Below, piece after piece: positions 1 through 64,000 of a stretch of DNA of 64,000 nt (positions are counted from its first letter, which is position 1; each line of letters starts with the position of its first letter). The notes below the pieces were generated by a model. It saw only the letters and a program-made list of their open reading frames with translations. It searched no databases and was not told where the DNA came from. Source of the stretch: a virus. Its lineage: Duplodnaviria > Caudoviricetes. The translations under genes and the position numbers were made by a program. Location of the stretch: IMG/VR virus record IMGVR_UViG_3300010163_000018, positions 1-64,000 of that record, one strand, 5' to 3'.

Positions 1-38
1 GGTAATTTCGTTAAAGGAAGCATATTGCTATTCCTTTA

Positions 39-56
39 TTCACTATAATAATATAT
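39..56 (-). promoter_or_regulatory. Putative phage early promoter (ATATATTATT-ATAG-TGAA) pointing out of the window, followed by a stem-loop (arms 31-38 and 12-19)
   Basis: The reverse complement reads ATATATTATTATAGTGAA, matching the motif at 5951, 8604, 42059 and 44385. It is followed by TAAAGGAA...TTCCTTTA. The core resembles the TATATTAC early promoter of phiKZ. Confidence 0.6.
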
Positions 57-123
57 ATTTGAAGAATTAAAATAATAGGAATTGTAGCATAAATAATAAG
101 GTAGCATAGAAAAATGAAAAGAA

Positions 124-150
124 ATTTGTGGGGCATAAAGCCCCACAAAT
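124..150. terminator. GC-rich hairpin (GGGGC family), probable intrinsic terminator
   Basis: ATTTGTGGGGC-ATAAA-GCCCCACAAAT is a perfect 11-bp inverted repeat in intergenic DNA. Confidence 0.65.
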
Positions 151-164
151 AATTACAAACGATA

Positions 165-187
165 GGACCGGTGTCGCATTCCGGTCC
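165..187. terminator. Second intergenic hairpin
   Basis: GGACCGG-TGTCGCATT-CCGGTCC, a 7-bp stem. Confidence 0.4.
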
Positions 188-279
188 CAAAATAAAACGG
201 AGGACATTCCATGTCAGTAGAATGTTCAAAAATGGAAATTTGGTTCATAGATGAACTTACGAATTTGTTTATAAAAGAC

Positions 280-297
280 ATATATTATTTTCACGTA
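280..297 (+). promoter_or_regulatory. Putative early promoter upstream of gyrB-N
   Basis: CATATATTATT core about 100 nt upstream of the ATG at 386. The downstream TGAA element is only partly matched (TTCACGTAA). Confidence 0.5.
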
Positions 298-385
298 AAG
301 GATACATAGTGCTCGTTATATAAACGAACTTTCTCGAACAGAGATATGTAAAACCTTATAAGTTTAAATCAGGAGGTATAACAAA

Positions 386-2101
386 ATGGCTAAATTCAAA
401 GATGATGAGTATAAGATCGTCCGTGTTGACGTCCAAAAGATACGAACTCGACCGACGCAGTTTATCTCATCTCTCAATGAAGCAGGTGCATTTCATCTGT
501 GTAAAGAGTTGATTGACAATGCTTCTGACGAAGCTCTAAAAACAGCATCACCTTGTGACAAGATCTTTATTGAAATGACATCAAAAGCGATCAGAGTTGT
601 TGACAATGGTAGAGGAATCCCAACCGACATCATGCAGGATGTATATGAAATAATGCAAGCCGGAACAAACATGACTCGATCAGGTGGTAAGACCAGAGGA
701 GAAAACGGTGTCGGTGGTAGTACAGCGTTATTGGCAGTATCATCATATCTGAAGGTCGTGTCAACAAGACCTACAGAAAAGAAGAGACTGACTCTTGAGT
801 ATAAAGAAGCTGTTCTCGTTAATAAGGTGCTTGAGGAATACACGGGAAAAGATCACGGTCTTGATGTAACATTCATGCCATCACGTAAGGTTCTGGGTAC
901 ATCAAAGATTCCAACTGATCTTATCGTAAATTGGTTGGAGGATTTCCAGTACACACTTAAACCTGGAATATATGTTGAGTACACTGTTGATGGAAATACA
1001 ACGGTAATCAATCGAAAAAGTCTTGAGCAGTACATCGATAAGACAATACCTGCTGATGCCAGATTATGTGACGTATACACATTCAGCGCGTCTGATGATG
1101 GCTTACAGGAAACATTTATGGATGAAACTTATCGGAGAAGCCTCGACTTCGAAGTAGCATTAACGTATGCTGATCCAGAGAAATATCATGGTGATGATAT
1201 CCGTCATTCATGGATGAATATGATCAACACTGTTGAAAATGGTTCACACTTAGATGGATTCCTCAGAGGATTCACAAAAGCCATAACCGAAAAGATCCGC
1301 AATAAGAATAAGAAGTATGCGGATGTTAATTTCAAAAGAGATATCGAATCTCACCTGAGTGTCGTTATGAAAGCGAATTGTGACTTTGCACATATGTTCT
1401 CTTCTCAGGCAAAAGCCAAGGTAATTGAACCCCTGGTCGGAAAAGCAGTAGAATCATTAACGTACGAATGGTTCAGTAACTTACCAATGAATGATATTAT
1501 CGAAGCTGTACTTGGTAACTATCGTGCTCGTGTCGAAGGTGAAAAGATGAGGAATGTTGCATCATCTGTTAAGGGACTCAAGACATGGCAGAAACCAGAT
1601 CAGTACTATCCATGTTCATCTGTTAAAACTGTTGAACCGAAGGAACTGTTCCTTGTTGAGGGTAAATCCGCAGGAGGCGGTTTGAAGAGTGCACGTAATG
1701 CTCGTTATCAGGCAATATTAACATTCCGAGGAAAATCGTTAAATATATGGGATCTGACAATTGATCGTGCATTGAAGAGTACGCCGTGGTTAAATCTCGT
1801 TAAAGTACTTGGTTGTGGTATCGGACCAACATTTGACATTAAGAAACTGAAGTTCGATAAAATCATTATCGCAACTGATGCTGATATTGATGGATATCAT
1901 ATTCGTGTCGGATTATCGGCATTCTTTGTTAAATTCATGCCGGAGATAATTCATGCGGGAAAGCTGTATATATCAGAACCTCCACTGTATAAACTTTCGA
2001 AAGATAAAGATGTATTCTATGTAGCATCTCAAACTGAATATCTCCAGAAATGTATTGAATCCTTAGGAGATCTCGAGATCGAATTTCCTGATATGAAGTA
2101 A
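386..2101 (+). CDS. gyrB: Type IIA topoisomerase/gyrase subunit B, N-terminal part (GHKL ATPase, transducer, TOPRIM)
   Basis: GHKL motifs ELIDNASDEA, VVDNGRGIP, GENGVGG and GLDVTF. TOPRIM motifs LFLVEGKSA, LTFRGK, IATDADIDG and EPPLY. RBS AGGAGG. The C-terminal RYKGLG segment is absent. Confidence 0.95.
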   Translation: MAKFKDDEYKIVRVDVQKIRTRPTQFISSLNEAGAFHLCKELIDNASDEALKTASPCDKIFIEMTSKAIRVVDNGRGIPTDIMQDVYEIMQAGTNMTRSGGKTRGENGVGGSTALLAVSSYLKVVSTRPTEKKRLTLEYKEAVLVNKVLEEYTGKDHGLDVTFMPSRKVLGTSKIPTDLIVNWLEDFQYTLKPGIYVEYTVDGNTTVINRKSLEQYIDKTIPADARLCDVYTFSASDDGLQETFMDETYRRSLDFEVALTYADPEKYHGDDIRHSWMNMINTVENGSHLDGFLRGFTKAITEKIRNKNKKYADVNFKRDIESHLSVVMKANCDFAHMFSSQAKAKVIEPLVGKAVESLTYEWFSNLPMNDIIEAVLGNYRARVEGEKMRNVASSVKGLKTWQKPDQYYPCSSVKTVEPKELFLVEGKSAGGGLKSARNARYQAILTFRGKSLNIWDLTIDRALKSTPWLNLVKVLGCGIGPTFDIKKLKFDKIIIATDADIDGYHIRVGLSAFFVKFMPEIIHAGKLYISEPPLYKLSKDKDVFYVASQTEYLQKCIESLGDLEIEFPDMK

Positions 2102-2107
2102 TTGGTT

Positions 2108-2129
2108 TTGGCGGGAGAAATCCCGCCAA
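2108..2129 (+). terminator. Hairpin between the two gyrB halves
   Basis: TTGGCGGGA-GAAA-TCCCGCCAA, a 9-bp stem with a GNRA loop, 6 nt after the stop codon. The same GGCGGGA stem occurs at 5906-5932. Confidence 0.7.
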
Positions 2130-2194
2130 CCTAATTTTATATTGGATATTTGATAATACTAATCGTTACTGTATTTGAAATGGAGGAATATGTT

Positions 2195-2833
2195 ATGGGC
2201 AAAATTAAAGCAACAGACTTCGTTACCGAAGCATTTGACTACCTCAGCACATTGACAGAGGCAAGTATCAATCTGTCGACGAACAGATATCTGCTTGAAT
2301 TCATTGCGAATGGATTTGCAGTATATGGTGATACTCCGGAAGCGTTTGAGGAACACGTAGATGAATGGATACGGAAACTCACCAATCTGTATCCGGAACT
2401 TGGTTATGATCATGAAAACCACCAGATCAAAGCCGTCATTGATCTTGTCGATCAACTCGTTGTTGTGGATAATGGTTTGATCGACCAATTGAGATATGTT
2501 ATAAACATACAGAAGAAATATGGTTTGTTTATTGTATACTCATCAAAGAAGATTCCGAAGCAGCAGACAACACTCAGCAGGTTCTTTGAACATATCGAAC
2601 GACTTTATCCGACAATTAAGGCCCGATACAAAGGTCTTGGATCATCTGGCGCACTTGTATCAAGAGAGGTTATAACAGATCCCCGTACACGAAGACTCAT
2701 TCGTGTTACGATGGATGATGCTGAGATCATGCAGACAATGGGAATGCTTGTAGGTGACGGCAAAGAAAATAAGAATGCAAGAAAAGAGATGTTGATGAAC
2801 TTCAAGTTCACAATGGATATGATCGACAACTAA
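2195..2833 (+). CDS. gyrB: Gyrase/topoisomerase subunit B, C-terminal part (insertion domain plus tail), 212 aa
   Basis: ARYKGLGS, DPRTRRLIRVTMDDA and MLVGD...ARKEML match the GyrB C-terminus. GGAGG at 2182-2186 places the start at ATG 2195 rather than TTG 2150. Confidence 0.9.
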   Translation: MGKIKATDFVTEAFDYLSTLTEASINLSTNRYLLEFIANGFAVYGDTPEAFEEHVDEWIRKLTNLYPELGYDHENHQIKAVIDLVDQLVVVDNGLIDQLRYVINIQKKYGLFIVYSSKKIPKQQTTLSRFFEHIERLYPTIKARYKGLGSSGALVSREVITDPRTRRLIRVTMDDAEIMQTMGMLVGDGKENKNARKEMLMNFKFTMDMIDN

Positions 2834-2848
2834 TATCGGGAGGTTCTT

Positions 2849-4843
2849 ATGATAAACTACAATATTGACACCGACACAAACGAATCCGAATTCAAAGATC
2901 TTAGGAAGTTCCATGAGATCACTACTAAAGAACAAATCACTGAATGCATCGGTGATATAATCATCTTGGATCGGTATGCGAAAAACTACGACTATCTTTA
3001 CAATCGTATCGTTGACGTAGCTGTCTTGTGTTGGAATAACAGAGACGAAAACGGAGAGAAGTTACAACATTCATTCGTTAAATTCAAAAAGAACATCGAT
3101 TCGATTGAAACGTACGAGCTGCCACTCAACAGATTCATGATAAGTCTGGCGTTCTTACGTACTGTCATTGACTATCTTGAATACATCGATATCAATGATT
3201 ATATACTGAAGAATTATCTGTCGAAGAAATCCAAATCCGTTCTTCAAGATAAGATTGTTGAGACATTGACATCTTTCGGTAAAACAATACGTGAGATTCA
3301 GGTTATAATGGCAAGAATGTCTCTTGATTTAAAGGAACTCCTGTTGGTATTCTCCGAAGCAGATATGCAGGTATTTACTGCAGAAAATCTGTTCCTTGAT
3401 CATTACCGCAGATCTCCGATCATCAGGGACATCAACAACACGGAATATCCCCCAGATATGCAGACATCTGAAATCATCGAAGCGAATGCAGAGAAGTATA
3501 AGATTCTTGAAGCAGAAATGCTCAAGGGTGGAAATCCATTCTTTGTAGATAACAAATTCACTTCCATCATTAAGCCTAAACAAATGGAGGAATTGTATAT
3601 CAACTTCTCACAGATCCCTGATGGTAAGAACATTGTTCCTGTAATTATGAACGGTAATGGTTTCCGTGCAGGATATCATGAGATGCCGGTAATGTACGCG
3701 GGTGCGATAGCGGCAAGAGTTCCTGACATTCTGAATGAAGAATATATGGGTACTGCGGGATATTTCGCAAGAAATATCTGGATGCTCACATATGGAACTT
3801 TGTCAAGAACCGTGTGGGACTGTGGATCTGTAAATCCAATTGAGATTGAAATCGATGAAACTATGCTTGATATGATGGATGGCAGATATTATCAAGAAAC
3901 CAAGAACAGGGGACCTTACAAGATCTTCAAGAAAGATAAGAGTATGCTTGGTAGAAAACTCTGGTTCAGAAGTCCTTGTACTTGTAACCTCAATGAAGAC
4001 TGTTGTCATGTATGTTATGGAACAAAGGCACTTAAGGTCGGTGAACTTGAAGGTGGATTCATCTATTCATCTGAGTTAATCACAAAGGATGTTGGTCAGA
4101 AGATTCTCTCTGTTAAGCATATCCTTAAAGCTGGAGCTGAAAAGATAGAATTCTCTGATGGATATGAGAAGTGGTTCGTTATGGAGAACTCAACATTGAT
4201 TCCTACAGACGAGAAGAAGTTCGATATCTATCTCAAGGAAGATTATCTCGAAAACATCTCCGAATCATTGACCGTTTATATCGGTAAGGATCTGATTCCT
4301 ATTACGATTTCTAAATATGCATCGATTCATATTCCCGATGCTGTTGTTGATGCATTCAAAGAAGTAACAATTGATGATGTAACATATTACAAAGTCTCAT
4401 CTCATAAAGTTATCGAGGTTGGTATGCTTTGTGATATCATTCCTGTAAACATTATGCTTACGGCGAAATATATGAAGATAATGGGATTGTTTGAGAATGA
4501 AATCTCCAACTTCGGAAAGCTTGAAGATGCAGTAGTAGAACTTGCTCATCTTATGTATGGAATCATCCCGGTACTTTCTGTTCACGGTGAAATCATAATC
4601 GGACACCTCATTCGTTCTGTTGAAAACAGATTGCTGCGTCCTAATTGGACAACTCCGGATCCAGAGTATCAGATGATGAGACTTAAGACTGCTCTCACGA
4701 ACAGTGAGTCTGTAACGGTTGCGATGGCATTTGAGCAGTTCCGTCATCATCTGCTGCACTCAATCTTTGATGAACGAAACAAGATCAAACGTGTTGGTCC
4801 TCGTTCATTTGAAGACTACCTCTTCGGAGGAAAACAGGAATAA
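2849..4843 (+). CDS. rpoC: Phage multisubunit RNA polymerase, beta' C-terminal subunit (split RNAP of phiKZ/AR9 type)
   Basis: Bridge-helix-like GTAGYFARNI, zinc site DCGS...RSPCTC...CCHVCYG, and trigger-loop-like GQKILSVKH. There is no NADFDGD motif, so this is only the C-terminal half. Confidence 0.85.
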   Translation: MINYNIDTDTNESEFKDLRKFHEITTKEQITECIGDIIILDRYAKNYDYLYNRIVDVAVLCWNNRDENGEKLQHSFVKFKKNIDSIETYELPLNRFMISLAFLRTVIDYLEYIDINDYILKNYLSKKSKSVLQDKIVETLTSFGKTIREIQVIMARMSLDLKELLLVFSEADMQVFTAENLFLDHYRRSPIIRDINNTEYPPDMQTSEIIEANAEKYKILEAEMLKGGNPFFVDNKFTSIIKPKQMEELYINFSQIPDGKNIVPVIMNGNGFRAGYHEMPVMYAGAIAARVPDILNEEYMGTAGYFARNIWMLTYGTLSRTVWDCGSVNPIEIEIDETMLDMMDGRYYQETKNRGPYKIFKKDKSMLGRKLWFRSPCTCNLNEDCCHVCYGTKALKVGELEGGFIYSSELITKDVGQKILSVKHILKAGAEKIEFSDGYEKWFVMENSTLIPTDEKKFDIYLKEDYLENISESLTVYIGKDLIPITISKYASIHIPDAVVDAFKEVTIDDVTYYKVSSHKVIEVGMLCDIIPVNIMLTAKYMKIMGLFENEISNFGKLEDAVVELAHLMYGIIPVLSVHGEIIIGHLIRSVENRLLRPNWTTPDPEYQMMRLKTALTNSESVTVAMAFEQFRHHLLHSIFDERNKIKRVGPRSFEDYLFGGKQE

Positions 4844-4861
4844 CGAAGGAGATGAATTATA

Positions 4862-5902
4862 ATGGCCAGACCATTTTCAATAGGACCAATTGCTGGTATG
4901 TTGTTGAAACCAAGGTATGCGGCAATAAACACATTCGTCGGTGAAGATTTCATGCCTGACAAAGGTGTTGATATATTTATCGATTTAAACGCGCTGGTGT
5001 CGGCTTTGTCGACATCAGCCAAATTCTTAAATTCACTTCCATTCTCCGACGGGGTGGAAGCGGATATCATAGCCAATGTATTATCAGTTGTAAAACACTG
5101 GAAAGATTGGTCTCGTAAATATGGTGGTTCAAGAATATTCTTGATAGTAAACGACTTCGAGATGGCATTACTCCCAGAACAGGATATCATGAAATCTTAT
5201 CTGGTTCCCTATGTTAACAAATTCGATCAGGAACGTTTTGCCCAGATGAATTATTACTGGACAGAAGCGATGAAACGGATCGAGATTGTTCTGAAGTATG
5301 TCCCTGAGTCGTATCTCATCAGATGCAACCGTTTGGATTCGTACATCATTCCGAATATAATTGATAATTATAAAACGAATGGTCGATACAGAATCATCAT
5401 AACAGGAAATGCATTGATGACAATGTACTCTCTGGAGAATAACACGAAAGTGATTCTGTCCAAGTTCAAACATCAGATGGTTGATCCACTGATGATTGTT
5501 CAATCAATATCCAATATAGATGACAGTATAATGGAGACCTTCATTCAGAACAAAGTATTCTATGCTTTGTTAAACGCAGTGATTGGGGACTTTGATAGGG
5601 GTTTAATTGGAATAACTCAGATGGGTATCTCTGCGTTTGCAAACGATCTACTTAGAGCCGTTGAACGTGGAGAGATACCTAAAGATCCTAAGACGATCGA
5701 TAGCGTATTGCCAGTAATACAATCTGGGTATCACGAATATCTCAGGAAGGTATTTCCATTGATTGATATCGAGAGACACACATTGCTTATACCACAATCA
5801 TTGATTGAAAAGGTAAAGAGTAATCTCATTGACCTGTATGATCTTGATGGGCTCAGTGGATTAACTGTTGATGGATTTAACCTGATTGAGCTGGTGCAAT
5901 AA
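4862..5902 (+). CDS. 5'-3' exonuclease/FEN (PIN-like) fold protein, probably degenerate
   Basis: IFIDLNAL, FLIVNDFE, IIITGN and a helix-turn-helix-like AVIGDFDRGLIGITQMG follow the PolA-N/T4 RNase H motif order. Several acidic residues are replaced. Confidence 0.5.
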   Translation: MARPFSIGPIAGMLLKPRYAAINTFVGEDFMPDKGVDIFIDLNALVSALSTSAKFLNSLPFSDGVEADIIANVLSVVKHWKDWSRKYGGSRIFLIVNDFEMALLPEQDIMKSYLVPYVNKFDQERFAQMNYYWTEAMKRIEIVLKYVPESYLIRCNRLDSYIIPNIIDNYKTNGRYRIIITGNALMTMYSLENNTKVILSKFKHQMVDPLMIVQSISNIDDSIMETFIQNKVFYALLNAVIGDFDRGLIGITQMGISAFANDLLRAVERGEIPKDPKTIDSVLPVIQSGYHEYLRKVFPLIDIERHTLLIPQSLIEKVKSNLIDLYDLDGLSGLTVDGFNLIELVQ

Positions 5903-5905
5903 ACT

Positions 5906-5932
5906 ATATGGCGGGATATTATCCCGCCATAT
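5906..5932 (+). terminator. Intrinsic terminator-like hairpin
   Basis: ATATGGCGGGAT-ATT-ATCCCGCCATAT, a 12-bp stem directly after the stop at 5902, followed by T-rich sequence. Confidence 0.75.
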
Positions 5933-5950
5933 TATTCTTATTTATTATAC

Positions 5951-5990
5951 ATATATTATTTATTTGAACAAACTCATGATTGTTCAAATA
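5951..5990 (+). promoter_or_regulatory. Putative early promoter plus 5' stem-loop
   Basis: ATATATTATT-TATT-TGAA. Perfect inverted repeat TATTTGAACAA (5961-5971) / TTGTTCAAATA (5980-5990). Confidence 0.65.
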
Positions 5991-5997
5991 AAATCAA

Positions 5998-7251
5998 ATG
6001 AGATTAAAAATGATAAAAGAAACTATCGTTGAATCGTTGGTCAAGGCCGCTACAATGGCGGTTGTGCCGGAGGTAGTAATACCCATCAAGAACTTTGTGA
6101 AGTCAAAGGCGATTTACACTACAAACATATCAAGTCTCATGTGTATGTCTCTTGGACAGGTTCTGATCAATGTTTTCAAGAACTCATCAAAGACACTGAG
6201 ACTTGCGGCACTTTTCAATGATGAAGAAGAATGGACACGTACATTTGGTGATGAGTTATTGGTCAACAATGTCAACACAATTGACTACACGTTCTACAAA
6301 GGTACCCCTATTGCTTTGACGATGGGTATCATTGGATTGAAAGATGCTAATGCCAAGATCAATGTGTATCTTCACACGTTGAACACTCCTCATCACAAAC
6401 AGAACTTGAAGGAGTTTATCGTAAAGATGAACAAGAAGAGTTTTACCAAAAGCGCAAAATGTTTATCTTACGGATACAGTGTTCCTTGTGATGGAAATGA
6501 CGTTGATCATAAGTTCAACATTAACGACGAAGCCCGACTGCGTACGTTTGATGACATTTTTATCCCGGCAGAAATGAAAAAACAGATAATATCGTCGCTT
6601 GATGCATTCATCAAAAAGAAAGACTGGTATAAGGCTAACCGAATTCCGTATCATTTCGGAATACTGCTGTACGGAAATCCTGGCACTGGAAAGAGTACTT
6701 TGGCACAGGCCATTGCGAAATATACAAAGTCCATTTTGTATATATTCGTGTCGAAAGAGGTTAACCGGTTAAAATATTTCTCGGGTTACTTTGAGCCTCA
6801 TATAATGGACAAACTAAATATGTACGAGACCTATATCCTGGAAGATGTTGACATCTGTCAGAATACAGCATCGAGGGATATTGAATCTCAGCAGATTCAG
6901 ATCCCCGGAAAAGATGATTCTGATCTGGGTACAATATTGAACTTCCTTGATGGTATATACGCACCAACAAACGCAATTGTTGTACTTACAACGAATCATA
7001 TCGAGAAGCTTGATCCGGCATTGATTAGACCGGGTCGTATCGATTTGGCTATCGAGGTCGGATATGTAACAAACGAAACATTTGCGATGTTCTGTGAGAA
7101 GTATTATGGCGAAACTCCTCCCAGTGATTTCGACATCAAGGATGGGGTAACGTTTGCTGCTTTACAGACAGACTTCATGAGGGATCTTAGCATGAAAGAT
7201 CTCCTCATGAAATATTCAAAAGAAAGGACAAGTAATTCAAATGAAACTTGA
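5998..7251 (+). CDS. BCS1-like AAA+ ATPase (copy 1)
   Basis: Walker A GNPGTGKS, Walker B ILEDVD, sensor TTNH and arginine finger PALIRPGRID. The WY..NRIPYHFGILLYG segment and N-domain (FYKGTPI...VYLHTLN) are typical of BCS1. The start may be ATG 6010. Confidence 0.85.
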   Translation: MRLKMIKETIVESLVKAATMAVVPEVVIPIKNFVKSKAIYTTNISSLMCMSLGQVLINVFKNSSKTLRLAALFNDEEEWTRTFGDELLVNNVNTIDYTFYKGTPIALTMGIIGLKDANAKINVYLHTLNTPHHKQNLKEFIVKMNKKSFTKSAKCLSYGYSVPCDGNDVDHKFNINDEARLRTFDDIFIPAEMKKQIISSLDAFIKKKDWYKANRIPYHFGILLYGNPGTGKSTLAQAIAKYTKSILYIFVSKEVNRLKYFSGYFEPHIMDKLNMYETYILEDVDICQNTASRDIESQQIQIPGKDDSDLGTILNFLDGIYAPTNAIVVLTTNHIEKLDPALIRPGRIDLAIEVGYVTNETFAMFCEKYYGETPPSDFDIKDGVTFAALQTDFMRDLSMKDLLMKYSKERTSNSNET

Positions 7252-8446
7252 TATTACGCCACTTTGGAGAGAATGTGTTGATGCAATTAAGGGTCAGATC
7301 AACAAATCTATGTACACTGTAAGCATAACATCTATGTTATGGATTGCTGGAGAAACCCTTACCGATATATTCTCTAACATTCCGATGCGTGCGGATTGTA
7401 GCACCTCATCGGATTTAGAAAACGGGTTTTTCATACGGTTAGAAAATTCACTATATCGTCCAAGTACCACAAGAAACATTAGCCGTGTCACATTCTACAA
7501 AGGTATCCCGATATGGCTTGATGTGACTGTCATCGCCAAAAAGGGAAATTCTCAATTCGATAATCTCAGACCATCGGTGGATCTACGAGTTATATACAAC
7601 AAGAAACACGTAGCTATCTTACATGAATTCATTGAGAAAGTATGTCGCAAGAGTATTCACAGACCACAAACAGATTTCCGTGATACCATCCTTTGTTATA
7701 ATAGGGGAGGTAATTCACTACATCAAGTTCATCGAGCATTGAGAACTTTTGACAATGTGTTTATTCCTAAAGATACTCGTGATCTGATAATCAGATCACT
7801 CGATAAGTTTGTTTCAAACAGAGACTGGTATATGAAGAATAATATACCTTATCACTTTGGAATTCTCCTGTATGGTTCTCCAGGAACTGGAAAGAGCGCA
7901 TTAGCACAAGCAATATCAAATCATGTCAATGCACAACTTAGCGTTATCTCGGGTGATGACATTGGTGAGTTTCCAAACTTGCTTGGAAACAGTATCCCCA
8001 GAGACACCTTAACTGAAAGAGAATACAGAGTTGTTCTTCTTGAGGATGTCGACTGTGGTTTTTGTACTCCTCTTGATAAGGAAACACAGTCTGAAGAGAC
8101 GGAGAACAAAAGGAAGAAAGGGTTGGCTTCAATACTCAATTCGATCGATGGAGTTTCAGCACCATCGAATACAATATTCATATTCACCACAAACCATGTC
8201 GAGAAACTCGACCCCGCGTTAATCCGTCCGGGGAGATGCGACTTATCAATCGAGGTCGGTTATGTTACTGCAGAAACATTTAATGAGTTCTGTCTGCATC
8301 ATTATAACAAAATATGTGACAACATATCTATCAAAGATGGTATTACATTCGCTACACTTCAGACGGAGATCATGCGAGGTAAAACATTCGAGGAGATATG
8401 TGATTTCATAAGAAAGGAGGATTTTTCAGATGAAAACAGTAACTAA
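7241..8446 (+). CDS. BCS1-like AAA+ ATPase (copy 2, tandem paralog)
   Basis: GSPGTGKS, LLEDVD, TTNH and PALIRPGRCD. It shares LRTFD.(I/V)FIP, IPYHFGILLYG and IKDG(V/I)TFA.LQT with copy 1 and overlaps its 3' end. Confidence 0.85.
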   Translation: MKLDITPLWRECVDAIKGQINKSMYTVSITSMLWIAGETLTDIFSNIPMRADCSTSSDLENGFFIRLENSLYRPSTTRNISRVTFYKGIPIWLDVTVIAKKGNSQFDNLRPSVDLRVIYNKKHVAILHEFIEKVCRKSIHRPQTDFRDTILCYNRGGNSLHQVHRALRTFDNVFIPKDTRDLIIRSLDKFVSNRDWYMKNNIPYHFGILLYGSPGTGKSALAQAISNHVNAQLSVISGDDIGEFPNLLGNSIPRDTLTEREYRVVLLEDVDCGFCTPLDKETQSEETENKRKKGLASILNSIDGVSAPSNTIFIFTTNHVEKLDPALIRPGRCDLSIEVGYVTAETFNEFCLHHYNKICDNISIKDGITFATLQTEIMRGKTFEEICDFIRKEDFSDENSN

Positions 8447-8543
8447 GGTTGGTCTGATCATTGCTGGTATCATTATGGGCATGATCGCGTTGGGTAACTT
8501 TGCTAAGAACAACAGCTGTGACGAGTACCTGGATTGTGAATAA
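8430..8543 (+). CDS. Small membrane peptide, 37 aa (not in ORF track)
   Basis: AAAGGAGG at 8413-8420 precedes MKTVTKVGLIIAGIIMGMIALGNFAKNNSCDEYLDCE, which has a single hydrophobic segment. A terminator follows. Confidence 0.7.
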   Translation: MKTVTKVGLIIAGIIMGMIALGNFAKNNSCDEYLDCE

Positions 8544-8554
8544 TAATGTACATG

Positions 8555-8582
8555 GGGATCTAATACATAGATATTAGATCCC
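8555..8582 (+). terminator. Intrinsic terminator-like hairpin
   Basis: GGGATCTAATA-CATAGA-TATTAGATCCC followed by TACTTTTCTCT. Confidence 0.75.
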
Positions 8583-8603
8583 TACTTTTCTCTAATTCGG
8601 CAT

Positions 8604-8654
8604 ATATATTATTCATATGAACAAAACGAAAGCTATCTTTCTCTTTGTTCAGAT
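8604..8654 (+). promoter_or_regulatory. Putative early promoter plus 5' stem-loop
   Basis: ATATATTATT-CATA-TGAA. Inverted repeat ATATGAACAAA (8615-8625) / TTTGTTCAGAT (8644-8654) with one mismatch. Confidence 0.65.
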
Positions 8655-8688
8655 CAATAACATATATCATCAAAGAAAAGGAGAGAAA

Positions 8689-9606
8689 ATGATGATCATT
8701 AATATCGGAAATGACCGTAAGGTCATTAAGAACGCTAAGAAATACATGACAAAATTAGGTGTGAGCTTCGACTCATCACACAGACACCACCTCACGATAT
8801 CGATCAATGATTCATGTGAATCCATCGATATCATCACTCCTGTAAATTTTGCCATGTCTGAAAAGACATTGGTGAAAGTTGCAAACCGCATCGACAGTAT
8901 TGGTTGGTGTGGCCGTCAAATCGCGAAAGCTCTTGTCGGTGCCATCAACGGCTTGTGTGAAGATGACATCTCGTCATTAAGAACTTTATGCTTCATCAAA
9001 CAGTATAAAGCATGCGATGTCATTTCATACTTTGTTGACTGGTTCTTCGCATTGATGGAGGCAAACAAGATCAGTATAAACAAGAACCATCTCGGTATTA
9101 AGAGCTGTAGGAACTTGTGGTTCTTATTGGGTGGGTATCGTGGTCTGAAAGCCACATTTACTACTGGTCTTCAGGAAGTGATAGATGAGCTGAGGCGTAT
9201 TAGAAATCTCGAAGAGAGATTCGATATCTCGGATATCATCACAATCGACAATCCTGATCTGATGTGTGGTGAGATCGCCACAGAGCTGAGTAAGCTAAAT
9301 CTCACACCCGTAAATCAGGTCGTCGAAAACCACCTTTGTCTGACATGCAGGCACTGCAAGACGGACAAATATGGTGACAGAATTTGTCGTGAGGGATACA
9401 TAAATATTCCCGAAGAATTGACAGTTGAAGAGGTGAATAAATTGTACCCTTCAGCTTCTACACTGAATTATGGAAAACTGCAGTCAAAGTACATATTCTT
9501 TACAATGGATGAATGTGATTATTACCATTCCCGTATTGGATGTCGTACGAAAAAACCTGAGAATGGTTCTGCGGTCCAATTCCAGGAACATGCATTACAG
9601 AAGTAA
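8689..9606 (+). CDS. Hypothetical early protein with C-terminal Cys cluster (CLTCRHC...C...C)
   Basis: AAGGAG RBS before ATG 8689. The ORF-track start at 8617 lies inside the promoter hairpin. No family recognised. Confidence 0.75.
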   Translation: MMIINIGNDRKVIKNAKKYMTKLGVSFDSSHRHHLTISINDSCESIDIITPVNFAMSEKTLVKVANRIDSIGWCGRQIAKALVGAINGLCEDDISSLRTLCFIKQYKACDVISYFVDWFFALMEANKISINKNHLGIKSCRNLWFLLGGYRGLKATFTTGLQEVIDELRRIRNLEERFDISDIITIDNPDLMCGEIATELSKLNLTPVNQVVENHLCLTCRHCKTDKYGDRICREGYINIPEELTVEEVNKLYPSASTLNYGKLQSKYIFFTMDECDYYHSRIGCRTKKPENGSAVQFQEHALQK

Positions 9607-9712
9607 GCATGGCCAATAATTTAAACATTAAAATGTGCAACGGACAAGTTGACGGTTTTGATGTGATGCCAGCGTTGGCAAGCTGGATGAAATGATTAAA
9701 AACGAAAGATAA

Positions 9713-9734
9713 TGAGGGGCGGACATGCCCCTCA
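9713..9734 (+). terminator. GGGGC-family hairpin terminator
   Basis: TGAGGGGC-GGACAT-GCCCCTCA followed by ATATTCTTTTTATTTTT. Confidence 0.75.
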
Positions 9735-9840
9735 ATATTCTTTTTATTTTTCTATGCTTCCATGATGATCCGGTTTATTTTTTATCTCTTAATATGTAGC
9801 CAAAACGATTTCTTAATAACTTATAGAAAGGGCTGATATA

Positions 9841-10035
9841 ATGGCACGTGATCCAAGAATGCCGGCAACATTTGATCTGCCTGATGGTGATTTTGTTGCA
9901 TTAATAACATGGGCATATGTTGTTGACAAGTTCGAAAAAATCCTTAACGGAGTTATTACCAACATGGATTTGATTAATAAAGATCTTGGTCGCATTGATA
10001 AGAAGATCGATCAATGGACTAATAAGGAGGAATAA
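9841..10035 (+). CDS. Hypothetical protein, 64 aa
   Basis: AGAAAGGG RBS. First gene of the tail-block operon, tightly coupled to the next ORF. Confidence 0.7.
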   Translation: MARDPRMPATFDLPDGDFVALITWAYVVDKFEKILNGVITNMDLINKDLGRIDKKIDQWTNKEE

Positions 10036-10038
10036 ATT

Positions 10039-10449
10039 ATGGCGGATATGGAGGAAGTATTTGTCAAATTAAATACAATCATAAAGGAACAGCAAGCCGT
10101 CATTCATTCAATTGCTGAAAAGCTTGAGAGGCTTGAATCAATCGGCGGTGGTGGAACGGCATCCATCGAGGACTACATGTCTGGGAAGAAATACAAGAGA
10201 AATGTCCTCGTTGTTGATACTGCAACCGAAACTGTATATCGTGTTCTTGATGAATATGTTTCAGAAACGGTTGAGAAGGATTGTGAACTCGGTAAACTCA
10301 AGTTAGTTGGCTTCGAATCACAGATCGTTTCTATCTCACACGATCCTACACAAGCAGATATCGATACATTTCCTGATGATGCTGTTGTTGCCGTTTACTC
10401 AACAACAGACGCTCCGTATGTTCCCGAGGACAGCGGATATGACATATGA
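10039..10449 (+). CDS. Hypothetical protein (probable virion component), 136 aa
   Basis: AAGGAGG RBS. N-terminal coiled-coil-like segment followed by a GGGG linker. Lies in the tail gene context. Confidence 0.75.
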   Translation: MADMEEVFVKLNTIIKEQQAVIHSIAEKLERLESIGGGGTASIEDYMSGKKYKRNVLVVDTATETVYRVLDEYVSETVEKDCELGKLKLVGFESQIVSISHDPTQADIDTFPDDAVVAVYSTTDAPYVPEDSGYDI

Positions 10450-10479
10450 TTTTATTTTTTGTAGAAAGCGGGTGATATA

Positions 10480-13400
10480 ATGGCCGAACTTTTAGGATAT
10501 CACAATAGTCTATGGAAACCCATAATGGAATTTACACACAAGGGTGAACCGGAAGAGTTTACGTTACAACCGGGGAAATATCTTCTCGTATGTAGTGGGG
10601 CCAAAGGGGGTTCTTCATATAGATACTCTAACATGAAGAGCTATGGCGGTGTATCATATGGTATCCTTAATCTTAAGGAACCCTCTGCATTCTATGCCGT
10701 TGTCGGTGGCGATGGTGAGGACTATACCCCCAAGAACACGTCAACATCTGCTAAAGGTGGATACAACGGTGGTGGAGATGGTGGTTTAGGTTATGCTGGA
10801 TATGAGAACGGTCCCGGTGGTGGAGGTGCATCAGATATCCGTTTAACATTGAATGATGAGATCGTATATCCATCAGGAACCGCGAGATTACCAGATGAAT
10901 ATCAGGAAGTTGAATACATTGAATGTGACTATGGTTCATATATTAATACTGGATATATTCACAAATCCAATACGACGGTGGAATGGATCGGTGAAGCAGT
11001 AACCCAATTAAAGACTACCGAAATACTATTCGGGTCCAGAAAAAGTTATGGTTATAATCAACTATGGTTCCAATCAACAAATGGATCTACTAATTCCGCA
11101 GCATATGGTTGTGGCACCACAGATGAACACATTAACAATTTTCCATTCAATAAGAAAGTTAAAATAGTCGCTAATGGGTCCACATGTAGTTGGTATGTCG
11201 GAGATAATCTCGATGAATTTGGTTCATCAATCACAGTAAACAGTTCTATGCAGGATGGTGTATGTCCATTATTCCTTTTCAGTATGGCAGATAATTCGAC
11301 AGTACCAAACAGCAAATACAATGCCGCGGGTAAACTATACTCATTCAAGATATTCGAAGACGGCGAACTTGTTCATGATTTTGTTCCATGTTATACACAG
11401 GCGAATCCTGAAGTTGTGGGATTATACGACATCTTTGCAAACGAGTTTGTTGAAGCCTCAGGAAAATTTAACATAAAGAAATTCCCCACCAAATCATTAT
11501 TATCAAGGATAATAGTTGCCGGAGGAGGAGGAGGATTTCAATCTACCGATTATATCAATTATTCAGCAAATGGTGGTGGTGCATTTGGTGGTTGCATAAT
11601 ATCTGGATCAAAGGACCCAAACAATTATAAATATCCAACACAGACAGATGGCTATTCTTTTGGACAAGGAATGACTCCCAATAAAAAGACCAACAAACCA
11701 AACTATGGTGCCGAAGGTGCCGGTGGAGGTGGTGGAGGATGGTTTGGTGGATATTCATCCGGATCTGATAATTGTGAATATTCATCATGCAATGGTGGTG
11801 GCGGATCAGGATACGTATATACTGAAGCTTCATATAAACCATATGAAGGAACAGATATAATCAGTCCTGATTATTATCTGACTGATACCACATTGACATG
11901 TGGTCAATCAGTTGAGTCATCTATTAAGATATATATCAGAACAATTGCTCCCAATGTAGGAGACACAATAGAATTCCCAAACGTATGCAGAACTGAAGAA
12001 ATCGGTCTATTTTCAGGAACATATGAAATTGAGTGTTACGGCGGCGACGGGGGTATACGATCAGACATAAACAGAGCCGCTCGTGGGGGTTACGTTAGAG
12101 GAACATTAAACAATACCAAATACCGTAAAATATTTGTCACCGTAGGTGGTAGTGGTATTTCCGGTGGTATTAGTCCACCGTTCCCCGATAACTACAATCC
12201 TTCAATGTCATTCAATGGAGGCGGAAACCCTGGTGTCATGAATGATTATCGTTCATGTGCCGGTGGTGGTGCATCTGATGTTCGTTTGGATGTAAATGAT
12301 CTCTATCACCGGATCATTGTTGCTGGCGGTGGAGGAGCCCAAGGATCATCGTCTGACTACGGTGGTGCTGGTGGTGGAGAAACTGGAGAAGCTGCAACAG
12401 GTCGTTATGGAACAACGCCAGGACCAGGAACCCAATCAGGAACACCACAGAATACGACATACCCAACAGTGAATGGATCGTTTGGAAAAGGTGGTAATGG
12501 TGTTTGTGCAAGTGGTGGATTCGGTGGTGCTGGCGGTGGAGGATGGTTTGGTGGTTCAGGAACATATCCAGATGGTAGCGGTGATGATGATCGCGGCGGT
12601 TGTGGAGGATCTGGATACGTGTATAATGAATTATCATATAAACCCGACGAATACGAAATTAATGATCCGGCAGATTATCTAAGTGATACATATATGCTAA
12701 CAGGTGGTAATTCATTACCACAAGGAATGAGTAAAATCGTGATAACATGTAATGACATACAATCAATACGATTCTTAGCATATGACAATGAAGGATATAA
12801 ATTCTTCAATAATGAGACTAATTCATGGGAATATTTTTATGCTACCGAATTAACCCCTGAGATTTTCGAAGAGTATGGAGCTCTCAATGCTACAACCGAT
12901 CAAGGTTTGTTAAATGAATATACTATATATGCATATAACGACATTAATTACACGGATAAAATCTCTATCTATGTATCACCATATAAACAACTGAGAATCA
13001 AGGCATACACTGGCACAAATATGATGGCTGATAAGTTATCTATTGATGCTGATTACAATGAAGATTTGTGTCAGATTAATACTATCGGACGTCGTGTCGG
13101 TACAGGTGATGATGCAAAATTAATGATTGACATGTATGTCAATAATAAACCTCGGGGTGAAATTATTGATATATACTGCGTACACACACTATCAGTGACG
13201 AGATCAGTATCAAAGGCAAACAGATATATCAAACCTGTTGACCCAAATCATAAGTACGAACCAGAATCTGGATCAGGCGTATTAAGTTATGAATCCGGGA
13301 TTGACTACAGCACAGGATCTCGTGTTATGGATCCAGACACAGGAAGAGAATATGACGTTATTGCATCATATACATCCAAGTCTATAAAAGAAGACTTACG

Positions 13401-14718
13401 GGAAAATTATATCAAACCAAAGAAAAAGTATTTGTTGAAGGTTGGTAGTAGCTCTGACAAACAGCTCTCATATAGAAATTTCTTAGGTACTTATGGTGAT
13501 GAAACTATTGATACGATCTATTGCAGGTTGTCTGCTATTAATCGGAGAACGTTGTACCTGTTAATGGATTGCGTTTCGAGTAGTGGAACCAAATTTGTTC
13601 GTATCAAAGCGGTTAATATGATTACATCAAAGACGCGTTTGATCGCTGACCTTCCATGGGATTCATTAGGTAGTGATTATCATGGAGGATTTCTGGTTGA
13701 TGACAACTATGGGTATGTATCGCATAGTGAGCAAGTCGGTAGTAGTAATGGATATCGAAGGATATTCAGATTTTCATTAACCAATCCGGCAGATATAAAA
13801 TTATTCCAATTTGCCGTCAATGAACGGCGATACAGGTTTGAATCATTCGGCAAGATGGTATGGAAAGACAAGAACACTATTATGTTGGACACATACAATG
13901 GATGTGTTGAATTCAACACAATAACCCGTCTTTTTACCGAGCACTATTATTCGACGAAGAGTAATAACCGAAGGGATTTCTGTGTTGGAAAAAGATACTT
14001 CATCTCCAATATAAATGCTAATTCAACGTCGTCATATGTTTATGACATGATTGATGATCTATGGTATGACCTTGCAAATACATTTTTTACCCTACCTGTC
14101 AACGCCCCATCAGCAACTACATACGATGATGACAACAGTCAATTCATATTCGTGCAGACAGGATACATTACATTTGTAGATGAAGAAACTATGACAATAG
14201 TCAAATCGGTACCAACGTCTTGGGGCGTTCCAAAAAGTGTTCATTACACAAATGGATATGTCTTTATAACGATTAATGATTCCCCATTGATGTGGATATT
14301 TGATATTAAGAATAACAGATTTGATGGTTTCTATCTGGATTGGTCTATGGGCGGATTAAGTGAAACCACAATAACAAGACCTTCAGTATTTAAAGGATAC
14401 TTCTTCCAACCATATTGGACACTTTTGGTTTTTACATTCCAAGGAGCAGCTAAATATAACTTTGGTGGAAAGTACAGCCAATACCAGATACTGTACAACA
14501 AAGCCAGTATTACCAATCTTTCGTATGATGAAAACTTTGTTACTGTATATGACGACTTTGTTGAAGTTCATGACGGAAGCATCCAAAAGGAAACAGTTGA
14601 GGATTCTGTTGGTGATGGATATCAAATAACTCATGCGTCGTTTAACAAAAATGAATATTCAGAGTTCATCAATTTGAGGGCAAACACGGTCCCAATAGAT
14701 GAACCTGTGGTAGAATAA
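10480..14718 (+). CDS. Tail fibre/receptor-binding protein: two glycine-rich domains, an inserted concanavalin A-like domain and a C-terminal beta-rich region
   Basis: Repeated GGxGG/GGGGGGWFGG motifs in two copies (GAKGG...GGGGASDIRL...RIIVAGGGG and GGDGG...GGGASDVRL...RIIVAGGGG). YQEVEYIE...YINTG...KLYSFKI...LVHDFVP is the lectin-like module common in phage tail proteins. Confidence 0.7.
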   Translation: MAELLGYHNSLWKPIMEFTHKGEPEEFTLQPGKYLLVCSGAKGGSSYRYSNMKSYGGVSYGILNLKEPSAFYAVVGGDGEDYTPKNTSTSAKGGYNGGGDGGLGYAGYENGPGGGGASDIRLTLNDEIVYPSGTARLPDEYQEVEYIECDYGSYINTGYIHKSNTTVEWIGEAVTQLKTTEILFGSRKSYGYNQLWFQSTNGSTNSAAYGCGTTDEHINNFPFNKKVKIVANGSTCSWYVGDNLDEFGSSITVNSSMQDGVCPLFLFSMADNSTVPNSKYNAAGKLYSFKIFEDGELVHDFVPCYTQANPEVVGLYDIFANEFVEASGKFNIKKFPTKSLLSRIIVAGGGGGFQSTDYINYSANGGGAFGGCIISGSKDPNNYKYPTQTDGYSFGQGMTPNKKTNKPNYGAEGAGGGGGGWFGGYSSGSDNCEYSSCNGGGGSGYVYTEASYKPYEGTDIISPDYYLTDTTLTCGQSVESSIKIYIRTIAPNVGDTIEFPNVCRTEEIGLFSGTYEIECYGGDGGIRSDINRAARGGYVRGTLNNTKYRKIFVTVGGSGISGGISPPFPDNYNPSMSFNGGGNPGVMNDYRSCAGGGASDVRLDVNDLYHRIIVAGGGGAQGSSSDYGGAGGGETGEAATGRYGTTPGPGTQSGTPQNTTYPTVNGSFGKGGNGVCASGGFGGAGGGGWFGGSGTYPDGSGDDDRGGCGGSGYVYNELSYKPDEYEINDPADYLSDTYMLTGGNSLPQGMSKIVITCNDIQSIRFLAYDNEGYKFFNNETNSWEYFYATELTPEIFEEYGALNATTDQGLLNEYTIYAYNDINYTDKISIYVSPYKQLRIKAYTGTNMMADKLSIDADYNEDLCQINTIGRRVGTGDDAKLMIDMYVNNKPRGEIIDIYCVHTLSVTRSVSKANRYIKPVDPNHKYEPESGSGVLSYESGIDYSTGSRVMDPDTGREYDVIASYTSKSIKEDLRENYIKPKKKYLLKVGSSSDKQLSYRNFLGTYGDETIDTIYCRLSAINRRTLYLLMDCVSSSGTKFVRIKAVNMITSKTRLIADLPWDSLGSDYHGGFLVDDNYGYVSHSEQVGSSNGYRRIFRFSLTNPADIKLFQFAVNERRYRFESFGKMVWKDKNTIMLDTYNGCVEFNTITRLFTEHYYSTKSNNRRDFCVGKRYFISNINANSTSSYVYDMIDDLWYDLANTFFTLPVNAPSATTYDDDNSQFIFVQTGYITFVDEETMTIVKSVPTSWGVPKSVHYTNGYVFITINDSPLMWIFDIKNNRFDGFYLDWSMGGLSETTITRPSVFKGYFFQPYWTLLVFTFQGAAKYNFGGKYSQYQILYNKASITNLSYDENFVTVYDDFVEVHDGSIQKETVEDSVGDGYQITHASFNKNEYSEFINLRANTVPIDEPVVE

Positions 14719-14741
14719 TAACAGAAAGGAGTGATGCTATA

Positions 14742-17588
14742 ATGGATATAATTGAATCACGTCCACGTGATGAAGTGCTTGACCGTGCAATCGAGTTTGC
14801 TCGTAAATTAAGACCCAATAGTGGGTTTTCAAATTTGTATGTTGCTCGAAGAATCGATCGGAATGGTAATGTCATTGATGAAAAGTATGGAATGAATCTC
14901 ATGACTGACTATGGCATGAAGCAATTCTTTACATTGGAACAAAACTTTCCGACAAGCTTTTATGTTGGAAATGGAACAACAACATTCACCGTTGAGACAA
15001 ATGTTATGGCTGGAAAGATTCCGGGTCTAACCCAGGCAGCAATAAATTCAGACACCAACAAGTATTATGGTTATCCAACATATTTCGCATCGGCGGATAG
15101 CCTGTCAGGTGATACGGGTCTCATAACATGTGTGATGAAATACTTATCATGTTATTATGATTACAATATAAGCGGTCTATCTAATCCTGTATCAATAACC
15201 GAATATGGTATTGGTGGTAGCAGTGACGGTGATATTGATAAATTGTGGACTCATTCATGGGTATATGATTCAAAAGGTAAGAAGACATATATAACCAAGA
15301 ACGTCAACGAACGTCTTGTGTTCGATGTCTATTTATGTATGTCATATTATGAATCATTGATTCTTTCGGGATACCAAAACCAAGATGAAATCACAAAGAA
15401 ATGGACGAACAAAGATTACACAAAAGATGATTCTCGTTTCACTGTGATAACAACAATGCATCAATTCATGAATAGAATGTTGGAAAATGAGATGGGTACA
15501 TTCAAACGTAACAATGTACGTTATAACAGAGGCCGTGCCGCGAAGTCTTATTCTGCATTCGCGAATAATAGAATATACAACGTTGATACAATGAATACAT
15601 TTACAATGTATGCTGAAGATTCTTCCAATAGTGGCGCTGTAAACTACTCAGGATATATCGACGGATTCTATCAAATGCATACAGGATTCCTGACACTTGA
15701 AAGACAACATATCGATCCTCCCGAGAATATCGATATCACTGTTAGATCACAACAAGCATGGGAATTTGATGGTATATCACGACAGTTCGGTTCCAATTAT
15801 AATGTCCCAGTAACTCAATTGGACGCAACAAGTGTTTGTATGTTCGATCATAAGAGTACCGAAACGGATAAAGATAAAAGATGGGGTGTTCCTGTTGCAT
15901 ATCATAATGACAAGAACCACTGGTATACCGAAACATCTATGACCACAACATTTGCCGTTCCTATTTACTATACAAACAACGATACCATTTCCACGTTATA
16001 TTTGTACCAAAACATGAGACCGGACGATCCGATTGAAAAGATTGATATTGCGACCAGTACCATCTATGCAACAAACCGATACTGGAATGCCCGGTTTATA
16101 TCAGACACATCCGTTGACGATCCCGATAACTATTGGATTCTGATAACTGATCCGTCTAACATACCCGAGAAATGTAAGACTGCTCGATATTGGATTACTA
16201 ATACAAAAGATGTTAGCATGACAATATATCGTAGATCCGATGTATTCTATCTACGGAGCAATACATCTGCATATGAAGGTAATGAAATACAGACTATCAA
16301 TGAATTTCCAAAGGTAATTGGTTCTGAAAAAATATGTGACAACTATGAATATGGATGGTACATGAGAGGCAATAAAGTATATATCCCAGACCGTCATTCG
16401 ATGATGACAGTTGGTTCTTCGACCGGAACAGATACTGATACTATGACATATAGAAAATGGTTGGTTACGTTTAATTCAAACTCATCAGCAGATTTGTATT
16501 ATGCTGATATGAGTAATGTTAAAACAGCTGCCAACCCCACGGTTAATACTTTCAAAGTACCATTCACGGATACATCTGTAAATATCATGAACCAGTGTTA
16601 TCGTACAGAATCTGATACTGGTTTGATATGTTTACAAAGTATCAAGAGTGGATGTAACGAAGCAGTTATCATCGATCTAAGAAATGACACGTGGGTTACT
16701 GACCCCAAGAAAATATCTGATTCAAGGATCGCAACATGTATTTGGGGTACTAACAAGATTGCTTATATAAAGAGCACACCAGAAGAAACCCCATGCATTC
16801 ATGTATTTGATATGGAAACCGAATCCGAAGAAGTAATTACTGTTTCATATGACGGTGAAGAAGGTTTGACAGATATTTCCACTATATCATTCATGTATGG
16901 TAGTAGAAATAAGATATGGATAACCGATGGTAGTAAATATGCATATGCAATAGACATTACATCTACAGACAAGAAGGCTAAAGGTTTCGATAATGCTATT
17001 CTGATATCTTATGGAAATCTTTACAAATACAAGATTACGATTGTGGATGATGTGTTCATCATATATAATCCAACGTCTACGGATATTGGTACTGCGATGT
17101 ATATTTGTTATGATAACCCAACGCATGTATTCTCATTTGACAATACAGGCATTGACTATAATCCTACCAATAACATGTCTACCCCTACGACAATGACATT
17201 ACGGTATTTAAATCGTGATGGTGTGAATAATCGTGGTGCATTGATGTTGTTAATCAACAGAGGAGATAGCTCCTCATCATACGATATGCATTGTCAACTG
17301 TATGACTTCGGACAGTACTTATTTGATGAAACAGTGACCCGATATAACACCAGTCAAAGAAATATGTCAACATTGTCACCATATGGCGAATATATGGTTC
17401 TTAACTGCAAAACTATATCACCGGCTGTCAACCTTATGCCGGTTCGTATTAAAGGAACCACAAATACTATCACAACCCTTAATCACATCAAAAACGTATC
17501 CAATAAACAATTCACAATTGAATACACAAACCTTCCGCAGTTTGGTAATTCTGAAAATAATGGTTTACCACCTGGGGTTAGGAATTAA
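14742..17588 (+). CDS. Large tail/baseplate-associated protein, paralog 1 (948 aa)
   Basis: The N-domain GMNLMTDYG...YVGNG...ITEYGIG...ITKNVNERL resembles tail-collar/fibre anchor (DUF3751-like) domains. Homologous to 18173 and 21785. Confidence 0.6.
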   Translation: MDIIESRPRDEVLDRAIEFARKLRPNSGFSNLYVARRIDRNGNVIDEKYGMNLMTDYGMKQFFTLEQNFPTSFYVGNGTTTFTVETNVMAGKIPGLTQAAINSDTNKYYGYPTYFASADSLSGDTGLITCVMKYLSCYYDYNISGLSNPVSITEYGIGGSSDGDIDKLWTHSWVYDSKGKKTYITKNVNERLVFDVYLCMSYYESLILSGYQNQDEITKKWTNKDYTKDDSRFTVITTMHQFMNRMLENEMGTFKRNNVRYNRGRAAKSYSAFANNRIYNVDTMNTFTMYAEDSSNSGAVNYSGYIDGFYQMHTGFLTLERQHIDPPENIDITVRSQQAWEFDGISRQFGSNYNVPVTQLDATSVCMFDHKSTETDKDKRWGVPVAYHNDKNHWYTETSMTTTFAVPIYYTNNDTISTLYLYQNMRPDDPIEKIDIATSTIYATNRYWNARFISDTSVDDPDNYWILITDPSNIPEKCKTARYWITNTKDVSMTIYRRSDVFYLRSNTSAYEGNEIQTINEFPKVIGSEKICDNYEYGWYMRGNKVYIPDRHSMMTVGSSTGTDTDTMTYRKWLVTFNSNSSADLYYADMSNVKTAANPTVNTFKVPFTDTSVNIMNQCYRTESDTGLICLQSIKSGCNEAVIIDLRNDTWVTDPKKISDSRIATCIWGTNKIAYIKSTPEETPCIHVFDMETESEEVITVSYDGEEGLTDISTISFMYGSRNKIWITDGSKYAYAIDITSTDKKAKGFDNAILISYGNLYKYKITIVDDVFIIYNPTSTDIGTAMYICYDNPTHVFSFDNTGIDYNPTNNMSTPTTMTLRYLNRDGVNNRGALMLLINRGDSSSSYDMHCQLYDFGQYLFDETVTRYNTSQRNMSTLSPYGEYMVLNCKTISPAVNLMPVRIKGTTNTITTLNHIKNVSNKQFTIEYTNLPQFGNSENNGLPPGVRN

Positions 17589-17611
17589 CAACATTGTGGT
17601 GGTGATTTATT

Positions 17612-18157
17612 ATGGCAAATATTTTCCGTAGTAAGGAGATATATAAAAAGATAAAAACAAATACATCCGAACAAGACATTGTCTCAATAAGAGGCATGTA
17701 TGTGGTGGGGGACTATAGTCCCCCATATTACATACAACCAATGATGGTATTGACAAATGTCGAAACGAATAAGGCAAAGATAGCTGATTATGTTGATCAA
17801 CGTGAAATAATCAATCCTGGTGATTCTTGCCATGGTTTACTTGATATTGATATAATAGGTGATTTAACAATTGCCCGTTATACCAAAGAATATGCACCAA
17901 CAATTCAATCTGACAACTCATGTCATGGATTATTAGACCTTGATCTCATTGGTGAATTGTCAGTTTATAAGTATGGAAAAGACTACCCTCCAAATACATA
18001 CCCAAATGATTCTTTACACGGGTTATTGGATTTAGACATAGAAGGACATGTGGAATTTATTAAATATGAGAACAGACTCAATCCCCAAAAAAATCCCTGC
18101 ATAAGAATTACTCGTTGTCAAACAACTAAGGCGTTAATAACGAATCAAAATAAATAA
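17612..18157 (+). CDS. Small repeat protein A (three ~30-aa HGLLDLD repeats)
   Basis: Starts MANIFRSKEIYKK and contains RG.YVVGDYSP, both shared with 21216. Has three SCHGLLD(I/L)D(I/L)-like units. Confidence 0.7.
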   Translation: MANIFRSKEIYKKIKTNTSEQDIVSIRGMYVVGDYSPPYYIQPMMVLTNVETNKAKIADYVDQREIINPGDSCHGLLDIDIIGDLTIARYTKEYAPTIQSDNSCHGLLDLDLIGELSVYKYGKDYPPNTYPNDSLHGLLDLDIEGHVEFIKYENRLNPQKNPCIRITRCQTTKALITNQNK

Positions 18158-18172
18158 AAGGAGGTAATATTA

Positions 18173-21100
18173 ATGAATGATACTATGGAATATCACTCTG
18201 AAAAAGAATTACCCGATTCAGTACGTAAATTCATAAACAACGTTCATCGTGCTGGGTATGACAACATATATCATGTTCGTAGTGTTGATATAGATGGTAC
18301 CATTATCGATGAGAAATTCGGAATGAATGTCATGACCAATAAAGGATTAAAAATCATGTTTGGTTCTATCAGTGCAAACACTCGATATATGTGGACTGGA
18401 TTAAACAATGATGTTGAACCCCAAACTACGGATACAAGCATAACAGAAGTTTCCCCTTTCCCAAATTCAATGAAAACTGGTACATTGGCATTCACTGCAT
18501 ATCCATCCGTATATCATCCTGAAACACATATATTGACGTCTTTGTGCCTAAGGTACCAGGACTTTTATTATGATTATAATTATTCTGGTATCACTGAAGA
18601 TGTCGAAATTAAAGAGATTGGTTATGGCACATCACCCACAGACTTATCAATGCATGCGTTAATATATGATGAATATGGAAATAAGTCATCAATCATAAAG
18701 AAACCTAATACGAGATTGTACATATCCGTATATATACAAGCTGGAATCAACGTTGACCTGTTTGACCAATTGTGGCGTAAGGGTATATATTTCTTCACAA
18801 CACCAAATGCGTGGCTCTTTAGAGATGAACCAGCAGGGGATGACATATATCTTACGATGTGTTATATGACACGTCGAGCACAAGGACCCGTACATGCAAA
18901 TCATAGATATATGGATTATTCCCATCATCGAGGTTATAATGTACACGTAGATGCAGGGGACGATACGATATATCAGACAAAAGTCGACCAAAACGGAACA
19001 GGTGTACGTGACTGGCAATATGATTATATATCTACAATATGTTTTGGTGATATCTATACCGATGCAAATAATTTATATGAAGACAAGTTCACAAGTTTGA
19101 ATTTCTGGGGATTCAAACTTATCCAGATGAATGAATCTGAGGATATCGTTATTGAAAGAGCATATACAAACTCTTCATCGAGTGATAATTTCTCTAACAT
19201 GTTTGGTTTAACAACAGATTTTCATTATAATACCGACATGACAAATAACAGTTATGGAACCTCTTCAGATGGAATGTTACCAATGACACATTTCTCCATT
19301 GAAGATATCTCTCTATACAATCATAAAACCAAGCAGTGGGATATTCCAGAAGAATTCGTAAGCGATCCGGAATACTTGTATGATGAAATAAATTCGACAT
19401 ATATGGGAAGAGCTTATATGAAGGATCAATCAGGTGTTGCCAAAGACTGTGTGATATTTATAAATTACAAGGCGGACAAGTATAAGATAAAATCGTTCTC
19501 AAATTCGAATGTAACAATGTACGCATCTGATGCTTGGTGGGATGTATCCACATGGTCTCCAATATTGGCTGATTTAAACGATATCCCTACGGAATATCAA
19601 CAAAAAAGATATTATATACTCACTCAATGGATCACAGATAAACCGTATCAACTTCGACCGGTATATTACAAAGATGATGCAACAACGGGTTTGGAGACAA
19701 CAACATTTCATGGATTAAAATTACCAACAGAAAAGTTTCCATACACCGTCGCAAAAATACCCAATGACAGTGTAATTTATAAATCACCACAGACAAGATA
19801 CGCATTCATCGCATGCTCTAACAAAAACAATTGGTTCATAATATGTGACTATATCATCTATCCGGAAAACCCAAGTGGTGTTAAATGTTATAAGATAGGC
19901 GAATATAATAACGGAGCCGGTGACAGTGGCTGGATTAGTTATTCATATACCACTAACAATACAATGTTTTCTACTGATGATAGGCTGGTAACAACTTTTT
20001 CTAAGTATCGATTAAATGGCAAGTTCTATTATGGCCTTCGCATATATGCATTGGATAATGAAGGATCTATTGCACCAAAATATGTTGATATTCCTTTATC
20101 ATCAATATCCGGTGATCTGAATTACTATACCCGATCTTACGGTACCCGATTTTCGACATCATCGAAAGGATGGGTTATGTACAATTCCGATAAATATTGG
20201 CATCCAATCATTCTTGATATTTATGGTGAATCGAATACCAATGTTCTTGAAAATCTGGTTGATGTTGATTTCGACAGAAAACCAAAGTGTTATCAGTTGA
20301 CTGATAAATTGTATAAGTATGCTCATGTTCAAAATCTAACGGATTTCTTGGTATATTATAATTCGAATGCTGAAACTGCCAATGTCATTGAAATCATGGA
20401 TATGAAAACGCGAGAAGTTATACAATCATTCACATTACCAACAGACAGACAATACACTGTTGTCGGAATTCATGGATGGAACGATATCGTTTATATAACT
20501 GCTACAGCAAATTCGGCATACTACCTATTTATGTATACAATGGCTGATGAAAAGATTGTTCATCTCGGTATGAGTTCATTCAGCATATTTAATCACAGTG
20601 ATGTTAAATCATATGATATCCCGGAAATGTCTAATGAATATGTGTACTGTCTCGGGAGCAGTACTGGTGATTATCGCGCCGTTTTTGTAACTAAGGAAGA
20701 CCCTACCAATTTTAAATACTTTACCAAGCACAAATATAGTGCATACAGAAACGTCGTAAATGGACAATTACACTTTACAGATGATCAACAGACGCACATG
20801 GTTCTATCAACATTTAACGATCCTGAAACTCATTGGTACACATACAATTGGAGAACTATTTATGACATGTGGGATTTAATTGACAACGGTCCCAATTTAA
20901 CAATGCCTTATAAAAACTTCTTCTACACGTATACCAATCAAGGAATTGATAATATACCCGTTGTATTATATAAAGATCGGGTAATGCGAATTTCGGATTC
21001 GGGCGAACCAAACTTTGGTGAGATAACATCATATCCTATACAGTATTCATTACCGCATAGGATGCATGGTAAGACAAAAACGTTAACGGCATGGAATAAT

Positions 21101-21223
21101 CCGTTTCAAGTAACCAAGGGTCTTTATTGGCAAACACGATGGACCAATGATATCAACAAAATAAAAGCTATATCGAGTGGTGATCAACCATCACCAACAT
21201 CAAATGGTGATAATAATGGCTAA
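18173..21223 (+). CDS. Large tail/baseplate-associated protein, paralog 2 (1016 aa)
   Basis: NIYHVRSVDIDG...GMNVMTNKG, YYDYNYSG, IKEIGYG, LYNHKTKQWDI and C-terminal HGKTKTLTAWNNP align by eye with paralogs 1 and 3. AAGGAGG RBS. Confidence 0.6.
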   Translation: MNDTMEYHSEKELPDSVRKFINNVHRAGYDNIYHVRSVDIDGTIIDEKFGMNVMTNKGLKIMFGSISANTRYMWTGLNNDVEPQTTDTSITEVSPFPNSMKTGTLAFTAYPSVYHPETHILTSLCLRYQDFYYDYNYSGITEDVEIKEIGYGTSPTDLSMHALIYDEYGNKSSIIKKPNTRLYISVYIQAGINVDLFDQLWRKGIYFFTTPNAWLFRDEPAGDDIYLTMCYMTRRAQGPVHANHRYMDYSHHRGYNVHVDAGDDTIYQTKVDQNGTGVRDWQYDYISTICFGDIYTDANNLYEDKFTSLNFWGFKLIQMNESEDIVIERAYTNSSSSDNFSNMFGLTTDFHYNTDMTNNSYGTSSDGMLPMTHFSIEDISLYNHKTKQWDIPEEFVSDPEYLYDEINSTYMGRAYMKDQSGVAKDCVIFINYKADKYKIKSFSNSNVTMYASDAWWDVSTWSPILADLNDIPTEYQQKRYYILTQWITDKPYQLRPVYYKDDATTGLETTTFHGLKLPTEKFPYTVAKIPNDSVIYKSPQTRYAFIACSNKNNWFIICDYIIYPENPSGVKCYKIGEYNNGAGDSGWISYSYTTNNTMFSTDDRLVTTFSKYRLNGKFYYGLRIYALDNEGSIAPKYVDIPLSSISGDLNYYTRSYGTRFSTSSKGWVMYNSDKYWHPIILDIYGESNTNVLENLVDVDFDRKPKCYQLTDKLYKYAHVQNLTDFLVYYNSNAETANVIEIMDMKTREVIQSFTLPTDRQYTVVGIHGWNDIVYITATANSAYYLFMYTMADEKIVHLGMSSFSIFNHSDVKSYDIPEMSNEYVYCLGSSTGDYRAVFVTKEDPTNFKYFTKHKYSAYRNVVNGQLHFTDDQQTHMVLSTFNDPETHWYTYNWRTIYDMWDLIDNGPNLTMPYKNFFYTYTNQGIDNIPVVLYKDRVMRISDSGEPNFGEITSYPIQYSLPHRMHGKTKTLTAWNNPFQVTKGLYWQTRWTNDINKIKAISSGDQPSPTSNGDNNG

Positions 21224-21761
21224 TATATTCAGATCAAAAGAAATATATAAGAAAACCGTTAATCAAGATAACGAAAACAAAATATACGAAATACGTGGTT
21301 TATATGTCGTGGGGGATTATTCTCCTGCGACGTATAAGAATCCATTAACATGTATCGTTGATATCCTTTCAAACAAAGCAAATGTTGTTGATTTTACTAT
21401 CAAGAACGAGGAATTACAATCTGATCATGTTTTGAATATTGTAAACTTTGACATGGATCCTGATGATAGTCCAGCAATAGTTCGGTATTCAGTAAAACAA
21501 GAACAAGTAGAAGATCATGTCCTCAATATCGTAGACTTCGATATGGATCCTGATACAACACCAGAGATTCTGAAATATACAAAATCATCAAGTGATATTG
21601 GTGATGATCATGTTTTGAATATTGTAAACTTTGACATGGATCCACCGGATATTCCTACATTCGTGAAGTATTTTACGAAGATATATCCACATACACATCA
21701 ACCATGTATTCGTATAACATCAATAAAAACAACACGTGCTTCATGTGTTGATAGAACATAA
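21216..21761 (+). CDS. Small repeat protein B (three DHVLNIV.FDMDP repeats)
   Basis: Start placed at ATG 21216 (MANIFRSKEIYKK) by homology with 17612. Overlaps the stop codon of paralog 2. Confidence 0.7.
   Translation: MANIFRSKEIYKKTVNQDNENKIYEIRGLYVVGDYSPATYKNPLTCIVDILSNKANVVDFTIKNEELQSDHVLNIVNFDMDPDDSPAIVRYSVKQEQVEDHVLNIVDFDMDPDTTPEILKYTKSSSDIGDDHVLNIVNFDMDPPDIPTFVKYFTKIYPHTHQPCIRITSIKTTRASCVDRT
21422..21643 (+). repeat. Exact 39-bp direct repeat (21422-21460 and 21605-21643) with a diverged middle copy near 21514-21550
   Basis: TGATCATGTTTTGAATATTGTAAACTTTGACATGGATCC occurs twice and encodes DHVLNIVNFDMDP. Confidence 0.9.
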
Positions 21762-21784
21762 CAAAGGAAGGAGTTGGTATTATC

Positions 21785-24700
21785 ATGACAAATGATATGA
21801 CTTTATCCACAACGGATGAAAAGTTTCCAGACTCTGTAACCGACTTCATTAAGGAATATGACAAAAGACATCTCGGGAATGTGACAGTTGGAACCCATAA
21901 CATATACCATGTCCAAAGTATTGACATGGATGGAAACGTGACCCAAGAAGCATTTGCATTGAATGTGTTTACCGACTATGGTATGCGATCAATTTACTGG
22001 TTCTCTGGTATGCAAGGTTCTCACGACAATTCCGCATACCCACAGTATATGTATATTGGCAATGGTTCTGAGATAGACAAGGGCTCACAAACATTAACAT
22101 CACCACTCCCAACATCTCAATCAAATCAGGCAACACTCCATGATGAGGAATATGGTCTTATATATGACAAAGAAACGAGATTATTGATATCCAGAAAGAA
22201 AGGTGTTTCAGCAACTTACAACTATAACTATGGTAATATGACCCAAGATTATGATATAACCGAAATAGGTCTCGGGAAGGCATCAAACCAGATATTATTC
22301 CATTCGTTGATATATGATGTGGATGGTAATGTGTCTAAAATTCAAAAGCGAATGAATGAACAGCTCACGATTACAACATATCATACATGTTGTATGAGGA
22401 CAGACATATTCGATCGTTTGTGGGATAAAGGAATATATGCAATTTTTGATCCGGTCAAATATTTCAATTTACAGTATATCTATAATAATGGTAGAGGAAT
22501 TGGTGGTTGGCTACTTGCATCAGGTATTCCATTTAACGGTGGAAATAGTTACTCGGACTATTGGAACACCAGTAGTCCGAATTTTCAGATCCCATTGTAT
22601 GGACGCACAGCAGGTAATGTAGGTCAGACGAATCAAGATGGTACATTTAAATTATTAATCCCAGAATTTAAGGGAACACGATTAATCACAGATAAGCGAT
22701 CGTATATTGCACAGATATTATTAAGTGACATCAACATGTATTCTTCATCAAGTAATCGTGGATTTAGTCAAGAACCGTGGTTATTAGTCAGATCATACAT
22801 ATATCTATCCGAACCCGAAGAGATATCGTATAATTTGTTAAGAACGAATTCTTGGACTGATCCCAATTTATGGACACAATTTGGATTTTTTACTAATCTC
22901 TATGGAAATAATTCATACGGCGGGATACCTGTTTTGGATTTCGATATGAAGAAACTAACGATGTATAATTATCAAACGAAAAAATGGGATATTGAGGAAT
23001 CGTTTCAAAATAATCCAGAGAAGCTTCTTTATGAACAGAAAAAATGGTTGGGTCCCGCATGTCGTATGTATATATACATAAAGGAATTAGATAAAACTCA
23101 AACTGTTTTTATATTCATGAACAGCTTTACAGATCGACCTATCACATCCTTTGGTGGTTCAGGTATTGTACTATACATGACAGATCAATGGTGGGATACA
23201 TCTACATGGGTTCAAATAACAAATCTATCACAGGTCCCGGTAGAATTACAGTGTAAAAGGTATATAATAACGACTACAAATCTGGATTCCGGGAGTTTTA
23301 ATAATAACACTACTTTGGAACAATTTCATTATTGTTCAAACCATATGTACGGTAAAGAAAAATATCCAACAATCAATAGGAAAGATGAATATCATAAGAT
23401 CTTGTACACCGATGACAGATCCCCTAAATCGTATGCATACCCGACAAAAAGTAATATCAACATACCAGGGTATAATGATTTTAAATGTGTGGCAAGTGAT
23501 TCTGTTGGTTATGTAGTAATAGGTGAAATGCTGATATACCCCGACTCAATAGATGAATCGACAAATCGACCGAAGATATACGAGATCAAAAGCTATAAGG
23601 GATATCGGCTTCATAATAGCATTGGTGTATATAATCCAGGTCGGAAAAATATTCTAATAACATTTCCATATACGGATTATAGATATGGATTCCGAATCAT
23701 TACAGTATCGGAAGATCCCGAAGTCGCACCGATATCTCTCGATATCGCTTATGGTACAACATTGCATGATTCAAATCTTCATATATCGGAATCGGATAAT
23801 GGTTATTTGTGTATTTCTGATATGACGAATAAGAAGCTTGTAATAATCGATATTACAGGTATGCTTAATGGTGGAACAGAACCAACAGTCACAATTATTG
23901 AAAACATACTGGTTGCACATGCAATTGGTTGTACGAATTATTGTTGTTGTCGTGTTCCTGCCGATGAAGATGGTTTGGTAAAATTCCAAATAATCGATAT
24001 GAGAAATCCGAATGGCATTATAACCGATTTAACAGAACCGGATCCGAATATTGGGATATTTAAACTACCTGAAGGACATACATATCAGGGTATTTGCGGC
24101 TGGAGCAATTTCATCTATATTTCAACGAATAACGCGGGTGTTAATTGGACAATCCTATACTATATGCAGGAGAAGAAAATATCACAATTATCATGGACTT
24201 ATGCTGCATTGATGGAACATAGATCCATTGACAGCTATGGACAATATATTCATATTGAAAGATGTGTCGATGATTGTATGGTACTGTGCGGGAATGGTGG
24301 TGGCTATTATAGTAATGAGAAAGAGAACTACAGACACCTGTTGTTCAGAGCATCCGATCCCGAAAATCCATATCGTGTAATGGTTGATGCAGTGGCACAG
24401 AATGAATGTGCTGGAAATGTCTATTGCAATTCTGCCCAATTAACATATCTCGATGAATCGAAACAACAATTGATGCTCATTGTGAATGCCAACAGATGTT
24501 GTGTATATGATATCGGTAGAATAATTGATGAGGGAGTTCCGCAAACGTATGTTTTCAATCGCCTATATCCGTATAGAAACGGTTGTCATGCCGGTGTAAT
24601 ATTCAGAAAGAATGTTGTGTATCGTGACTTTGTAGATAATTCCAAGGACGTTTTATACATTGAACCAATCGAACAGTTCATAGACCATCATGTTGAAGGA

Positions 24701-24829
24701 ACAACATGGACGATCAATTCATTCAATAATCCCGTACAAGTGACGTCGGGCGTTAAAAATTTCCAATTGGAAATTTCAAATGTGTTATCAAACTACGGGG
24801 AAGAATACAATCCAACACCAAGCACGTAA
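21785..24829 (+). CDS. Large tail/baseplate-associated protein, paralog 3 (1014 aa)
   Basis: NIYHVQSIDMDG...LNVFTDYG, YIGNG, ITEIGLG, MYNYQTKKWDI and C-terminal EGTTWTINSFNNP. GGAGG RBS. Confidence 0.6.
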   Translation: MTNDMTLSTTDEKFPDSVTDFIKEYDKRHLGNVTVGTHNIYHVQSIDMDGNVTQEAFALNVFTDYGMRSIYWFSGMQGSHDNSAYPQYMYIGNGSEIDKGSQTLTSPLPTSQSNQATLHDEEYGLIYDKETRLLISRKKGVSATYNYNYGNMTQDYDITEIGLGKASNQILFHSLIYDVDGNVSKIQKRMNEQLTITTYHTCCMRTDIFDRLWDKGIYAIFDPVKYFNLQYIYNNGRGIGGWLLASGIPFNGGNSYSDYWNTSSPNFQIPLYGRTAGNVGQTNQDGTFKLLIPEFKGTRLITDKRSYIAQILLSDINMYSSSSNRGFSQEPWLLVRSYIYLSEPEEISYNLLRTNSWTDPNLWTQFGFFTNLYGNNSYGGIPVLDFDMKKLTMYNYQTKKWDIEESFQNNPEKLLYEQKKWLGPACRMYIYIKELDKTQTVFIFMNSFTDRPITSFGGSGIVLYMTDQWWDTSTWVQITNLSQVPVELQCKRYIITTTNLDSGSFNNNTTLEQFHYCSNHMYGKEKYPTINRKDEYHKILYTDDRSPKSYAYPTKSNINIPGYNDFKCVASDSVGYVVIGEMLIYPDSIDESTNRPKIYEIKSYKGYRLHNSIGVYNPGRKNILITFPYTDYRYGFRIITVSEDPEVAPISLDIAYGTTLHDSNLHISESDNGYLCISDMTNKKLVIIDITGMLNGGTEPTVTIIENILVAHAIGCTNYCCCRVPADEDGLVKFQIIDMRNPNGIITDLTEPDPNIGIFKLPEGHTYQGICGWSNFIYISTNNAGVNWTILYYMQEKKISQLSWTYAALMEHRSIDSYGQYIHIERCVDDCMVLCGNGGGYYSNEKENYRHLLFRASDPENPYRVMVDAVAQNECAGNVYCNSAQLTYLDESKQQLMLIVNANRCCVYDIGRIIDEGVPQTYVFNRLYPYRNGCHAGVIFRKNVVYRDFVDNSKDVLYIEPIEQFIDHHVEGTTWTINSFNNPVQVTSGVKNFQLEISNVLSNYGEEYNPTPST

Positions 24830-24837
24830 AATATTAT

Positions 24838-24868
24838 TAATAACGGGGGCATGATGCCCCCGTTATTA
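24838..24868. terminator. Bidirectional GGGGC-family hairpin between convergent genes
   Basis: TAATAACGGGGGCA-TGA-TGCCCCCGTTATTA, a 14-bp stem between the stops at 24829 (+) and 24878 (-). Confidence 0.8.
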
Positions 24869-24877
24869 AATATGATA

Positions 24878-27800
24878 TTATTTTATTACATTGATAACGA
24901 TGTTGTCTTCTTCGACTACGAACATTTCTGGAGTATATCTTTCAAGTTCATTTTTGGGCATATCCTCAAGTTTCTTCCATTTCTGGACAATTGCTTGAGT
25001 ATTGGCATCCATGTAGTTTCCATTGGGCCTGCCCTTCTCTGATGTATACCATCCTTTGAATCTCATCCATGCCACATTTTCATGTGTTTCCATCTGTTGG
25101 ATTACATGAGAAATGTATATGTTGTTGTCCATGCTAATTGCATCTACCGGTGTATGTATACCGGTAATACGATTGAAGTATGACTTAACCATAGATCTCA
25201 ATTCATTGATAGTATTGGTTGCTAACGCTTGGTTATACAACTTAACATCAAACTCGAGTTGAATATTAAGATCCGGCCAGAATGCTCTTGGATCATCATC
25301 AGAAAGATCTGCATTCAAATCAGATACATAAGAGTGTGGCAACCCATATGTTGCAATCAATTTACAATCGAGGTAGTTATTGCCTTCAAGTCGTTTGAAT
25401 ATGACAGGTTCAATTGCCTTATGAACTTGAGTAAACGATGTTACAAAGTTCTCAAAATCGTCTGACAACATCAATGAATATTCAACAAACGGCATGAGTT
25501 GAATTTCAACTGCTCCTGTAACATTAACACCTTTATCGATAAATGATTCATTAACATTGTTCACATAAGATATGAGAACATTATATATTATATTCCAATC
25601 GATATTATCACCATTGATATCGGTGATATCGTGGGTGGCAATATCTTCCATAAGTTGAACCATTTCGGTATACCATTCCGGTGTATCTTCAGATATAATC
25701 CTATTATACTCTCTGAAATAGGATTGTATTCTACCCTTCATATCACTTGCGACGGTCTTAAAGAATGAGAATTCATTATCATGTGATCCAGTGACTAATA
25801 CCACGGGAATATTATCATTCATCCTGGCGTATGCGAATTCCGTCATGTAAAATATGTTATACGGTTCAGAAGCATTGTAACGGCTTAAGCCGTATATCTT
25901 CTTATACAGATTTACCTGTTCTTCTGTTGGAATCGAAGAATCACCGAACTTAACAACGCTCCGCATCTCTTTCAATTCTTGAACGAGGTCCACATCATCA
26001 AGCATATATTCATCAACAACACGGAATCCAGTGAAGCTATCACCAGCCTCGATTTCAGAATCACGAGAAGGATCATCGGAACGGATAAGGATTGTTATTT
26101 TAATCTGGGGATCTGTTGCATCTATGCTAACAACCTCACCATTTACAGCCTTCCAACTTCCACCACCATTTCCAACAGATGCCATGTTGATCCGGTTGTC
26201 AATATCAATCAATTCAGTCAACGGATACATTGTTGTCTCGAAACGATATGTTCCATCATCTTCAAGACTAACAGGCTGCATTTCTACTCTACCTGTTTCA
26301 GAACCATTTACAATTGTATGCATCAAGACACGCATATTGTTCTTCTCTAATGGGAGCTGTTCTGAATGAATATAGAACATCGCCTCACCAACAGGAAGTT
26401 GTGAGAATGGGATTCTGTAATAATCAACCGATCCTGACTCTGGAGACGGTTTCATATCAGCATAAAGAATGATACTGGATGCACCGATATTATCCATGTC
26501 GAACTGGTAAGAACCTGTGGTATCGAGTTCTTCATTCCACATATATGGCATGTATACATTTGCAGCATTTGTGATTGTATATGTGACACGTTTCTCAATA
26601 GGTTCTCCATCTTCGTTCTCTTGTTTGTAATATACATTTATGAATACCGAAGGAGCATAACTCTTACCGATCTTAACGAGTTTCGTTTCACCATACTTTG
26701 TAAGTTCAGTTTCAGATGCTTCACCAACAATGATCTTTGTAATAGATCCTTGAACGGCTTTCTCACTTAGTCTCATCTCGTAATAATTCTGGGTCTTGAC
26801 ACGAGTAAATGTAATCAAGTCATCCGAAGTAGGCTTTGGATATATATCGATTTCGGTTTCTCCCGAAACATATACTTCATGTCCTTTGGATACTCCATCA
26901 TCTCCCCATACTTCATTAGATCCATATAGATAGATATTTTCTGCCGTAATAGGAAGATTGATAACTTTCGTTTCAGCGGTGGTTTTGTCTTCAACCCAAA
27001 TGTCAGTTAATTTCCATTCATTCTCCGATATTCTGTCTTTTGATTTTACACAGAAGAATGTTCTTTCGGGGTCAAATGGAACATATCCATTATCCAATGT
27101 CAAAGGAATCACAGGGATTACATTTGCATACAGATCAAGTGGTTGTTTGAAATAATTCCACATTACTTGATAGAACTGTGGAGCGATTGCATTCTTACGA
27201 AGGTACTCAACAAGAGGACGACCATCACTCATACCAGGTGTTGGTGAAAGAATATATGAAATAAACTTATAATGGTCATCTTTATATGTTCTCTTGATGT
27301 TTGTCCTAACAGGAGTTGCATGGTAGATATAAGACATATCTTCGTTGTTATTATCAACAGCCTGGGACACGTGGGCTGTATTTATTTTTGTTGCAGTAAC
27401 ATATTGATTCACCCATGGATTGAAATATCCTATTGCAAATGGAACCTTCTGAATTCTGATACCAAAGGGATTTGCAAACACAAACTTATCTGAAATACTT
27501 GCTAATGTATTCACAGATTCAATTGTCTTTCCATCACCCTTTGTATATGGAACAACAGTCCATTTGTTTTCGGTACCATAAACCCATACCCAGCCAGGAG
27601 GAATTATGATCTCATTGTTTGATATCGAATTTCCTGCATTGTTATACAGCTCTTCGTATGTCAGCTTACCATGTAACGTATTTGTTTTGAATACTTCTCC
27701 ATGCTCATCATTCAGAGCAATATATCCGCTCCATACTCTGCCCCACGGATCATCTCTCCGTTTAAAGAAAAAGGGATACAATATGTTTTTGAAGTGGAAT

Positions 27801-28951
27801 GTCTTGAACCATTCATCGATGTCATGGTCGGTGCTTAATACATTCGCTGTATTATATGCTTCGATTGTTTCTCTTCGTACTGTTTCCATTGTACCAATGT
27901 CTGAACCCCCTGCACATCCGCCGATTATAAATGCGGCCTTCATAACATTCGCATTATTGGAATATCTGTTAGATGCGGTAATGACCTTTGGTTGTTCTTC
28001 ATTTTTGTAATTGGGTGCGTTTGCTGATTTACCATGACATGTGTAAATGGTTATTTCAAATGAAGAATTCGTTTCCGGAACGAAATAACGATTACCATTT
28101 AATTGCCACATAAAACGAATTGTCTGTGGGTTGTCCATTATATAATGGACATATGGATTATTATCCGATACTGTATCGTGGATTGAAAGAATGTGATCAC
28201 GCGGTAGGAATTGCTCGTTTCCTTTACTGTCAATATACTTAACATCGAAACCGGCAATATGATTCTCACACATAATAACCTTATCTTCATTAGGTACCCC
28301 GCCTGTCATGTTGTTTATAACAGTATGGGTTTCTCTCTCATATTCATTCACCTGTATGAGTAAACATAACCATGTTTCAGTAACCCTGTAAGTGATGTAA
28401 ATGTCTTTGTTAGTTGCACACATGTTTGTATCATCACGGTTAATGTACTGAACATTCCACGCCGGTACAGGAGAATCAATACTTGAAGTTTTGATATCCT
28501 TGTACTGAATAAGAATATCATAATCGAGTGAATACACGAAACCCTCGGGGAGATTGAACTTCGTATTCTTATCAAGAATGAATTCATTCAAACCATTATC
28601 CGGATTGAACACGGAATTGTTTTGGATATCTTCGATCTTTAATTCCAATAATACATTGGTGGATGCAGGTGTAGCAAAGGAATATCCGATGTTGAATATT
28701 GCAGCTTCAGCATATATTGAATCCGGCAATACGGCTTTTGTTATAAATGATTCATTGAAATAGAATGACGAAGTGTATCCGAGCTGTTCTGTAATTTGTG
28801 AGATATACTCACTGACAAGCGAGAAGAATCCCGTGTTAAGTACATTTAAGGGAACATTATGAAACACACGAGGAGCCAATTCTTCTACCATAAACTTCTT
28901 TATCTGACTATCATCAGAGTAGTTATTAAGAAGGACTTTTTCATCAGCCAT
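24878..28951 (-). CDS. Baseplate wedge protein (T4 gp6/BppJ-like), 1357 aa
   Basis: N-terminal ESFITKAVLPDSIYAEAAIFNIGYSFATPAS, ITIYTCHGKSAN and GGCAGGSD...TVRRE, followed by VLSTDHD. This is the architecture of gp6-like wedge proteins. GGAGG RBS, tail context. Confidence 0.7.
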   Translation of the reverse strand: MADEKVLLNNYSDDSQIKKFMVEELAPRVFHNVPLNVLNTGFFSLVSEYISQITEQLGYTSSFYFNESFITKAVLPDSIYAEAAIFNIGYSFATPASTNVLLELKIEDIQNNSVFNPDNGLNEFILDKNTKFNLPEGFVYSLDYDILIQYKDIKTSSIDSPVPAWNVQYINRDDTNMCATNKDIYITYRVTETWLCLLIQVNEYERETHTVINNMTGGVPNEDKVIMCENHIAGFDVKYIDSKGNEQFLPRDHILSIHDTVSDNNPYVHYIMDNPQTIRFMWQLNGNRYFVPETNSSFEITIYTCHGKSANAPNYKNEEQPKVITASNRYSNNANVMKAAFIIGGCAGGSDIGTMETVRRETIEAYNTANVLSTDHDIDEWFKTFHFKNILYPFFFKRRDDPWGRVWSGYIALNDEHGEVFKTNTLHGKLTYEELYNNAGNSISNNEIIIPPGWVWVYGTENKWTVVPYTKGDGKTIESVNTLASISDKFVFANPFGIRIQKVPFAIGYFNPWVNQYVTATKINTAHVSQAVDNNNEDMSYIYHATPVRTNIKRTYKDDHYKFISYILSPTPGMSDGRPLVEYLRKNAIAPQFYQVMWNYFKQPLDLYANVIPVIPLTLDNGYVPFDPERTFFCVKSKDRISENEWKLTDIWVEDKTTAETKVINLPITAENIYLYGSNEVWGDDGVSKGHEVYVSGETEIDIYPKPTSDDLITFTRVKTQNYYEMRLSEKAVQGSITKIIVGEASETELTKYGETKLVKIGKSYAPSVFINVYYKQENEDGEPIEKRVTYTITNAANVYMPYMWNEELDTTGSYQFDMDNIGASSIILYADMKPSPESGSVDYYRIPFSQLPVGEAMFYIHSEQLPLEKNNMRVLMHTIVNGSETGRVEMQPVSLEDDGTYRFETTMYPLTELIDIDNRINMASVGNGGGSWKAVNGEVVSIDATDPQIKITILIRSDDPSRDSEIEAGDSFTGFRVVDEYMLDDVDLVQELKEMRSVVKFGDSSIPTEEQVNLYKKIYGLSRYNASEPYNIFYMTEFAYARMNDNIPVVLVTGSHDNEFSFFKTVASDMKGRIQSYFREYNRIISEDTPEWYTEMVQLMEDIATHDITDINGDNIDWNIIYNVLISYVNNVNESFIDKGVNVTGAVEIQLMPFVEYSLMLSDDFENFVTSFTQVHKAIEPVIFKRLEGNNYLDCKLIATYGLPHSYVSDLNADLSDDDPRAFWPDLNIQLEFDVKLYNQALATNTINELRSMVKSYFNRITGIHTPVDAISMDNNIYISHVIQQMETHENVAWMRFKGWYTSEKGRPNGNYMDANTQAIVQKWKKLEDMPKNELERYTPEMFVVEEDNIVINVIK

Positions 28952-29103
28952 GTTTAAAAACCTCCAAAATCAGTATTATATATGTTAGGGAAACCTCGAA
29001 ATAATGTTAACCTTACTCCATAGGGTTTCAAACACACATTATGGTTTGGTCGGGAATCTTCTGACATTCCATAATAAAATACTAAGAAAAGGAGATGACA
29101 ATT

Positions 29104-32100
29104 ATGGCTACAAATGACCGCATTCAACTGAAACGGGAAGAAATCGTTGGTAATGATGTTGTTTTAACGGATATAAATCCTAAGTCAAATACCAAATCAA
29201 TCGACGATACAAATTCTGGTGTTTCATTGGAAAAAACTATCGAACGTTTGTGGAATGCGATTAATAACAAACTGTCCAGAATTGTCAATAGTGTCAATGG
29301 TAGGACCGGAGTTGTTGTTCTTAATGCGAATGATGTCGGTCTTGGTAATGTCGACAACGTTTCTCTTGCTGATATAAAGAACTGGGTTATCGAAAGAACG
29401 ATACAGGAATTCAGAAACAAGAGAATCGAATTGTTCAATTCATTGAATGAGGTTGATAATTTAATCACTCAATGGAATAACGATGAAGCATACGCCGATA
29501 AACCTTACTATTCTCACCATGGATATGATGATGATAAACGTGGCTACATAGGTTATATCTATATAGACCCTGGTACAGGACGGCTTACCCATACCTTTGA
29601 TATGGTAATTGATACTGTGGGATGGACAGATAATTCTCTTGTATATAATGAGAATATTAACGATAAAGAATTTGCCGAAACCGGTGGTCTTGGTGTCAAT
29701 ATATGGAAATACGAGGATGCACTTGAATTATATAACGATGCATCCGGAAACAAGGCTGCTTCTGGTTTACGTATCGACAAATCGAATATATCTCCCAAGG
29801 TTCATTATTTCGATGGAGTATATGGAAATGGTGATCCCAACGATTCAAACGCATTGTTGTTCTTCGATCCCAATACGTTCCCTTCCACCAATATCAAAAC
29901 GGTTGATATATATGTCGATGGTATCTTGAGGAAATGTGAAGGAAAGGAATTCCCCGAGGGAATAATTACCAAATTCGCCGGGGAAAATATAATGCGTCAA
30001 CGTCTTAAGTTGTATGATATCATTGTTTGTAATTTCAGTGATAAGGGTTATGTTGCGAAGACAGATGACAGTAATATTGAAATGCTTAATCCATACATGA
30101 ATCCTCTTCTCATATTGAGGAATCCGGCAATCGGACAAGTTACCACAGCACCAACACTTGAACATCCTGAAAACAACTACGTGATCGAATTCTATTCATT
30201 AAAACCCAACGTATATAAGGGTCTTCAAGAATATACTTCATCGAGCCGTATCAGTATAGATTCAAAGTACAAAGCGAATTCCATTGGATTATCATTGTTG
30301 GAAACGGATGAGATTCGTTCTTGGCAATTAGATCCAAACGTTGGTGGTGAAAGGGTACATTACTCTGGTTCTCCGGTAAACATATCTGGTGTTAATGCAT
30401 TCTCACCGTATTCTATCAATTATCCAAGAATACTTGGGTCTACCAAAGATAGAAAACTATCAACGGTATTACCAACAGGCGAAACATCAGACATCTTCAA
30501 AAATAATAATGACAGAAATAAATCTTCATCAACATATATATTACCAAACTTCTCATTGTGTGTAATTCCGTATAAGACATACAACTCTGACAATGAAAAG
30601 AACCTGATAAAGAACTGGCCGGTATCTGCCCCGACAATCACCGATGATCCTAACGAAACCACTGAAGAAAGATCCCTGTTGGGAATCAATCTTGACAAAA
30701 TAATTACCAGTGATGGTAATGCGATAAATAATTCCGGTTTGAGAATAAATACTGATAAAGACTTGTTTACACATTCTTGGTATGGTATGTCAGATGAATT
30801 TCATAAGGATGAACCAGTCTCAAATCCTAATCGATCAGGTGGTCTTTCCGTTAATGTCGGTGAATTTCTTGAAATAGGAACATATAATGAATCAACCCCC
30901 GCAGAAAAGAAGAACTTCTATAATCAAGGTAAAGTCAACGTTCGTATTGACAGATCTAAGAGCTTGTATAATACTGGCGATAACAAAATTGGTGTTCGCG
31001 TGTGGAGTACATTAGCGGGACTTCCAGATGGATTTAAAATGCCCGCTGGTGGAATTGTACATGCTAAAGGATCCGGTAATTCTTCAGCTTTATCGATAAA
31101 CCCAGGAAAAGGTATATTTTTCTCGGGACAAGACAGTTTTGGTGTTCCCATGTCTTATACTTCAGAAAAGACATTGTCAATCAATATAATAGATACTCTC
31201 AATGAAGATGATTACGGCATTTCTGATGATACGCTTCCGGATAAGAGAAGTCATTATGGTGGACTTAGATTCATAATTGATGATGGTCACGGAGGATCAA
31301 GTATTGGAATAAGGGTAAATGAAGATGACACATATATCCATCAGAAAGTAGATTCGGATGGAAATCCTGTGTTTAATGATGATGGAATAACTCCTGTGTA
31401 TGCTCTATATCATACGAACAGATCTAAGATACATGGTTACCATACTGGAACTGAAGGTCTGAGAATTACGGATAAGAATGTTCTTGGTATCCAATTATAC
31501 AACAATGATAGGGATATCGAAATATCAAGAAACCCGTTAAGAATTAAGTCTTTTGAAGAATGGCTTATCGAAAATTTTGCCGAAACACCTGTGCGAATTC
31601 CTTCTGAAGATGGGACTGGTTTTAATGTCGAACGCCGTCTTCCTGAGAAGTGTGTTGTCTCAAAAACAGCACCGGAAAATATAACATCTCCTAATGATAA
31701 ATTGGTTTATTTGATTGACAATTCCCATGAACGGGAATACTATAGATTCATCGATTATGGTGAAGGACTCGTTGCTACTAAGTTAATCCATTATTATGAC
31801 CAAGAAAGTAATCTCCCTGATCCTAACGATGGCGAAACAATCCAACGAGAACACCTGGGATTCTGTCTGTTTGTTGTCAAAGGTAATCCACTTACTGCCA
31901 ATGAATCCGGAAAGATCAAGGTATGCAAATTGACAGCTGCGGATACTGGTCCCGTTTATGCAACATTGGTTGATTGGATAACGCCACCAACTGGAGGATT
32001 GAACCTCGAATATTCCAAGGGCTTACGTACGGAACATTCTCAACTATTCGATGTCAACCGTCTTACGGTGGACCTGAATGACAAAACCGAAGATGATGAT

Positions 32101-32445
32101 CTTAGCACTTTAGGTGGATTACGGTTTTCCAGAGATGGTTCTATCGCAATCCGACTTAATACGAAAGACGATGACAACAGAACAGGCGACAGAGGTTTAT
32201 CTATTGATGATCGTAATGTTCTTGGTGTGAGAGTCAATCCTGATAATAAGGATCTTAAGATTGATGATAATGGTCATCTTATAATTGACCCTGAATTCAA
32301 GCCAACAATGAAGACATTAAAGATCACCGATAGTAAGGGTATGTCGGCAACATATAATGGATCCCAGGATGAAGAAATCATCCTGGGTCCGGGTCTCATA
32401 TTTACAGAAGTTATTACTGGTGGGGGATCGACTGGTACATGGTAA
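29104..32445 (+). CDS. Long tail fibre-like protein with GL-x-V/I shaft repeats
   Basis: VNSVNGRTGVVVLNANDVGLGNVDN is a common fibre motif. Recurrent GGLGVNI, SGLRI, GGLSVNVG, GGLRF and RGLSID units. AAGGAG places the start at ATG 29104. Confidence 0.65.
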   Translation: MATNDRIQLKREEIVGNDVVLTDINPKSNTKSIDDTNSGVSLEKTIERLWNAINNKLSRIVNSVNGRTGVVVLNANDVGLGNVDNVSLADIKNWVIERTIQEFRNKRIELFNSLNEVDNLITQWNNDEAYADKPYYSHHGYDDDKRGYIGYIYIDPGTGRLTHTFDMVIDTVGWTDNSLVYNENINDKEFAETGGLGVNIWKYEDALELYNDASGNKAASGLRIDKSNISPKVHYFDGVYGNGDPNDSNALLFFDPNTFPSTNIKTVDIYVDGILRKCEGKEFPEGIITKFAGENIMRQRLKLYDIIVCNFSDKGYVAKTDDSNIEMLNPYMNPLLILRNPAIGQVTTAPTLEHPENNYVIEFYSLKPNVYKGLQEYTSSSRISIDSKYKANSIGLSLLETDEIRSWQLDPNVGGERVHYSGSPVNISGVNAFSPYSINYPRILGSTKDRKLSTVLPTGETSDIFKNNNDRNKSSSTYILPNFSLCVIPYKTYNSDNEKNLIKNWPVSAPTITDDPNETTEERSLLGINLDKIITSDGNAINNSGLRINTDKDLFTHSWYGMSDEFHKDEPVSNPNRSGGLSVNVGEFLEIGTYNESTPAEKKNFYNQGKVNVRIDRSKSLYNTGDNKIGVRVWSTLAGLPDGFKMPAGGIVHAKGSGNSSALSINPGKGIFFSGQDSFGVPMSYTSEKTLSINIIDTLNEDDYGISDDTLPDKRSHYGGLRFIIDDGHGGSSIGIRVNEDDTYIHQKVDSDGNPVFNDDGITPVYALYHTNRSKIHGYHTGTEGLRITDKNVLGIQLYNNDRDIEISRNPLRIKSFEEWLIENFAETPVRIPSEDGTGFNVERRLPEKCVVSKTAPENITSPNDKLVYLIDNSHEREYYRFIDYGEGLVATKLIHYYDQESNLPDPNDGETIQREHLGFCLFVVKGNPLTANESGKIKVCKLTAADTGPVYATLVDWITPPTGGLNLEYSKGLRTEHSQLFDVNRLTVDLNDKTEDDDLSTLGGLRFSRDGSIAIRLNTKDDDNRTGDRGLSIDDRNVLGVRVNPDNKDLKIDDNGHLIIDPEFKPTMKTLKITDSKGMSATYNGSQDEEIILGPGLIFTEVITGGGSTGTW

Positions 32446-32457
32446 AGAGGTGATTAA

Positions 32458-32922
32458 ATGTTCAAATTGACTCTTGATTTAGATAAAGATTTAGAGGTGA
32501 ATGCCGATAATCAAGTCACTATTAAATGTTCCGAAGAACCTGGGAATACTCTCGAAATCCGAGATGATGGCCTGTATGCCGAAGCAACTCAGGGTATCGA
32601 TGGAACCGGTGGCACCGGTTACACAAGAAAAGGGGACTATGAAGGTGTCAGAATAGGTTATGAATCACCGTACGGGATGACGGAATCTTCACGTCGCGTA
32701 GTATTGACAAATGTTATACACCGGGTTTATACTGCCGAAGGGGATGACATTAATAATCTGAAGGATTATCGCGTTAAAATAGATTATGTCCTTCCAGGGG
32801 ATATTGTTCTTTTTAACGGCAATATCTATCTCGTAACATCAGTATCAATGAGTGGTGCTAATGGTGTATATGGTTCCCCAGGAAACAGAATAAACTCGGC
32901 TATTTGTTTACAAGAGGGATGA
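32458..32922 (+). CDS. Small tail-associated protein (MFKL family, copy 1)
   Basis: MFKLTLDLDK...NTLEIRDDGLY...GIDGTGGTG. GAGGTG RBS. Confidence 0.65.
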   Translation: MFKLTLDLDKDLEVNADNQVTIKCSEEPGNTLEIRDDGLYAEATQGIDGTGGTGYTRKGDYEGVRIGYESPYGMTESSRRVVLTNVIHRVYTAEGDDINNLKDYRVKIDYVLPGDIVLFNGNIYLVTSVSMSGANGVYGSPGNRINSAICLQEG

Positions 32923-32926
32923 ATAT

Positions 32927-33256
32927 ATGTTCAAATTAGAAATCAATACAGATAAAAAATCTATTGGGCATGATTCTACTGGTGCTCTTTGTATAAAAAT
33001 ATCGGAAGCTGCTAATAATGGATTATCGTTTGATGGTGATAAAATAAAAGTCACCAAAGGTAAGAACGGTAATCCTGGCACCGGTGGAACGTCAAATTTA
33101 CCGGGCAATGGTATTGCCGGAGAATATAATAAAGGTATCTCCATCCTCAGAGCTAACTCGACAGTGTCACGTCTTAAAGGTGGTGACCCAACGTCTGGAA
33201 ATGAGGGGCCATTGATGTCTGATATTGTTGTCAGAATAAAGAAAGGTAGCTGGTGA
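32927..33256 (+). CDS. Small tail-associated protein (MFKL family, copy 2)
   Basis: MFKLEINTDK...NNGLSFDGDKI...GKNGNPGTGG. Confidence 0.65.
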   Translation: MFKLEINTDKKSIGHDSTGALCIKISEAANNGLSFDGDKIKVTKGKNGNPGTGGTSNLPGNGIAGEYNKGISILRANSTVSRLKGGDPTSGNEGPLMSDIVVRIKKGSW

Positions 33257-33262
33257 TAATAT

Positions 33263-33919
33263 ATGTATAAACTAAATATTGCTCTTGGTAATGGACTTGG
33301 GTTCAATGATAATTCTATTACAACATCATGGTCTCAATCCAAAATTGATGATAAGGATATAAAACAACCTGATGGGTTATATATACCTAATCTCAAAGGT
33401 GCTGATGGATCTGGTGGCGGTACAATAGTTGATAATCACACATTGAAAGAAAAATCTTTGTCTGATGGTGCCAGTGTCAACATTAATAGGGACGTCGTAC
33501 AATTGATTTTTGCAATGAGTGTTTGTAAAACTCAAACTAATGGACGATATAATGGAAATATTCCTATTGTCAGTGGTAAGAAAACGGCAACAGACATCAA
33601 GAATGAGATCAACTTTGTATTCGACAATGGTTCACCGAATCCATATACGACATATGCAGTTCGGAAAAACGATCTGCTTATGTTATACACGGGCGGGACC
33701 AATTCTTCCGGTGGATTAGCGCATACATTCAATAATGGTTATGCCATAATGGAAGACGGTAATAGATATGTTGATCAAACAGCAGTTGCCCTATTCATTG
33801 TTAACAGTGTTACCAATTCCGCTTCAAACGGATTGATTGGTTATGTTGAACACATAACCCTGGAGTGTCTCTGGTCCGCAGATGGATACTACACTAAAGG
33901 TCAGAAGCTCCAATGTTAA
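33263..33919 (+). CDS. Small tail-associated protein (MFKL family, copy 3)
   Basis: MYKLNIALGNGLGF...PDGLYIPNLKGADGSGGG. Confidence 0.65.
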   Translation: MYKLNIALGNGLGFNDNSITTSWSQSKIDDKDIKQPDGLYIPNLKGADGSGGGTIVDNHTLKEKSLSDGASVNINRDVVQLIFAMSVCKTQTNGRYNGNIPIVSGKKTATDIKNEINFVFDNGSPNPYTTYAVRKNDLLMLYTGGTNSSGGLAHTFNNGYAIMEDGNRYVDQTAVALFIVNSVTNSASNGLIGYVEHITLECLWSADGYYTKGQKLQC

Positions 33920-33953
33920 TAAACTATTGAAAAATAAAAAGGAGGTTTTTTAA

Positions 33954-35306
33954 TTGAATGAGAATCCCAATATAAAAATTGAAGATTGTCTTTCATTTAA
34001 GGATAATTCAGATATAAAACACGGTCTCCGTGGTCATGTAAAAATCGTACTTGAGAACGTTGACACAAAAGAAAAGAAATTCTGGTACGAGGATGACAAT
34101 ATCATTCCTATTTCAGGATATCAGTGGATTCTGATGAAGATGTTTGGATTACATCTTGATTCCGTTCATGATCCTCGTGTTAATTATGAAGACATGGGGC
34201 AAGATACATCGATTGTTATTCCTGATTTGAACAATGACGATCAACTCCGAATCGGCCGTAATCCCAATGGAGAGTATGATCCTACGAATAATGTATTCAA
34301 GGGATATACTCCAATTGAAGAAGATATTCCTTCCAACCATTTCATTCAGGGATTCATGGTTGGAAATGGCGGTGCTGGTGAAGATGCGATAACAACGAAA
34401 AACACGGACTATTCGTTTATCAAGCTTCGTAACCCGATACCGTTCCAACAGACAACGGGTTCAGAAGGACTTGATCCTTCAATATCAGGCAAGTACCTTG
34501 GTGTATATCGGCAGCCTGGTAAAGATGAGAAAAATTACTTCATCAAGAAATTCGATGAACGCCCGCATATCTATCACAATTGGTGGAGAGATGGTCAACG
34601 TTGGGATTACCTTGATCCCGTACGTCAATCTGAACTCGGTCCCGATGGTAACGGTACAGCAAAGACTAACCGTATCGAAACATATGCCCAAGTGGAAATG
34701 TCTATTGACACGATGAATTCAGATTGTTTTGGTTATTTCCAACACGCTGGAAATGGAGAAACGGCTGTTATAAATGAACTGGGTCTCGTTGCCTTTGATA
34801 CAGTCCCGGGTGAACGATCAACAATCGAGATGCTTTATAATTCTCGAATCAAAAGAGTCATCAACCTTATATTTGATAATAATCGTCCTGCTACTGCTGG
34901 TGATGAGCTTGTTGCATTATCAAAGGATATCGCTGAATGTCTCACTGCTATAATGGATAAGGTCGGAGTGACCCAGGGTAACATCAATAAATTCATCAGG
35001 TTGATGAGTGTATTGTCTTCTACTGATCCTGCATCAATAGACTATGAGGAATATCAGAAAGCTTTGACATCTGTTGATAATGACGGTGTTCCTACAAGTA
35101 TCGGCGTTGAAGCATTCTATAATCATAATGGTTCATTTGTATATGCAACTGATCGTTTCCTGGAATATTTGAATTCTTCTGAATTCGGTAGCCTTACAAC
35201 GGATGAGGCTCAAAGAATCAAACTCATTACATATTATACGTTTAATTCAATACCTCTTCAAGCCAACTGGAAAGTATTGATCAGCTATCGTATATATGCT
35301 AACTGA
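33954..35306 (+). CDS. Tail/baseplate protein with tail-collar-fibre (DUF3751)-like fold and insertions
   Basis: GHVKIVLEN...NIIPISG, FMVGNGG, INELGL and C-terminal TYYTFNSIPL....VLISYRIY. TTG start 8 nt after GGAGG. Confidence 0.55.
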   Translation: MNENPNIKIEDCLSFKDNSDIKHGLRGHVKIVLENVDTKEKKFWYEDDNIIPISGYQWILMKMFGLHLDSVHDPRVNYEDMGQDTSIVIPDLNNDDQLRIGRNPNGEYDPTNNVFKGYTPIEEDIPSNHFIQGFMVGNGGAGEDAITTKNTDYSFIKLRNPIPFQQTTGSEGLDPSISGKYLGVYRQPGKDEKNYFIKKFDERPHIYHNWWRDGQRWDYLDPVRQSELGPDGNGTAKTNRIETYAQVEMSIDTMNSDCFGYFQHAGNGETAVINELGLVAFDTVPGERSTIEMLYNSRIKRVINLIFDNNRPATAGDELVALSKDIAECLTAIMDKVGVTQGNINKFIRLMSVLSSTDPASIDYEEYQKALTSVDNDGVPTSIGVEAFYNHNGSFVYATDRFLEYLNSSEFGSLTTDEAQRIKLITYYTFNSIPLQANWKVLISYRIYAN

Positions 35307-35338
35307 TATTTGTTCTAAGAAATGGGAGATGTATATAA

Positions 35339-35941
35339 ATGACTACAAAAGAACAAATCATATCATCAATAGATGCTATAGATGAAACATGTTTCTTAAT
35401 GGAAATGTCAATATATAATACACTGGCTGATGCATATGTCAAATCCTTATTGATTATGGAGAATTATGATGGTGATGACATTGATAAGTTCTCTATAATT
35501 CAAGAAGGTAAGATTCTTGATAAAACAATCGGCAAAGGGAAAGATGAAAATATATTAACTAAAATCATTAAATTTATCCCTCGGCTTATTGGAGCATTAA
35601 TTGATGCTATAAAGAATTCAATAAATAATTTCCGTCGAAAGAGAGCAAATAAGTCCGTTGATAAAATAATCATCAATTCTGATCCCAAAGGAAAAGAACT
35701 TCTTGAGAAGGCTTTAGAAGAGATAGGTTGTGTTGGAACAGTTGATGACGGTGTCTTGTCAGTTAGTCGCATTAAATCCATTGAGAAAGATCTGGCCATT
35801 GAATTCAAGGATGATGTGAAATTTAAAATAAGTGAATCAGGCATAATGAAGGTAGTATTTCCTTATTATAAAATCGATCAAATCATTGATTTTAATAAAG
35901 ACATAAACATCAAGATTGTTGGCATAAAAAAAAATGTTTAA
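35339..35941 (+). CDS. Internal head protein, N-terminal part (propeptide ending IQE|G); probably one gene with 35934-37655, split at an A9 run
   Basis: Acidic N-terminus ending FSIIQE56|G followed by an amphipathic helix. The ORF ends immediately after the A9 run at 35926-35934. Confidence 0.65.
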   Translation: MTTKEQIISSIDAIDETCFLMEMSIYNTLADAYVKSLLIMENYDGDDIDKFSIIQEGKILDKTIGKGKDENILTKIIKFIPRLIGALIDAIKNSINNFRRKRANKSVDKIIINSDPKGKELLEKALEEIGCVGTVDDGVLSVSRIKSIEKDLAIEFKDDVKFKISESGIMKVVFPYYKIDQIIDFNKDINIKIVGIKKNV

Positions 35942-37655
35942 CAAACAGAATTATGACAAACTCGTGAAGTCACTAAAAGAACTGGATCTGTCATTTAAAG
36001 GAATTGCTACAAACCAAGCAAATATAAAAGAGAAATCTTTTAAAGATATAAGTGCGTGGGATGATTATATGAACACAGTTCTCGACGCATTTAATACGTT
36101 CTCTGATAGACTGTCTGTCATAAAGAAAATGTTTGATGATATGGATACTGACATTGACGGTATGAAAGCACCATTGGGTTCTTTGGTGGATGATATCAAA
36201 AACCTTCTTATCAAAACCCCTAAGGATATCAAGCTTATAACAGAACTTGATAAAACAATACATGAGGTATACGATGTCCTGACAGATCAATCTGCTGACA
36301 AATCGAAATATAAAGATTTCCTGTATGTAATACCCGACACAAAGAATCTTGTCAACATCAATAATTTTGACAATCATCATATAATTGCCGCCATCAATAA
36401 ATTTAATGATTTTTATAAAAATGAAATCATTAAAAACGCAGGAAAAGATCCCAATGTTATTGCCAAGAATTCAAATGCTTTTAAAGAAGCAATTAATGAA
36501 TTAAATAAACAATTCAATGTGGATATAAAAATAAATACGAATGTTAAAAATCTTGGAATGCAGACAACGCCAGGTAAAATGAGAGGTGGATCCTCTCGCC
36601 AATTAACTGTCTCTAAAACAAAAGGATTTGATCTTGGTGGTGTAGAGATATTCATTCGTAGTGAATTATATACGGATTGTATCCAAATGATTCGTCGTTC
36701 AGGAAAAATGATATTTGGGCAAGTAATGTGTAGCAGCATCTGTCATGAGATATTCCATAACATATCATTTATGATGTTGCATGGTAATTCTGGTCCTGGT
36801 AAACTGTTATCGGCTATTACCAGTTTAACATCGGCTATTTTTGATACAGCTATGACTATCGAAAGAGCGGTATCACAATTCTTGGCAAAACTCGGTATCA
36901 AGTCAGAAACCGTCAAATATGAAAATATGATATCTATTATGATTAAAAATGTAACATATTCATCATATGATAAATCATTATTCAAGACCATTTGTGACAA
37001 AATATTTGATAAAAAGATAGACGAGGTATCATTGAGAGAAGTTGATGGCATTCGTGAAATTCCTATTGAAGAATTAAAAAAGATGCCAGTCAATGTCAAG
37101 AAAATCGTTACTAAAGTTCTGACAATTGGAGTATTATTATTACTTGCATTAGGACGATCTGTGCCAACAGTGATACAAATCCCTGCTGCTATTATTTTGG
37201 GACTTAACATTAGCTCACTGCTTGGTGGAATCCCACATTTTAGTCACGATAATGAGGAATCAATGGCGGATGCATTTGCAGCAATGTATAAATTACCAGT
37301 TGTATTCGGGGATACTGCGTTGGAGTCTAAAGATGGAAAGAATCGGTTTAAGTATAATAACACGGACAACAAAAACGATGAACACCCCGCAACATATGAC
37401 AGATCAGTTGTTGGTTATAATATGGCGAAAGAAATACTTAATTCTGGAGAAAAAATAAATCCTGAATTGAAAGAATATCTCGAATTCATCGTAAAGGAAT
37501 TTAACGGAGTTAATAAGGTTGAACGTCGGTTCACCAAGGATCAAATCAATAAATCTGCTCCGGAGTTCAATTCTAATATAAATTCTGCATTGAATGATTT
37601 CATTGCCAAACATAATATATCCGTGACTGAATCATCGTTAATATATGATACGTAA
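35934..37655 (+). CDS. Zinc-metalloprotease-like (HExxH) virion protein, C-terminal part
   Basis: CHEIFHN (36744-36758), a hydrophobic pair of helices, NEESMADAFA and DEHPATYDR, in the motif order of M48/HtpX-like zincins. There is no RBS before ATG 35934. Confidence 0.6.
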   Translation: MFNKQNYDKLVKSLKELDLSFKGIATNQANIKEKSFKDISAWDDYMNTVLDAFNTFSDRLSVIKKMFDDMDTDIDGMKAPLGSLVDDIKNLLIKTPKDIKLITELDKTIHEVYDVLTDQSADKSKYKDFLYVIPDTKNLVNINNFDNHHIIAAINKFNDFYKNEIIKNAGKDPNVIAKNSNAFKEAINELNKQFNVDIKINTNVKNLGMQTTPGKMRGGSSRQLTVSKTKGFDLGGVEIFIRSELYTDCIQMIRRSGKMIFGQVMCSSICHEIFHNISFMMLHGNSGPGKLLSAITSLTSAIFDTAMTIERAVSQFLAKLGIKSETVKYENMISIMIKNVTYSSYDKSLFKTICDKIFDKKIDEVSLREVDGIREIPIEELKKMPVNVKKIVTKVLTIGVLLLLALGRSVPTVIQIPAAIILGLNISSLLGGIPHFSHDNEESMADAFAAMYKLPVVFGDTALESKDGKNRFKYNNTDNKNDEHPATYDRSVVGYNMAKEILNSGEKINPELKEYLEFIVKEFNGVNKVERRFTKDQINKSAPEFNSNINSALNDFIAKHNISVTESSLIYDT

Positions 37656-37701
37656 ATATCTATATACCAATTCAGATAATTTATGGAGGTGAATAATAAA
37701 C

Positions 37702-38286
37702 GTGATACCTGATAAAGTAAAACAAAATGTGGATGCCTTAATACAGGAAGTGAGTAATGTTGTACAAACAAAAGTATCAAGCGTTCTCGCGGTGTATTCA
37801 TCAGTGAAATGGAAGAATGTATCATTTACAATACCTACGATACCCGTTCCATCACACAGACCAAGATTATCTGGATATAGGGTTTATGTTCCCGGTGCTG
37901 CAAAGAACCAGTCGTTCTTCAACAGAAATGTTTTACCTAAACTCAAGGGGTTGTTTATTACGACCCCTTGTAAAATAAAGGTGGATATATATTGCCCAAC
38001 ACCGAAGTCTTTCTCTAAAGCGCAACAGATACTCGCCGAAATGAGGATACTGAGACCTTGGGTTAACACTGGTGATGTCGACAATTACGACAAAGCAGTA
38101 TTCGATATGATGCAACCAAATGAAAAACGTGGTCATATCGGAATAATGAGCAATGACTGTCTTATTATCGAAAGTCATACGAATAAATATTATTCTGTCA
38201 ATCCCCGTTATGAGGTTACCATATCATACATGGATAAAGTCCCTGATTCAATTTCATCTACACTGAGATTGAAAGATAAATCATAA
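37702..38286 (+). CDS. rusA: RusA-family Holliday junction resolvase
   Basis: GDVDNYDKAVFDMM, NDCLII...KYY...PRYEVTI and CKIKVDIY. GGAGG RBS with GTG start. Confidence 0.8.
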   Translation: MIPDKVKQNVDALIQEVSNVVQTKVSSVLAVYSSVKWKNVSFTIPTIPVPSHRPRLSGYRVYVPGAAKNQSFFNRNVLPKLKGLFITTPCKIKVDIYCPTPKSFSKAQQILAEMRILRPWVNTGDVDNYDKAVFDMMQPNEKRGHIGIMSNDCLIIESHTNKYYSVNPRYEVTISYMDKVPDSISSTLRLKDKS

Positions 38287-38313
38287 ATTAAACTAACCAA
38301 GGAGGTTATTAAC

Positions 38314-40233
38314 ATGGCAAAAAATACAGATGTATTGAGCCAATTCGCTTCCGCTGGTAATGACGCTGTCGGTCTTATTAATAGACTTGACGACGCAACC
38401 GGTAAATTCCAACCTGGGAAGAGAAAAGGTTCGATTGTCAAAGCCGCACAGGGGAATGTATTTGAATTCCCTGTATTCTTTTCAAACAGCATTCCTGTTG
38501 ATTATGCTGAAGCGGTATCATCATTACTTGAACAAGTATATGCTGCATATCTCCAGATGGCTATATCAATCAACCCCGTCGTCGATGCCGATTCCATTAA
38601 GAACGGACTTCAGTTCGCCGATTACAAAACAAACACCAACAAGTATCTTGAATGTGTTGACAGTGATTTCCAGAAGGATGCATGTCATGCTGTCTACCAG
38701 GAGGGAGCATACAAATTTGAATTCGACATGATGTCCATTGAAGATAGAGATGCTCGTATCATCAATGAATCTGTTAATTATCAACCTTTGTCTGAATTCT
38801 CACATTTCTTCCAAGAGGCTGAACATCCTGATTCATATTATGAAGAAAGAATCCCACTTCCAAAACTTGAGACCAATGATGCAACGGGAAGACCGGAACT
38901 CGTCCTGTTACATTCCGGATTTTCAAATCAGATGCCTCTATATGATGTCGAACGTGATAAAAATGGAGAGATCGTTTATGGTACATTAGACGAAGTACGT
39001 ATGAGACTTGTCAGTGCGGCCAAAGTTGATACAAACGAGACCGATAATGGTAAAAGAAAACAGGAGCCTGCATATGATGCGTATATAAGATCTGTAAGAA
39101 ATTATAAACTGGCAATGCCGGCTCAGAGCGAAATAGATAAGCTTTCAAGAGCTGAGGATGATTATTTGAGAAACAATTCTGATCCTTTAGGAAATAGGCT
39201 TGATACTTTAAATGAAAGACGATTTCATGCAGCACGGGCTGATGAAAAGGAGGCCCAGGCTCGTAGGGCTAACAGTCCATATTACCGTACAAATGATGCT
39301 ATTTCTACCGGTGCTAATACAGTAGGATCTGTAGCAAACGCAGTTAAAAACACAACAGATGCAATATACAATGTGGGAACTCTTGGTACACGTATCAAGG
39401 ATACAAAGCTCAATCATGAAGTTCTCAAAGACAGAGTTGCCAATCTTGATACTGATAGGGCTCTCAAGAAAACTGAAGTCATGGCGAAAACAGCTGCAAA
39501 GGCACCTGAATATGTTGATGACGGTAAGTGTGCAAAACTCAATACGATGAAGCCGCTGTTGATGCGTGTAACGATCAACATGCTCAACAAGGACGAGTCA
39601 CTCCAGCCTATCAACTACATCGTTGGTGTTAAGACACATAACCGTGTCATTCCTGCAAGCATACTTCCGGAAGTTGCTCGTTATCCTCTTAAGGAAATGG
39701 ACAAAATCGCCAGAAAGATCAAGTGGAGAGCTGGAGAAATCAAGTTCTTCAAGGATCTTGTGTTCCGTATAAAAGAGAAGAAACAGACTGCCGCTGACTC
39801 AAGGGATCCCAACAGAAAGTGGTATCGTCGTCTTTATGAACTTGCACATATGAAGGGTGATGCTCCAGCCACAGCAGTTGTACAGGGCAAGTCTCTGTTT
39901 GCAACATTTATTCGTGATAAACAGGGTAAGGGCAATATCAAGAACGGTATGATTCCGAATGCATCGATTGTTATGTCTCAAGCTGACGTTGATAACATTA
40001 AACGTCAGACAGAGATTAATCTGCTCAAGGGATCAACTGCTAAGACTTTCTGTAGAGAGTTATTCTTGATAAGCCTTGTTATTATAGACACGGATTCGGA
40101 GTCTATTAAGATAATGCTTCCTGATATGAATAATGACTTTGATGTACATTCTCTTGGTGCTGTAAACAAGCAGCTTGCAATGCTTGACACAGCCGGTACA
40201 AAAACAAGAGACATGTTCAAATTACTTGGTTAA
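38314..40233 (+). CDS. Virion structural/internal head protein, 639 aa
   Basis: AAGGAGG RBS. Contains FFQE168|A. Lies in the structural gene context. No specific family named. Confidence 0.6.
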   Translation: MAKNTDVLSQFASAGNDAVGLINRLDDATGKFQPGKRKGSIVKAAQGNVFEFPVFFSNSIPVDYAEAVSSLLEQVYAAYLQMAISINPVVDADSIKNGLQFADYKTNTNKYLECVDSDFQKDACHAVYQEGAYKFEFDMMSIEDRDARIINESVNYQPLSEFSHFFQEAEHPDSYYEERIPLPKLETNDATGRPELVLLHSGFSNQMPLYDVERDKNGEIVYGTLDEVRMRLVSAAKVDTNETDNGKRKQEPAYDAYIRSVRNYKLAMPAQSEIDKLSRAEDDYLRNNSDPLGNRLDTLNERRFHAARADEKEAQARRANSPYYRTNDAISTGANTVGSVANAVKNTTDAIYNVGTLGTRIKDTKLNHEVLKDRVANLDTDRALKKTEVMAKTAAKAPEYVDDGKCAKLNTMKPLLMRVTINMLNKDESLQPINYIVGVKTHNRVIPASILPEVARYPLKEMDKIARKIKWRAGEIKFFKDLVFRIKEKKQTAADSRDPNRKWYRRLYELAHMKGDAPATAVVQGKSLFATFIRDKQGKGNIKNGMIPNASIVMSQADVDNIKRQTEINLLKGSTAKTFCRELFLISLVIIDTDSESIKIMLPDMNNDFDVHSLGAVNKQLAMLDTAGTKTRDMFKLLG

Positions 40234-40248
40234 TGAGGTGGGATTTGA

Positions 40249-41250
40249 ATGTTTAAAAAAGATAAGAACGAAGCATCGAAAGACCATGCATATGTAGCTG
40301 TCGAATCAATGCTTAATAATCTGAAAAGGCTCTATTCAAACAAGAGTGATGAATTATACAAATGCAAGGGTGATATTTCAAAATCACCCTCATATTATCT
40401 GCTTGAGGCACGGGTAGCTAATCTATCTTCGGTTAAAAAGTATCCTGCTGCCGAAACACAAGCATTGAAAAACATGTTCAATGTGTTACATCGTCCAATC
40501 TTCAATAAGATGGTTATGGAGTTCTTGAACAAACCTGAAGAAAGAAATATCATCTTCACAGCGTTCTTCACAACGGGTTACAGAGTTCTCGCTGGTGAAC
40601 TTGCCCGAGTATTTACTTCTGTCAAGGCAACTGATAAGGGGTTCATTTACCATCCGGATAAAATATCTCGTAAAGAGAGTACAATGAAGTTTATCAAAAA
40701 ATTCAACAATGAACTTGAAAAAGGTATTGATGATATGATTAAGAGAGAACACAGACCAGTACAGGAAGCTGCAATCTTGAGTGCCGTAACAGATGTGGCA
40801 AATCTTGCGGTTGGTATGGTTGAAGGTGTGTTCGGGGTTATCAATGGAATATTCCGTTCTGCAGCATCTCTCAATCCTATTTCTTTTATGAGTGCAATCC
40901 TTACGAGAAGTTACGACAAGAAAGTCGAGAAGTTCCAAAAGGTCGCCAAAGAATACGAAGTAGCATTGAAATTGTATGAGGATTACAAGAAACTTCCTGA
41001 AACAAACAGAAGGGCTCGTCAGGAACATAAGTACGCCAAGATCGTTGAGAAGTACAATATCAAGATGGAGAAGCTTAAGGCTGAAATTGACCACTATGAT
41101 ATGCGTGCTAAAGAAGAGGCCGAAGAGGATATTGCGGAGATCAAGAAGAAAAAAGATTCGAAGAAAACTGAAACGCAAAACAATTCAGACTCCAAGGATT
41201 CTGATTCTTCATCCGACGACAATTCCGACAATGATGGTTTTGATTTCTAA
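40249..41250 (+). CDS. Virion structural/internal head protein, 333 aa
   Basis: PVQE173|A followed by a long amphipathic/hydrophobic segment, a coiled coil and an acidic tail. Confidence 0.55.
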   Translation: MFKKDKNEASKDHAYVAVESMLNNLKRLYSNKSDELYKCKGDISKSPSYYLLEARVANLSSVKKYPAAETQALKNMFNVLHRPIFNKMVMEFLNKPEERNIIFTAFFTTGYRVLAGELARVFTSVKATDKGFIYHPDKISRKESTMKFIKKFNNELEKGIDDMIKREHRPVQEAAILSAVTDVANLAVGMVEGVFGVINGIFRSAASLNPISFMSAILTRSYDKKVEKFQKVAKEYEVALKLYEDYKKLPETNRRARQEHKYAKIVEKYNIKMEKLKAEIDHYDMRAKEEAEEDIAEIKKKKDSKKTETQNNSDSKDSDSSSDDNSDNDGFDF

Positions 41251-41268
41251 ACAAAAAATATGTATATG

Positions 41269-41297
41269 AATCAACGGGGCGCAATGCCCCGTTGATT
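41269..41297. terminator. Bidirectional GGGGC-family hairpin
   Basis: AATCAACGGGGC-GCAAT-GCCCCGTTGATT between convergent genes. Confidence 0.8.
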
Positions 41298-41309
41298 ACA
41301 ATACTAAAC

Positions 41310-41477
41310 TTAATAGTTTACGATGTACGCCTCAGCCGTTGCGCGATCCATACTTGAACGGACGTCGTCATCGCAAGGAACTTCAATATCCTCTACATCA
41401 TCAGGCTTACTGAGTATGTGTTCTCTGATGTCTGCAAGAACCATTCCGATGAGTTCACCATAGCTGCAATTATCCAT
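41310..41477 (-). CDS. Hypothetical protein, 55 aa
   Basis: The ATG overlaps the TAA of the upstream gene (TAATG), with GAGGAG upstream. MDNCSYGELIGMVLADIRE... Confidence 0.6.
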   Translation of the reverse strand: MDNCSYGELIGMVLADIREHILSKPDDVEDIEVPCDDDVRSSMDRATAEAYIVNY

Positions 41478-41938
41478 TACGTCTCTCCTCCGCATTTTAT
41501 GCTGTTCGAAACCAGCTGTAAGTCCTGTTTAAGCTGTTCGATCTGTGCATACGAAGCACTGGTTCTGGCGAACGCGATACGACTCTCGTACGTATCTTTT
41601 AACTCCGCATAATTTGGGTAATGTTTAGCGAATATATCCCCAAGACCGTATGTCATAAATCCGTTCTTATCATTGATGATATCAAACACGATGATAGAAC
41701 AGTTGGCCTTAATAGCCATTTTGATAAAATGTTCAGCAGATACATATGTGTCATGGTTCTCCAGAATTACACCAACAACATTTGATGAATCGGTGAGCGC
41801 ACTTATCTGCTCGGGACTGTAGACCTCACCAAGTAAGGCTTTGAAGCCTTCAACAGCAAAACCAAACATGGGTAATGCACATGTATAGTTTACTTCAGTT
41901 GAGTACTCTGATAAGGAATACATTCTAATGTCTTTCAT
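41477..41938 (-). CDS. Hypothetical protein, 153 aa
   Basis: AAAGGAG RBS on the minus strand. No family recognised. Confidence 0.75.
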   Translation of the reverse strand: MKDIRMYSLSEYSTEVNYTCALPMFGFAVEGFKALLGEVYSPEQISALTDSSNVVGVILENHDTYVSAEHFIKMAIKANCSIIVFDIINDKNGFMTYGLGDIFAKHYPNYAELKDTYESRIAFARTSASYAQIEQLKQDLQLVSNSIKCGGET

Positions 41939-42058
41939 GTTAACAACTCCTTTAAAGTTTTAAACGTAGTCTACAGTACACTTACTATTACCCACGTCAA
42001 TATTATTATATATAGATTTAGAAAAAGAAAAAATAGAAATACTTTAGACAATAGATAT

Positions 42059-42076
42059 AGATATTATTAAAATGAA
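42059..42076 (+). promoter_or_regulatory. Putative early promoter variant (AGATATTATT-AAAA-TGAA)
   Basis: One mismatch to the consensus. Directly upstream of the AAGGAG and ATG at 42090. Confidence 0.5.
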
Positions 42077-42089
42077 AGGAGTGATAATA

Positions 42090-42488
42090 ATGCACATTAC
42101 AAATATCTTAAACCTAATAACAGATATATGCATATACTATTACATTGAATACTATAAAAGGATATTGGGTAAAAAGCTTAACATATCAGATAATATCCGT
42201 AATGTATTAATGAAAAACATATATTGGGGATATATAAATGCATTCCATACATCTTTTGTATATGATATACAGATTATGGAATTTCCTTACGATAAACATT
42301 GTACATTAAATGAAGATGACATTTGTATTGATGGTATGAAAAAGGTAATTGACGAATATATAGAAACACATCGTCGTTATTATAATCATTCACCACATGT
42401 ATTATCTATGAGCAATCATCCAATAGAGAACTTTATGCATTTTGATCATAGATGGATAAAGAATTCACTTGATGTATATTTGTTTTAA
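42090..42488 (+). CDS. Hypothetical protein, very AT-rich
   Basis: AAGGAG RBS at 42076-42081 supports ATG 42090. Confidence 0.6.
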   Translation: MHITNILNLITDICIYYYIEYYKRILGKKLNISDNIRNVLMKNIYWGYINAFHTSFVYDIQIMEFPYDKHCTLNEDDICIDGMKKVIDEYIETHRRYYNHSPHVLSMSNHPIENFMHFDHRWIKNSLDVYLF

Positions 42489-42537
42489 AATAGATAAAGA
42501 CAAAAGAAAGAAATAACAATGAAAGGAGTGATAAACT

Positions 42538-42735
42538 ATGGAAACTTATTCCATCACCATATTAGATAAAAACCATAAAAAAGTTGGTGAATTAATGACA
42601 GCTACAGGAACCGAAGTATTGTCATTAATCAACAAGGGTTTCACAGTGGAAGATAAGGCATCTGGTAAACAGATAACCGAAGATTCCATAAACACTGTGA
42701 TGGGTGTATCCGATGGACTTATTAATATCGGATAA
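42538..42735 (+). CDS. Hypothetical protein, 65 aa
   Basis: AAAGGAG RBS and a compact ORF. Confidence 0.7.
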   Translation: METYSITILDKNHKKVGELMTATGTEVLSLINKGFTVEDKASGKQITEDSINTVMGVSDGLINIG

Positions 42736-42831
42736 TTTTTGTCTTACGATACACATATGATTACAATGGTTACGAGAGATATGTAATGTATCTCTTGTTA
42801 ATACATCAACATCCACAAGGAGGAAATAACA

Positions 42832-43260
42832 ATGGCAACTACAAAAACATTTTCATTTGCTGCACTTGCTAATTATGGCAATAGCTCAGCAACACCAGCA
42901 GAGAACTTCCAGAAGGCTTTCGTAACTGATGCTAAGAAGTTCTATGCAAAGGCAGGTTATCCGTCAAAGGATGAAATCGGTATTCTCGATGAGATCAAAC
43001 CCGATGTATCCAATACGGTTTCTGCAATTCCTGAATTTGTCTCCGGCTTCATGCATGACGAACAGAGATCATTCGATCTTCCCGCACCCGATGACAACAC
43101 GGCACCGGCAACTCTTACAGTTGTTCATGTGCCTGAAAAGACTACTGAAGGTGTTGTGACAATCGACGGACCCAACAAGGGTGAAAAGTGGACATCGACT
43201 GTCGGCGAGCATGATGAGCTCAAGGTTAAGAACCGCCGCAACAAGTTCAAGAAGAAGTAA
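42832..43260 (+). CDS. Highly expressed small protein, possibly HU/IHF-like DNA-binding protein
   Basis: AAGGAGG RBS and C-ending codon bias like the capsid gene. LTVVHVPEKTTEG...GPNKGEKWTSTV...ELKVK plus a basic tail resembles an HU beta-arm. The similarity is weak. Confidence 0.4.
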   Translation: MATTKTFSFAALANYGNSSATPAENFQKAFVTDAKKFYAKAGYPSKDEIGILDEIKPDVSNTVSAIPEFVSGFMHDEQRSFDLPAPDDNTAPATLTVVHVPEKTTEGVVTIDGPNKGEKWTSTVGEHDELKVKNRRNKFKKK

Positions 43261-43315
43261 TAAGAAATCTCCGAGCGTTTCGAATGCTCATATATCTCCA
43301 GTTTGTGGGAAAGAC

Positions 43316-43357
43316 CCGGGTCCAAATGGACCCGGAATTCCCATGTATTTTTTTTTT
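43316..43357 (+). terminator. Intrinsic terminator
   Basis: CCGGGTCC-AAAT-GGACCCGG, then a T10 run at 43348-43357. Confidence 0.7.
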
Positions 43358-43369
43358 GAGGTGATAACT

Positions 43370-44302
43370 ATGAAAGTTCCAGAAACTAACACCCAAGTCC
43401 CTGTCATTAATAAATCCGTGACAACAGCCCGTGTTATTCAAAATATGTTATTGAACATATGCGGAACGAACATACAGTTCATTGATGATCCTAATGAAGC
43501 ACAATGTTTGATAGCTGTTCAACAGGATGGGTTGGTAATTAAATATATCCCGGAACACAATAGGACTATTAATGTCAATAAGGCCGCTATTCAGAATGCC
43601 CCCGAGGCAATAAAATTTATCCAGATAAAGTCTTTAGAAGAGTTCTGTGAGTACTTGGAAATAGACAACGACATTTTACAATCTGTCAACTTTAACAATA
43701 TGCCAGAATCATTGAGAGATGTGATTCTGGATTATTTGATCAGTAAAGATCCATATTATATCCTACGGACTAATGTAGAGTATACATCAGTTGAAATGTG
43801 GCTGGCTGCAATTGAAGAACAACCGGATATATTGGAAAAAATGAGTAGTGTTGAATATGACAAATTCGGAGATGAACTAATTAATCAATTAATTCCCCGT
43901 TTCCCAGACTATCTTATCCGATCTTACTGGATAGACCGGATGAATGGACAACAGGTAAAATGGTTAATAGAACAGCGTCCTCTTGATGCCAAACGTATTA
44001 TTGAGAAAAGATCAAGCCGCGAATATACTGAGTTAGGTATATATGCTGTTGGAATACAACCATCAGTGGTGTCCTCTGTTGCAAGAACCTTTGAATTCCA
44101 TGAAGATATATTCAAGTTTTATAAAACGGCTATATCCGTATACGGAAGCATAGCTGTTGAATATATCTGTGAATCTGATCTCCATGATAAGCATCTTGAG
44201 GATTTCATTGTGACGCACTTTACCAAATATGCGCTTAAAAAATTAAATTATAAACCCAAGAAAATATCAAATAAACTCAGGCTGTTGTTTAGACGGTATT
44301 AA
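43370..44302 (+). CDS. Helical-repeat protein (DUF4116-like)
   Basis: GAGGTG RBS before ATG 43370. The ORF-track start at 43181 overlaps the previous gene. Repeats AVQQDGLVIKYIP, AIQNAPEAIKFI, AAIEEQPDILE and AVGIQPSVV. Confidence 0.6.
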   Translation: MKVPETNTQVPVINKSVTTARVIQNMLLNICGTNIQFIDDPNEAQCLIAVQQDGLVIKYIPEHNRTINVNKAAIQNAPEAIKFIQIKSLEEFCEYLEIDNDILQSVNFNNMPESLRDVILDYLISKDPYYILRTNVEYTSVEMWLAAIEEQPDILEKMSSVEYDKFGDELINQLIPRFPDYLIRSYWIDRMNGQQVKWLIEQRPLDAKRIIEKRSSREYTELGIYAVGIQPSVVSSVARTFEFHEDIFKFYKTAISVYGSIAVEYICESDLHDKHLEDFIVTHFTKYALKKLNYKPKKISNKLRLLFRRY

Positions 44303-44320
44303 ACGGTAAATATATATTAA

Positions 44321-44342
44321 CACGGGGGCATATGCCCCCGTG
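44321..44342 (+). terminator. GGGGC-family hairpin
   Basis: CACGGGGGCA-TA-TGCCCCCGTG, nearly the same stem as at 24841. Confidence 0.75.
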
Positions 44343-44384
44343 ATTATAATTCTAAGTCCTTTCTATTTTTATTACTTTCTATAC

Positions 44385-44439
44385 ATATATTATTTATATG
44401 AATAAGAAAGTAGAAATACTGACGTTATTCAAATAAATA
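44385..44439 (+). promoter_or_regulatory. Putative early promoter plus 5' stem-loop
   Basis: ATATATTATT-TATA-TGAA. Inverted repeat TATTTATATGAATAA (44391-44405) / TTATTCAAATAAATA (44425-44439) with one mismatch. Confidence 0.65.
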
Positions 44440-44458
44440 TAGAAAGGACGATGAGCAA

Positions 44459-44608
44459 ATGTTCAACACGTTTGTTGAGATAAACAGCCATCTCATAAGG
44501 CTGTATCAGGAACTCGGTAAGGTTGTTGTCCGTGATAACAACAATGGATTGATAACCTACGAACATCCTGAATTTGGCGTTCTCGCTACGGTGAGATATG
44601 CCAAATAA
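44459..44608 (+). CDS. Small early protein, 49 aa (not in ORF track)
   Basis: AGAAAGGA RBS precedes MFNTFVEINSHLIRLYQELGKVVVRDNNNGLITYEHPEFGVLATVRYAK. It has its own promoter motif and terminator. Confidence 0.65.
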   Translation: MFNTFVEINSHLIRLYQELGKVVVRDNNNGLITYEHPEFGVLATVRYAK

Positions 44609-44616
44609 AAAGATTC

Positions 44617-44670
44617 AAGACGGGTTGAACATTAATCATATGTTAATCTCCCCACCCGTCTTTTTTTTTC
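44617..44670. terminator. Hairpin with T-tract between convergent genes
   Basis: AAGACGGGT (44617-44625)...ACCCGTCTT (44654-44662) followed by a T run. Confidence 0.65.
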
Positions 44671-44675
44671 TTGGA

Positions 44676-47600
44676 TTATCCTCTTGATAATCTTGTTACT
44701 TGTTCTGGAATGTCATTGCTTTGGAAAAGATTTGTATCCGTAGCATCCGTTGTAGGTTGCGGTTTGGGTTTATCACCGTCAATCTTCTCAATGAGTTCCT
44801 CGAGCAATTGTTCTACACGTCGAGCACGAACATTGAATGTCATCTTGCTCATTTTGTCTAACAATTCTGAATTGTTTGTTTGATCTGGTTTTATATCGTA
44901 TTTATTTACGATGATAGGACTTACTCCATTATTTTCATTAGATTCATCCATAAGCTTGGACATATCAAGAGGCGGAACATCCATCTGTACATTATTAGAT
45001 CCATATACAGAATCCGTCCAGAAGTCTGATACATCGCCACTACCCTTCGGCGCAGTAGCACCGGAGAACGCGAATTTTGAATTACTGGAATCATCTTCAG
45101 CAGGGGCTTTTGAACCAACATATCTAAGTGTAGTTCTAAGACCAGGATATGACGGACCCATAGTCCATTGTAATTTAGACCGCCAGTTTGGATCTCCGTC
45201 AAGATAACTCTTTGCTTGTCCAGGTCCAACTATTGCTGTTCTCGAACCATTGCCTGCATCAAAGCCTAAAGCATTTTGATCATCAGAACCGGGTTGAATA
45301 TACATTCCGACATGCTCTTGTGTTGTTATGATATCTCCTTCTTGCATGTCATTCGGATCAAAATCCATAAATATCCAATCGTCTGAAGGTTTTCCATCAG
45401 GACCAAGAATGAAACCGTCACTACCTCGTTTTCCAACGATGTCATACGTACACCATCTATATTTATCACAAGATCCTGCCTGACTCTTGGTTGGGTCAAA
45501 TGTATAACCCATATAGTTCATAGTTGCACTAAGCATACCAGAACAGTCTGGGTGAAGGTGCTCAAGAGTAATACCGCTACGTGTTGTAACAGGTCCTCTG
45601 TTGCCATGATCATATGTTCCTGAAGGCACTTTATTAGTGTATGCCTCCCATACCTGTGATGCAGCTTCAATCAGATCACCTTTATTACCTCCGGTTGCAT
45701 TGGACACGGTTGATACAAATCTGCCATTAATAACTCCTTCCTTATCTGAGGCCTTGTTTGACGAACCCGATGGACTAATATGTTTATTACCGAAAGAATT
45801 ATAATATTCTTCGGCAGAATTATGTCTCGCAACAACACCATTGGGATTTGATTGTAACATCCATGGATATGCTTTGAGGACCTGTTCATCACTGGTATAA
45901 CCTGTTCCTGCTTCATATTTCCAAAGAAAGATCTTGTTTGCCTCAACAGGATTTGAAGCATTTTTAATAGGCTCAAATATTCCACGTTCTTTAAGAACAG
46001 ACAATATTGCGTCAAGTTGTGCTGGCTTGTCTGTTATCGATTTTCCCTTCTTAACGGTTTTATTATATAAATCCCTTTTAAGACCAGACGATGTGAATTG
46101 TGCTATACCGAAACCTACTGCCTCACCAGGCGTCTGTCCACCATATGCTGTTGCATGTCTTCCATATACAAAGTCATCTTCTGATTCCTTCTTACTGTCA
46201 ACATCAGCGGCATACGAAGCATCACCTTCTGCTCCTGCTTTATAACCGAACTTGTCTTGATAAATATTTTCGAGATTATCATATTGGAAATTAGATTCGT
46301 GTTTGAAGCAGCCCATCATACCAGCGGCACCAATAGGAGACATTCCAGCACTTACCAAATAACTGTATGTCTGCTCTTCTGGTGTATCACCTGACAATTC
46401 ACCGCCACTTTCTTCGAACTTCCAATATGTCAATGGGTTAATATGACCATCATCTCCTGTTTGACGACTGTTAGATTTAGTAACCATGTAACGTAATAAC
46501 TTAAAGTCCTCACTACGTCCAGTCATACCGGTACTACCGAACTTACCCAGTATCTGGTTAGGTTCAATGTTTGAACCCTCTTGAACAGCTTTGTCAACTT
46601 CATCAAGATGGAAGTACCAGTGATACATACCTGCAGAATCTCTCCATTTAACGGAATTTCCAAGACCACCGTTTGGATCGGAGTTACCATGTTTACCACC
46701 ACGAGTTACATATGTTACAGTACCACCAGTGATAGCACGGACAGTATCGTCATTGCCTCCATTGTTAATAACAATAGCTTCTGAGTCATTACCTGTTGAT
46801 CCAACACCTTCTTTTGATACAGGTGCATCAGATTTTCCATACCAACCACTATCAAGCGTTGATATACTCGTCAATCTTTTACTATCATCATCAAATGCAT
46901 CACCTGATGTTGCAGCGAAATAGTCATGTACGGGTGATTTAGAAGAAGTTTTGTCAGAAATGTCTGTTATTGTATTTATTATAGGACTAAATGGAGCCAT
47001 TTCTGCACCAAGAGCAGATTCACCAGAGCTACCTGCTGAGTCAATTTCGCTGAGATCAATTTTCTCCATAGCTGATGATGCTTCTTCATAACCAGCAGCA
47101 GCCTCTTCGGCGCCTTTCAACATGTTCTTTCCGCGTTCACTACCCTTGTCGTATGCAGCTTGACCGCCGAGTTTTACAATGTATGAATTACCTTTTTTCT
47201 CCCATAGTTTTTCCATACGTGTTTCATATGCGGCATCGTCTTCTCCATCACGTTTTGGATTATCTGCTTTGAGTTGATCTTTGGCTTGTTTTTCTATAGC
47301 TTCGTATTCATCACCGAGTTCACGTTTTATAGTTTTAGCTTTATTTTCTTCATCGGCTGCTTCTATTGTCTTCTTCATACTATCGGCCTTTGAATCACCG
47401 GTAAATATAGAAGTAAGTTTTCCAGTAAGAGTTTTGAGTTTGTTGAGAGCTTCTGTTGTTGCTTCATCAAAACCATACTGTTCATATTCATTCTCCTCAT
47501 CACCAGATCCATACAGACCCAATTTAGAGTTCAATGTTAATGATGTAGCCGACTGTCGTTCAACCTTGCCTGTCATAGGATTAGCAACATAAGCACCACC

Positions 47601-50600
47601 ATTTCGGTCGGTTCCAACGACATTGACATAGTGACTGTTACCACTCTTGGTACCGAAACCAGTACCACTGCCGAGAAGCGTAATTGGATTAGTTGGTGAC
47701 GCTTGTTTCAGTGAAGCCTGTGTAACTCCACCAACACGCATACCCATACCCATTGCACTACCAGTGCTAACCATTGATCCAACAGAAGTGCCTCTGCTTG
47801 GTTCATAAGCACCACTACCGGCCATTCTTGCTGCAAGTGAAGCAGGATTAACCTTTTCACCTGTTCGACGCGAGTATGCGTCAGCTAATACAACAGGACC
47901 ACATCCGCGTTCACCCATATTCATATAATTACCATATGAATGCTGGTTCATTGTTGTATTATTACCAGATCCATACATATATGACCATGAGTTGTTTACC
48001 GTGCTTGTATTTACATCACCGGCACCGAAGTCACTACCGAGATTAACCTTTTCTGTATCAACTTTAGGATCTTCCTTTTCTTCCTCCTTTTTGGAACCGT
48101 CTTCACCACCAGGTAGTATTGCTTGGAGTTGAGAGATCATTCCCTCAATACCTTGTTTCATCTGGTCTACACCTGATGTTATCATTGTCTTTGAGGTGTT
48201 GAGCATGTTCTTACCTGTATCGGCAAGACTATCTCCTACTTTACCTACACTACCACCTAAAACTGGGAATTTACCAATCAATTTAGCGACTGCACCTATG
48301 CCGAATAACAAACCACCCAACATACCGATTATAATACCCATTCCTATCTGAAGAATACCTGATATCATCTGAAGTTGATAACCGATGTTTTCAATGATAG
48401 GCTGAATTATTTGCATTATTATCATGATAGGAACCATGATAACATCTACTAATGCAGTTATGATTTCTAATATCGGAGTAAGGACATCAAGTAGTGTCTG
48501 AATGATTGGTTGTATTGCTTCAATAATAGGCTGAATTACCGCTATCAACGATTCTGCTATTGTAACAACTGTTTCGGCTATTGTGGTAACCATGTCTTTG
48601 AGTATTGATACTATGGGCTTAATTAACTCCATAACAGCTTCAAATGCTTGATTCAACGGTTCAAGTCCCTCAGTCAGTATACTCATTACGAGGTCTTTAA
48701 GAGCCTGAAGTCCTTCCAAGCTTGCTACAATCGATACAATCAATTCACCTATACCGAGTAATGCCTGCGAGAATCCTCCGAATATCTCACCGAGATTACC
48801 GAGCATATCACCGATAAGACCACCCTTTTTATTAGAACCACCACTGCTACCAGCTGATCCTGCATCGGGTGTAGATGAGGTTGGTGTCGATGATTCGCCG
48901 GAATCTGTTGATCCTTCTTCTCCACTACCACCAGTACCGGCTGATCCTGCATCGGGTGTAGATGAAGTAGTCGTTTCATCTGAAGGAGGTGTAGTTGATG
49001 GATCCGTTCCTGTATCAGTAGAATCTTCTCCATTTTCAGCAACCTGTTCATCATGTATCAGCCCAAGTTTCTCAGCAATTCCCTTCAGTGATTCATGCAT
49101 CTTGGATATGATTGATTCTTTCTTTCCAGTGATAGTATCCTCGATGTTTGCCTGTATAGGATTTGCCTCACGAGCTTCCTTTTCGGATTGCTTCTTTTTC
49201 TCCTCAGCAGCTTTTTCTTTAGCCTTTTTGAATCCCTTTGTCATTCCGGATGTAAATCTACCACCAAGAACTTTCAGTCTACCTTCACCATCACTGGATC
49301 TTTTATTCTTTATCTTAGAAACAGCGTTCTTAGCGAACTGTCCAACCTTGCTGTCTGCAATACTCTTCATTGCTTCTTGTATTTTGTTTTTTACACTCGA
49401 CATTACATTCTCGGCAAAATCTTTTAATGAACTACCAACCTTGCCTAAGAACCCTACAACCAAACCCACAGCTTGACCGATCTTCGAGTTCTTTATTACC
49501 GACGTAACTTTCCCAAATTTATCCTTGAAATCTGATATTATGTTCTTAAATGATTTTGTAACATCGGTTGATATATTCTCGAAAGACTGTTTCAGTACCT
49601 TTTTAGGATCTTTAAGAAGATCAGCAACAGTCGCAGTGTTGGTCATCTTCTTTCGTTCTTTTTCTCTACCTTTTTTGTCGGTGTATGTTTCTCTCGCAAT
49701 AGAACCATCGTCATTCCGTACCCATTGACCTGTGAACGTTGTATTGAGTATCTTATCTTTAGCTATGCCTGCCACTTCTCGGGTTGTAAGGACATTTCCT
49801 TTTTTATCTGTAATATGTTTGGAAAACTCCATGTCACCGATTTTATTTACAGCTTTCTTTCCGAGGTTTATTGCTCCCGCATATACTTTTTTCGGGGCTT
49901 CAATAGCAAGGTTCCTTATAAGTCCCTTGTTCTCCGATATAACGTTACCATTTTCATCTTTTTCTTTTGAACCGAATAAACCGTCCTTCATTGAAAGGAG
50001 ACCATATTTCAGATCCCTCATGCCTTTCTCAGCTATCTTCATTACGAATTTAGCAATTTTACCAAGTACCTTAGTAATACCAGAAAGACCTTTTTTAATT
50101 ACCTCGAACGGAGATGAAGCTTCGTCACCAGAATCCTTTTGAGGTTTTTCTGGAGCATCTTGTAAAACAGAACCGATTTCAGGAGTTTCACCATTAGCAA
50201 GTGCTGTTTCTCCCTTCTTACGTTTCTCCTTTATCTCGTCTATTTTTCTTATATCTTTGATATGTTGAAGTATTGCAGTTTTGACTTTACTGTCATCTAT
50301 TGATTCTGCCATCAGTTCAGCATCATCAAGAGCACCATCTCCAATATATTGAAGAGCTAACCGTGCCTGTGATAATGCCATATCATCAGACAATTCCTCA
50401 GGATCAAATTCGAAGTTCTTTACACGATTCTCTGCACCTTTTAATGCCATACTGTCGACATTGTATATAGCATTATTTGCAAGTCGTCCACCAGTCTGTT
50501 TAATTTTCTGGGCATGCTCATTGCTGTCAATTTTACTCTTGACTTTACCGGCAACTTCTTTAACTTTACCCTTCGCTCTATCAACAAGACCGTCTTCACC

Positions 50601-52793
50601 GAAAACCTTTTCCTGTGCTTCTTTCACTCGGCTATCATATGCATACCTGCCAGTGACATATCCTGTGGCATCCTTGATTTTCCCCATTGCCTGAGAAGCA
50701 GCTTGCCCAACTTTACCTTCCTTTCTGAATAGGCCCTTAATATCATCCTTCAGTGTACCGCTCAATGCGCGATCAATTAAGGATCCCATTCCTCTACCAC
50801 CGGCAATACCTAAGAAGTTTCCGAGGAAGGAACCCAATCCGCTTCCTCCTCCGCCAGAGCCTCCTCCACCAGCATTATTACCAGTAAGAGAATTCATAGT
50901 ACCAGACATTACACTGTTTACAGTCTTCTTGATGAGATCATCATCGTCATTTACACCACCACCGTTGATCAATGCAGCCATTGCTTTACCAAAGGCTTGA
51001 TCAGTTGTTGGTAATGGTTTGTCTGGGTTATGCTCAAGATCAAGTTCAGGGAATGGATCCTTTCCTGTCGTACGAACATTGATTCCTCGGTTCAGGAGTC
51101 TAAATATATTACCAAGGTATTCATTGTTGGTATATTTTTCATTTGATCCGGATGCGGTTTTAATTCTACCATCGGTAATTTTACCACTATCATCCGAGCT
51201 ACCGCTTTCACCAGGTTTGATGTATTGATCTTTATGTTCATTCCAGAATTGTGACATTACCATTTTCTGGGTGATCTTAGATGCTTGTGTTGCATTTCTC
51301 TTACCAGATTGAGAAAAATCAATGGCATCAGACATCATATTTTGTAATGACTGATTTATGTTCTGGATGAATGTTTGGGAATTCATTATTCCAGATGACA
51401 ATTGTAAAATGATCGTGTTACAAACAGAAGCCCAGTATTCAGGATCGTTCTTCAAACCACATAATGTTCTAACAGCGGGAATGACATATTGACTCATGTC
51501 TCCCTTAAGATCTGTTAATCTGAACTGTCTGCTTCCCCTTTGGTGTAAGTCCTGGACAATAACTGCGTTCAACGCTTTAGCGGCAGTATCAACATCAGCC
51601 TCCGAGAATTTATCACCAAGAGTCTGTTTCCCTACAGTATTAATACGGTCCTGAACTGTCTGTGATAATCCAGTTGATGCAAATGCCTGTTTTGTTACTG
51701 AAGCAAATTCATTCTTTGCAGGGCCTTTAACCCAACCACCGTTGTTACTGATATGCCAAGAAACACCCGAGATAGATTCATTAATGTTAGCGAGCATTTC
51801 AGGAATAAGATTGACGATTGTATGGCGGGTCATTCCATCGAACTGTGCCTTCTTGGTATCATATGAATTCTTTATAATGGTTCCGTAATCTTTGTCGCCT
51901 TCGAATGATGTTATATCACCAAATAATTTTTGGAACGGTTTAGAACCAATTATCTCATTCATTGCAGCCTGTGTTGCAGTACCAATAGCTTCATTGAAAC
52001 GCTTACCTATTTCATCAATAGATTTACCACCAAGAGCATTGAACTGTTTATGGGTCACCATTTCAAGACCCATCTTGGCAATTTGTTCAGGGGATGTACC
52101 CTCGGCGAGTAATTGAGTAGCCAAGGATAGTGAGCTAACAACACTGTTACCACCCAGACCTCGTTTGGATGCTTCGAATATTCTACCTAACGAAAGCTTT
52201 CCATCAGAATATAATCCACCCTTGTCGATCTCTTTTTCTTCTTTTTTATCTTCAAATCCGGTTGTTTGAATTTTGATAATTTTGTCAAGACGATCACTGA
52301 TACCCAGAAGTGTTTTGTTGATATTGTTGATGGATGCGAGCATTTCAGATGATCTGTTGTTTACTACAGAAATTATTTCCGCTGTATTAGCAACACTTTG
52401 CTCTGTTTGACGACGTCCAATCTTAAGGGCTGTTGCGGATTGTTTGTTAGCTATGTCAGACATTGAATCCGCATCAAGAGCCTTTGGTCTATCCTCACCA
52501 TCCAGCTTTGCGCCTTCGGAATCATCTATCTTAAAACCAGCATCAAAGTCATCGCCCATAGATGAATCAAATGAATTCTCTTCACCATAAAACCAGTCGG
52601 AAATTTTCTTGGTAACATTTGAGGTCTTTAGCCTTGCAAATGTATCAGCTGCATCTGTTGTTGATTTAGTAAGATTACTTTTTATATCCTTGGCATCATT
52701 TATCAATGATTGGATATTCGATGTGTATTCTTTACCAGTCTCCTTAAGTGTGTTACTGATAATCTCAAAGCTTCGGTTAATAAATTTACTCAT
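44676..52793 (-). CDS. Tape-measure/tail-tip protein (2705 aa) with C-terminal C39-like, M23-like, phage-tail-lysozyme and NlpC/P60 domains
   Basis: Long helical region with amphipathic repeats (about 48250-48800). Hydrolase motifs: RGCGPVVLA...HYVNV (C39-like), GGLGNSV...YFHL...GSTG (M23-like), AAGMMGCFKHESNF...GIAQFT (lysozyme), PDCSG...EHVGMY (NlpC/P60). GGAGGAGG RBS. Confidence 0.8.
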   Translation of the reverse strand: MSKFINRSFEIISNTLKETGKEYTSNIQSLINDAKDIKSNLTKSTTDAADTFARLKTSNVTKKISDWFYGEENSFDSSMGDDFDAGFKIDDSEGAKLDGEDRPKALDADSMSDIANKQSATALKIGRRQTEQSVANTAEIISVVNNRSSEMLASINNINKTLLGISDRLDKIIKIQTTGFEDKKEEKEIDKGGLYSDGKLSLGRIFEASKRGLGGNSVVSSLSLATQLLAEGTSPEQIAKMGLEMVTHKQFNALGGKSIDEIGKRFNEAIGTATQAAMNEIIGSKPFQKLFGDITSFEGDKDYGTIIKNSYDTKKAQFDGMTRHTIVNLIPEMLANINESISGVSWHISNNGGWVKGPAKNEFASVTKQAFASTGLSQTVQDRINTVGKQTLGDKFSEADVDTAAKALNAVIVQDLHQRGSRQFRLTDLKGDMSQYVIPAVRTLCGLKNDPEYWASVCNTIILQLSSGIMNSQTFIQNINQSLQNMMSDAIDFSQSGKRNATQASKITQKMVMSQFWNEHKDQYIKPGESGSSDDSGKITDGRIKTASGSNEKYTNNEYLGNIFRLLNRGINVRTTGKDPFPELDLEHNPDKPLPTTDQAFGKAMAALINGGGVNDDDDLIKKTVNSVMSGTMNSLTGNNAGGGGSGGGGSGLGSFLGNFLGIAGGRGMGSLIDRALSGTLKDDIKGLFRKEGKVGQAASQAMGKIKDATGYVTGRYAYDSRVKEAQEKVFGEDGLVDRAKGKVKEVAGKVKSKIDSNEHAQKIKQTGGRLANNAIYNVDSMALKGAENRVKNFEFDPEELSDDMALSQARLALQYIGDGALDDAELMAESIDDSKVKTAILQHIKDIRKIDEIKEKRKKGETALANGETPEIGSVLQDAPEKPQKDSGDEASSPFEVIKKGLSGITKVLGKIAKFVMKIAEKGMRDLKYGLLSMKDGLFGSKEKDENGNVISENKGLIRNLAIEAPKKVYAGAINLGKKAVNKIGDMEFSKHITDKKGNVLTTREVAGIAKDKILNTTFTGQWVRNDDGSIARETYTDKKGREKERKKMTNTATVADLLKDPKKVLKQSFENISTDVTKSFKNIISDFKDKFGKVTSVIKNSKIGQAVGLVVGFLGKVGSSLKDFAENVMSSVKNKIQEAMKSIADSKVGQFAKNAVSKIKNKRSSDGEGRLKVLGGRFTSGMTKGFKKAKEKAAEEKKKQSEKEAREANPIQANIEDTITGKKESIISKMHESLKGIAEKLGLIHDEQVAENGEDSTDTGTDPSTTPPSDETTTSSTPDAGSAGTGGSGEEGSTDSGESSTPTSSTPDAGSAGSSGGSNKKGGLIGDMLGNLGEIFGGFSQALLGIGELIVSIVASLEGLQALKDLVMSILTEGLEPLNQAFEAVMELIKPIVSILKDMVTTIAETVVTIAESLIAVIQPIIEAIQPIIQTLLDVLTPILEIITALVDVIMVPIMIIMQIIQPIIENIGYQLQMISGILQIGMGIIIGMLGGLLFGIGAVAKLIGKFPVLGGSVGKVGDSLADTGKNMLNTSKTMITSGVDQMKQGIEGMISQLQAILPGGEDGSKKEEEKEDPKVDTEKVNLGSDFGAGDVNTSTVNNSWSYMYGSGNNTTMNQHSYGNYMNMGERGCGPVVLADAYSRRTGEKVNPASLAARMAGSGAYEPSRGTSVGSMVSTGSAMGMGMRVGGVTQASLKQASPTNPITLLGSGTGFGTKSGNSHYVNVVGTDRNGGAYVANPMTGKVERQSATSLTLNSKLGLYGSGDEENEYEQYGFDEATTEALNKLKTLTGKLTSIFTGDSKADSMKKTIEAADEENKAKTIKRELGDEYEAIEKQAKDQLKADNPKRDGEDDAAYETRMEKLWEKKGNSYIVKLGGQAAYDKGSERGKNMLKGAEEAAAGYEEASSAMEKIDLSEIDSAGSSGESALGAEMAPFSPIINTITDISDKTSSKSPVHDYFAATSGDAFDDDSKRLTSISTLDSGWYGKSDAPVSKEGVGSTGNDSEAIVINNGGNDDTVRAITGGTVTYVTRGGKHGNSDPNGGLGNSVKWRDSAGMYHWYFHLDEVDKAVQEGSNIEPNQILGKFGSTGMTGRSEDFKLLRYMVTKSNSRQTGDDGHINPLTYWKFEESGGELSGDTPEEQTYSYLVSAGMSPIGAAGMMGCFKHESNFQYDNLENIYQDKFGYKAGAEGDASYAADVDSKKESEDDFVYGRHATAYGGQTPGEAVGFGIAQFTSSGLKRDLYNKTVKKGKSITDKPAQLDAILSVLKERGIFEPIKNASNPVEANKIFLWKYEAGTGYTSDEQVLKAYPWMLQSNPNGVVARHNSAEEYYNSFGNKHISPSGSSNKASDKEGVINGRFVSTVSNATGGNKGDLIEAASQVWEAYTNKVPSGTYDHGNRGPVTTRSGITLEHLHPDCSGMLSATMNYMGYTFDPTKSQAGSCDKYRWCTYDIVGKRGSDGFILGPDGKPSDDWIFMDFDPNDMQEGDIITTQEHVGMYIQPGSDDQNALGFDAGNGSRTAIVGPGQAKSYLDGDPNWRSKLQWTMGPSYPGLRTTLRYVGSKAPAEDDSSNSKFAFSGATAPKGSGDVSDFWTDSVYGSNNVQMDVPPLDMSKLMDESNENNGVSPIIVNKYDIKPDQTNNSELLDKMSKMTFNVRARRVEQLLEELIEKIDGDKPKPQPTTDATDTNLFQSNDIPEQVTRLSRG
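48853..48965 (-). repeat. Exact 26-bp direct repeat (48853-48878 and 48940-48965) encoding SSTPDAGS in a low-complexity linker
   Basis: GCTGATCCTGCATCGGGTGTAGATGA occurs twice. Confidence 0.9.
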
Positions 52794-52836
52794 TTAACAT
52801 CCACCTCCTCCTTTATAAAATATAATAAACATTGGA

Positions 52837-52855
52837 AGGGCACATAACGTGCCCT
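52837..52855 (-). terminator. Hairpin between the neck-like gene and the tape-measure gene
   Basis: AGGGCAC-ATAAC-GTGCCCT, a few nt past the stop at 52868. Confidence 0.6.
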
Positions 52856-52867
52856 CCATTCCTTGTA

Positions 52868-53626
52868 TCAGAAGAATTGAATTAATTCGCTATCATCAAG
52901 ATGGAAACTCTGAGTCCATTCTTTGAGCAATTCTCTTTGAGCGGCTTCAGCACCTGACCACTCATCGATCTTAAGTTGTATTTCTTTAAATGCAGAGCCG
53001 ACGTTCTGCATGTTCTTCAGATTATTGTATAATGTCCTTTGAACATCCAGTGTTGCCAGTTCAACAAATGATGTATAAAATGAATCTTCGATGGTTTCCA
53101 ATGACATATCATGTTCACATTTTACATCAAACTTTATCAAACATTTTTCAGGAAAATGGAACAATTGTATCTTGTTATGACCCAAGTATTTTGAGTTAGG
53201 GACCTGTGATGTTACACCAAGAAATTTGTTGACGGCGGCGCCAGTCATAGTTGCATTGACGATGTCCTGGGGGTAATAGGAACCAAATCCAACAAATGGT
53301 GATCCAACGGTAAATGCATTTACACTTGCAGTACCCGGTTGATATGAAGCAGAAGCCATACAGGCATCAGCAGTTTTAACTCTCGTAATGAGCAAATTTG
53401 GTGGAATCAAGTATATTCCCAATTTCTTTGCAGTTTCGTTTGGAGATAATAGATCCTGCCGCATTGCATATCCTTCCCTGACATATGGCTTAAAGTCGGA
53501 GAATTCACGTACAGTTATCTTTAATATCTCCTGAATGACATTCTCAATAGGTTCCTTATATGGAAGAGCAATTCCATTTAAACCCTGAGAAAGTTTTATA
53601 TCATTCACTACATCAGTTATATTCAT
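52868..53626 (-). CDS. Probable neck/head-tail connector protein (T4 gp13-like)
   Basis: Size and position between head and tail genes. N-terminal helical EILKITVREFSDFKP and C-terminal IKIDEW...RELL pattern. Not a firm motif match. Confidence 0.4.
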   Translation of the reverse strand: MNITDVVNDIKLSQGLNGIALPYKEPIENVIQEILKITVREFSDFKPYVREGYAMRQDLLSPNETAKKLGIYLIPPNLLITRVKTADACMASASYQPGTASVNAFTVGSPFVGFGSYYPQDIVNATMTGAAVNKFLGVTSQVPNSKYLGHNKIQLFHFPEKCLIKFDVKCEHDMSLETIEDSFYTSFVELATLDVQRTLYNNLKNMQNVGSAFKEIQLKIDEWSGAEAAQRELLKEWTQSFHLDDSELIQFF

Positions 53627-54208
53627 TTAATCAGAACCTTTCACATATTTGTGCATAACAGGTGATTTTTTGTTTGAGAATTCGCGACGGGTCGCTTCAT
53701 CAAGATTAAATGCAAAGAACTTCGAATTTCCTGTAGTTAACCATAGATAGATCTTCATATCATCACGACATACTTTAGAAAGTTTTTTATACTGATTATT
53801 CGTCATTCTAACCAACGAATTCATTTCCGCCGATACAGTGTCAGCATTGATATACTTCTCCAATGTTCCCTGGAGAACCTTTGTCTTTCTCAGATATTCC
53901 TTGTTGATTTCTTTGAATTGTTCAAGGTTTATCTTCTTCCGGTACTCTTTATCGGTGAACATCCTGTCGTAGAAATTTCTTGAAATGGTCAGAACCTTTC
54001 CATCATACTTGTGATCGTCACCTTCCTCATACTGTTTATATCCGTCGAGGAATTCGATCATCTGATCGAGTATCTTGTCATAATCAAGTATTGTATATTG
54101 AACACGGTAGACATCCTTGGCATTGACGAAACCTTTAGCGACTTTCTCAAACAGGTTTCTGTCACGTTCAACAGAATCACGTGTCGATAATTCATTAGTT
54201 GATAACAT
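53627..54208 (-). CDS. Hypothetical virion-block protein, 193 aa
   Basis: GGAGGT RBS, abutting the next gene. Confidence 0.75.
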   Translation of the reverse strand: MLSTNELSTRDSVERDRNLFEKVAKGFVNAKDVYRVQYTILDYDKILDQMIEFLDGYKQYEEGDDHKYDGKVLTISRNFYDRMFTDKEYRKKINLEQFKEINKEYLRKTKVLQGTLEKYINADTVSAEMNSLVRMTNNQYKKLSKVCRDDMKIYLWLTTGNSKFFAFNLDEATRREFSNKKSPVMHKYVKGSD

Positions 54209-54222
54209 TTAAACACCTCCAA

Positions 54223-55524
54223 TCAAGTAGTGGGATAATTAACTCGCCAGATCTGCTCTGATCTGTTTATGGGACGAATACGGAGAATTTTCGCGAGAAG
54301 AGTTTCCAATTCCCGTTTCATCATCTCCAAGTATTGTTTGTTATGTGGGACAATATAACGAGCATCCTGTGTATCGAGTACCGTGAGATAGAAATCAACG
54401 AGTTCTATCTTTGAGCAAGTGTAACCGCTCAACATTGCCTGATCATTTGCAGAATGTATATCATTCATTTCGACAGTTATGTATGCTATAATGTCCCTTG
54501 GGATCGGCTTAAGTTTCTTGGGTTTCTTTGATAAGAAGCCTTCCTGCTTGACTTCTGGTACCTTGATACTGTTAGATGTAGCATTGTTAGCGGCGTTAGC
54601 AGCAGCTTTTGTGGTAATATCGGATTTTGTTTGTGCTGACATATGTGAAGGAACAGTATTAACAGAACCATTGACTGTTGCTTCCGTGGCAGCCTCTTCT
54701 TCAACTACCTCTTCTCCTTCTTCTGGAGAATCACTACTGTCATCAACTACTTCTGTTTCTGCAGTGCCTTCATCGCCGTCACCCGACTCTTTTATTGTTT
54801 CTTCGTCCTCTTCATCTTCGTCGGCATCGTTATCTTCGTTCTCATCTTTATCCTCGTCTTTGTCCTCACCCTTCTCAAGAGCGTCAATATCGAAATCATC
54901 ATAAGAATCGCAACAGTCATCATCTGTTACACAATCCTCAGGATCGGTATCACATATCTCATAGACATCTTTACGAAGACCCCTTATTTCTTTACCGAGT
55001 TCCATGCCGTATGGGACTTCCTTATCCTTCTCAATGTAGTTATCAACGACATCGGAAACATCATGTTTCTTAGATGAAAGGTCTTTGATAAGATTAACAC
55101 CATTCTGACGATCCCCATCATCAACACTAAATGAACCATCATCATGCATCTTACCAATGACGATTGCAATTATGGGTTTCAAATGTTTGGGTGTACATCT
55201 GCCATCATTTACCATGGCCTCATAAGGAATTGATGTACGTTCGATCATTGTCGCATTGCGATCAACTTCATCTGCATCATCGAATATAGTACCATTGGCA
55301 ATAGCCTGGGCAACATGACCCTCTTGAACATAAGTCATATCTTTGGGACACAATACCCTTGTATTGCCGTTGGTATCTTTGTATATTCTGACACCATTGC
55401 CAGCATATTCGTTGATAATGATATCACTCTTATCTGGATGACCTATGTGGGCATATTCAGATATCACAGAATATTTCTTCTGATTTATGAGGTTTTTAAC
55501 AATATCAAAATCAATACTACTCAT
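54223..55524 (-). CDS. Acidic head/scaffold-like protein
   Basis: Long D/E-rich tract plus IKE|S and KQE|G motifs before a compact C-terminal domain. The start is probably ATG 55524 (ORF track gives GTG 55536). Confidence 0.55.
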   Translation of the reverse strand: MSSIDFDIVKNLINQKKYSVISEYAHIGHPDKSDIIINEYAGNGVRIYKDTNGNTRVLCPKDMTYVQEGHVAQAIANGTIFDDADEVDRNATMIERTSIPYEAMVNDGRCTPKHLKPIIAIVIGKMHDDGSFSVDDGDRQNGVNLIKDLSSKKHDVSDVVDNYIEKDKEVPYGMELGKEIRGLRKDVYEICDTDPEDCVTDDDCCDSYDDFDIDALEKGEDKDEDKDENEDNDADEDEEDEETIKESGDGDEGTAETEVVDDSSDSPEEGEEVVEEEAATEATVNGSVNTVPSHMSAQTKSDITTKAAANAANNATSNSIKVPEVKQEGFLSKKPKKLKPIPRDIIAYITVEMNDIHSANDQAMLSGYTCSKIELVDFYLTVLDTQDARYIVPHNKQYLEMMKRELETLLAKILRIRPINRSEQIWRVNYPTT

Positions 55525-55575
55525 TATAAATAACACATCCGTTCTATATTAAATTTAATTTTGGAGGTTTTACCC

Positions 55576-56112
55576 ATGATCAATCAATTGAACGAAAACA
55601 TCATACCAATCTTATTATTGGTGATAATGGCATTAGTTGCAACAATACTTATTTCATTATTCATTTTCATATTACCAATGAAAAACAGAATAAATGAAAT
55701 GTCACGTATCATGTTCTTCTTATTAAAGAAAGATGAGAAGTACAATAACTCACATGACTCGATAAAACATGCATTGCAAATCATTAATGATAACATAGGG
55801 TCGTTATCCAGCAGTACCAGTCAGTCATTCGAGAAACTCGTTGCATTGACCAAACAGACTAACAGTATAACCATTCTACCAACACCTGAAAAGGCAAAGA
55901 TGATGAGGGAAACGATATTAGAAAACATAAACATGGAAGTGTTGTTATCTAAAAACATGCGAATACAAAATCCTAAATCTATTATACATATTGCCGAGAA
56001 TACCATAAAAACATATCCAGACATTGACGTGGAATTCACTGCCAAACTATGTTTGGCAATGATTGAAAATTACATGCTAACGATAGATGATCAAACAAAA
56101 GAAAATCAATAA
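55576..56112 (+). CDS. Single-pass membrane protein of unknown function
   Basis: GGAGG at 55563-55567 then ATG 55576. N-terminal hydrophobic IIPILLLVIMALVATILISLFIFILP. Confidence 0.7.
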   Translation: MINQLNENIIPILLLVIMALVATILISLFIFILPMKNRINEMSRIMFFLLKKDEKYNNSHDSIKHALQIINDNIGSLSSSTSQSFEKLVALTKQTNSITILPTPEKAKMMRETILENINMEVLLSKNMRIQNPKSIIHIAENTIKTYPDIDVEFTAKLCLAMIENYMLTIDDQTKENQ

Positions 56113-56156
56113 CCATAATTCGGGTGGGGCAATTGCCCCACCCAACTTTTATGGTT
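56111..56156. terminator. Bidirectional GGGGC-family hairpin ending the capsid transcript
   Basis: GGGTGGGGC-AATT-GCCCCACCC (56122-56143), extended by AACCATAA/TTATGGTT. Confidence 0.8.
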
Positions 56157-56186
56157 TATTTGGAATTATTACAAATGGCGTATTTA

Positions 56187-58193
56187 TTAGCCTCCGATTT
56201 CAGTTGAACCTGCATCAGCGTCAACAGTCTTAACAACACCAGCCTTGATATCAGGAACGATTTCAGTGTTCTTGAAGATTACGCGACCCTGGATACCCTG
56301 AACTGCGATTGTCTTGTACTGGGATGATGTTGTAACGAGAGCAGCCTGACCACCTGGATTGTTGATATCCTGGTAACCAGCATTCTCAGGTGAGTTTGTA
56401 AGGTGACGTGCGAAGCGGAGGTGCTTGTTTGTGATGTGGTGAGGATCCATCGGATATGCAACGATATTGAGGAAGTACTCTCTTGACATATCGCCCTCAG
56501 CAGAACCTTCCTGGTATGCAGGAATAAGCGTGTATGCATCAACACGGTTAGAAGCAACGACACGAATAGGAAGATCGGAATCTGTAACAAGGCCGTAGCT
56601 GTGATTCATCTTAACGCCGCCGATTTCTGTAGATTTCTTAACAGTCCATGATACAAAAGGATTGAGGAGTCTGCAAGCCTTAGGGTTGCCGTATACAACG
56701 AAGCCGAGGTTTTCAAGCTTGCCGCGGTCACTGAGCTCGTAGATTACAGAATTGATAGCATTGTAGATAGCATTTGATCTGTATTCGAAAGGATCACCAG
56801 CAAAGCCGGGAGAGATAGATGTAGGACTGAGGTCTACGTACTCTGTATGAGTATAGCTCTCGAGAGACCATATATCCGAATCATAGCCGTCGTACATATC
56901 AAACTGCTCATCAAGGAATTCAAGAATTGATTCATCCTCGAACAGCTCCTGATTGATGATAAGCTGCTGAACAAGTCTGTTGTAGAGATTGAAGTTAAGT
57001 GAAGTATTAGCTTCAGTAAAGTCTTCCACAGTGAAAGGAACCTGGAATCTGCAGCCATCGTCGATGAGGAACTTACGGATTTCAGGATACTCACGGAAGC
57101 CGATTGTTCTGAGGTTTGTTTCGTTTGAGATAGTGCCGTTTACATAGAGGCCTGTGATCTGACCGCATGCAGAAGCTGTAAGAGTACCCTTAACGAAATC
57201 AACGTAACCAGAAAGATGATCAGAGAAAGAAACTGTTTCACCAGTATTCTTGTTTGTTTCCGGATCAACAACGGGAAGCTTCATGTTCTCAGTAATACCG
57301 CCGTTAAGAAATACGCCGCCTGTCTGAATATCAATAGCAATACCAGCACCGGGGAGCTTTACCTTCTTACCGTCATACTGAATGTACTGAATGTTGAAGT
57401 TATAGGAAAGACGAGTACGCAGTGTCTTCTCGAAAGCGCCTGCAGAGCCCTGAGCTGGATACGGTGTACCATCGTCCTGGAGCAGGTGGTTGAACATATC
57501 ATATTTCTTATTAGGTGCATTTTTGATATCATCGAGCAGGATAGGATCCTTGTCATTGATTCTTACACCCTTACCAGCGTTATAGAGCTTCTTCCATGTA
57601 GGTGTGCCGTCAGGCTCCTTCTGCCAGTATACATGCGGTACTTCATACTCTTCGCCGGTCTGGTTGTTTACGAGATACTTGATAAGAATACGCTGTTCGA
57701 TGTTAACAGAGGATGTTGTCTGAACAGGCATAATCTCCTTGCCGAGGAAGCGGATATACTGCTTAATCAGTGCCGGGAAGTCGAGAGTTGCAAGAGGAAG
57801 ATATGTAGATGTATTGTAAGATTCCTGGATCAGGAAGCTCTTAACAGATTCATCCCACGCCTTGTCAAGCTGATGAGCAACGCTCTCAAGATGATACTTC
57901 TCACCGGGATCTGTTGCAGCATCAGCTGCCTCCATGAACTCTTGGAGAATAGGCTGAAGCATCTCCTCTTTGTATGAATTCATAATGTCGGGATTATCCA
58001 TCATCTTCTTGACATCTTTTCTGATATCAACGCCGTTATATGCATCCTTGATATTCATTGCAGCTTCCTGGAAGTTCTGATCGAAAGTATCGTTTAATGC
58101 GTCGAGTTCCGCTTCAGATAATGAATTCACCATATTCATCTGCTCCTGGAACCATGTTCCACGAGTACCTACTAATGATCTGTTGTAAGCCAT
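56187..58193 (-). CDS. Major capsid protein (jumbo-phage type) with ~124-aa propeptide
   Basis: 668 aa with the strongest codon bias in the window. Acidic helical N-terminus ending LIQE124|S, then YLPLATLDFPALIKQY...IMPVQT, typical of T4/phiKZ-like capsid N-arms. Downstream of the protease and scaffold-like genes. AAAGGAG RBS. Confidence 0.8.
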   Translation of the reverse strand: MAYNRSLVGTRGTWFQEQMNMVNSLSEAELDALNDTFDQNFQEAAMNIKDAYNGVDIRKDVKKMMDNPDIMNSYKEEMLQPILQEFMEAADAATDPGEKYHLESVAHQLDKAWDESVKSFLIQESYNTSTYLPLATLDFPALIKQYIRFLGKEIMPVQTTSSVNIEQRILIKYLVNNQTGEEYEVPHVYWQKEPDGTPTWKKLYNAGKGVRINDKDPILLDDIKNAPNKKYDMFNHLLQDDGTPYPAQGSAGAFEKTLRTRLSYNFNIQYIQYDGKKVKLPGAGIAIDIQTGGVFLNGGITENMKLPVVDPETNKNTGETVSFSDHLSGYVDFVKGTLTASACGQITGLYVNGTISNETNLRTIGFREYPEIRKFLIDDGCRFQVPFTVEDFTEANTSLNFNLYNRLVQQLIINQELFEDESILEFLDEQFDMYDGYDSDIWSLESYTHTEYVDLSPTSISPGFAGDPFEYRSNAIYNAINSVIYELSDRGKLENLGFVVYGNPKACRLLNPFVSWTVKKSTEIGGVKMNHSYGLVTDSDLPIRVVASNRVDAYTLIPAYQEGSAEGDMSREYFLNIVAYPMDPHHITNKHLRFARHLTNSPENAGYQDINNPGGQAALVTTSSQYKTIAVQGIQGRVIFKNTEIVPDIKAGVVKTVDADAGSTEIGG

Positions 58194-58247
58194 TATTAAA
58201 ACACTCCTTTTTATATTCTTTTATTGAAAATGATTTAGCATTTTCTA

Positions 58248-58865
58248 TTATTGACTATTTTTAATCTTCTTCAGATTGGTATCGATTTTCTTCAGTAGAA
58301 GAGTATACAAGCTATCTAACTTTTGATAGAAAAGAAGATTCTCACCATAACCAGAATCTACGAAATCATTGATAACGTATTTTTGTCCTTTGGATAAGGC
58401 GGACTTGAGTTGACCTATTGATTCATCATTACTCTTGACAACATCAGATGGAAGCAAGGGTACAATATCTTTGATGTCATTGAGAATTTCATCTATCTCA
58501 CTATTACGAGCAACCATCTTTTTATACAATTGCTCATTCAAGATATTATTAGCTTTATCAGAAAGCTTTGTATCCTTTTTATCAGCTTCTTCTTCACCAT
58601 CATCTGAGCTACCTGAAGAATCACCTCCGTCATCCATACCACCATCGCCATCGTCACCAGACATCGATGAAAAGTCCATACCACCATCGTCTTCATTTAA
58701 TGCGGGTGGATCACCAATATCTCCACCATCATCACCAGTATCAGTAGCAGGAGGGGCAATGTCTTCAGAGGGCATATCACCACCTGTGTCAGCCCCGCCT
58801 CCATCGAACGGTTGTAACTCGTCTCCGTCGGCTTCCATGACTGCAAAAAATAAACCTTTTGACAT
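58248..58865 (-). CDS. Acidic scaffold/head assembly protein
   Basis: AVME11|A, then a D/G-rich disordered tract and a helical C-terminus. Immediately upstream of the capsid gene. Confidence 0.55.
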   Translation of the reverse strand: MSKGLFFAVMEADGDELQPFDGGGADTGGDMPSEDIAPPATDTGDDGGDIGDPPALNEDDGGMDFSSMSGDDGDGGMDDGGDSSGSSDDGEEEADKKDTKLSDKANNILNEQLYKKMVARNSEIDEILNDIKDIVPLLPSDVVKSNDESIGQLKSALSKGQKYVINDFVDSGYGENLLFYQKLDSLYTLLLKKIDTNLKKIKNSQ

Positions 58866-58886
58866 TTCTATCCCCTCCTTTCTATA

Positions 58887-61800
58887 TTACCATGATTCAC
58901 GAGGATGTTTGATCTTAGAACCTGTGATACGCATGTAATTTTCTTCCATTTTACCTTTAAGACGCATATATTCAAATTTCGTCTTAACATCTTCAAGTTT
59001 ACTGGAATGATCCAGTTCACGTATCTTCTCATTAATGATTTTGAGCTCTGTTTCAAGCTCATGTTGCGCTTCCTTTTTGAGTCGCTGCTTGTCTGCAAGT
59101 TTGAGACCTTGGATACCAGCATATGCAGCAGCCAGATAAGGTTGTAATGTAAACAGGATACCAGTGGCTCCTAATTTCAGACCAACCCTTGCAGCTTTAT
59201 ATACTGACGAACGATAGCTCGGATTATCAAGAATCTCAGCTTTAACCTGATCTTCATCCCTTTTGATAAGGGAATCGACCGTTTTAGTCAGCCATTGTTT
59301 GGTTCTGGTAATGGGCTTAAGTACAGCTCTACCGGTATTAGCAACTTTCTGCACACCTTTCTTACCCTTCTGCTGAAGAGCCAGGGTTTTACGGTCTGCA
59401 TCCATTGCTTTTGTAAGTGTGTCCTCCTTAGGAGGTTTTCCAGCACCTTCTCCTTTTGACAGGGGCTCTTTGGATTCCAAGAACATAAACATCTCCTGAA
59501 TGGTTTGTCCAGAGGATAGTTTCTGTTTACCGTCCTTTTGGGCGATGGACTCCTTAGTGTCAGCAGGTTCGTTGCTATTATTATTATTGTTAGAACCCTT
59601 GCCGATTCCCTTCTTACTTCCACCTTCATTATGTGAGGAATCGTAAGTGTTGTGATGGGAACTGTTATTGTTGGAGTCTCTTGTGGTCTTTCCGGTGGAA
59701 TGATCATCGATGGTTGTTGTCTTAGTATTGTTGGAGTCCTTATTAAAGGAATTGGTATAGTTGTTCGTTATGTTGACGACAATCTTTCCATCAGCATCTT
59801 TCTTGTTCGGATTGTTTTCAAATCCGGAACCGAGCATATCCCCAAGGGTGTCTCCATCAGTATCCATTTTAGCATCAACCGAATCAGCAATGTCATCAAT
59901 GGGATTTGTAGGAACCCCTTCAGGCAGCGATGTTGGAGTAACTGTTGTCCTGAGATCATCGGACATCTTAAATCGAGTCTTCATGTACTCAGGTATTTCG
60001 CCCTTCTCCTGTTCCATTATTACTTGGAAATCGTCAAGATCGATAATACCATACTCCTTGACATATTTCTGAATGAACTTCTGTCTCATTTTGCAGCCAC
60101 GTCTTGCCTCGACCAATATTTCGCTCATGTCATCGAGCGCTTTTTCTGCGGCGTTTAACAGTGTTACTGGATTTTGTTTAAGCAGTTCTTGTTTTGACTT
60201 GAGAAGCTTGCGATAATCACGAATCGATCTTCTAAGGTCGTCAAACATTTTATCAATGTTTGTGTCTGTTCCGGCACAATATTCCATAGGAGTCGTTCCT
60301 ATTGATTTACAAGATTGATCAATCTCTTTCTTCAATTGATCATTGCTTTCTTTAATGGACTTTATTTTCTCGGAAAGACGTTCTGTTTGTTTTGTAAGAG
60401 CGTCCAAATCAGCAGGTGATAGACTCTTCATCTTTTTCTTTGCGATTTTTAATTCTTTACGGGCTTTTTCGTAGTCTTCTAATGCAAAATTTGAATCCAA
60501 TAACGTCTTTTCATTATCTTTGTATAAATGATTAAGAGCATTGATCGCCGTTCTCTTGGATGTATGTTCTGCAGCATATTTATCAGCAACATATTCAGTT
60601 CGCTGACGATCATGTTCATTTAATTGATTATGCTGTTTGCTGTCTTTAATGAACTTCTTCGCAAGAGCTTCTTGACCCTTTGCCTTATCCTCATCATATG
60701 AAGGATGTGTTGGACAACCGGCCATAACATTGATATGGTCATATGCAATATGCCCTTCTTCGTGTTTTAAAGCAAAAGCAGATTTCCACTCTTTCTGCTT
60801 TAAAGCTTTACGAGTAATATGAATCTCATATTTGCTGGGGTCAATCTTGAAATTTCCGGTTTCTTTGTCAATAACATAATCACCATTGGGATCCCTGACA
60901 ATCTGGTTTGTAACACAGGGTCCGTATATTTTAGCTATATCGTCATCGATCGAAAGTTTAACACGCATCTTCTCCTTACCACCAGGAAGATCAATGTCAG
61001 TTTTGATTGTATCAGTTTTGGGATCATAATCAAACTTCTTGAGCGTTCTCTTGAAATGAGTTTGTTTACTCTCCTGGAATACAAATGACTCTTGTGTTGT
61101 TTCGCCTTCATTAGAATCTTTCGGTTCTTCGTCAGGTGTAGCACTCTCAAGAGACTTGATGAAACCGAGCGAAGGTTCTATCCCAAGAATTTCCTTTGCA
61201 ATAGATGCGACCTTACGGGTATCATTAGATTCCTTGATATTCTTACCGATCAAGGGATTCATCTTGATTCCCTTAACAAGTTTGAGCATATCGTCAATCT
61301 TCTCTTGAAGATCTTTAAGAATTTCTACATCACTCGAATTGTACTTACCACAAGAACCACCTTTAGCAATATTAATATACTTTGCAGCCTGTTTAAGATT
61401 TCCCATTGTTTCGGACTTGAATATGTTTATACAAGCATTGTTCGTCCACTGTTTCTTCTTACTGAGGTCTTCGATTGTTTTCATGTCCCTCATAAGAAGT
61501 GAAATAGCAGTATTGAGTCTTTCGTTGTTGGTTTTGGTAGTTGCCTCTTGGAATACATAATCCGGGGAACCATCATAATATGCTTCTCTTACAAAAGATT
61601 CATCCTGGAGGAATTCAAGGTCGTCCTTCAGATCAACGATTCTTTTCGCAATAACAGCGATCTCTTTGACACGGGATTGAATCTTTGTATTATTGAACAG
61701 ATTCATGTGTTTAGACCAGTTAACTGGGTTAACCCAAAACAGTTTAACACATGCCCACAAGTCACCAGTAAGATCATTCAAATGGGTCAACGTTTTAAGT

Positions 61801-63596
61801 TGCTCATTGGTAAAGTTACCACTCTTACCTTTGATGGCCTTCTTTGTCCATTTATAAACCTGCTTTATATCAGTATGACCTTCAGTAGATCCAGTTACAT
61901 TTGGGAGCAAGGATAACACCATACCAGCAGTTGTTTTGTAACGATGAACAAATGAATTGTTATTCCAACGATGCTTCTTATCCATGTCAACGATCTTTTC
62001 CATCTCATCCATCAAAGCACTTACAGCCGTCTGAAGATTCTCACGCCTCTTTTCAACACTGGCTTCCTGGATAAGGTCCTCGAGCTGTTCATTGAGATCG
62101 TTAAATGATTCTCCGATATATGCATCGATAAGGAACGGTGACAGATTTGCATTGTACATCTTGTCAGAAATCGTTTCGATCTCTTTCTCAACAAGATAAC
62201 CATACTGTTCACAATACATCATATCAGATATTGACATATCGCCGAAGGAACGTAATTCATCAATAACAGATTCTGATACTGTTTTCGAAGTTTGTTTTGT
62301 GGTATCATTTGTATCGTTACCGGAACCATCATCATTTTTGTATGCTGCCTTGGTCCGAGAGTTCTTATTGATTCTGCCTCTTACATCTTTAACGAATCGA
62401 TCCTCATCATTAGTCGTACCTCCACGTACATTGTGGGCGATATCGAGATATATGCGTGAATCAAATATATTGAAAATTGTAAGAAGTGTATTGTTTGAAA
62501 TAGATGCATCGGGGTCATTGATGAGGTTAAGTTTGAAGAAGTCTTCAATGAACTTGATCGTTCCTTCCTTGTCTGATTTGAATGTAGAGAACAGATCATA
62601 TTTCTCAAATCTCTTAGCACCTTTATTCTGTTTGAGAATTGATTCATATGACTTATGGTAGTCTTCACACAAAACCGTATCAAACGGAAATTTCTTAGTA
62701 TTATTGAAGACTTTCACGAGGATATATGGAACTATGTTTTCGTCCAATTTAATACGTGTCCAGAAATAAAAGTCTTTACTAAAGAATTTAAGGAGATCTT
62801 CTGTTGTATCACATTTACGCAATTCCATAACCAAATCATCGGTAAATTTTTCAAACTCTTTAGATATTACCCACTTCTTTGACTTTTCGTTGTACTTAAT
62901 GTGTTCAGGTTTTGTCTTCTCGAAGTAATTCACTTCAGCAGCCTCTTGAACCGAGTCATCAACAAATATCTCAATGTCAACAAGATCCTGACGGTTGTAT
63001 ACTCTTTCAATCTCTTTTTCTTCATCCATGTCTTCAGGAAGAGAAATGAGATCATTTTTCATAATACCATCAACATAGATTTTCTCATCAAAGATTCTCT
63101 CTTCGATATCCAGTTCAGGGATCTCATCAAATTTCAAGGGTTCCGAAAAAGTATTGAGAACGTCTGCAATCTCGGACGGTTTGACGAATGCATTGAACGT
63201 GTATATACCGTTGATGAATTTAGTGAAGTCCTCGAAATTGTCAGCAATATGCTGAAGCATCTTGAAACCGACATATGAATCAATTGCTCCCGTGAGGGTA
63301 TCATTATTTGAATTTACAATAGTCTCGTATACTCCATCAGCGGGATTAATATCCTGAATGGTGTCGTTAATCATCTGGATTACTGCATTCACTTTAGACT
63401 CGTCTTCAAGCCATGTAGGATCAACTGTTTCGAGTCGTGTCATTACTCTTTCAACAATCGGCTCAAGCTGATAGTCCTCGTCAAGAACAGGAAAGTTCCT
63501 GACTTTGAATCCCGATTGAATGAATTCATTTAAGCTGTTTATAGCAGTCTGAATACCGGTGAAGTATTCATTTTTGATTATAATATTCTTGCTCAT
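58887..63596 (-). CDS. Large internal head protein/candidate polyprotein (1569 aa) with a duplicated domain and an HEEGH zincin module
   Basis: Motifs VQE218, IQE511, FQE684, TQE836/FQE842, IME1195/EQE1197 and IQE1368/LE1374. HEEGH at 60750-60764 followed by EYVADKYA. GGAGG RBS. Confidence 0.65.
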   Translation of the reverse strand: MSKNIIIKNEYFTGIQTAINSLNEFIQSGFKVRNFPVLDEDYQLEPIVERVMTRLETVDPTWLEDESKVNAVIQMINDTIQDINPADGVYETIVNSNNDTLTGAIDSYVGFKMLQHIADNFEDFTKFINGIYTFNAFVKPSEIADVLNTFSEPLKFDEIPELDIEERIFDEKIYVDGIMKNDLISLPEDMDEEKEIERVYNRQDLVDIEIFVDDSVQEAAEVNYFEKTKPEHIKYNEKSKKWVISKEFEKFTDDLVMELRKCDTTEDLLKFFSKDFYFWTRIKLDENIVPYILVKVFNNTKKFPFDTVLCEDYHKSYESILKQNKGAKRFEKYDLFSTFKSDKEGTIKFIEDFFKLNLINDPDASISNNTLLTIFNIFDSRIYLDIAHNVRGGTTNDEDRFVKDVRGRINKNSRTKAAYKNDDGSGNDTNDTTKQTSKTVSESVIDELRSFGDMSISDMMYCEQYGYLVEKEIETISDKMYNANLSPFLIDAYIGESFNDLNEQLEDLIQEASVEKRRENLQTAVSALMDEMEKIVDMDKKHRWNNNSFVHRYKTTAGMVLSLLPNVTGSTEGHTDIKQVYKWTKKAIKGKSGNFTNEQLKTLTHLNDLTGDLWACVKLFWVNPVNWSKHMNLFNNTKIQSRVKEIAVIAKRIVDLKDDLEFLQDESFVREAYYDGSPDYVFQEATTKTNNERLNTAISLLMRDMKTIEDLSKKKQWTNNACINIFKSETMGNLKQAAKYINIAKGGSCGKYNSSDVEILKDLQEKIDDMLKLVKGIKMNPLIGKNIKESNDTRKVASIAKEILGIEPSLGFIKSLESATPDEEPKDSNEGETTQESFVFQESKQTHFKRTLKKFDYDPKTDTIKTDIDLPGGKEKMRVKLSIDDDIAKIYGPCVTNQIVRDPNGDYVIDKETGNFKIDPSKYEIHITRKALKQKEWKSAFALKHEEGHIAYDHINVMAGCPTHPSYDEDKAKGQEALAKKFIKDSKQHNQLNEHDRQRTEYVADKYAAEHTSKRTAINALNHLYKDNEKTLLDSNFALEDYEKARKELKIAKKKMKSLSPADLDALTKQTERLSEKIKSIKESNDQLKKEIDQSCKSIGTTPMEYCAGTDTNIDKMFDDLRRSIRDYRKLLKSKQELLKQNPVTLLNAAEKALDDMSEILVEARRGCKMRQKFIQKYVKEYGIIDLDDFQVIMEQEKGEIPEYMKTRFKMSDDLRTTVTPTSLPEGVPTNPIDDIADSVDAKMDTDGDTLGDMLGSGFENNPNKKDADGKIVVNITNNYTNSFNKDSNNTKTTTIDDHSTGKTTRDSNNNSSHHNTYDSSHNEGGSKKGIGKGSNNNNNSNEPADTKESIAQKDGKQKLSSGQTIQEMFMFLESKEPLSKGEGAGKPPKEDTLTKAMDADRKTLALQQKGKKGVQKVANTGRAVLKPITRTKQWLTKTVDSLIKRDEDQVKAEILDNPSYRSSVYKAARVGLKLGATGILFTLQPYLAAAYAGIQGLKLADKQRLKKEAQHELETELKIINEKIRELDHSSKLEDVKTKFEYMRLKGKMEENYMRITGSKIKHPRESW

Positions 63597-63597
63597 A

Positions 63598-64000
63598 TTA
63601 GAAACCTCCCTCCATAATTATGGAAAGAGCTTCCTTACGAATATCCCCTCTTAACGGAACATGAATCTTGGACTTGCATTGTTCAAATACAATACTTCCG
63701 TTGTCAATACCCATAATCTCATCAGTCGAGAACTGGAAAGCTTCACACACAACCTGCATTGTCTCATCCTTCTCGCAACAATACTTTGCCAGTTCCTTAA
63801 GGAATACAACAGAACCTTCCATATGTACTGCGGGTTTGATATCTGCTTCTGCACCATCATGCGATGGAAAGTCCACCATGTCAAACGTAATAACCTTTGA
63901 CACACTCATATTAGGCTGAGTGGGTGATGCATTAGGAATCATGTTGCCAAGCAAACGAACCGAGAAACAAGGTACGGCACCGATATCCATTATTTCAGAA
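63598..64000 (-). CDS. Prohead (capsid maturation) serine protease, T4 gp21/phiKZ gp175-like; 5'-truncated by the window edge
   Basis: The frame is open to the window end (SEIMDIG...). AVPCFSVRLLG and ITFDMVDFPSHDGA parallel T4 gp21 IPGVSSRGLG and D.V.GPSAP.A. The C-terminus ends IME|GGF. Confidence 0.75.
   Translation of the reverse strand, partial: SEIMDIGAVPCFSVRLLGNMIPNASPTQPNMSVSKVITFDMVDFPSHDGAEADIKPAVHMEGSVVFLKELAKYCCEKDETMQVVCEAFQFSTDEIMGIDNGSIVFEQCKSKIHVPLRGDIRKEALSIIMEGGF

Follow-up and report, generated by a model that had tools for sequence, protein, structure and literature searches.

In the head gene cluster of an uncultured jumbo phage, a 1569-aa open reading frame (here P0001; 179.6 kDa) is placed between the gene of the head protease and the genes of a scaffold-like protein and the major capsid protein, which raises the question of whether this long protein is a precursor that the neighboring protease divides into several products. 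The window, i.e. the whole stretch of DNA analyzed, comprises 64,000 nucleotides of the IMG/VR record IMGVR_UViG_3300010163_000018, a fragment with a CheckV completeness of 27%. P0001 occupies positions 58887-63596, stop codon included, on the minus strand; its modules and the three neighboring head genes described below lie on this strand as well. The initial annotation of this DNA regarded the reading frame as a candidate virion polyprotein divided into about seven modules by protease motifs. The reading frame, all the coordinates and each of the listed glutamates proved correct, the latter with their sequence contexts (9/9).

Module layout and structure models

The conserved N core of P0001 consists of two modules. 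Module 1 (residues 1-218; 62943-63596), part A of the core, has a pI of 4.07 and ends with the invariant (V/I)QE218↓AAE (the arrow marks the candidate cut), and module 2 (residues 219-496; 62109-62942), part B, is mainly helical and ends with the near-invariant YIGE496↓S, the junction at which homologues carry inserted cassettes. An acidic 15-residue spacer (residues 497-511; 62064-62108), modeled with pLDDT below 50, lies between the paired E496 and E511 (LIQE511↓A). Module 3 (residues 512-684; 61545-62063) is a helical cassette with the paired end sites FVRE671↓A and VFQE684↓A, while module 4 (residues 685-842; 61071-61544) comprises a four-helix bundle from 685 to about 818 and a disordered tail with the pair TTQE836↓S and VFQE842↓S. 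These two segments had been described as homologous and are indeed paralogues, which BLASTP aligns (E=7e-17) from the first residue past the cut to the next VFQE. Module 5 (residues 843-1195; 60012-61070) contains a gluzincin catalytic domain (approximately 843-1035) followed by long helices and ends with DLDDFQVIME1195↓Q. The C core starts with module 6 (residues 1196-1374; 59475-60011), which opens with GEIPEYMK, continues into an N/S/T-rich low-complexity stretch and ends with F-x-F-L-E1374↓S; its earlier description as largely low-complexity is adequate for the second half, rich in N, T, D and S, but not for the first ~75 residues, which are conserved and not of low complexity. Module 7 (residues 1375-1569; 58890-59474) is a conserved basic C-terminal domain (pI 9.8), in which the stretch 1471-1498 is moderately hydrophobic, too weakly so for a clear membrane helix.

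No Pfam or PHROG match was found for modules 1-4, 6 and 7, no recognizable family or fold was found for the N and C cores, and no sequence similarity was found between P0001 and any cultured phage protein. The phiKZ inner-body family PF12699 gave no match to P0001 at E-values up to 0.1. A weak match to this family (0.0025) was observed in another gene, a 342-aa reading frame (L002:3205-4233).

Structure models are consistent with this layout. The AlphaFold2 model of residues 1-842 has a pLDDT of 77.9, with values below 50 at residues 215-219, 418-432, 497-512, 556-569, 673-685 and 817-842; all five motifs that the initial annotation had listed in this part of the protein are found in such low-confidence loops or linkers, and the low pLDDT at the junctions may in part reflect alignment gaps. 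Residues 684-818 match four-helix bundles as a single unit (Z about 10-11). The model of segment 5 covers residues 843-1197 and has E1195 in its low-confidence end; since the models end at 1197, there is little structural support for the C-terminal sites 1195, 1368 and 1374. The models support the view of P0001 as a string of independently folding modules, compact units of 18-41 kDa rather than short peptides.

Candidate cleavage sites and the head protease

The gene upstream of P0001 (63598-64440 of the record, 280 aa, L002:598-1440:-; its 3' part, 63598-64000, lies within the window) is, judging by its sequence, a prohead protease of the S80 (phiKZ gp175-type) family. It matches two PHROGs of head maturation proteases (4e-10 and 1.5e-5), and Pfam Peptidase_S80 is matched by 18/18 orthologues (best 3e-8) and S77 by 6; the copy of the present phage scores 22.6 bits against the Pfam S80 cut-off of 23.4. 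The residues H93, S160 and H194 are invariant. The protease itself carries the motif at two conserved places, E19 and E233, the second of which resembles the site of C-terminal autoprocessing in phiKZ gp175 and SPN3US gp245 (PMC5694885, PMC10052503).

The contexts originally listed for P0001 are SVQE218↓A, LIQE511↓A, VFQE684↓A, TTQE836↓S, VFQE842↓S, VIME1195↓Q, EQE1197↓K, TIQE1368↓M and FLE1374↓S. Two further conserved sites, YIGE496↓S (37/39) and FVxE671↓A, had been overlooked, and two of the listed sites are weak, namely E1197, where P3 is not hydrophobic, and E1368, a position occupied by Asp in 19 of the 120 homologues. In the resulting profile, P1 is an invariant or nearly invariant Glu, P3 is V, I, F or Y, P2 varies freely (Q, M, G, N), A or S occupies P1', and P5-P7 are acidic at 4/5 profiled sites. 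Conservation of the sites spans 120 homologues with identity down to 35%: E218 is kept in 39/39 sequences, E496 in 37/39 and E684 in 23/24, and each of the patterns listed for the 120 homologues has Glu-Ser at E1374. Moreover, the sites coincide with the points of module gain and loss among the homologues. The pattern QE[AS] occurs six times in P0001 against an expectation of 0.48 in 10,000 shuffles of the protein, none of which reached 6, and hydrophobic-hydrophobic-QE[ASGM] occurs five times against 0.10 expected (10,000 shuffles, none reaching 5).

Similar sites are present in other proteins of this phage. The candidate maturation site of the major capsid protein (668 aa; 56187-58193), SFLIQE124↓SYN, was taken as the positive control and is conserved as SF[LV][IV]QE↓SYN approximately 120-140 residues into the protein in most orthologues. 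The 205-aa scaffold-like protein (58248-58865), with an acidic Gly/Asp-rich N half and a C half that is free of Gly/Asp runs and, as judged by eye, helical, carries the candidate site AVME11↓A, and at least four other genes of the record encode N-terminal leaders of ~50-60 aa that end with FQE↓A, IQE↓G or FQE↓G. As far as can be told from the sequences, a small P1' residue, Glu at P1 and a hydrophobic P3 is the motif common to P0001, the likely maturation site of the capsid protein and the leader ends. P0001 itself lacks the ~55-aa N-terminal leader that other putative cargo genes of this phage have in common.

The order of the protease, P0001, the 205-aa scaffold-like gene and the capsid gene, to which the initial annotation drew attention, is present here and in related loci. 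It is kept, with a ~200-aa gene in third place, in most of the 33 loci in which a homologue was located (35 examined); in a few loci, an extra gene is found between the protease and the homologue, or the downstream gene is differently oriented.

Homologues, cassette slot and zincin module

P0001 represents a head-cluster gene conserved in a clade of uncultured jumbo phages with a phiKZ-type (S80) prohead protease. The 120 homologues come from phage contigs of ~260-290 kb and have constant N (1-496) and C (1196-1569) cores; the middle slot between these, at the YIGE↓S junction, accommodates zero to four inserted cassettes. Among the homologues inspected, every insert again ends with xxE↓SY, and the minimal forms read YIGE↓SY..IQE↓QE.GDIPDYM. 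The homologues fall into four length classes (1548-1577, ~1257, ~1055 and ~888 aa), which differ through the loss of entire modules; the breaks map to query residues ~511, ~840 and ~1186-1195. At least three kinds of cassettes occur in the slot, namely a helical bundle, a zincin and a weak SUKH-like module (the SUKH-1 matches in relatives are only weak); the present phage has two paralogous helical bundles and a gluzincin with a helical tail in this position.

The early description of segment 5 as a self-contained zincin stands. The HEEGH zinc-binding and catalytic motif (H945, E946, H949; 60750-60764) is followed by the third-ligand motif E1001-x-x-x-D1005, and these residues are invariant in 8 aligned copies of the module. 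Residues 1-190 of the segment model form strands and then helices carrying both motifs. Foldseek alone gave no significant match for this model; in a wide structural search, the top 15 matches are all zinc metallopeptidases (VIA-align Z 5.6-8.5), the best being ZMPSTE24 (Z 8.5), with minigluzincins at Z 5.6-6.6 and rmsd 3.1-3.5 over ~100 residues. The Z values being middling, the assignment of the zincin fold is made with moderate confidence.

Twenty-six representative proteins, 280-1887 aa long, were found to carry the zincin module. HExxH is kept in all 24 copies inspected, most of which begin at or a few residues past hydrophobic-x-E↓S/G/A, the closest ones directly after it. A search for segments of P0001 as separate or shuffled genes, suggested by the initial annotation, showed that in related phages the zincin module is both a stand-alone gene with a leader and a part of other multi-module genes. 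In two related phages, it is located in other genes ~90-120 kb from the P0001 homologue, which is, or appears to be, of the minimal class. The neighbor of a stand-alone zincin in a related phage has glutamine-deamidase and GNAT domains, typical of polyvalent proteins.

Proposed processing, alternatives and known systems

Because the conserved sites between its modules are compatible with the head protease, P0001 probably undergoes cleavage into several pieces within the capsid, and the reading that we consider likely, with appreciable reservation, is that of a modular precursor with constant cores and a cassette slot, cleaved by the neighboring S80 protease. Under this scenario, the precursor would be built into the prohead, where the neighboring serine protease, predicted to be Glu-specific, would act on sites of the form hydrophobic(P3)-x-Glu↓Ala/Ser/Gly, with E218, E496/E511, E671/E684, E836/E842, E1195 and E1374 as the best candidates. 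Cleavage at these mostly paired sites would excise spacers of 6-15 residues and yield some seven polypeptides with masses of 18-41 kDa. The zincin at least, with its catalytic residues intact, would be expected to remain in the head and to reach the host together with the DNA. The acidic piece from the N terminus may instead be cleared in the manner of a propeptide; by analogy with SPN3US and T4, module 1 (pI 4.1) could equally be a cleared propeptide. More tentatively, P0001 might serve as a cargo carrier in which exchangeable modules (the zinc protease, helical bundles and the SUKH-like module) are inserted at a prohead-protease junction, released in the capsid and delivered with the DNA as a host-directed set in a fixed ratio. 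If true, a tailed DNA phage would be making a true multi-product virion polyprotein. What stands of the original multi-product proposal is the modularity, the position of the sites at module boundaries, the occurrence of the zincin module in other genes of related phages, the agreement of the motif with the likely maturation site of the capsid protein and with the leader ends, and the S80 neighbor; the idea is less isolated than it was presented, given the published virion-packaged 'polyvalent proteins' with zincin hubs (PMC5512222).

A rather unlikely alternative, although the best of those considered, is that P0001 is a core or scaffold-like assembly protein fragmented for clearance before DNA packaging, comparable to T4 gp22, gp67 and gp68 and to the long, multiply cut propeptides of SPN3US and phiKZ; with at most one or two pieces staying in the head (e.g. 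the zincin or the basic C-terminal domain), it would be a processed precursor and not a product-delivering polyprotein. The gene sits between the protease and capsid genes, where T4 encodes core proteins, but a separate 205-aa scaffold-like gene adjoins the capsid gene. The N and C cores are kept in every relative, as an assembly function would predict, whereas the cassettes in the middle can be lost or replaced, a behavior more in line with cargo than with scaffold. The low pI of module 1 (4.07) resembles that of known propeptides, and the paired sites a few residues apart resemble the redundancy of propeptide removal (PMC9026906, PMC5694885); against clearance, the modules are compact folded units, and all catalytic residues of the zincin are kept in every context.

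It is more doubtful still that P0001 is an uncleaved or self-processed polyvalent effector, injected whole like the N4 virion RNA polymerase or, once injected, processed by the zincin that it carries, in line with the proposal of Iyer et al. for MPTase-bearing polyvalent proteins, with the junction motifs acting as recombination joints or docking motifs. The zincin is a hub domain of published polyvalent proteins, some of which travel full-length (PMC5512222), but most homologues have no zincin and still keep the sites E218, E496 and E1374. The junction sequence is repeated on both sides of each insert, as cassette exchange by homologous recombination would leave it, and could be conserved as a joint for such exchange; however, P1, P3 and P1' are kept while P2 varies freely, a combination typical of protease sites, unlike that of joints at the DNA level, and Glu at P1 is the hallmark of S77/S80 proteases, with the identical motif at the likely maturation site of the capsid protein and at the leader ends. 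Finally, a biologically meaningless chance pattern in a long Glu-rich protein, in which 127 Glu make short motifs easy to find by eye, is hardly credible, being contradicted by the shuffles, by the site conservation in the 120 homologues down to 35% identity and by the match with model linkers and module boundaries.

The proposed processing of P0001 in the head resembles that of T4 and the phiKZ-like phages, where an S77/S80-type serine protease of the head cluster likewise cuts after the Glu of a three-residue motif (as predicted for P0001), and the motif is found in the capsid protein, the protease itself and many internal proteins, at multiple and redundant sites (PMC5694885, PMC10052503, PMC9026906). 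The relatives of the present phage are, like the phiKZ-like giant phages, large (~260-290 kb), and a fragment of a phiKZ-type RNA polymerase beta subunit is encoded nearby. T4 gp21 cuts after L/I-x-E, and phiKZ gp175, 201phi2-1 gp268 and SPN3US gp245 cut after S/A/G-x-E or A-x-E, whereas the P0001 motif favors a bulky hydrophobic residue at P3, often at P4 too, and frequently has Gln or Met at P2. Most substrates in those phages lose an N-terminal propeptide (13/14 mapped sites in SPN3US merely remove these; PMC10052503), in contrast to P0001, where the sites separate about seven folded modules and mark the slot of cassette insertion.

The polyvalent proteins of phages and conjugative elements, for which processing by the zincin itself has been proposed (Iyer, Burroughs, Anand, de Souza, Aravind 2017; PMC5512222), are also large multi-module proteins encoded next to head genes, in which the set of modules varies and a zincin-like metallopeptidase (HExxH and a downstream Glu) recurs. 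Packaging and delivery along with the DNA have been predicted for them; for P0001, it is the position in the head cluster alone that points to packaging and injection. Unlike in polyvalent proteins, the junctions of P0001 bear the motif of the prohead protease and persist in zincin-less homologues, a single defined slot lies between constant N and C cores, and most modules have no recognizable enzymatic domain. Similarly to T4 internal proteins with their leaders, which the T4 head protease removes, and to head-packaged toxins fused to MuF, cargo would enter the head via a part of the same polypeptide; P0001 differs in lacking the ~55-aa leader of other putative cargo proteins of its phage, and the role of carrier would fall to its conserved N and C cores. 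In African swine fever virus, the precursors pp220 and pp62 are cut within the immature particle by pS273R into several core proteins in a fixed ratio. The analogy with P0001 is one of concept only, as pS273R is a cysteine protease acting on Gly-Gly↓X sites, and the proteins and the domain of the hosts are unrelated.

The reading frame and its candidate processing sites

Our reading of the minus-strand ORF at 58887-63596 is that it encodes a conserved internal-head precursor, in which constant N- and C-terminal cores (residues 1-496 and 1196-1569) would flank a cassette slot, and which the neighboring S80 protease would cut at the module junctions. The position and length (1569 residues) of the ORF given in the initial annotation were reproduced, as were the coordinates and sequence contexts of all the glutamates listed there as candidate cleavage positions. 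When the ORF protein was shuffled 10,000 times, QE with Ala or Ser behind it came up 0.48 times on average, against six observed copies, and two hydrophobic residues followed by QE and A, S, G or M came up 0.10 times, against five. Column profiles drawn at five ORF sites have an invariant or nearly invariant Glu at P1, V, I, F or Y at P3, an often aromatic residue at P4 (Ser at E218), Ala or Ser at P1' and acidic residues at P5-P7 in four of the five. The "xQE" motif originally proposed was thus too narrow in requiring Gln at P2, since P2 varies freely (Q, M, G, N, T, E). The list of sites was also incomplete, lacking the conserved YIGE496↓S (Glu in 37 of 39 sequences; the arrow marks the candidate cut between P1 and P1') and FVxE671↓A.

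Most sites are paired at a distance of 6-15 residues (496 and 511, 671 and 684, 836 and 842, 1368 and 1374). Among 120 homologues, P1 is Glu in every pattern listed for the E218 site and for F-x-F-L-E↓S at E1374; position 1368, which is followed by Met or Val at P1', is Asp in 19 of the 120, and E1197 lacks a hydrophobic P3. As candidate sites, E1195 and E1374 are ranked above E1197 and E1368. Two double sites are closely alike, namely TTQE↓SFVFQE↓SK (residues 829-842, window 61071-61112) and TIQE↓MFMFLE↓SK (1361-1374, window 59475-59516), and MAFFT aligned the former onto the latter.

The suspected homology of segments 3 and 4 is borne out by an end-to-end alignment that opens just past one site and extends to the next VFQE (E=7e-17). 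The structure models span residues 1-842 and segment 5 (843-1197) only. The AlphaFold2 model of 1-842 (39 sequences, mean pLDDT 77.9) contains six stretches with pLDDT <50 (215-219, 418-432, 497-512, 556-569, 673-685 and 817-842), comprising about 11% of this chain. All five of the originally listed sites in this part fall inside these stretches, in agreement with the claim that the sites lie in linkers, and E496 and E671 are at the edges of such stretches. As one unit, residues 684-818 resemble four-helix bundles (Z about 10-11), which is a generic fold, and the Foldseek hits for 1-842 are generic helical bundles only. Foldseek searches of both models against PDB and BFVD returned nothing at E <= 0.001, Pfam and PHROGs searches of the whole protein and of single segments gave coiled-coil noise only, a phmmer comparison of segment 5 with PDB sequences gave no meaningful match, and ESM Atlas provided no usable lead on 1-511 and 1198-1569. 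A one-piece fold of 843-1569 was dropped because the underlying alignments (A2, A3 and A5) misplaced sequences that have no zincin or have it elsewhere.

The model of segment 5 (8 sequences in alignment A4, pLDDT 62.5) is moderately confident over the first ~190 residues, which are followed by long low-confidence helices. In a wide VIA-align search with this model, the top 15 rows are all zinc metallopeptidases, including ZMPSTE24 (Z 8.5), neprilysin/PepO/ECE (Z about 7.1-7.5), BepA (Z 7.3), anthrax lethal factor (Z 6.1) and the minigluzincins abylysin, jannalysin and selecase (Z 5.6-6.6, rmsd 3.1-3.5 over about 100 residues). HExxH and E-x-x-x-D are invariant in eight module copies. Given these structural matches and invariant residues, the zincin assignment made from sequence holds, and segment 5 is a predicted gluzincin with a complete catalytic residue set.

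The cassette slot and the zincin module

The strongest evidence of this report is the comparative architecture. A search of 5.8 billion proteins identified 260 homologues of the ORF, and the 120 of them that were listed are mostly 1548-1577, about 1257, about 1055 or about 888 residues long, a few having other lengths. In pairwise mapping, every homologue retains residues 1 to ~511 and ~1186-1569; what differs between these constant ends is the loss or replacement of entire modules, the breakpoints falling at about 511, 840 and 1186-1195. The cores of minimal homologues are joined as YIGE↓SY(D)I...IQE↓QE.GDIPDYM, and in the inspected homologues with inserts every insert closes in xxE↓SY ahead of the same C-core start. 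Because the minimal forms read YIGE↓SY and the inserts end in xxE↓SY, the cassettes are, judging from these alignments, located exactly at the junction, with a candidate site at either end. Cutting up and clustering the middle regions automatically did not resolve them finely enough for cassette families to be counted.

A homologue of the ORF was located in 33 of 35 related loci. In most of these 33 it follows a leader-bearing gene and then the protease, and precedes a gene of ~200 aa and the capsid protein. Complete copies in the syntenic loci range from 882 to 1552 aa, and a few loci contain an extra leader-bearing gene before the ORF homologue or a differently oriented downstream gene.

Weak, repeated matches to SUKH-1 (SMI1/KNR4), the best of which is 6.5e-5 and below the Pfam cut-off, were found in the slot cassettes of four homologues, at about residues 527-654 in P0090, P0095 and P0102 and at 666-793 in P0087. 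SUKH-1 is a family of immunity proteins in polymorphic toxin systems, and such an immunity-like domain, if head-packaged, would be candidate counter-defence cargo. Together, the zinc protease with its intact catalytic set and the weak SUKH-type cassettes are candidates for a role in early host takeover or counter-defence.

A phmmer search of 1.84 billion representative proteins with segment 5 identified 26 proteins of 280-1887 residues that contain the zincin module. HExxH is kept in all 24 inspected, and in most of these a hydrophobic-x-E↓S/G/A site immediately precedes the module start or lies within a few residues of it (IYQE↓SKQTHF, IFME↓SKQTHF and IVITE↓SKKTH are instances). Its placement varies, with only a short leader ahead of it in some proteins, a position deep in a multi-module chain in others and two copies in one protein. 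At two related-phage loci, L039 (910-aa copy) and L019 (the match spanning residues 5-503 only), the ORF homologue is in, or apparently in, the minimal class, and the zincin is encoded about 90-120 kb away, either by a leader-bearing gene of 401 aa or as part of chains, 811-1193 residues long, in which DDDYITE↓A sites recur. The expectation that segments would recur as separate genes or in another order is therefore supported for the zincin, which is found in other genes and in a leader-bearing gene. The helical module of segments 3 and 4 was not found on its own: a search for it as a separate short gene gave two matches only, each on a contig of ~3.2 kb and each probably a truncated copy.

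The genomic context of zincin-bearing proteins was read at loci L042 and L043. In the latter, from a related jumbo phage, the stand-alone zincin gene (L043:5836-7038) is adjoined by that of a 1072-aa protein (L043:7941-11156, plus strand) with GNAT acetyltransferase and "papain fold toxin 1, glutamine deamidase" domains. Leaders or the motif are present in the genes around it, so that the run has the look of a polyvalent-type cargo cluster.

The head protease, its candidate substrates and alternative readings

The gene order of the initial annotation (protease, ORF, 205-aa gene, capsid protein) was confirmed. The 280-aa protease gene is upstream of the ORF at record positions 63598-64440 (minus strand), reaching past the window end, with its 3' part at window 63598-64000. 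It matches two PHROG head maturation protease families (4e-10 and 1.5e-5) and scores just under the cut-off for Pfam Peptidase_S80, the family of phiKZ gp175; all 18 orthologues on related contigs match S80 (best 3e-8), 6 of them also match S77 (the T4 gp21 family), and H93, S160 and H194 are invariant. Comparison of the protease profile with PDB sequences yielded nothing meaningful. S77/S80 proteases cut after Glu, at L/I-x-E in T4, S/A/G-x-E in phiKZ and 201phi2-1 and A-x-E in SPN3US (PMC9026906, PMC5694885). The protease itself holds two conserved copies of the motif, CF[VI]QE19↓[AS]P and VVCE233↓SFQ, and a cut at E233 would take off a 47-residue C-terminal piece, resembling the C-terminal autoprocessing reported for phiKZ gp175 and SPN3US gp245 (PMC10052503).

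The capsid protein (56187-58193, minus strand) contains SFLIQE124↓SYN, with the E124 codon at window 57822-57824, and SF[LV][IV]QE↓SYN is kept ~120-140 residues into most capsid orthologues. Maturation of a capsid protein of the T4 or phiKZ type would be expected at about this point; E124 is the likely maturation site and would imply a propeptide of ~124 residues, and a second, less conserved candidate is NFQE43↓A. In several other genes of the record, N-terminal leaders of ~50-60 residues end in the same pattern (DLDMFSIFQE↓A, DIDSFQIFQE↓A, DIDKFSIIQE↓G, YDCFQE↓G). The ORF motif is thereby a candidate for this phage's own head-processing signal.

Outside the window, in record region L002, a 70-aa ORF (L002:4440-4652, minus strand; record 67440-67652) encodes a complete cargo-type leader (DIDSFQIFQE↓A) with a stop 20 residues on, and the next downstream ORF, of 342 aa (L002:3205-4233, minus strand; 66205-67233), has a weak phiKZ internal-head-protein match and no leader; a frameshift or an error of assembly seems to have separated this leader from the body that it belonged to. 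The same kind of split is suggested by a 200-aa ORF at window 35339-35941 (plus strand), whose leader ends in DIDKFSIIQE56↓G and which overlaps the start of a 573-aa ORF (35934-37655, plus strand). A few copies of the motif, such as KIQE1140↓A, are present in the 2705-aa ORF at window 44676-52793 (minus strand). Toward its C-terminal end this ORF has a Peptidase_M23 domain (2015-2092) and a phage tail lysozyme domain (2140-2333), and we take it to resemble phiKZ gp181, a giant wall-degrading virion protein.

With the best candidate sites, the pieces of the ORF protein are predicted to be 1-218 (25.2 kDa, pI 4.1), 219-496 (32.6 kDa, pI 5.3), 512-684 (20.1 kDa, pI 8.6), 685-842 (17.6 kDa, pI 6.7), 843-1195 (40.9 kDa, pI 8.8), 1196-1374 (19.5 kDa, pI 4.9) and 1375-1569 (22.0 kDa, pI 9.8). 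That such pieces, above all the acidic module 1, are cut and then expelled from the head is a serious rival to their retention, because propeptides are lost at 13 of 14 sites in SPN3US (PMC10052503) and the core proteins of T4 are cut up and expelled. A role of the ORF protein as the scaffold is kept as a rival only, in view of the separate 205-aa scaffold-like gene, which has a candidate site at E11 and whose acidic, Gly/Asp-rich N-terminal half differs in composition from the C-terminal half, as do the halves of scaffolding proteins. For polyvalent proteins it has been proposed that the zincin does the processing itself (PMC5512222); this is an unlikely account of the sites here because most homologues keep them though they lack the zincin.

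The phage and comparison with known systems

The window takes in bases 1-64000 of an IMG/VR virus record. This record (73,667 bp, 38% G+C) is most likely a fragment of a jumbo phage, given that contigs carrying homologues of the ORF reach 260-290 kb and that its CheckV completeness estimate is 27%. Against these two values, it is classed as having direct terminal repeats; its exact 69-bp terminal repeat probably arose in assembly or is internal to the genome, a real genome end being the less likely explanation. Among cultured phages, Staphylococcus jumbo phages have the nearest capsid proteins (~22% identity), though their head region is non-syntenic with that of the record, and tblastn of the whole ORF protein against 50,697 cultured phage records gave no matches.

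Giant phages pack tens of megadaltons of protein in the head and eject it into the host, and the choice, loading and diversification of this cargo are, to our knowledge, poorly understood. If the reading of the ORF as a cleaved internal-head precursor, which is based on comparative sequence evidence, is true, it would provide a simple loading rule, whereby any slot module flanked by hydrophobic-x-Glu↓Ser is loaded and then freed by the head protease, and a natural case of cassette exchange at a protease site. The head proteome and the ejected proteins of uncultured jumbo phages would become predictable from sequence, and a design principle for putting foreign proteins into large phage heads would follow.

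Full-text literature on jumbo phages with polyproteins and related topics yielded nothing relevant, and no account was found of a syntenic head gene with exchangeable modules bounded by prohead-protease sites, the proteolysis papers on phiKZ (2012, 2013) and 201phi2-1 (2010) being outside this comparison. Head-protein processing after Glu and virion-packaged polyvalent proteins with zincin hubs are already known. About 5 kb from the protease, a 245-aa ORF (L002:6452-7189, minus strand; record 69452-70189) matches the PHROG "RNA polymerase beta subunit" (1.6e-43), a likeness to head regions of the phiKZ type, in which the protease gene has a gene for a virion RNA polymerase subunit close by. 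The specificity of the protease, if the proposed reading is true, would be distinct from the known T4 and phiKZ motifs.
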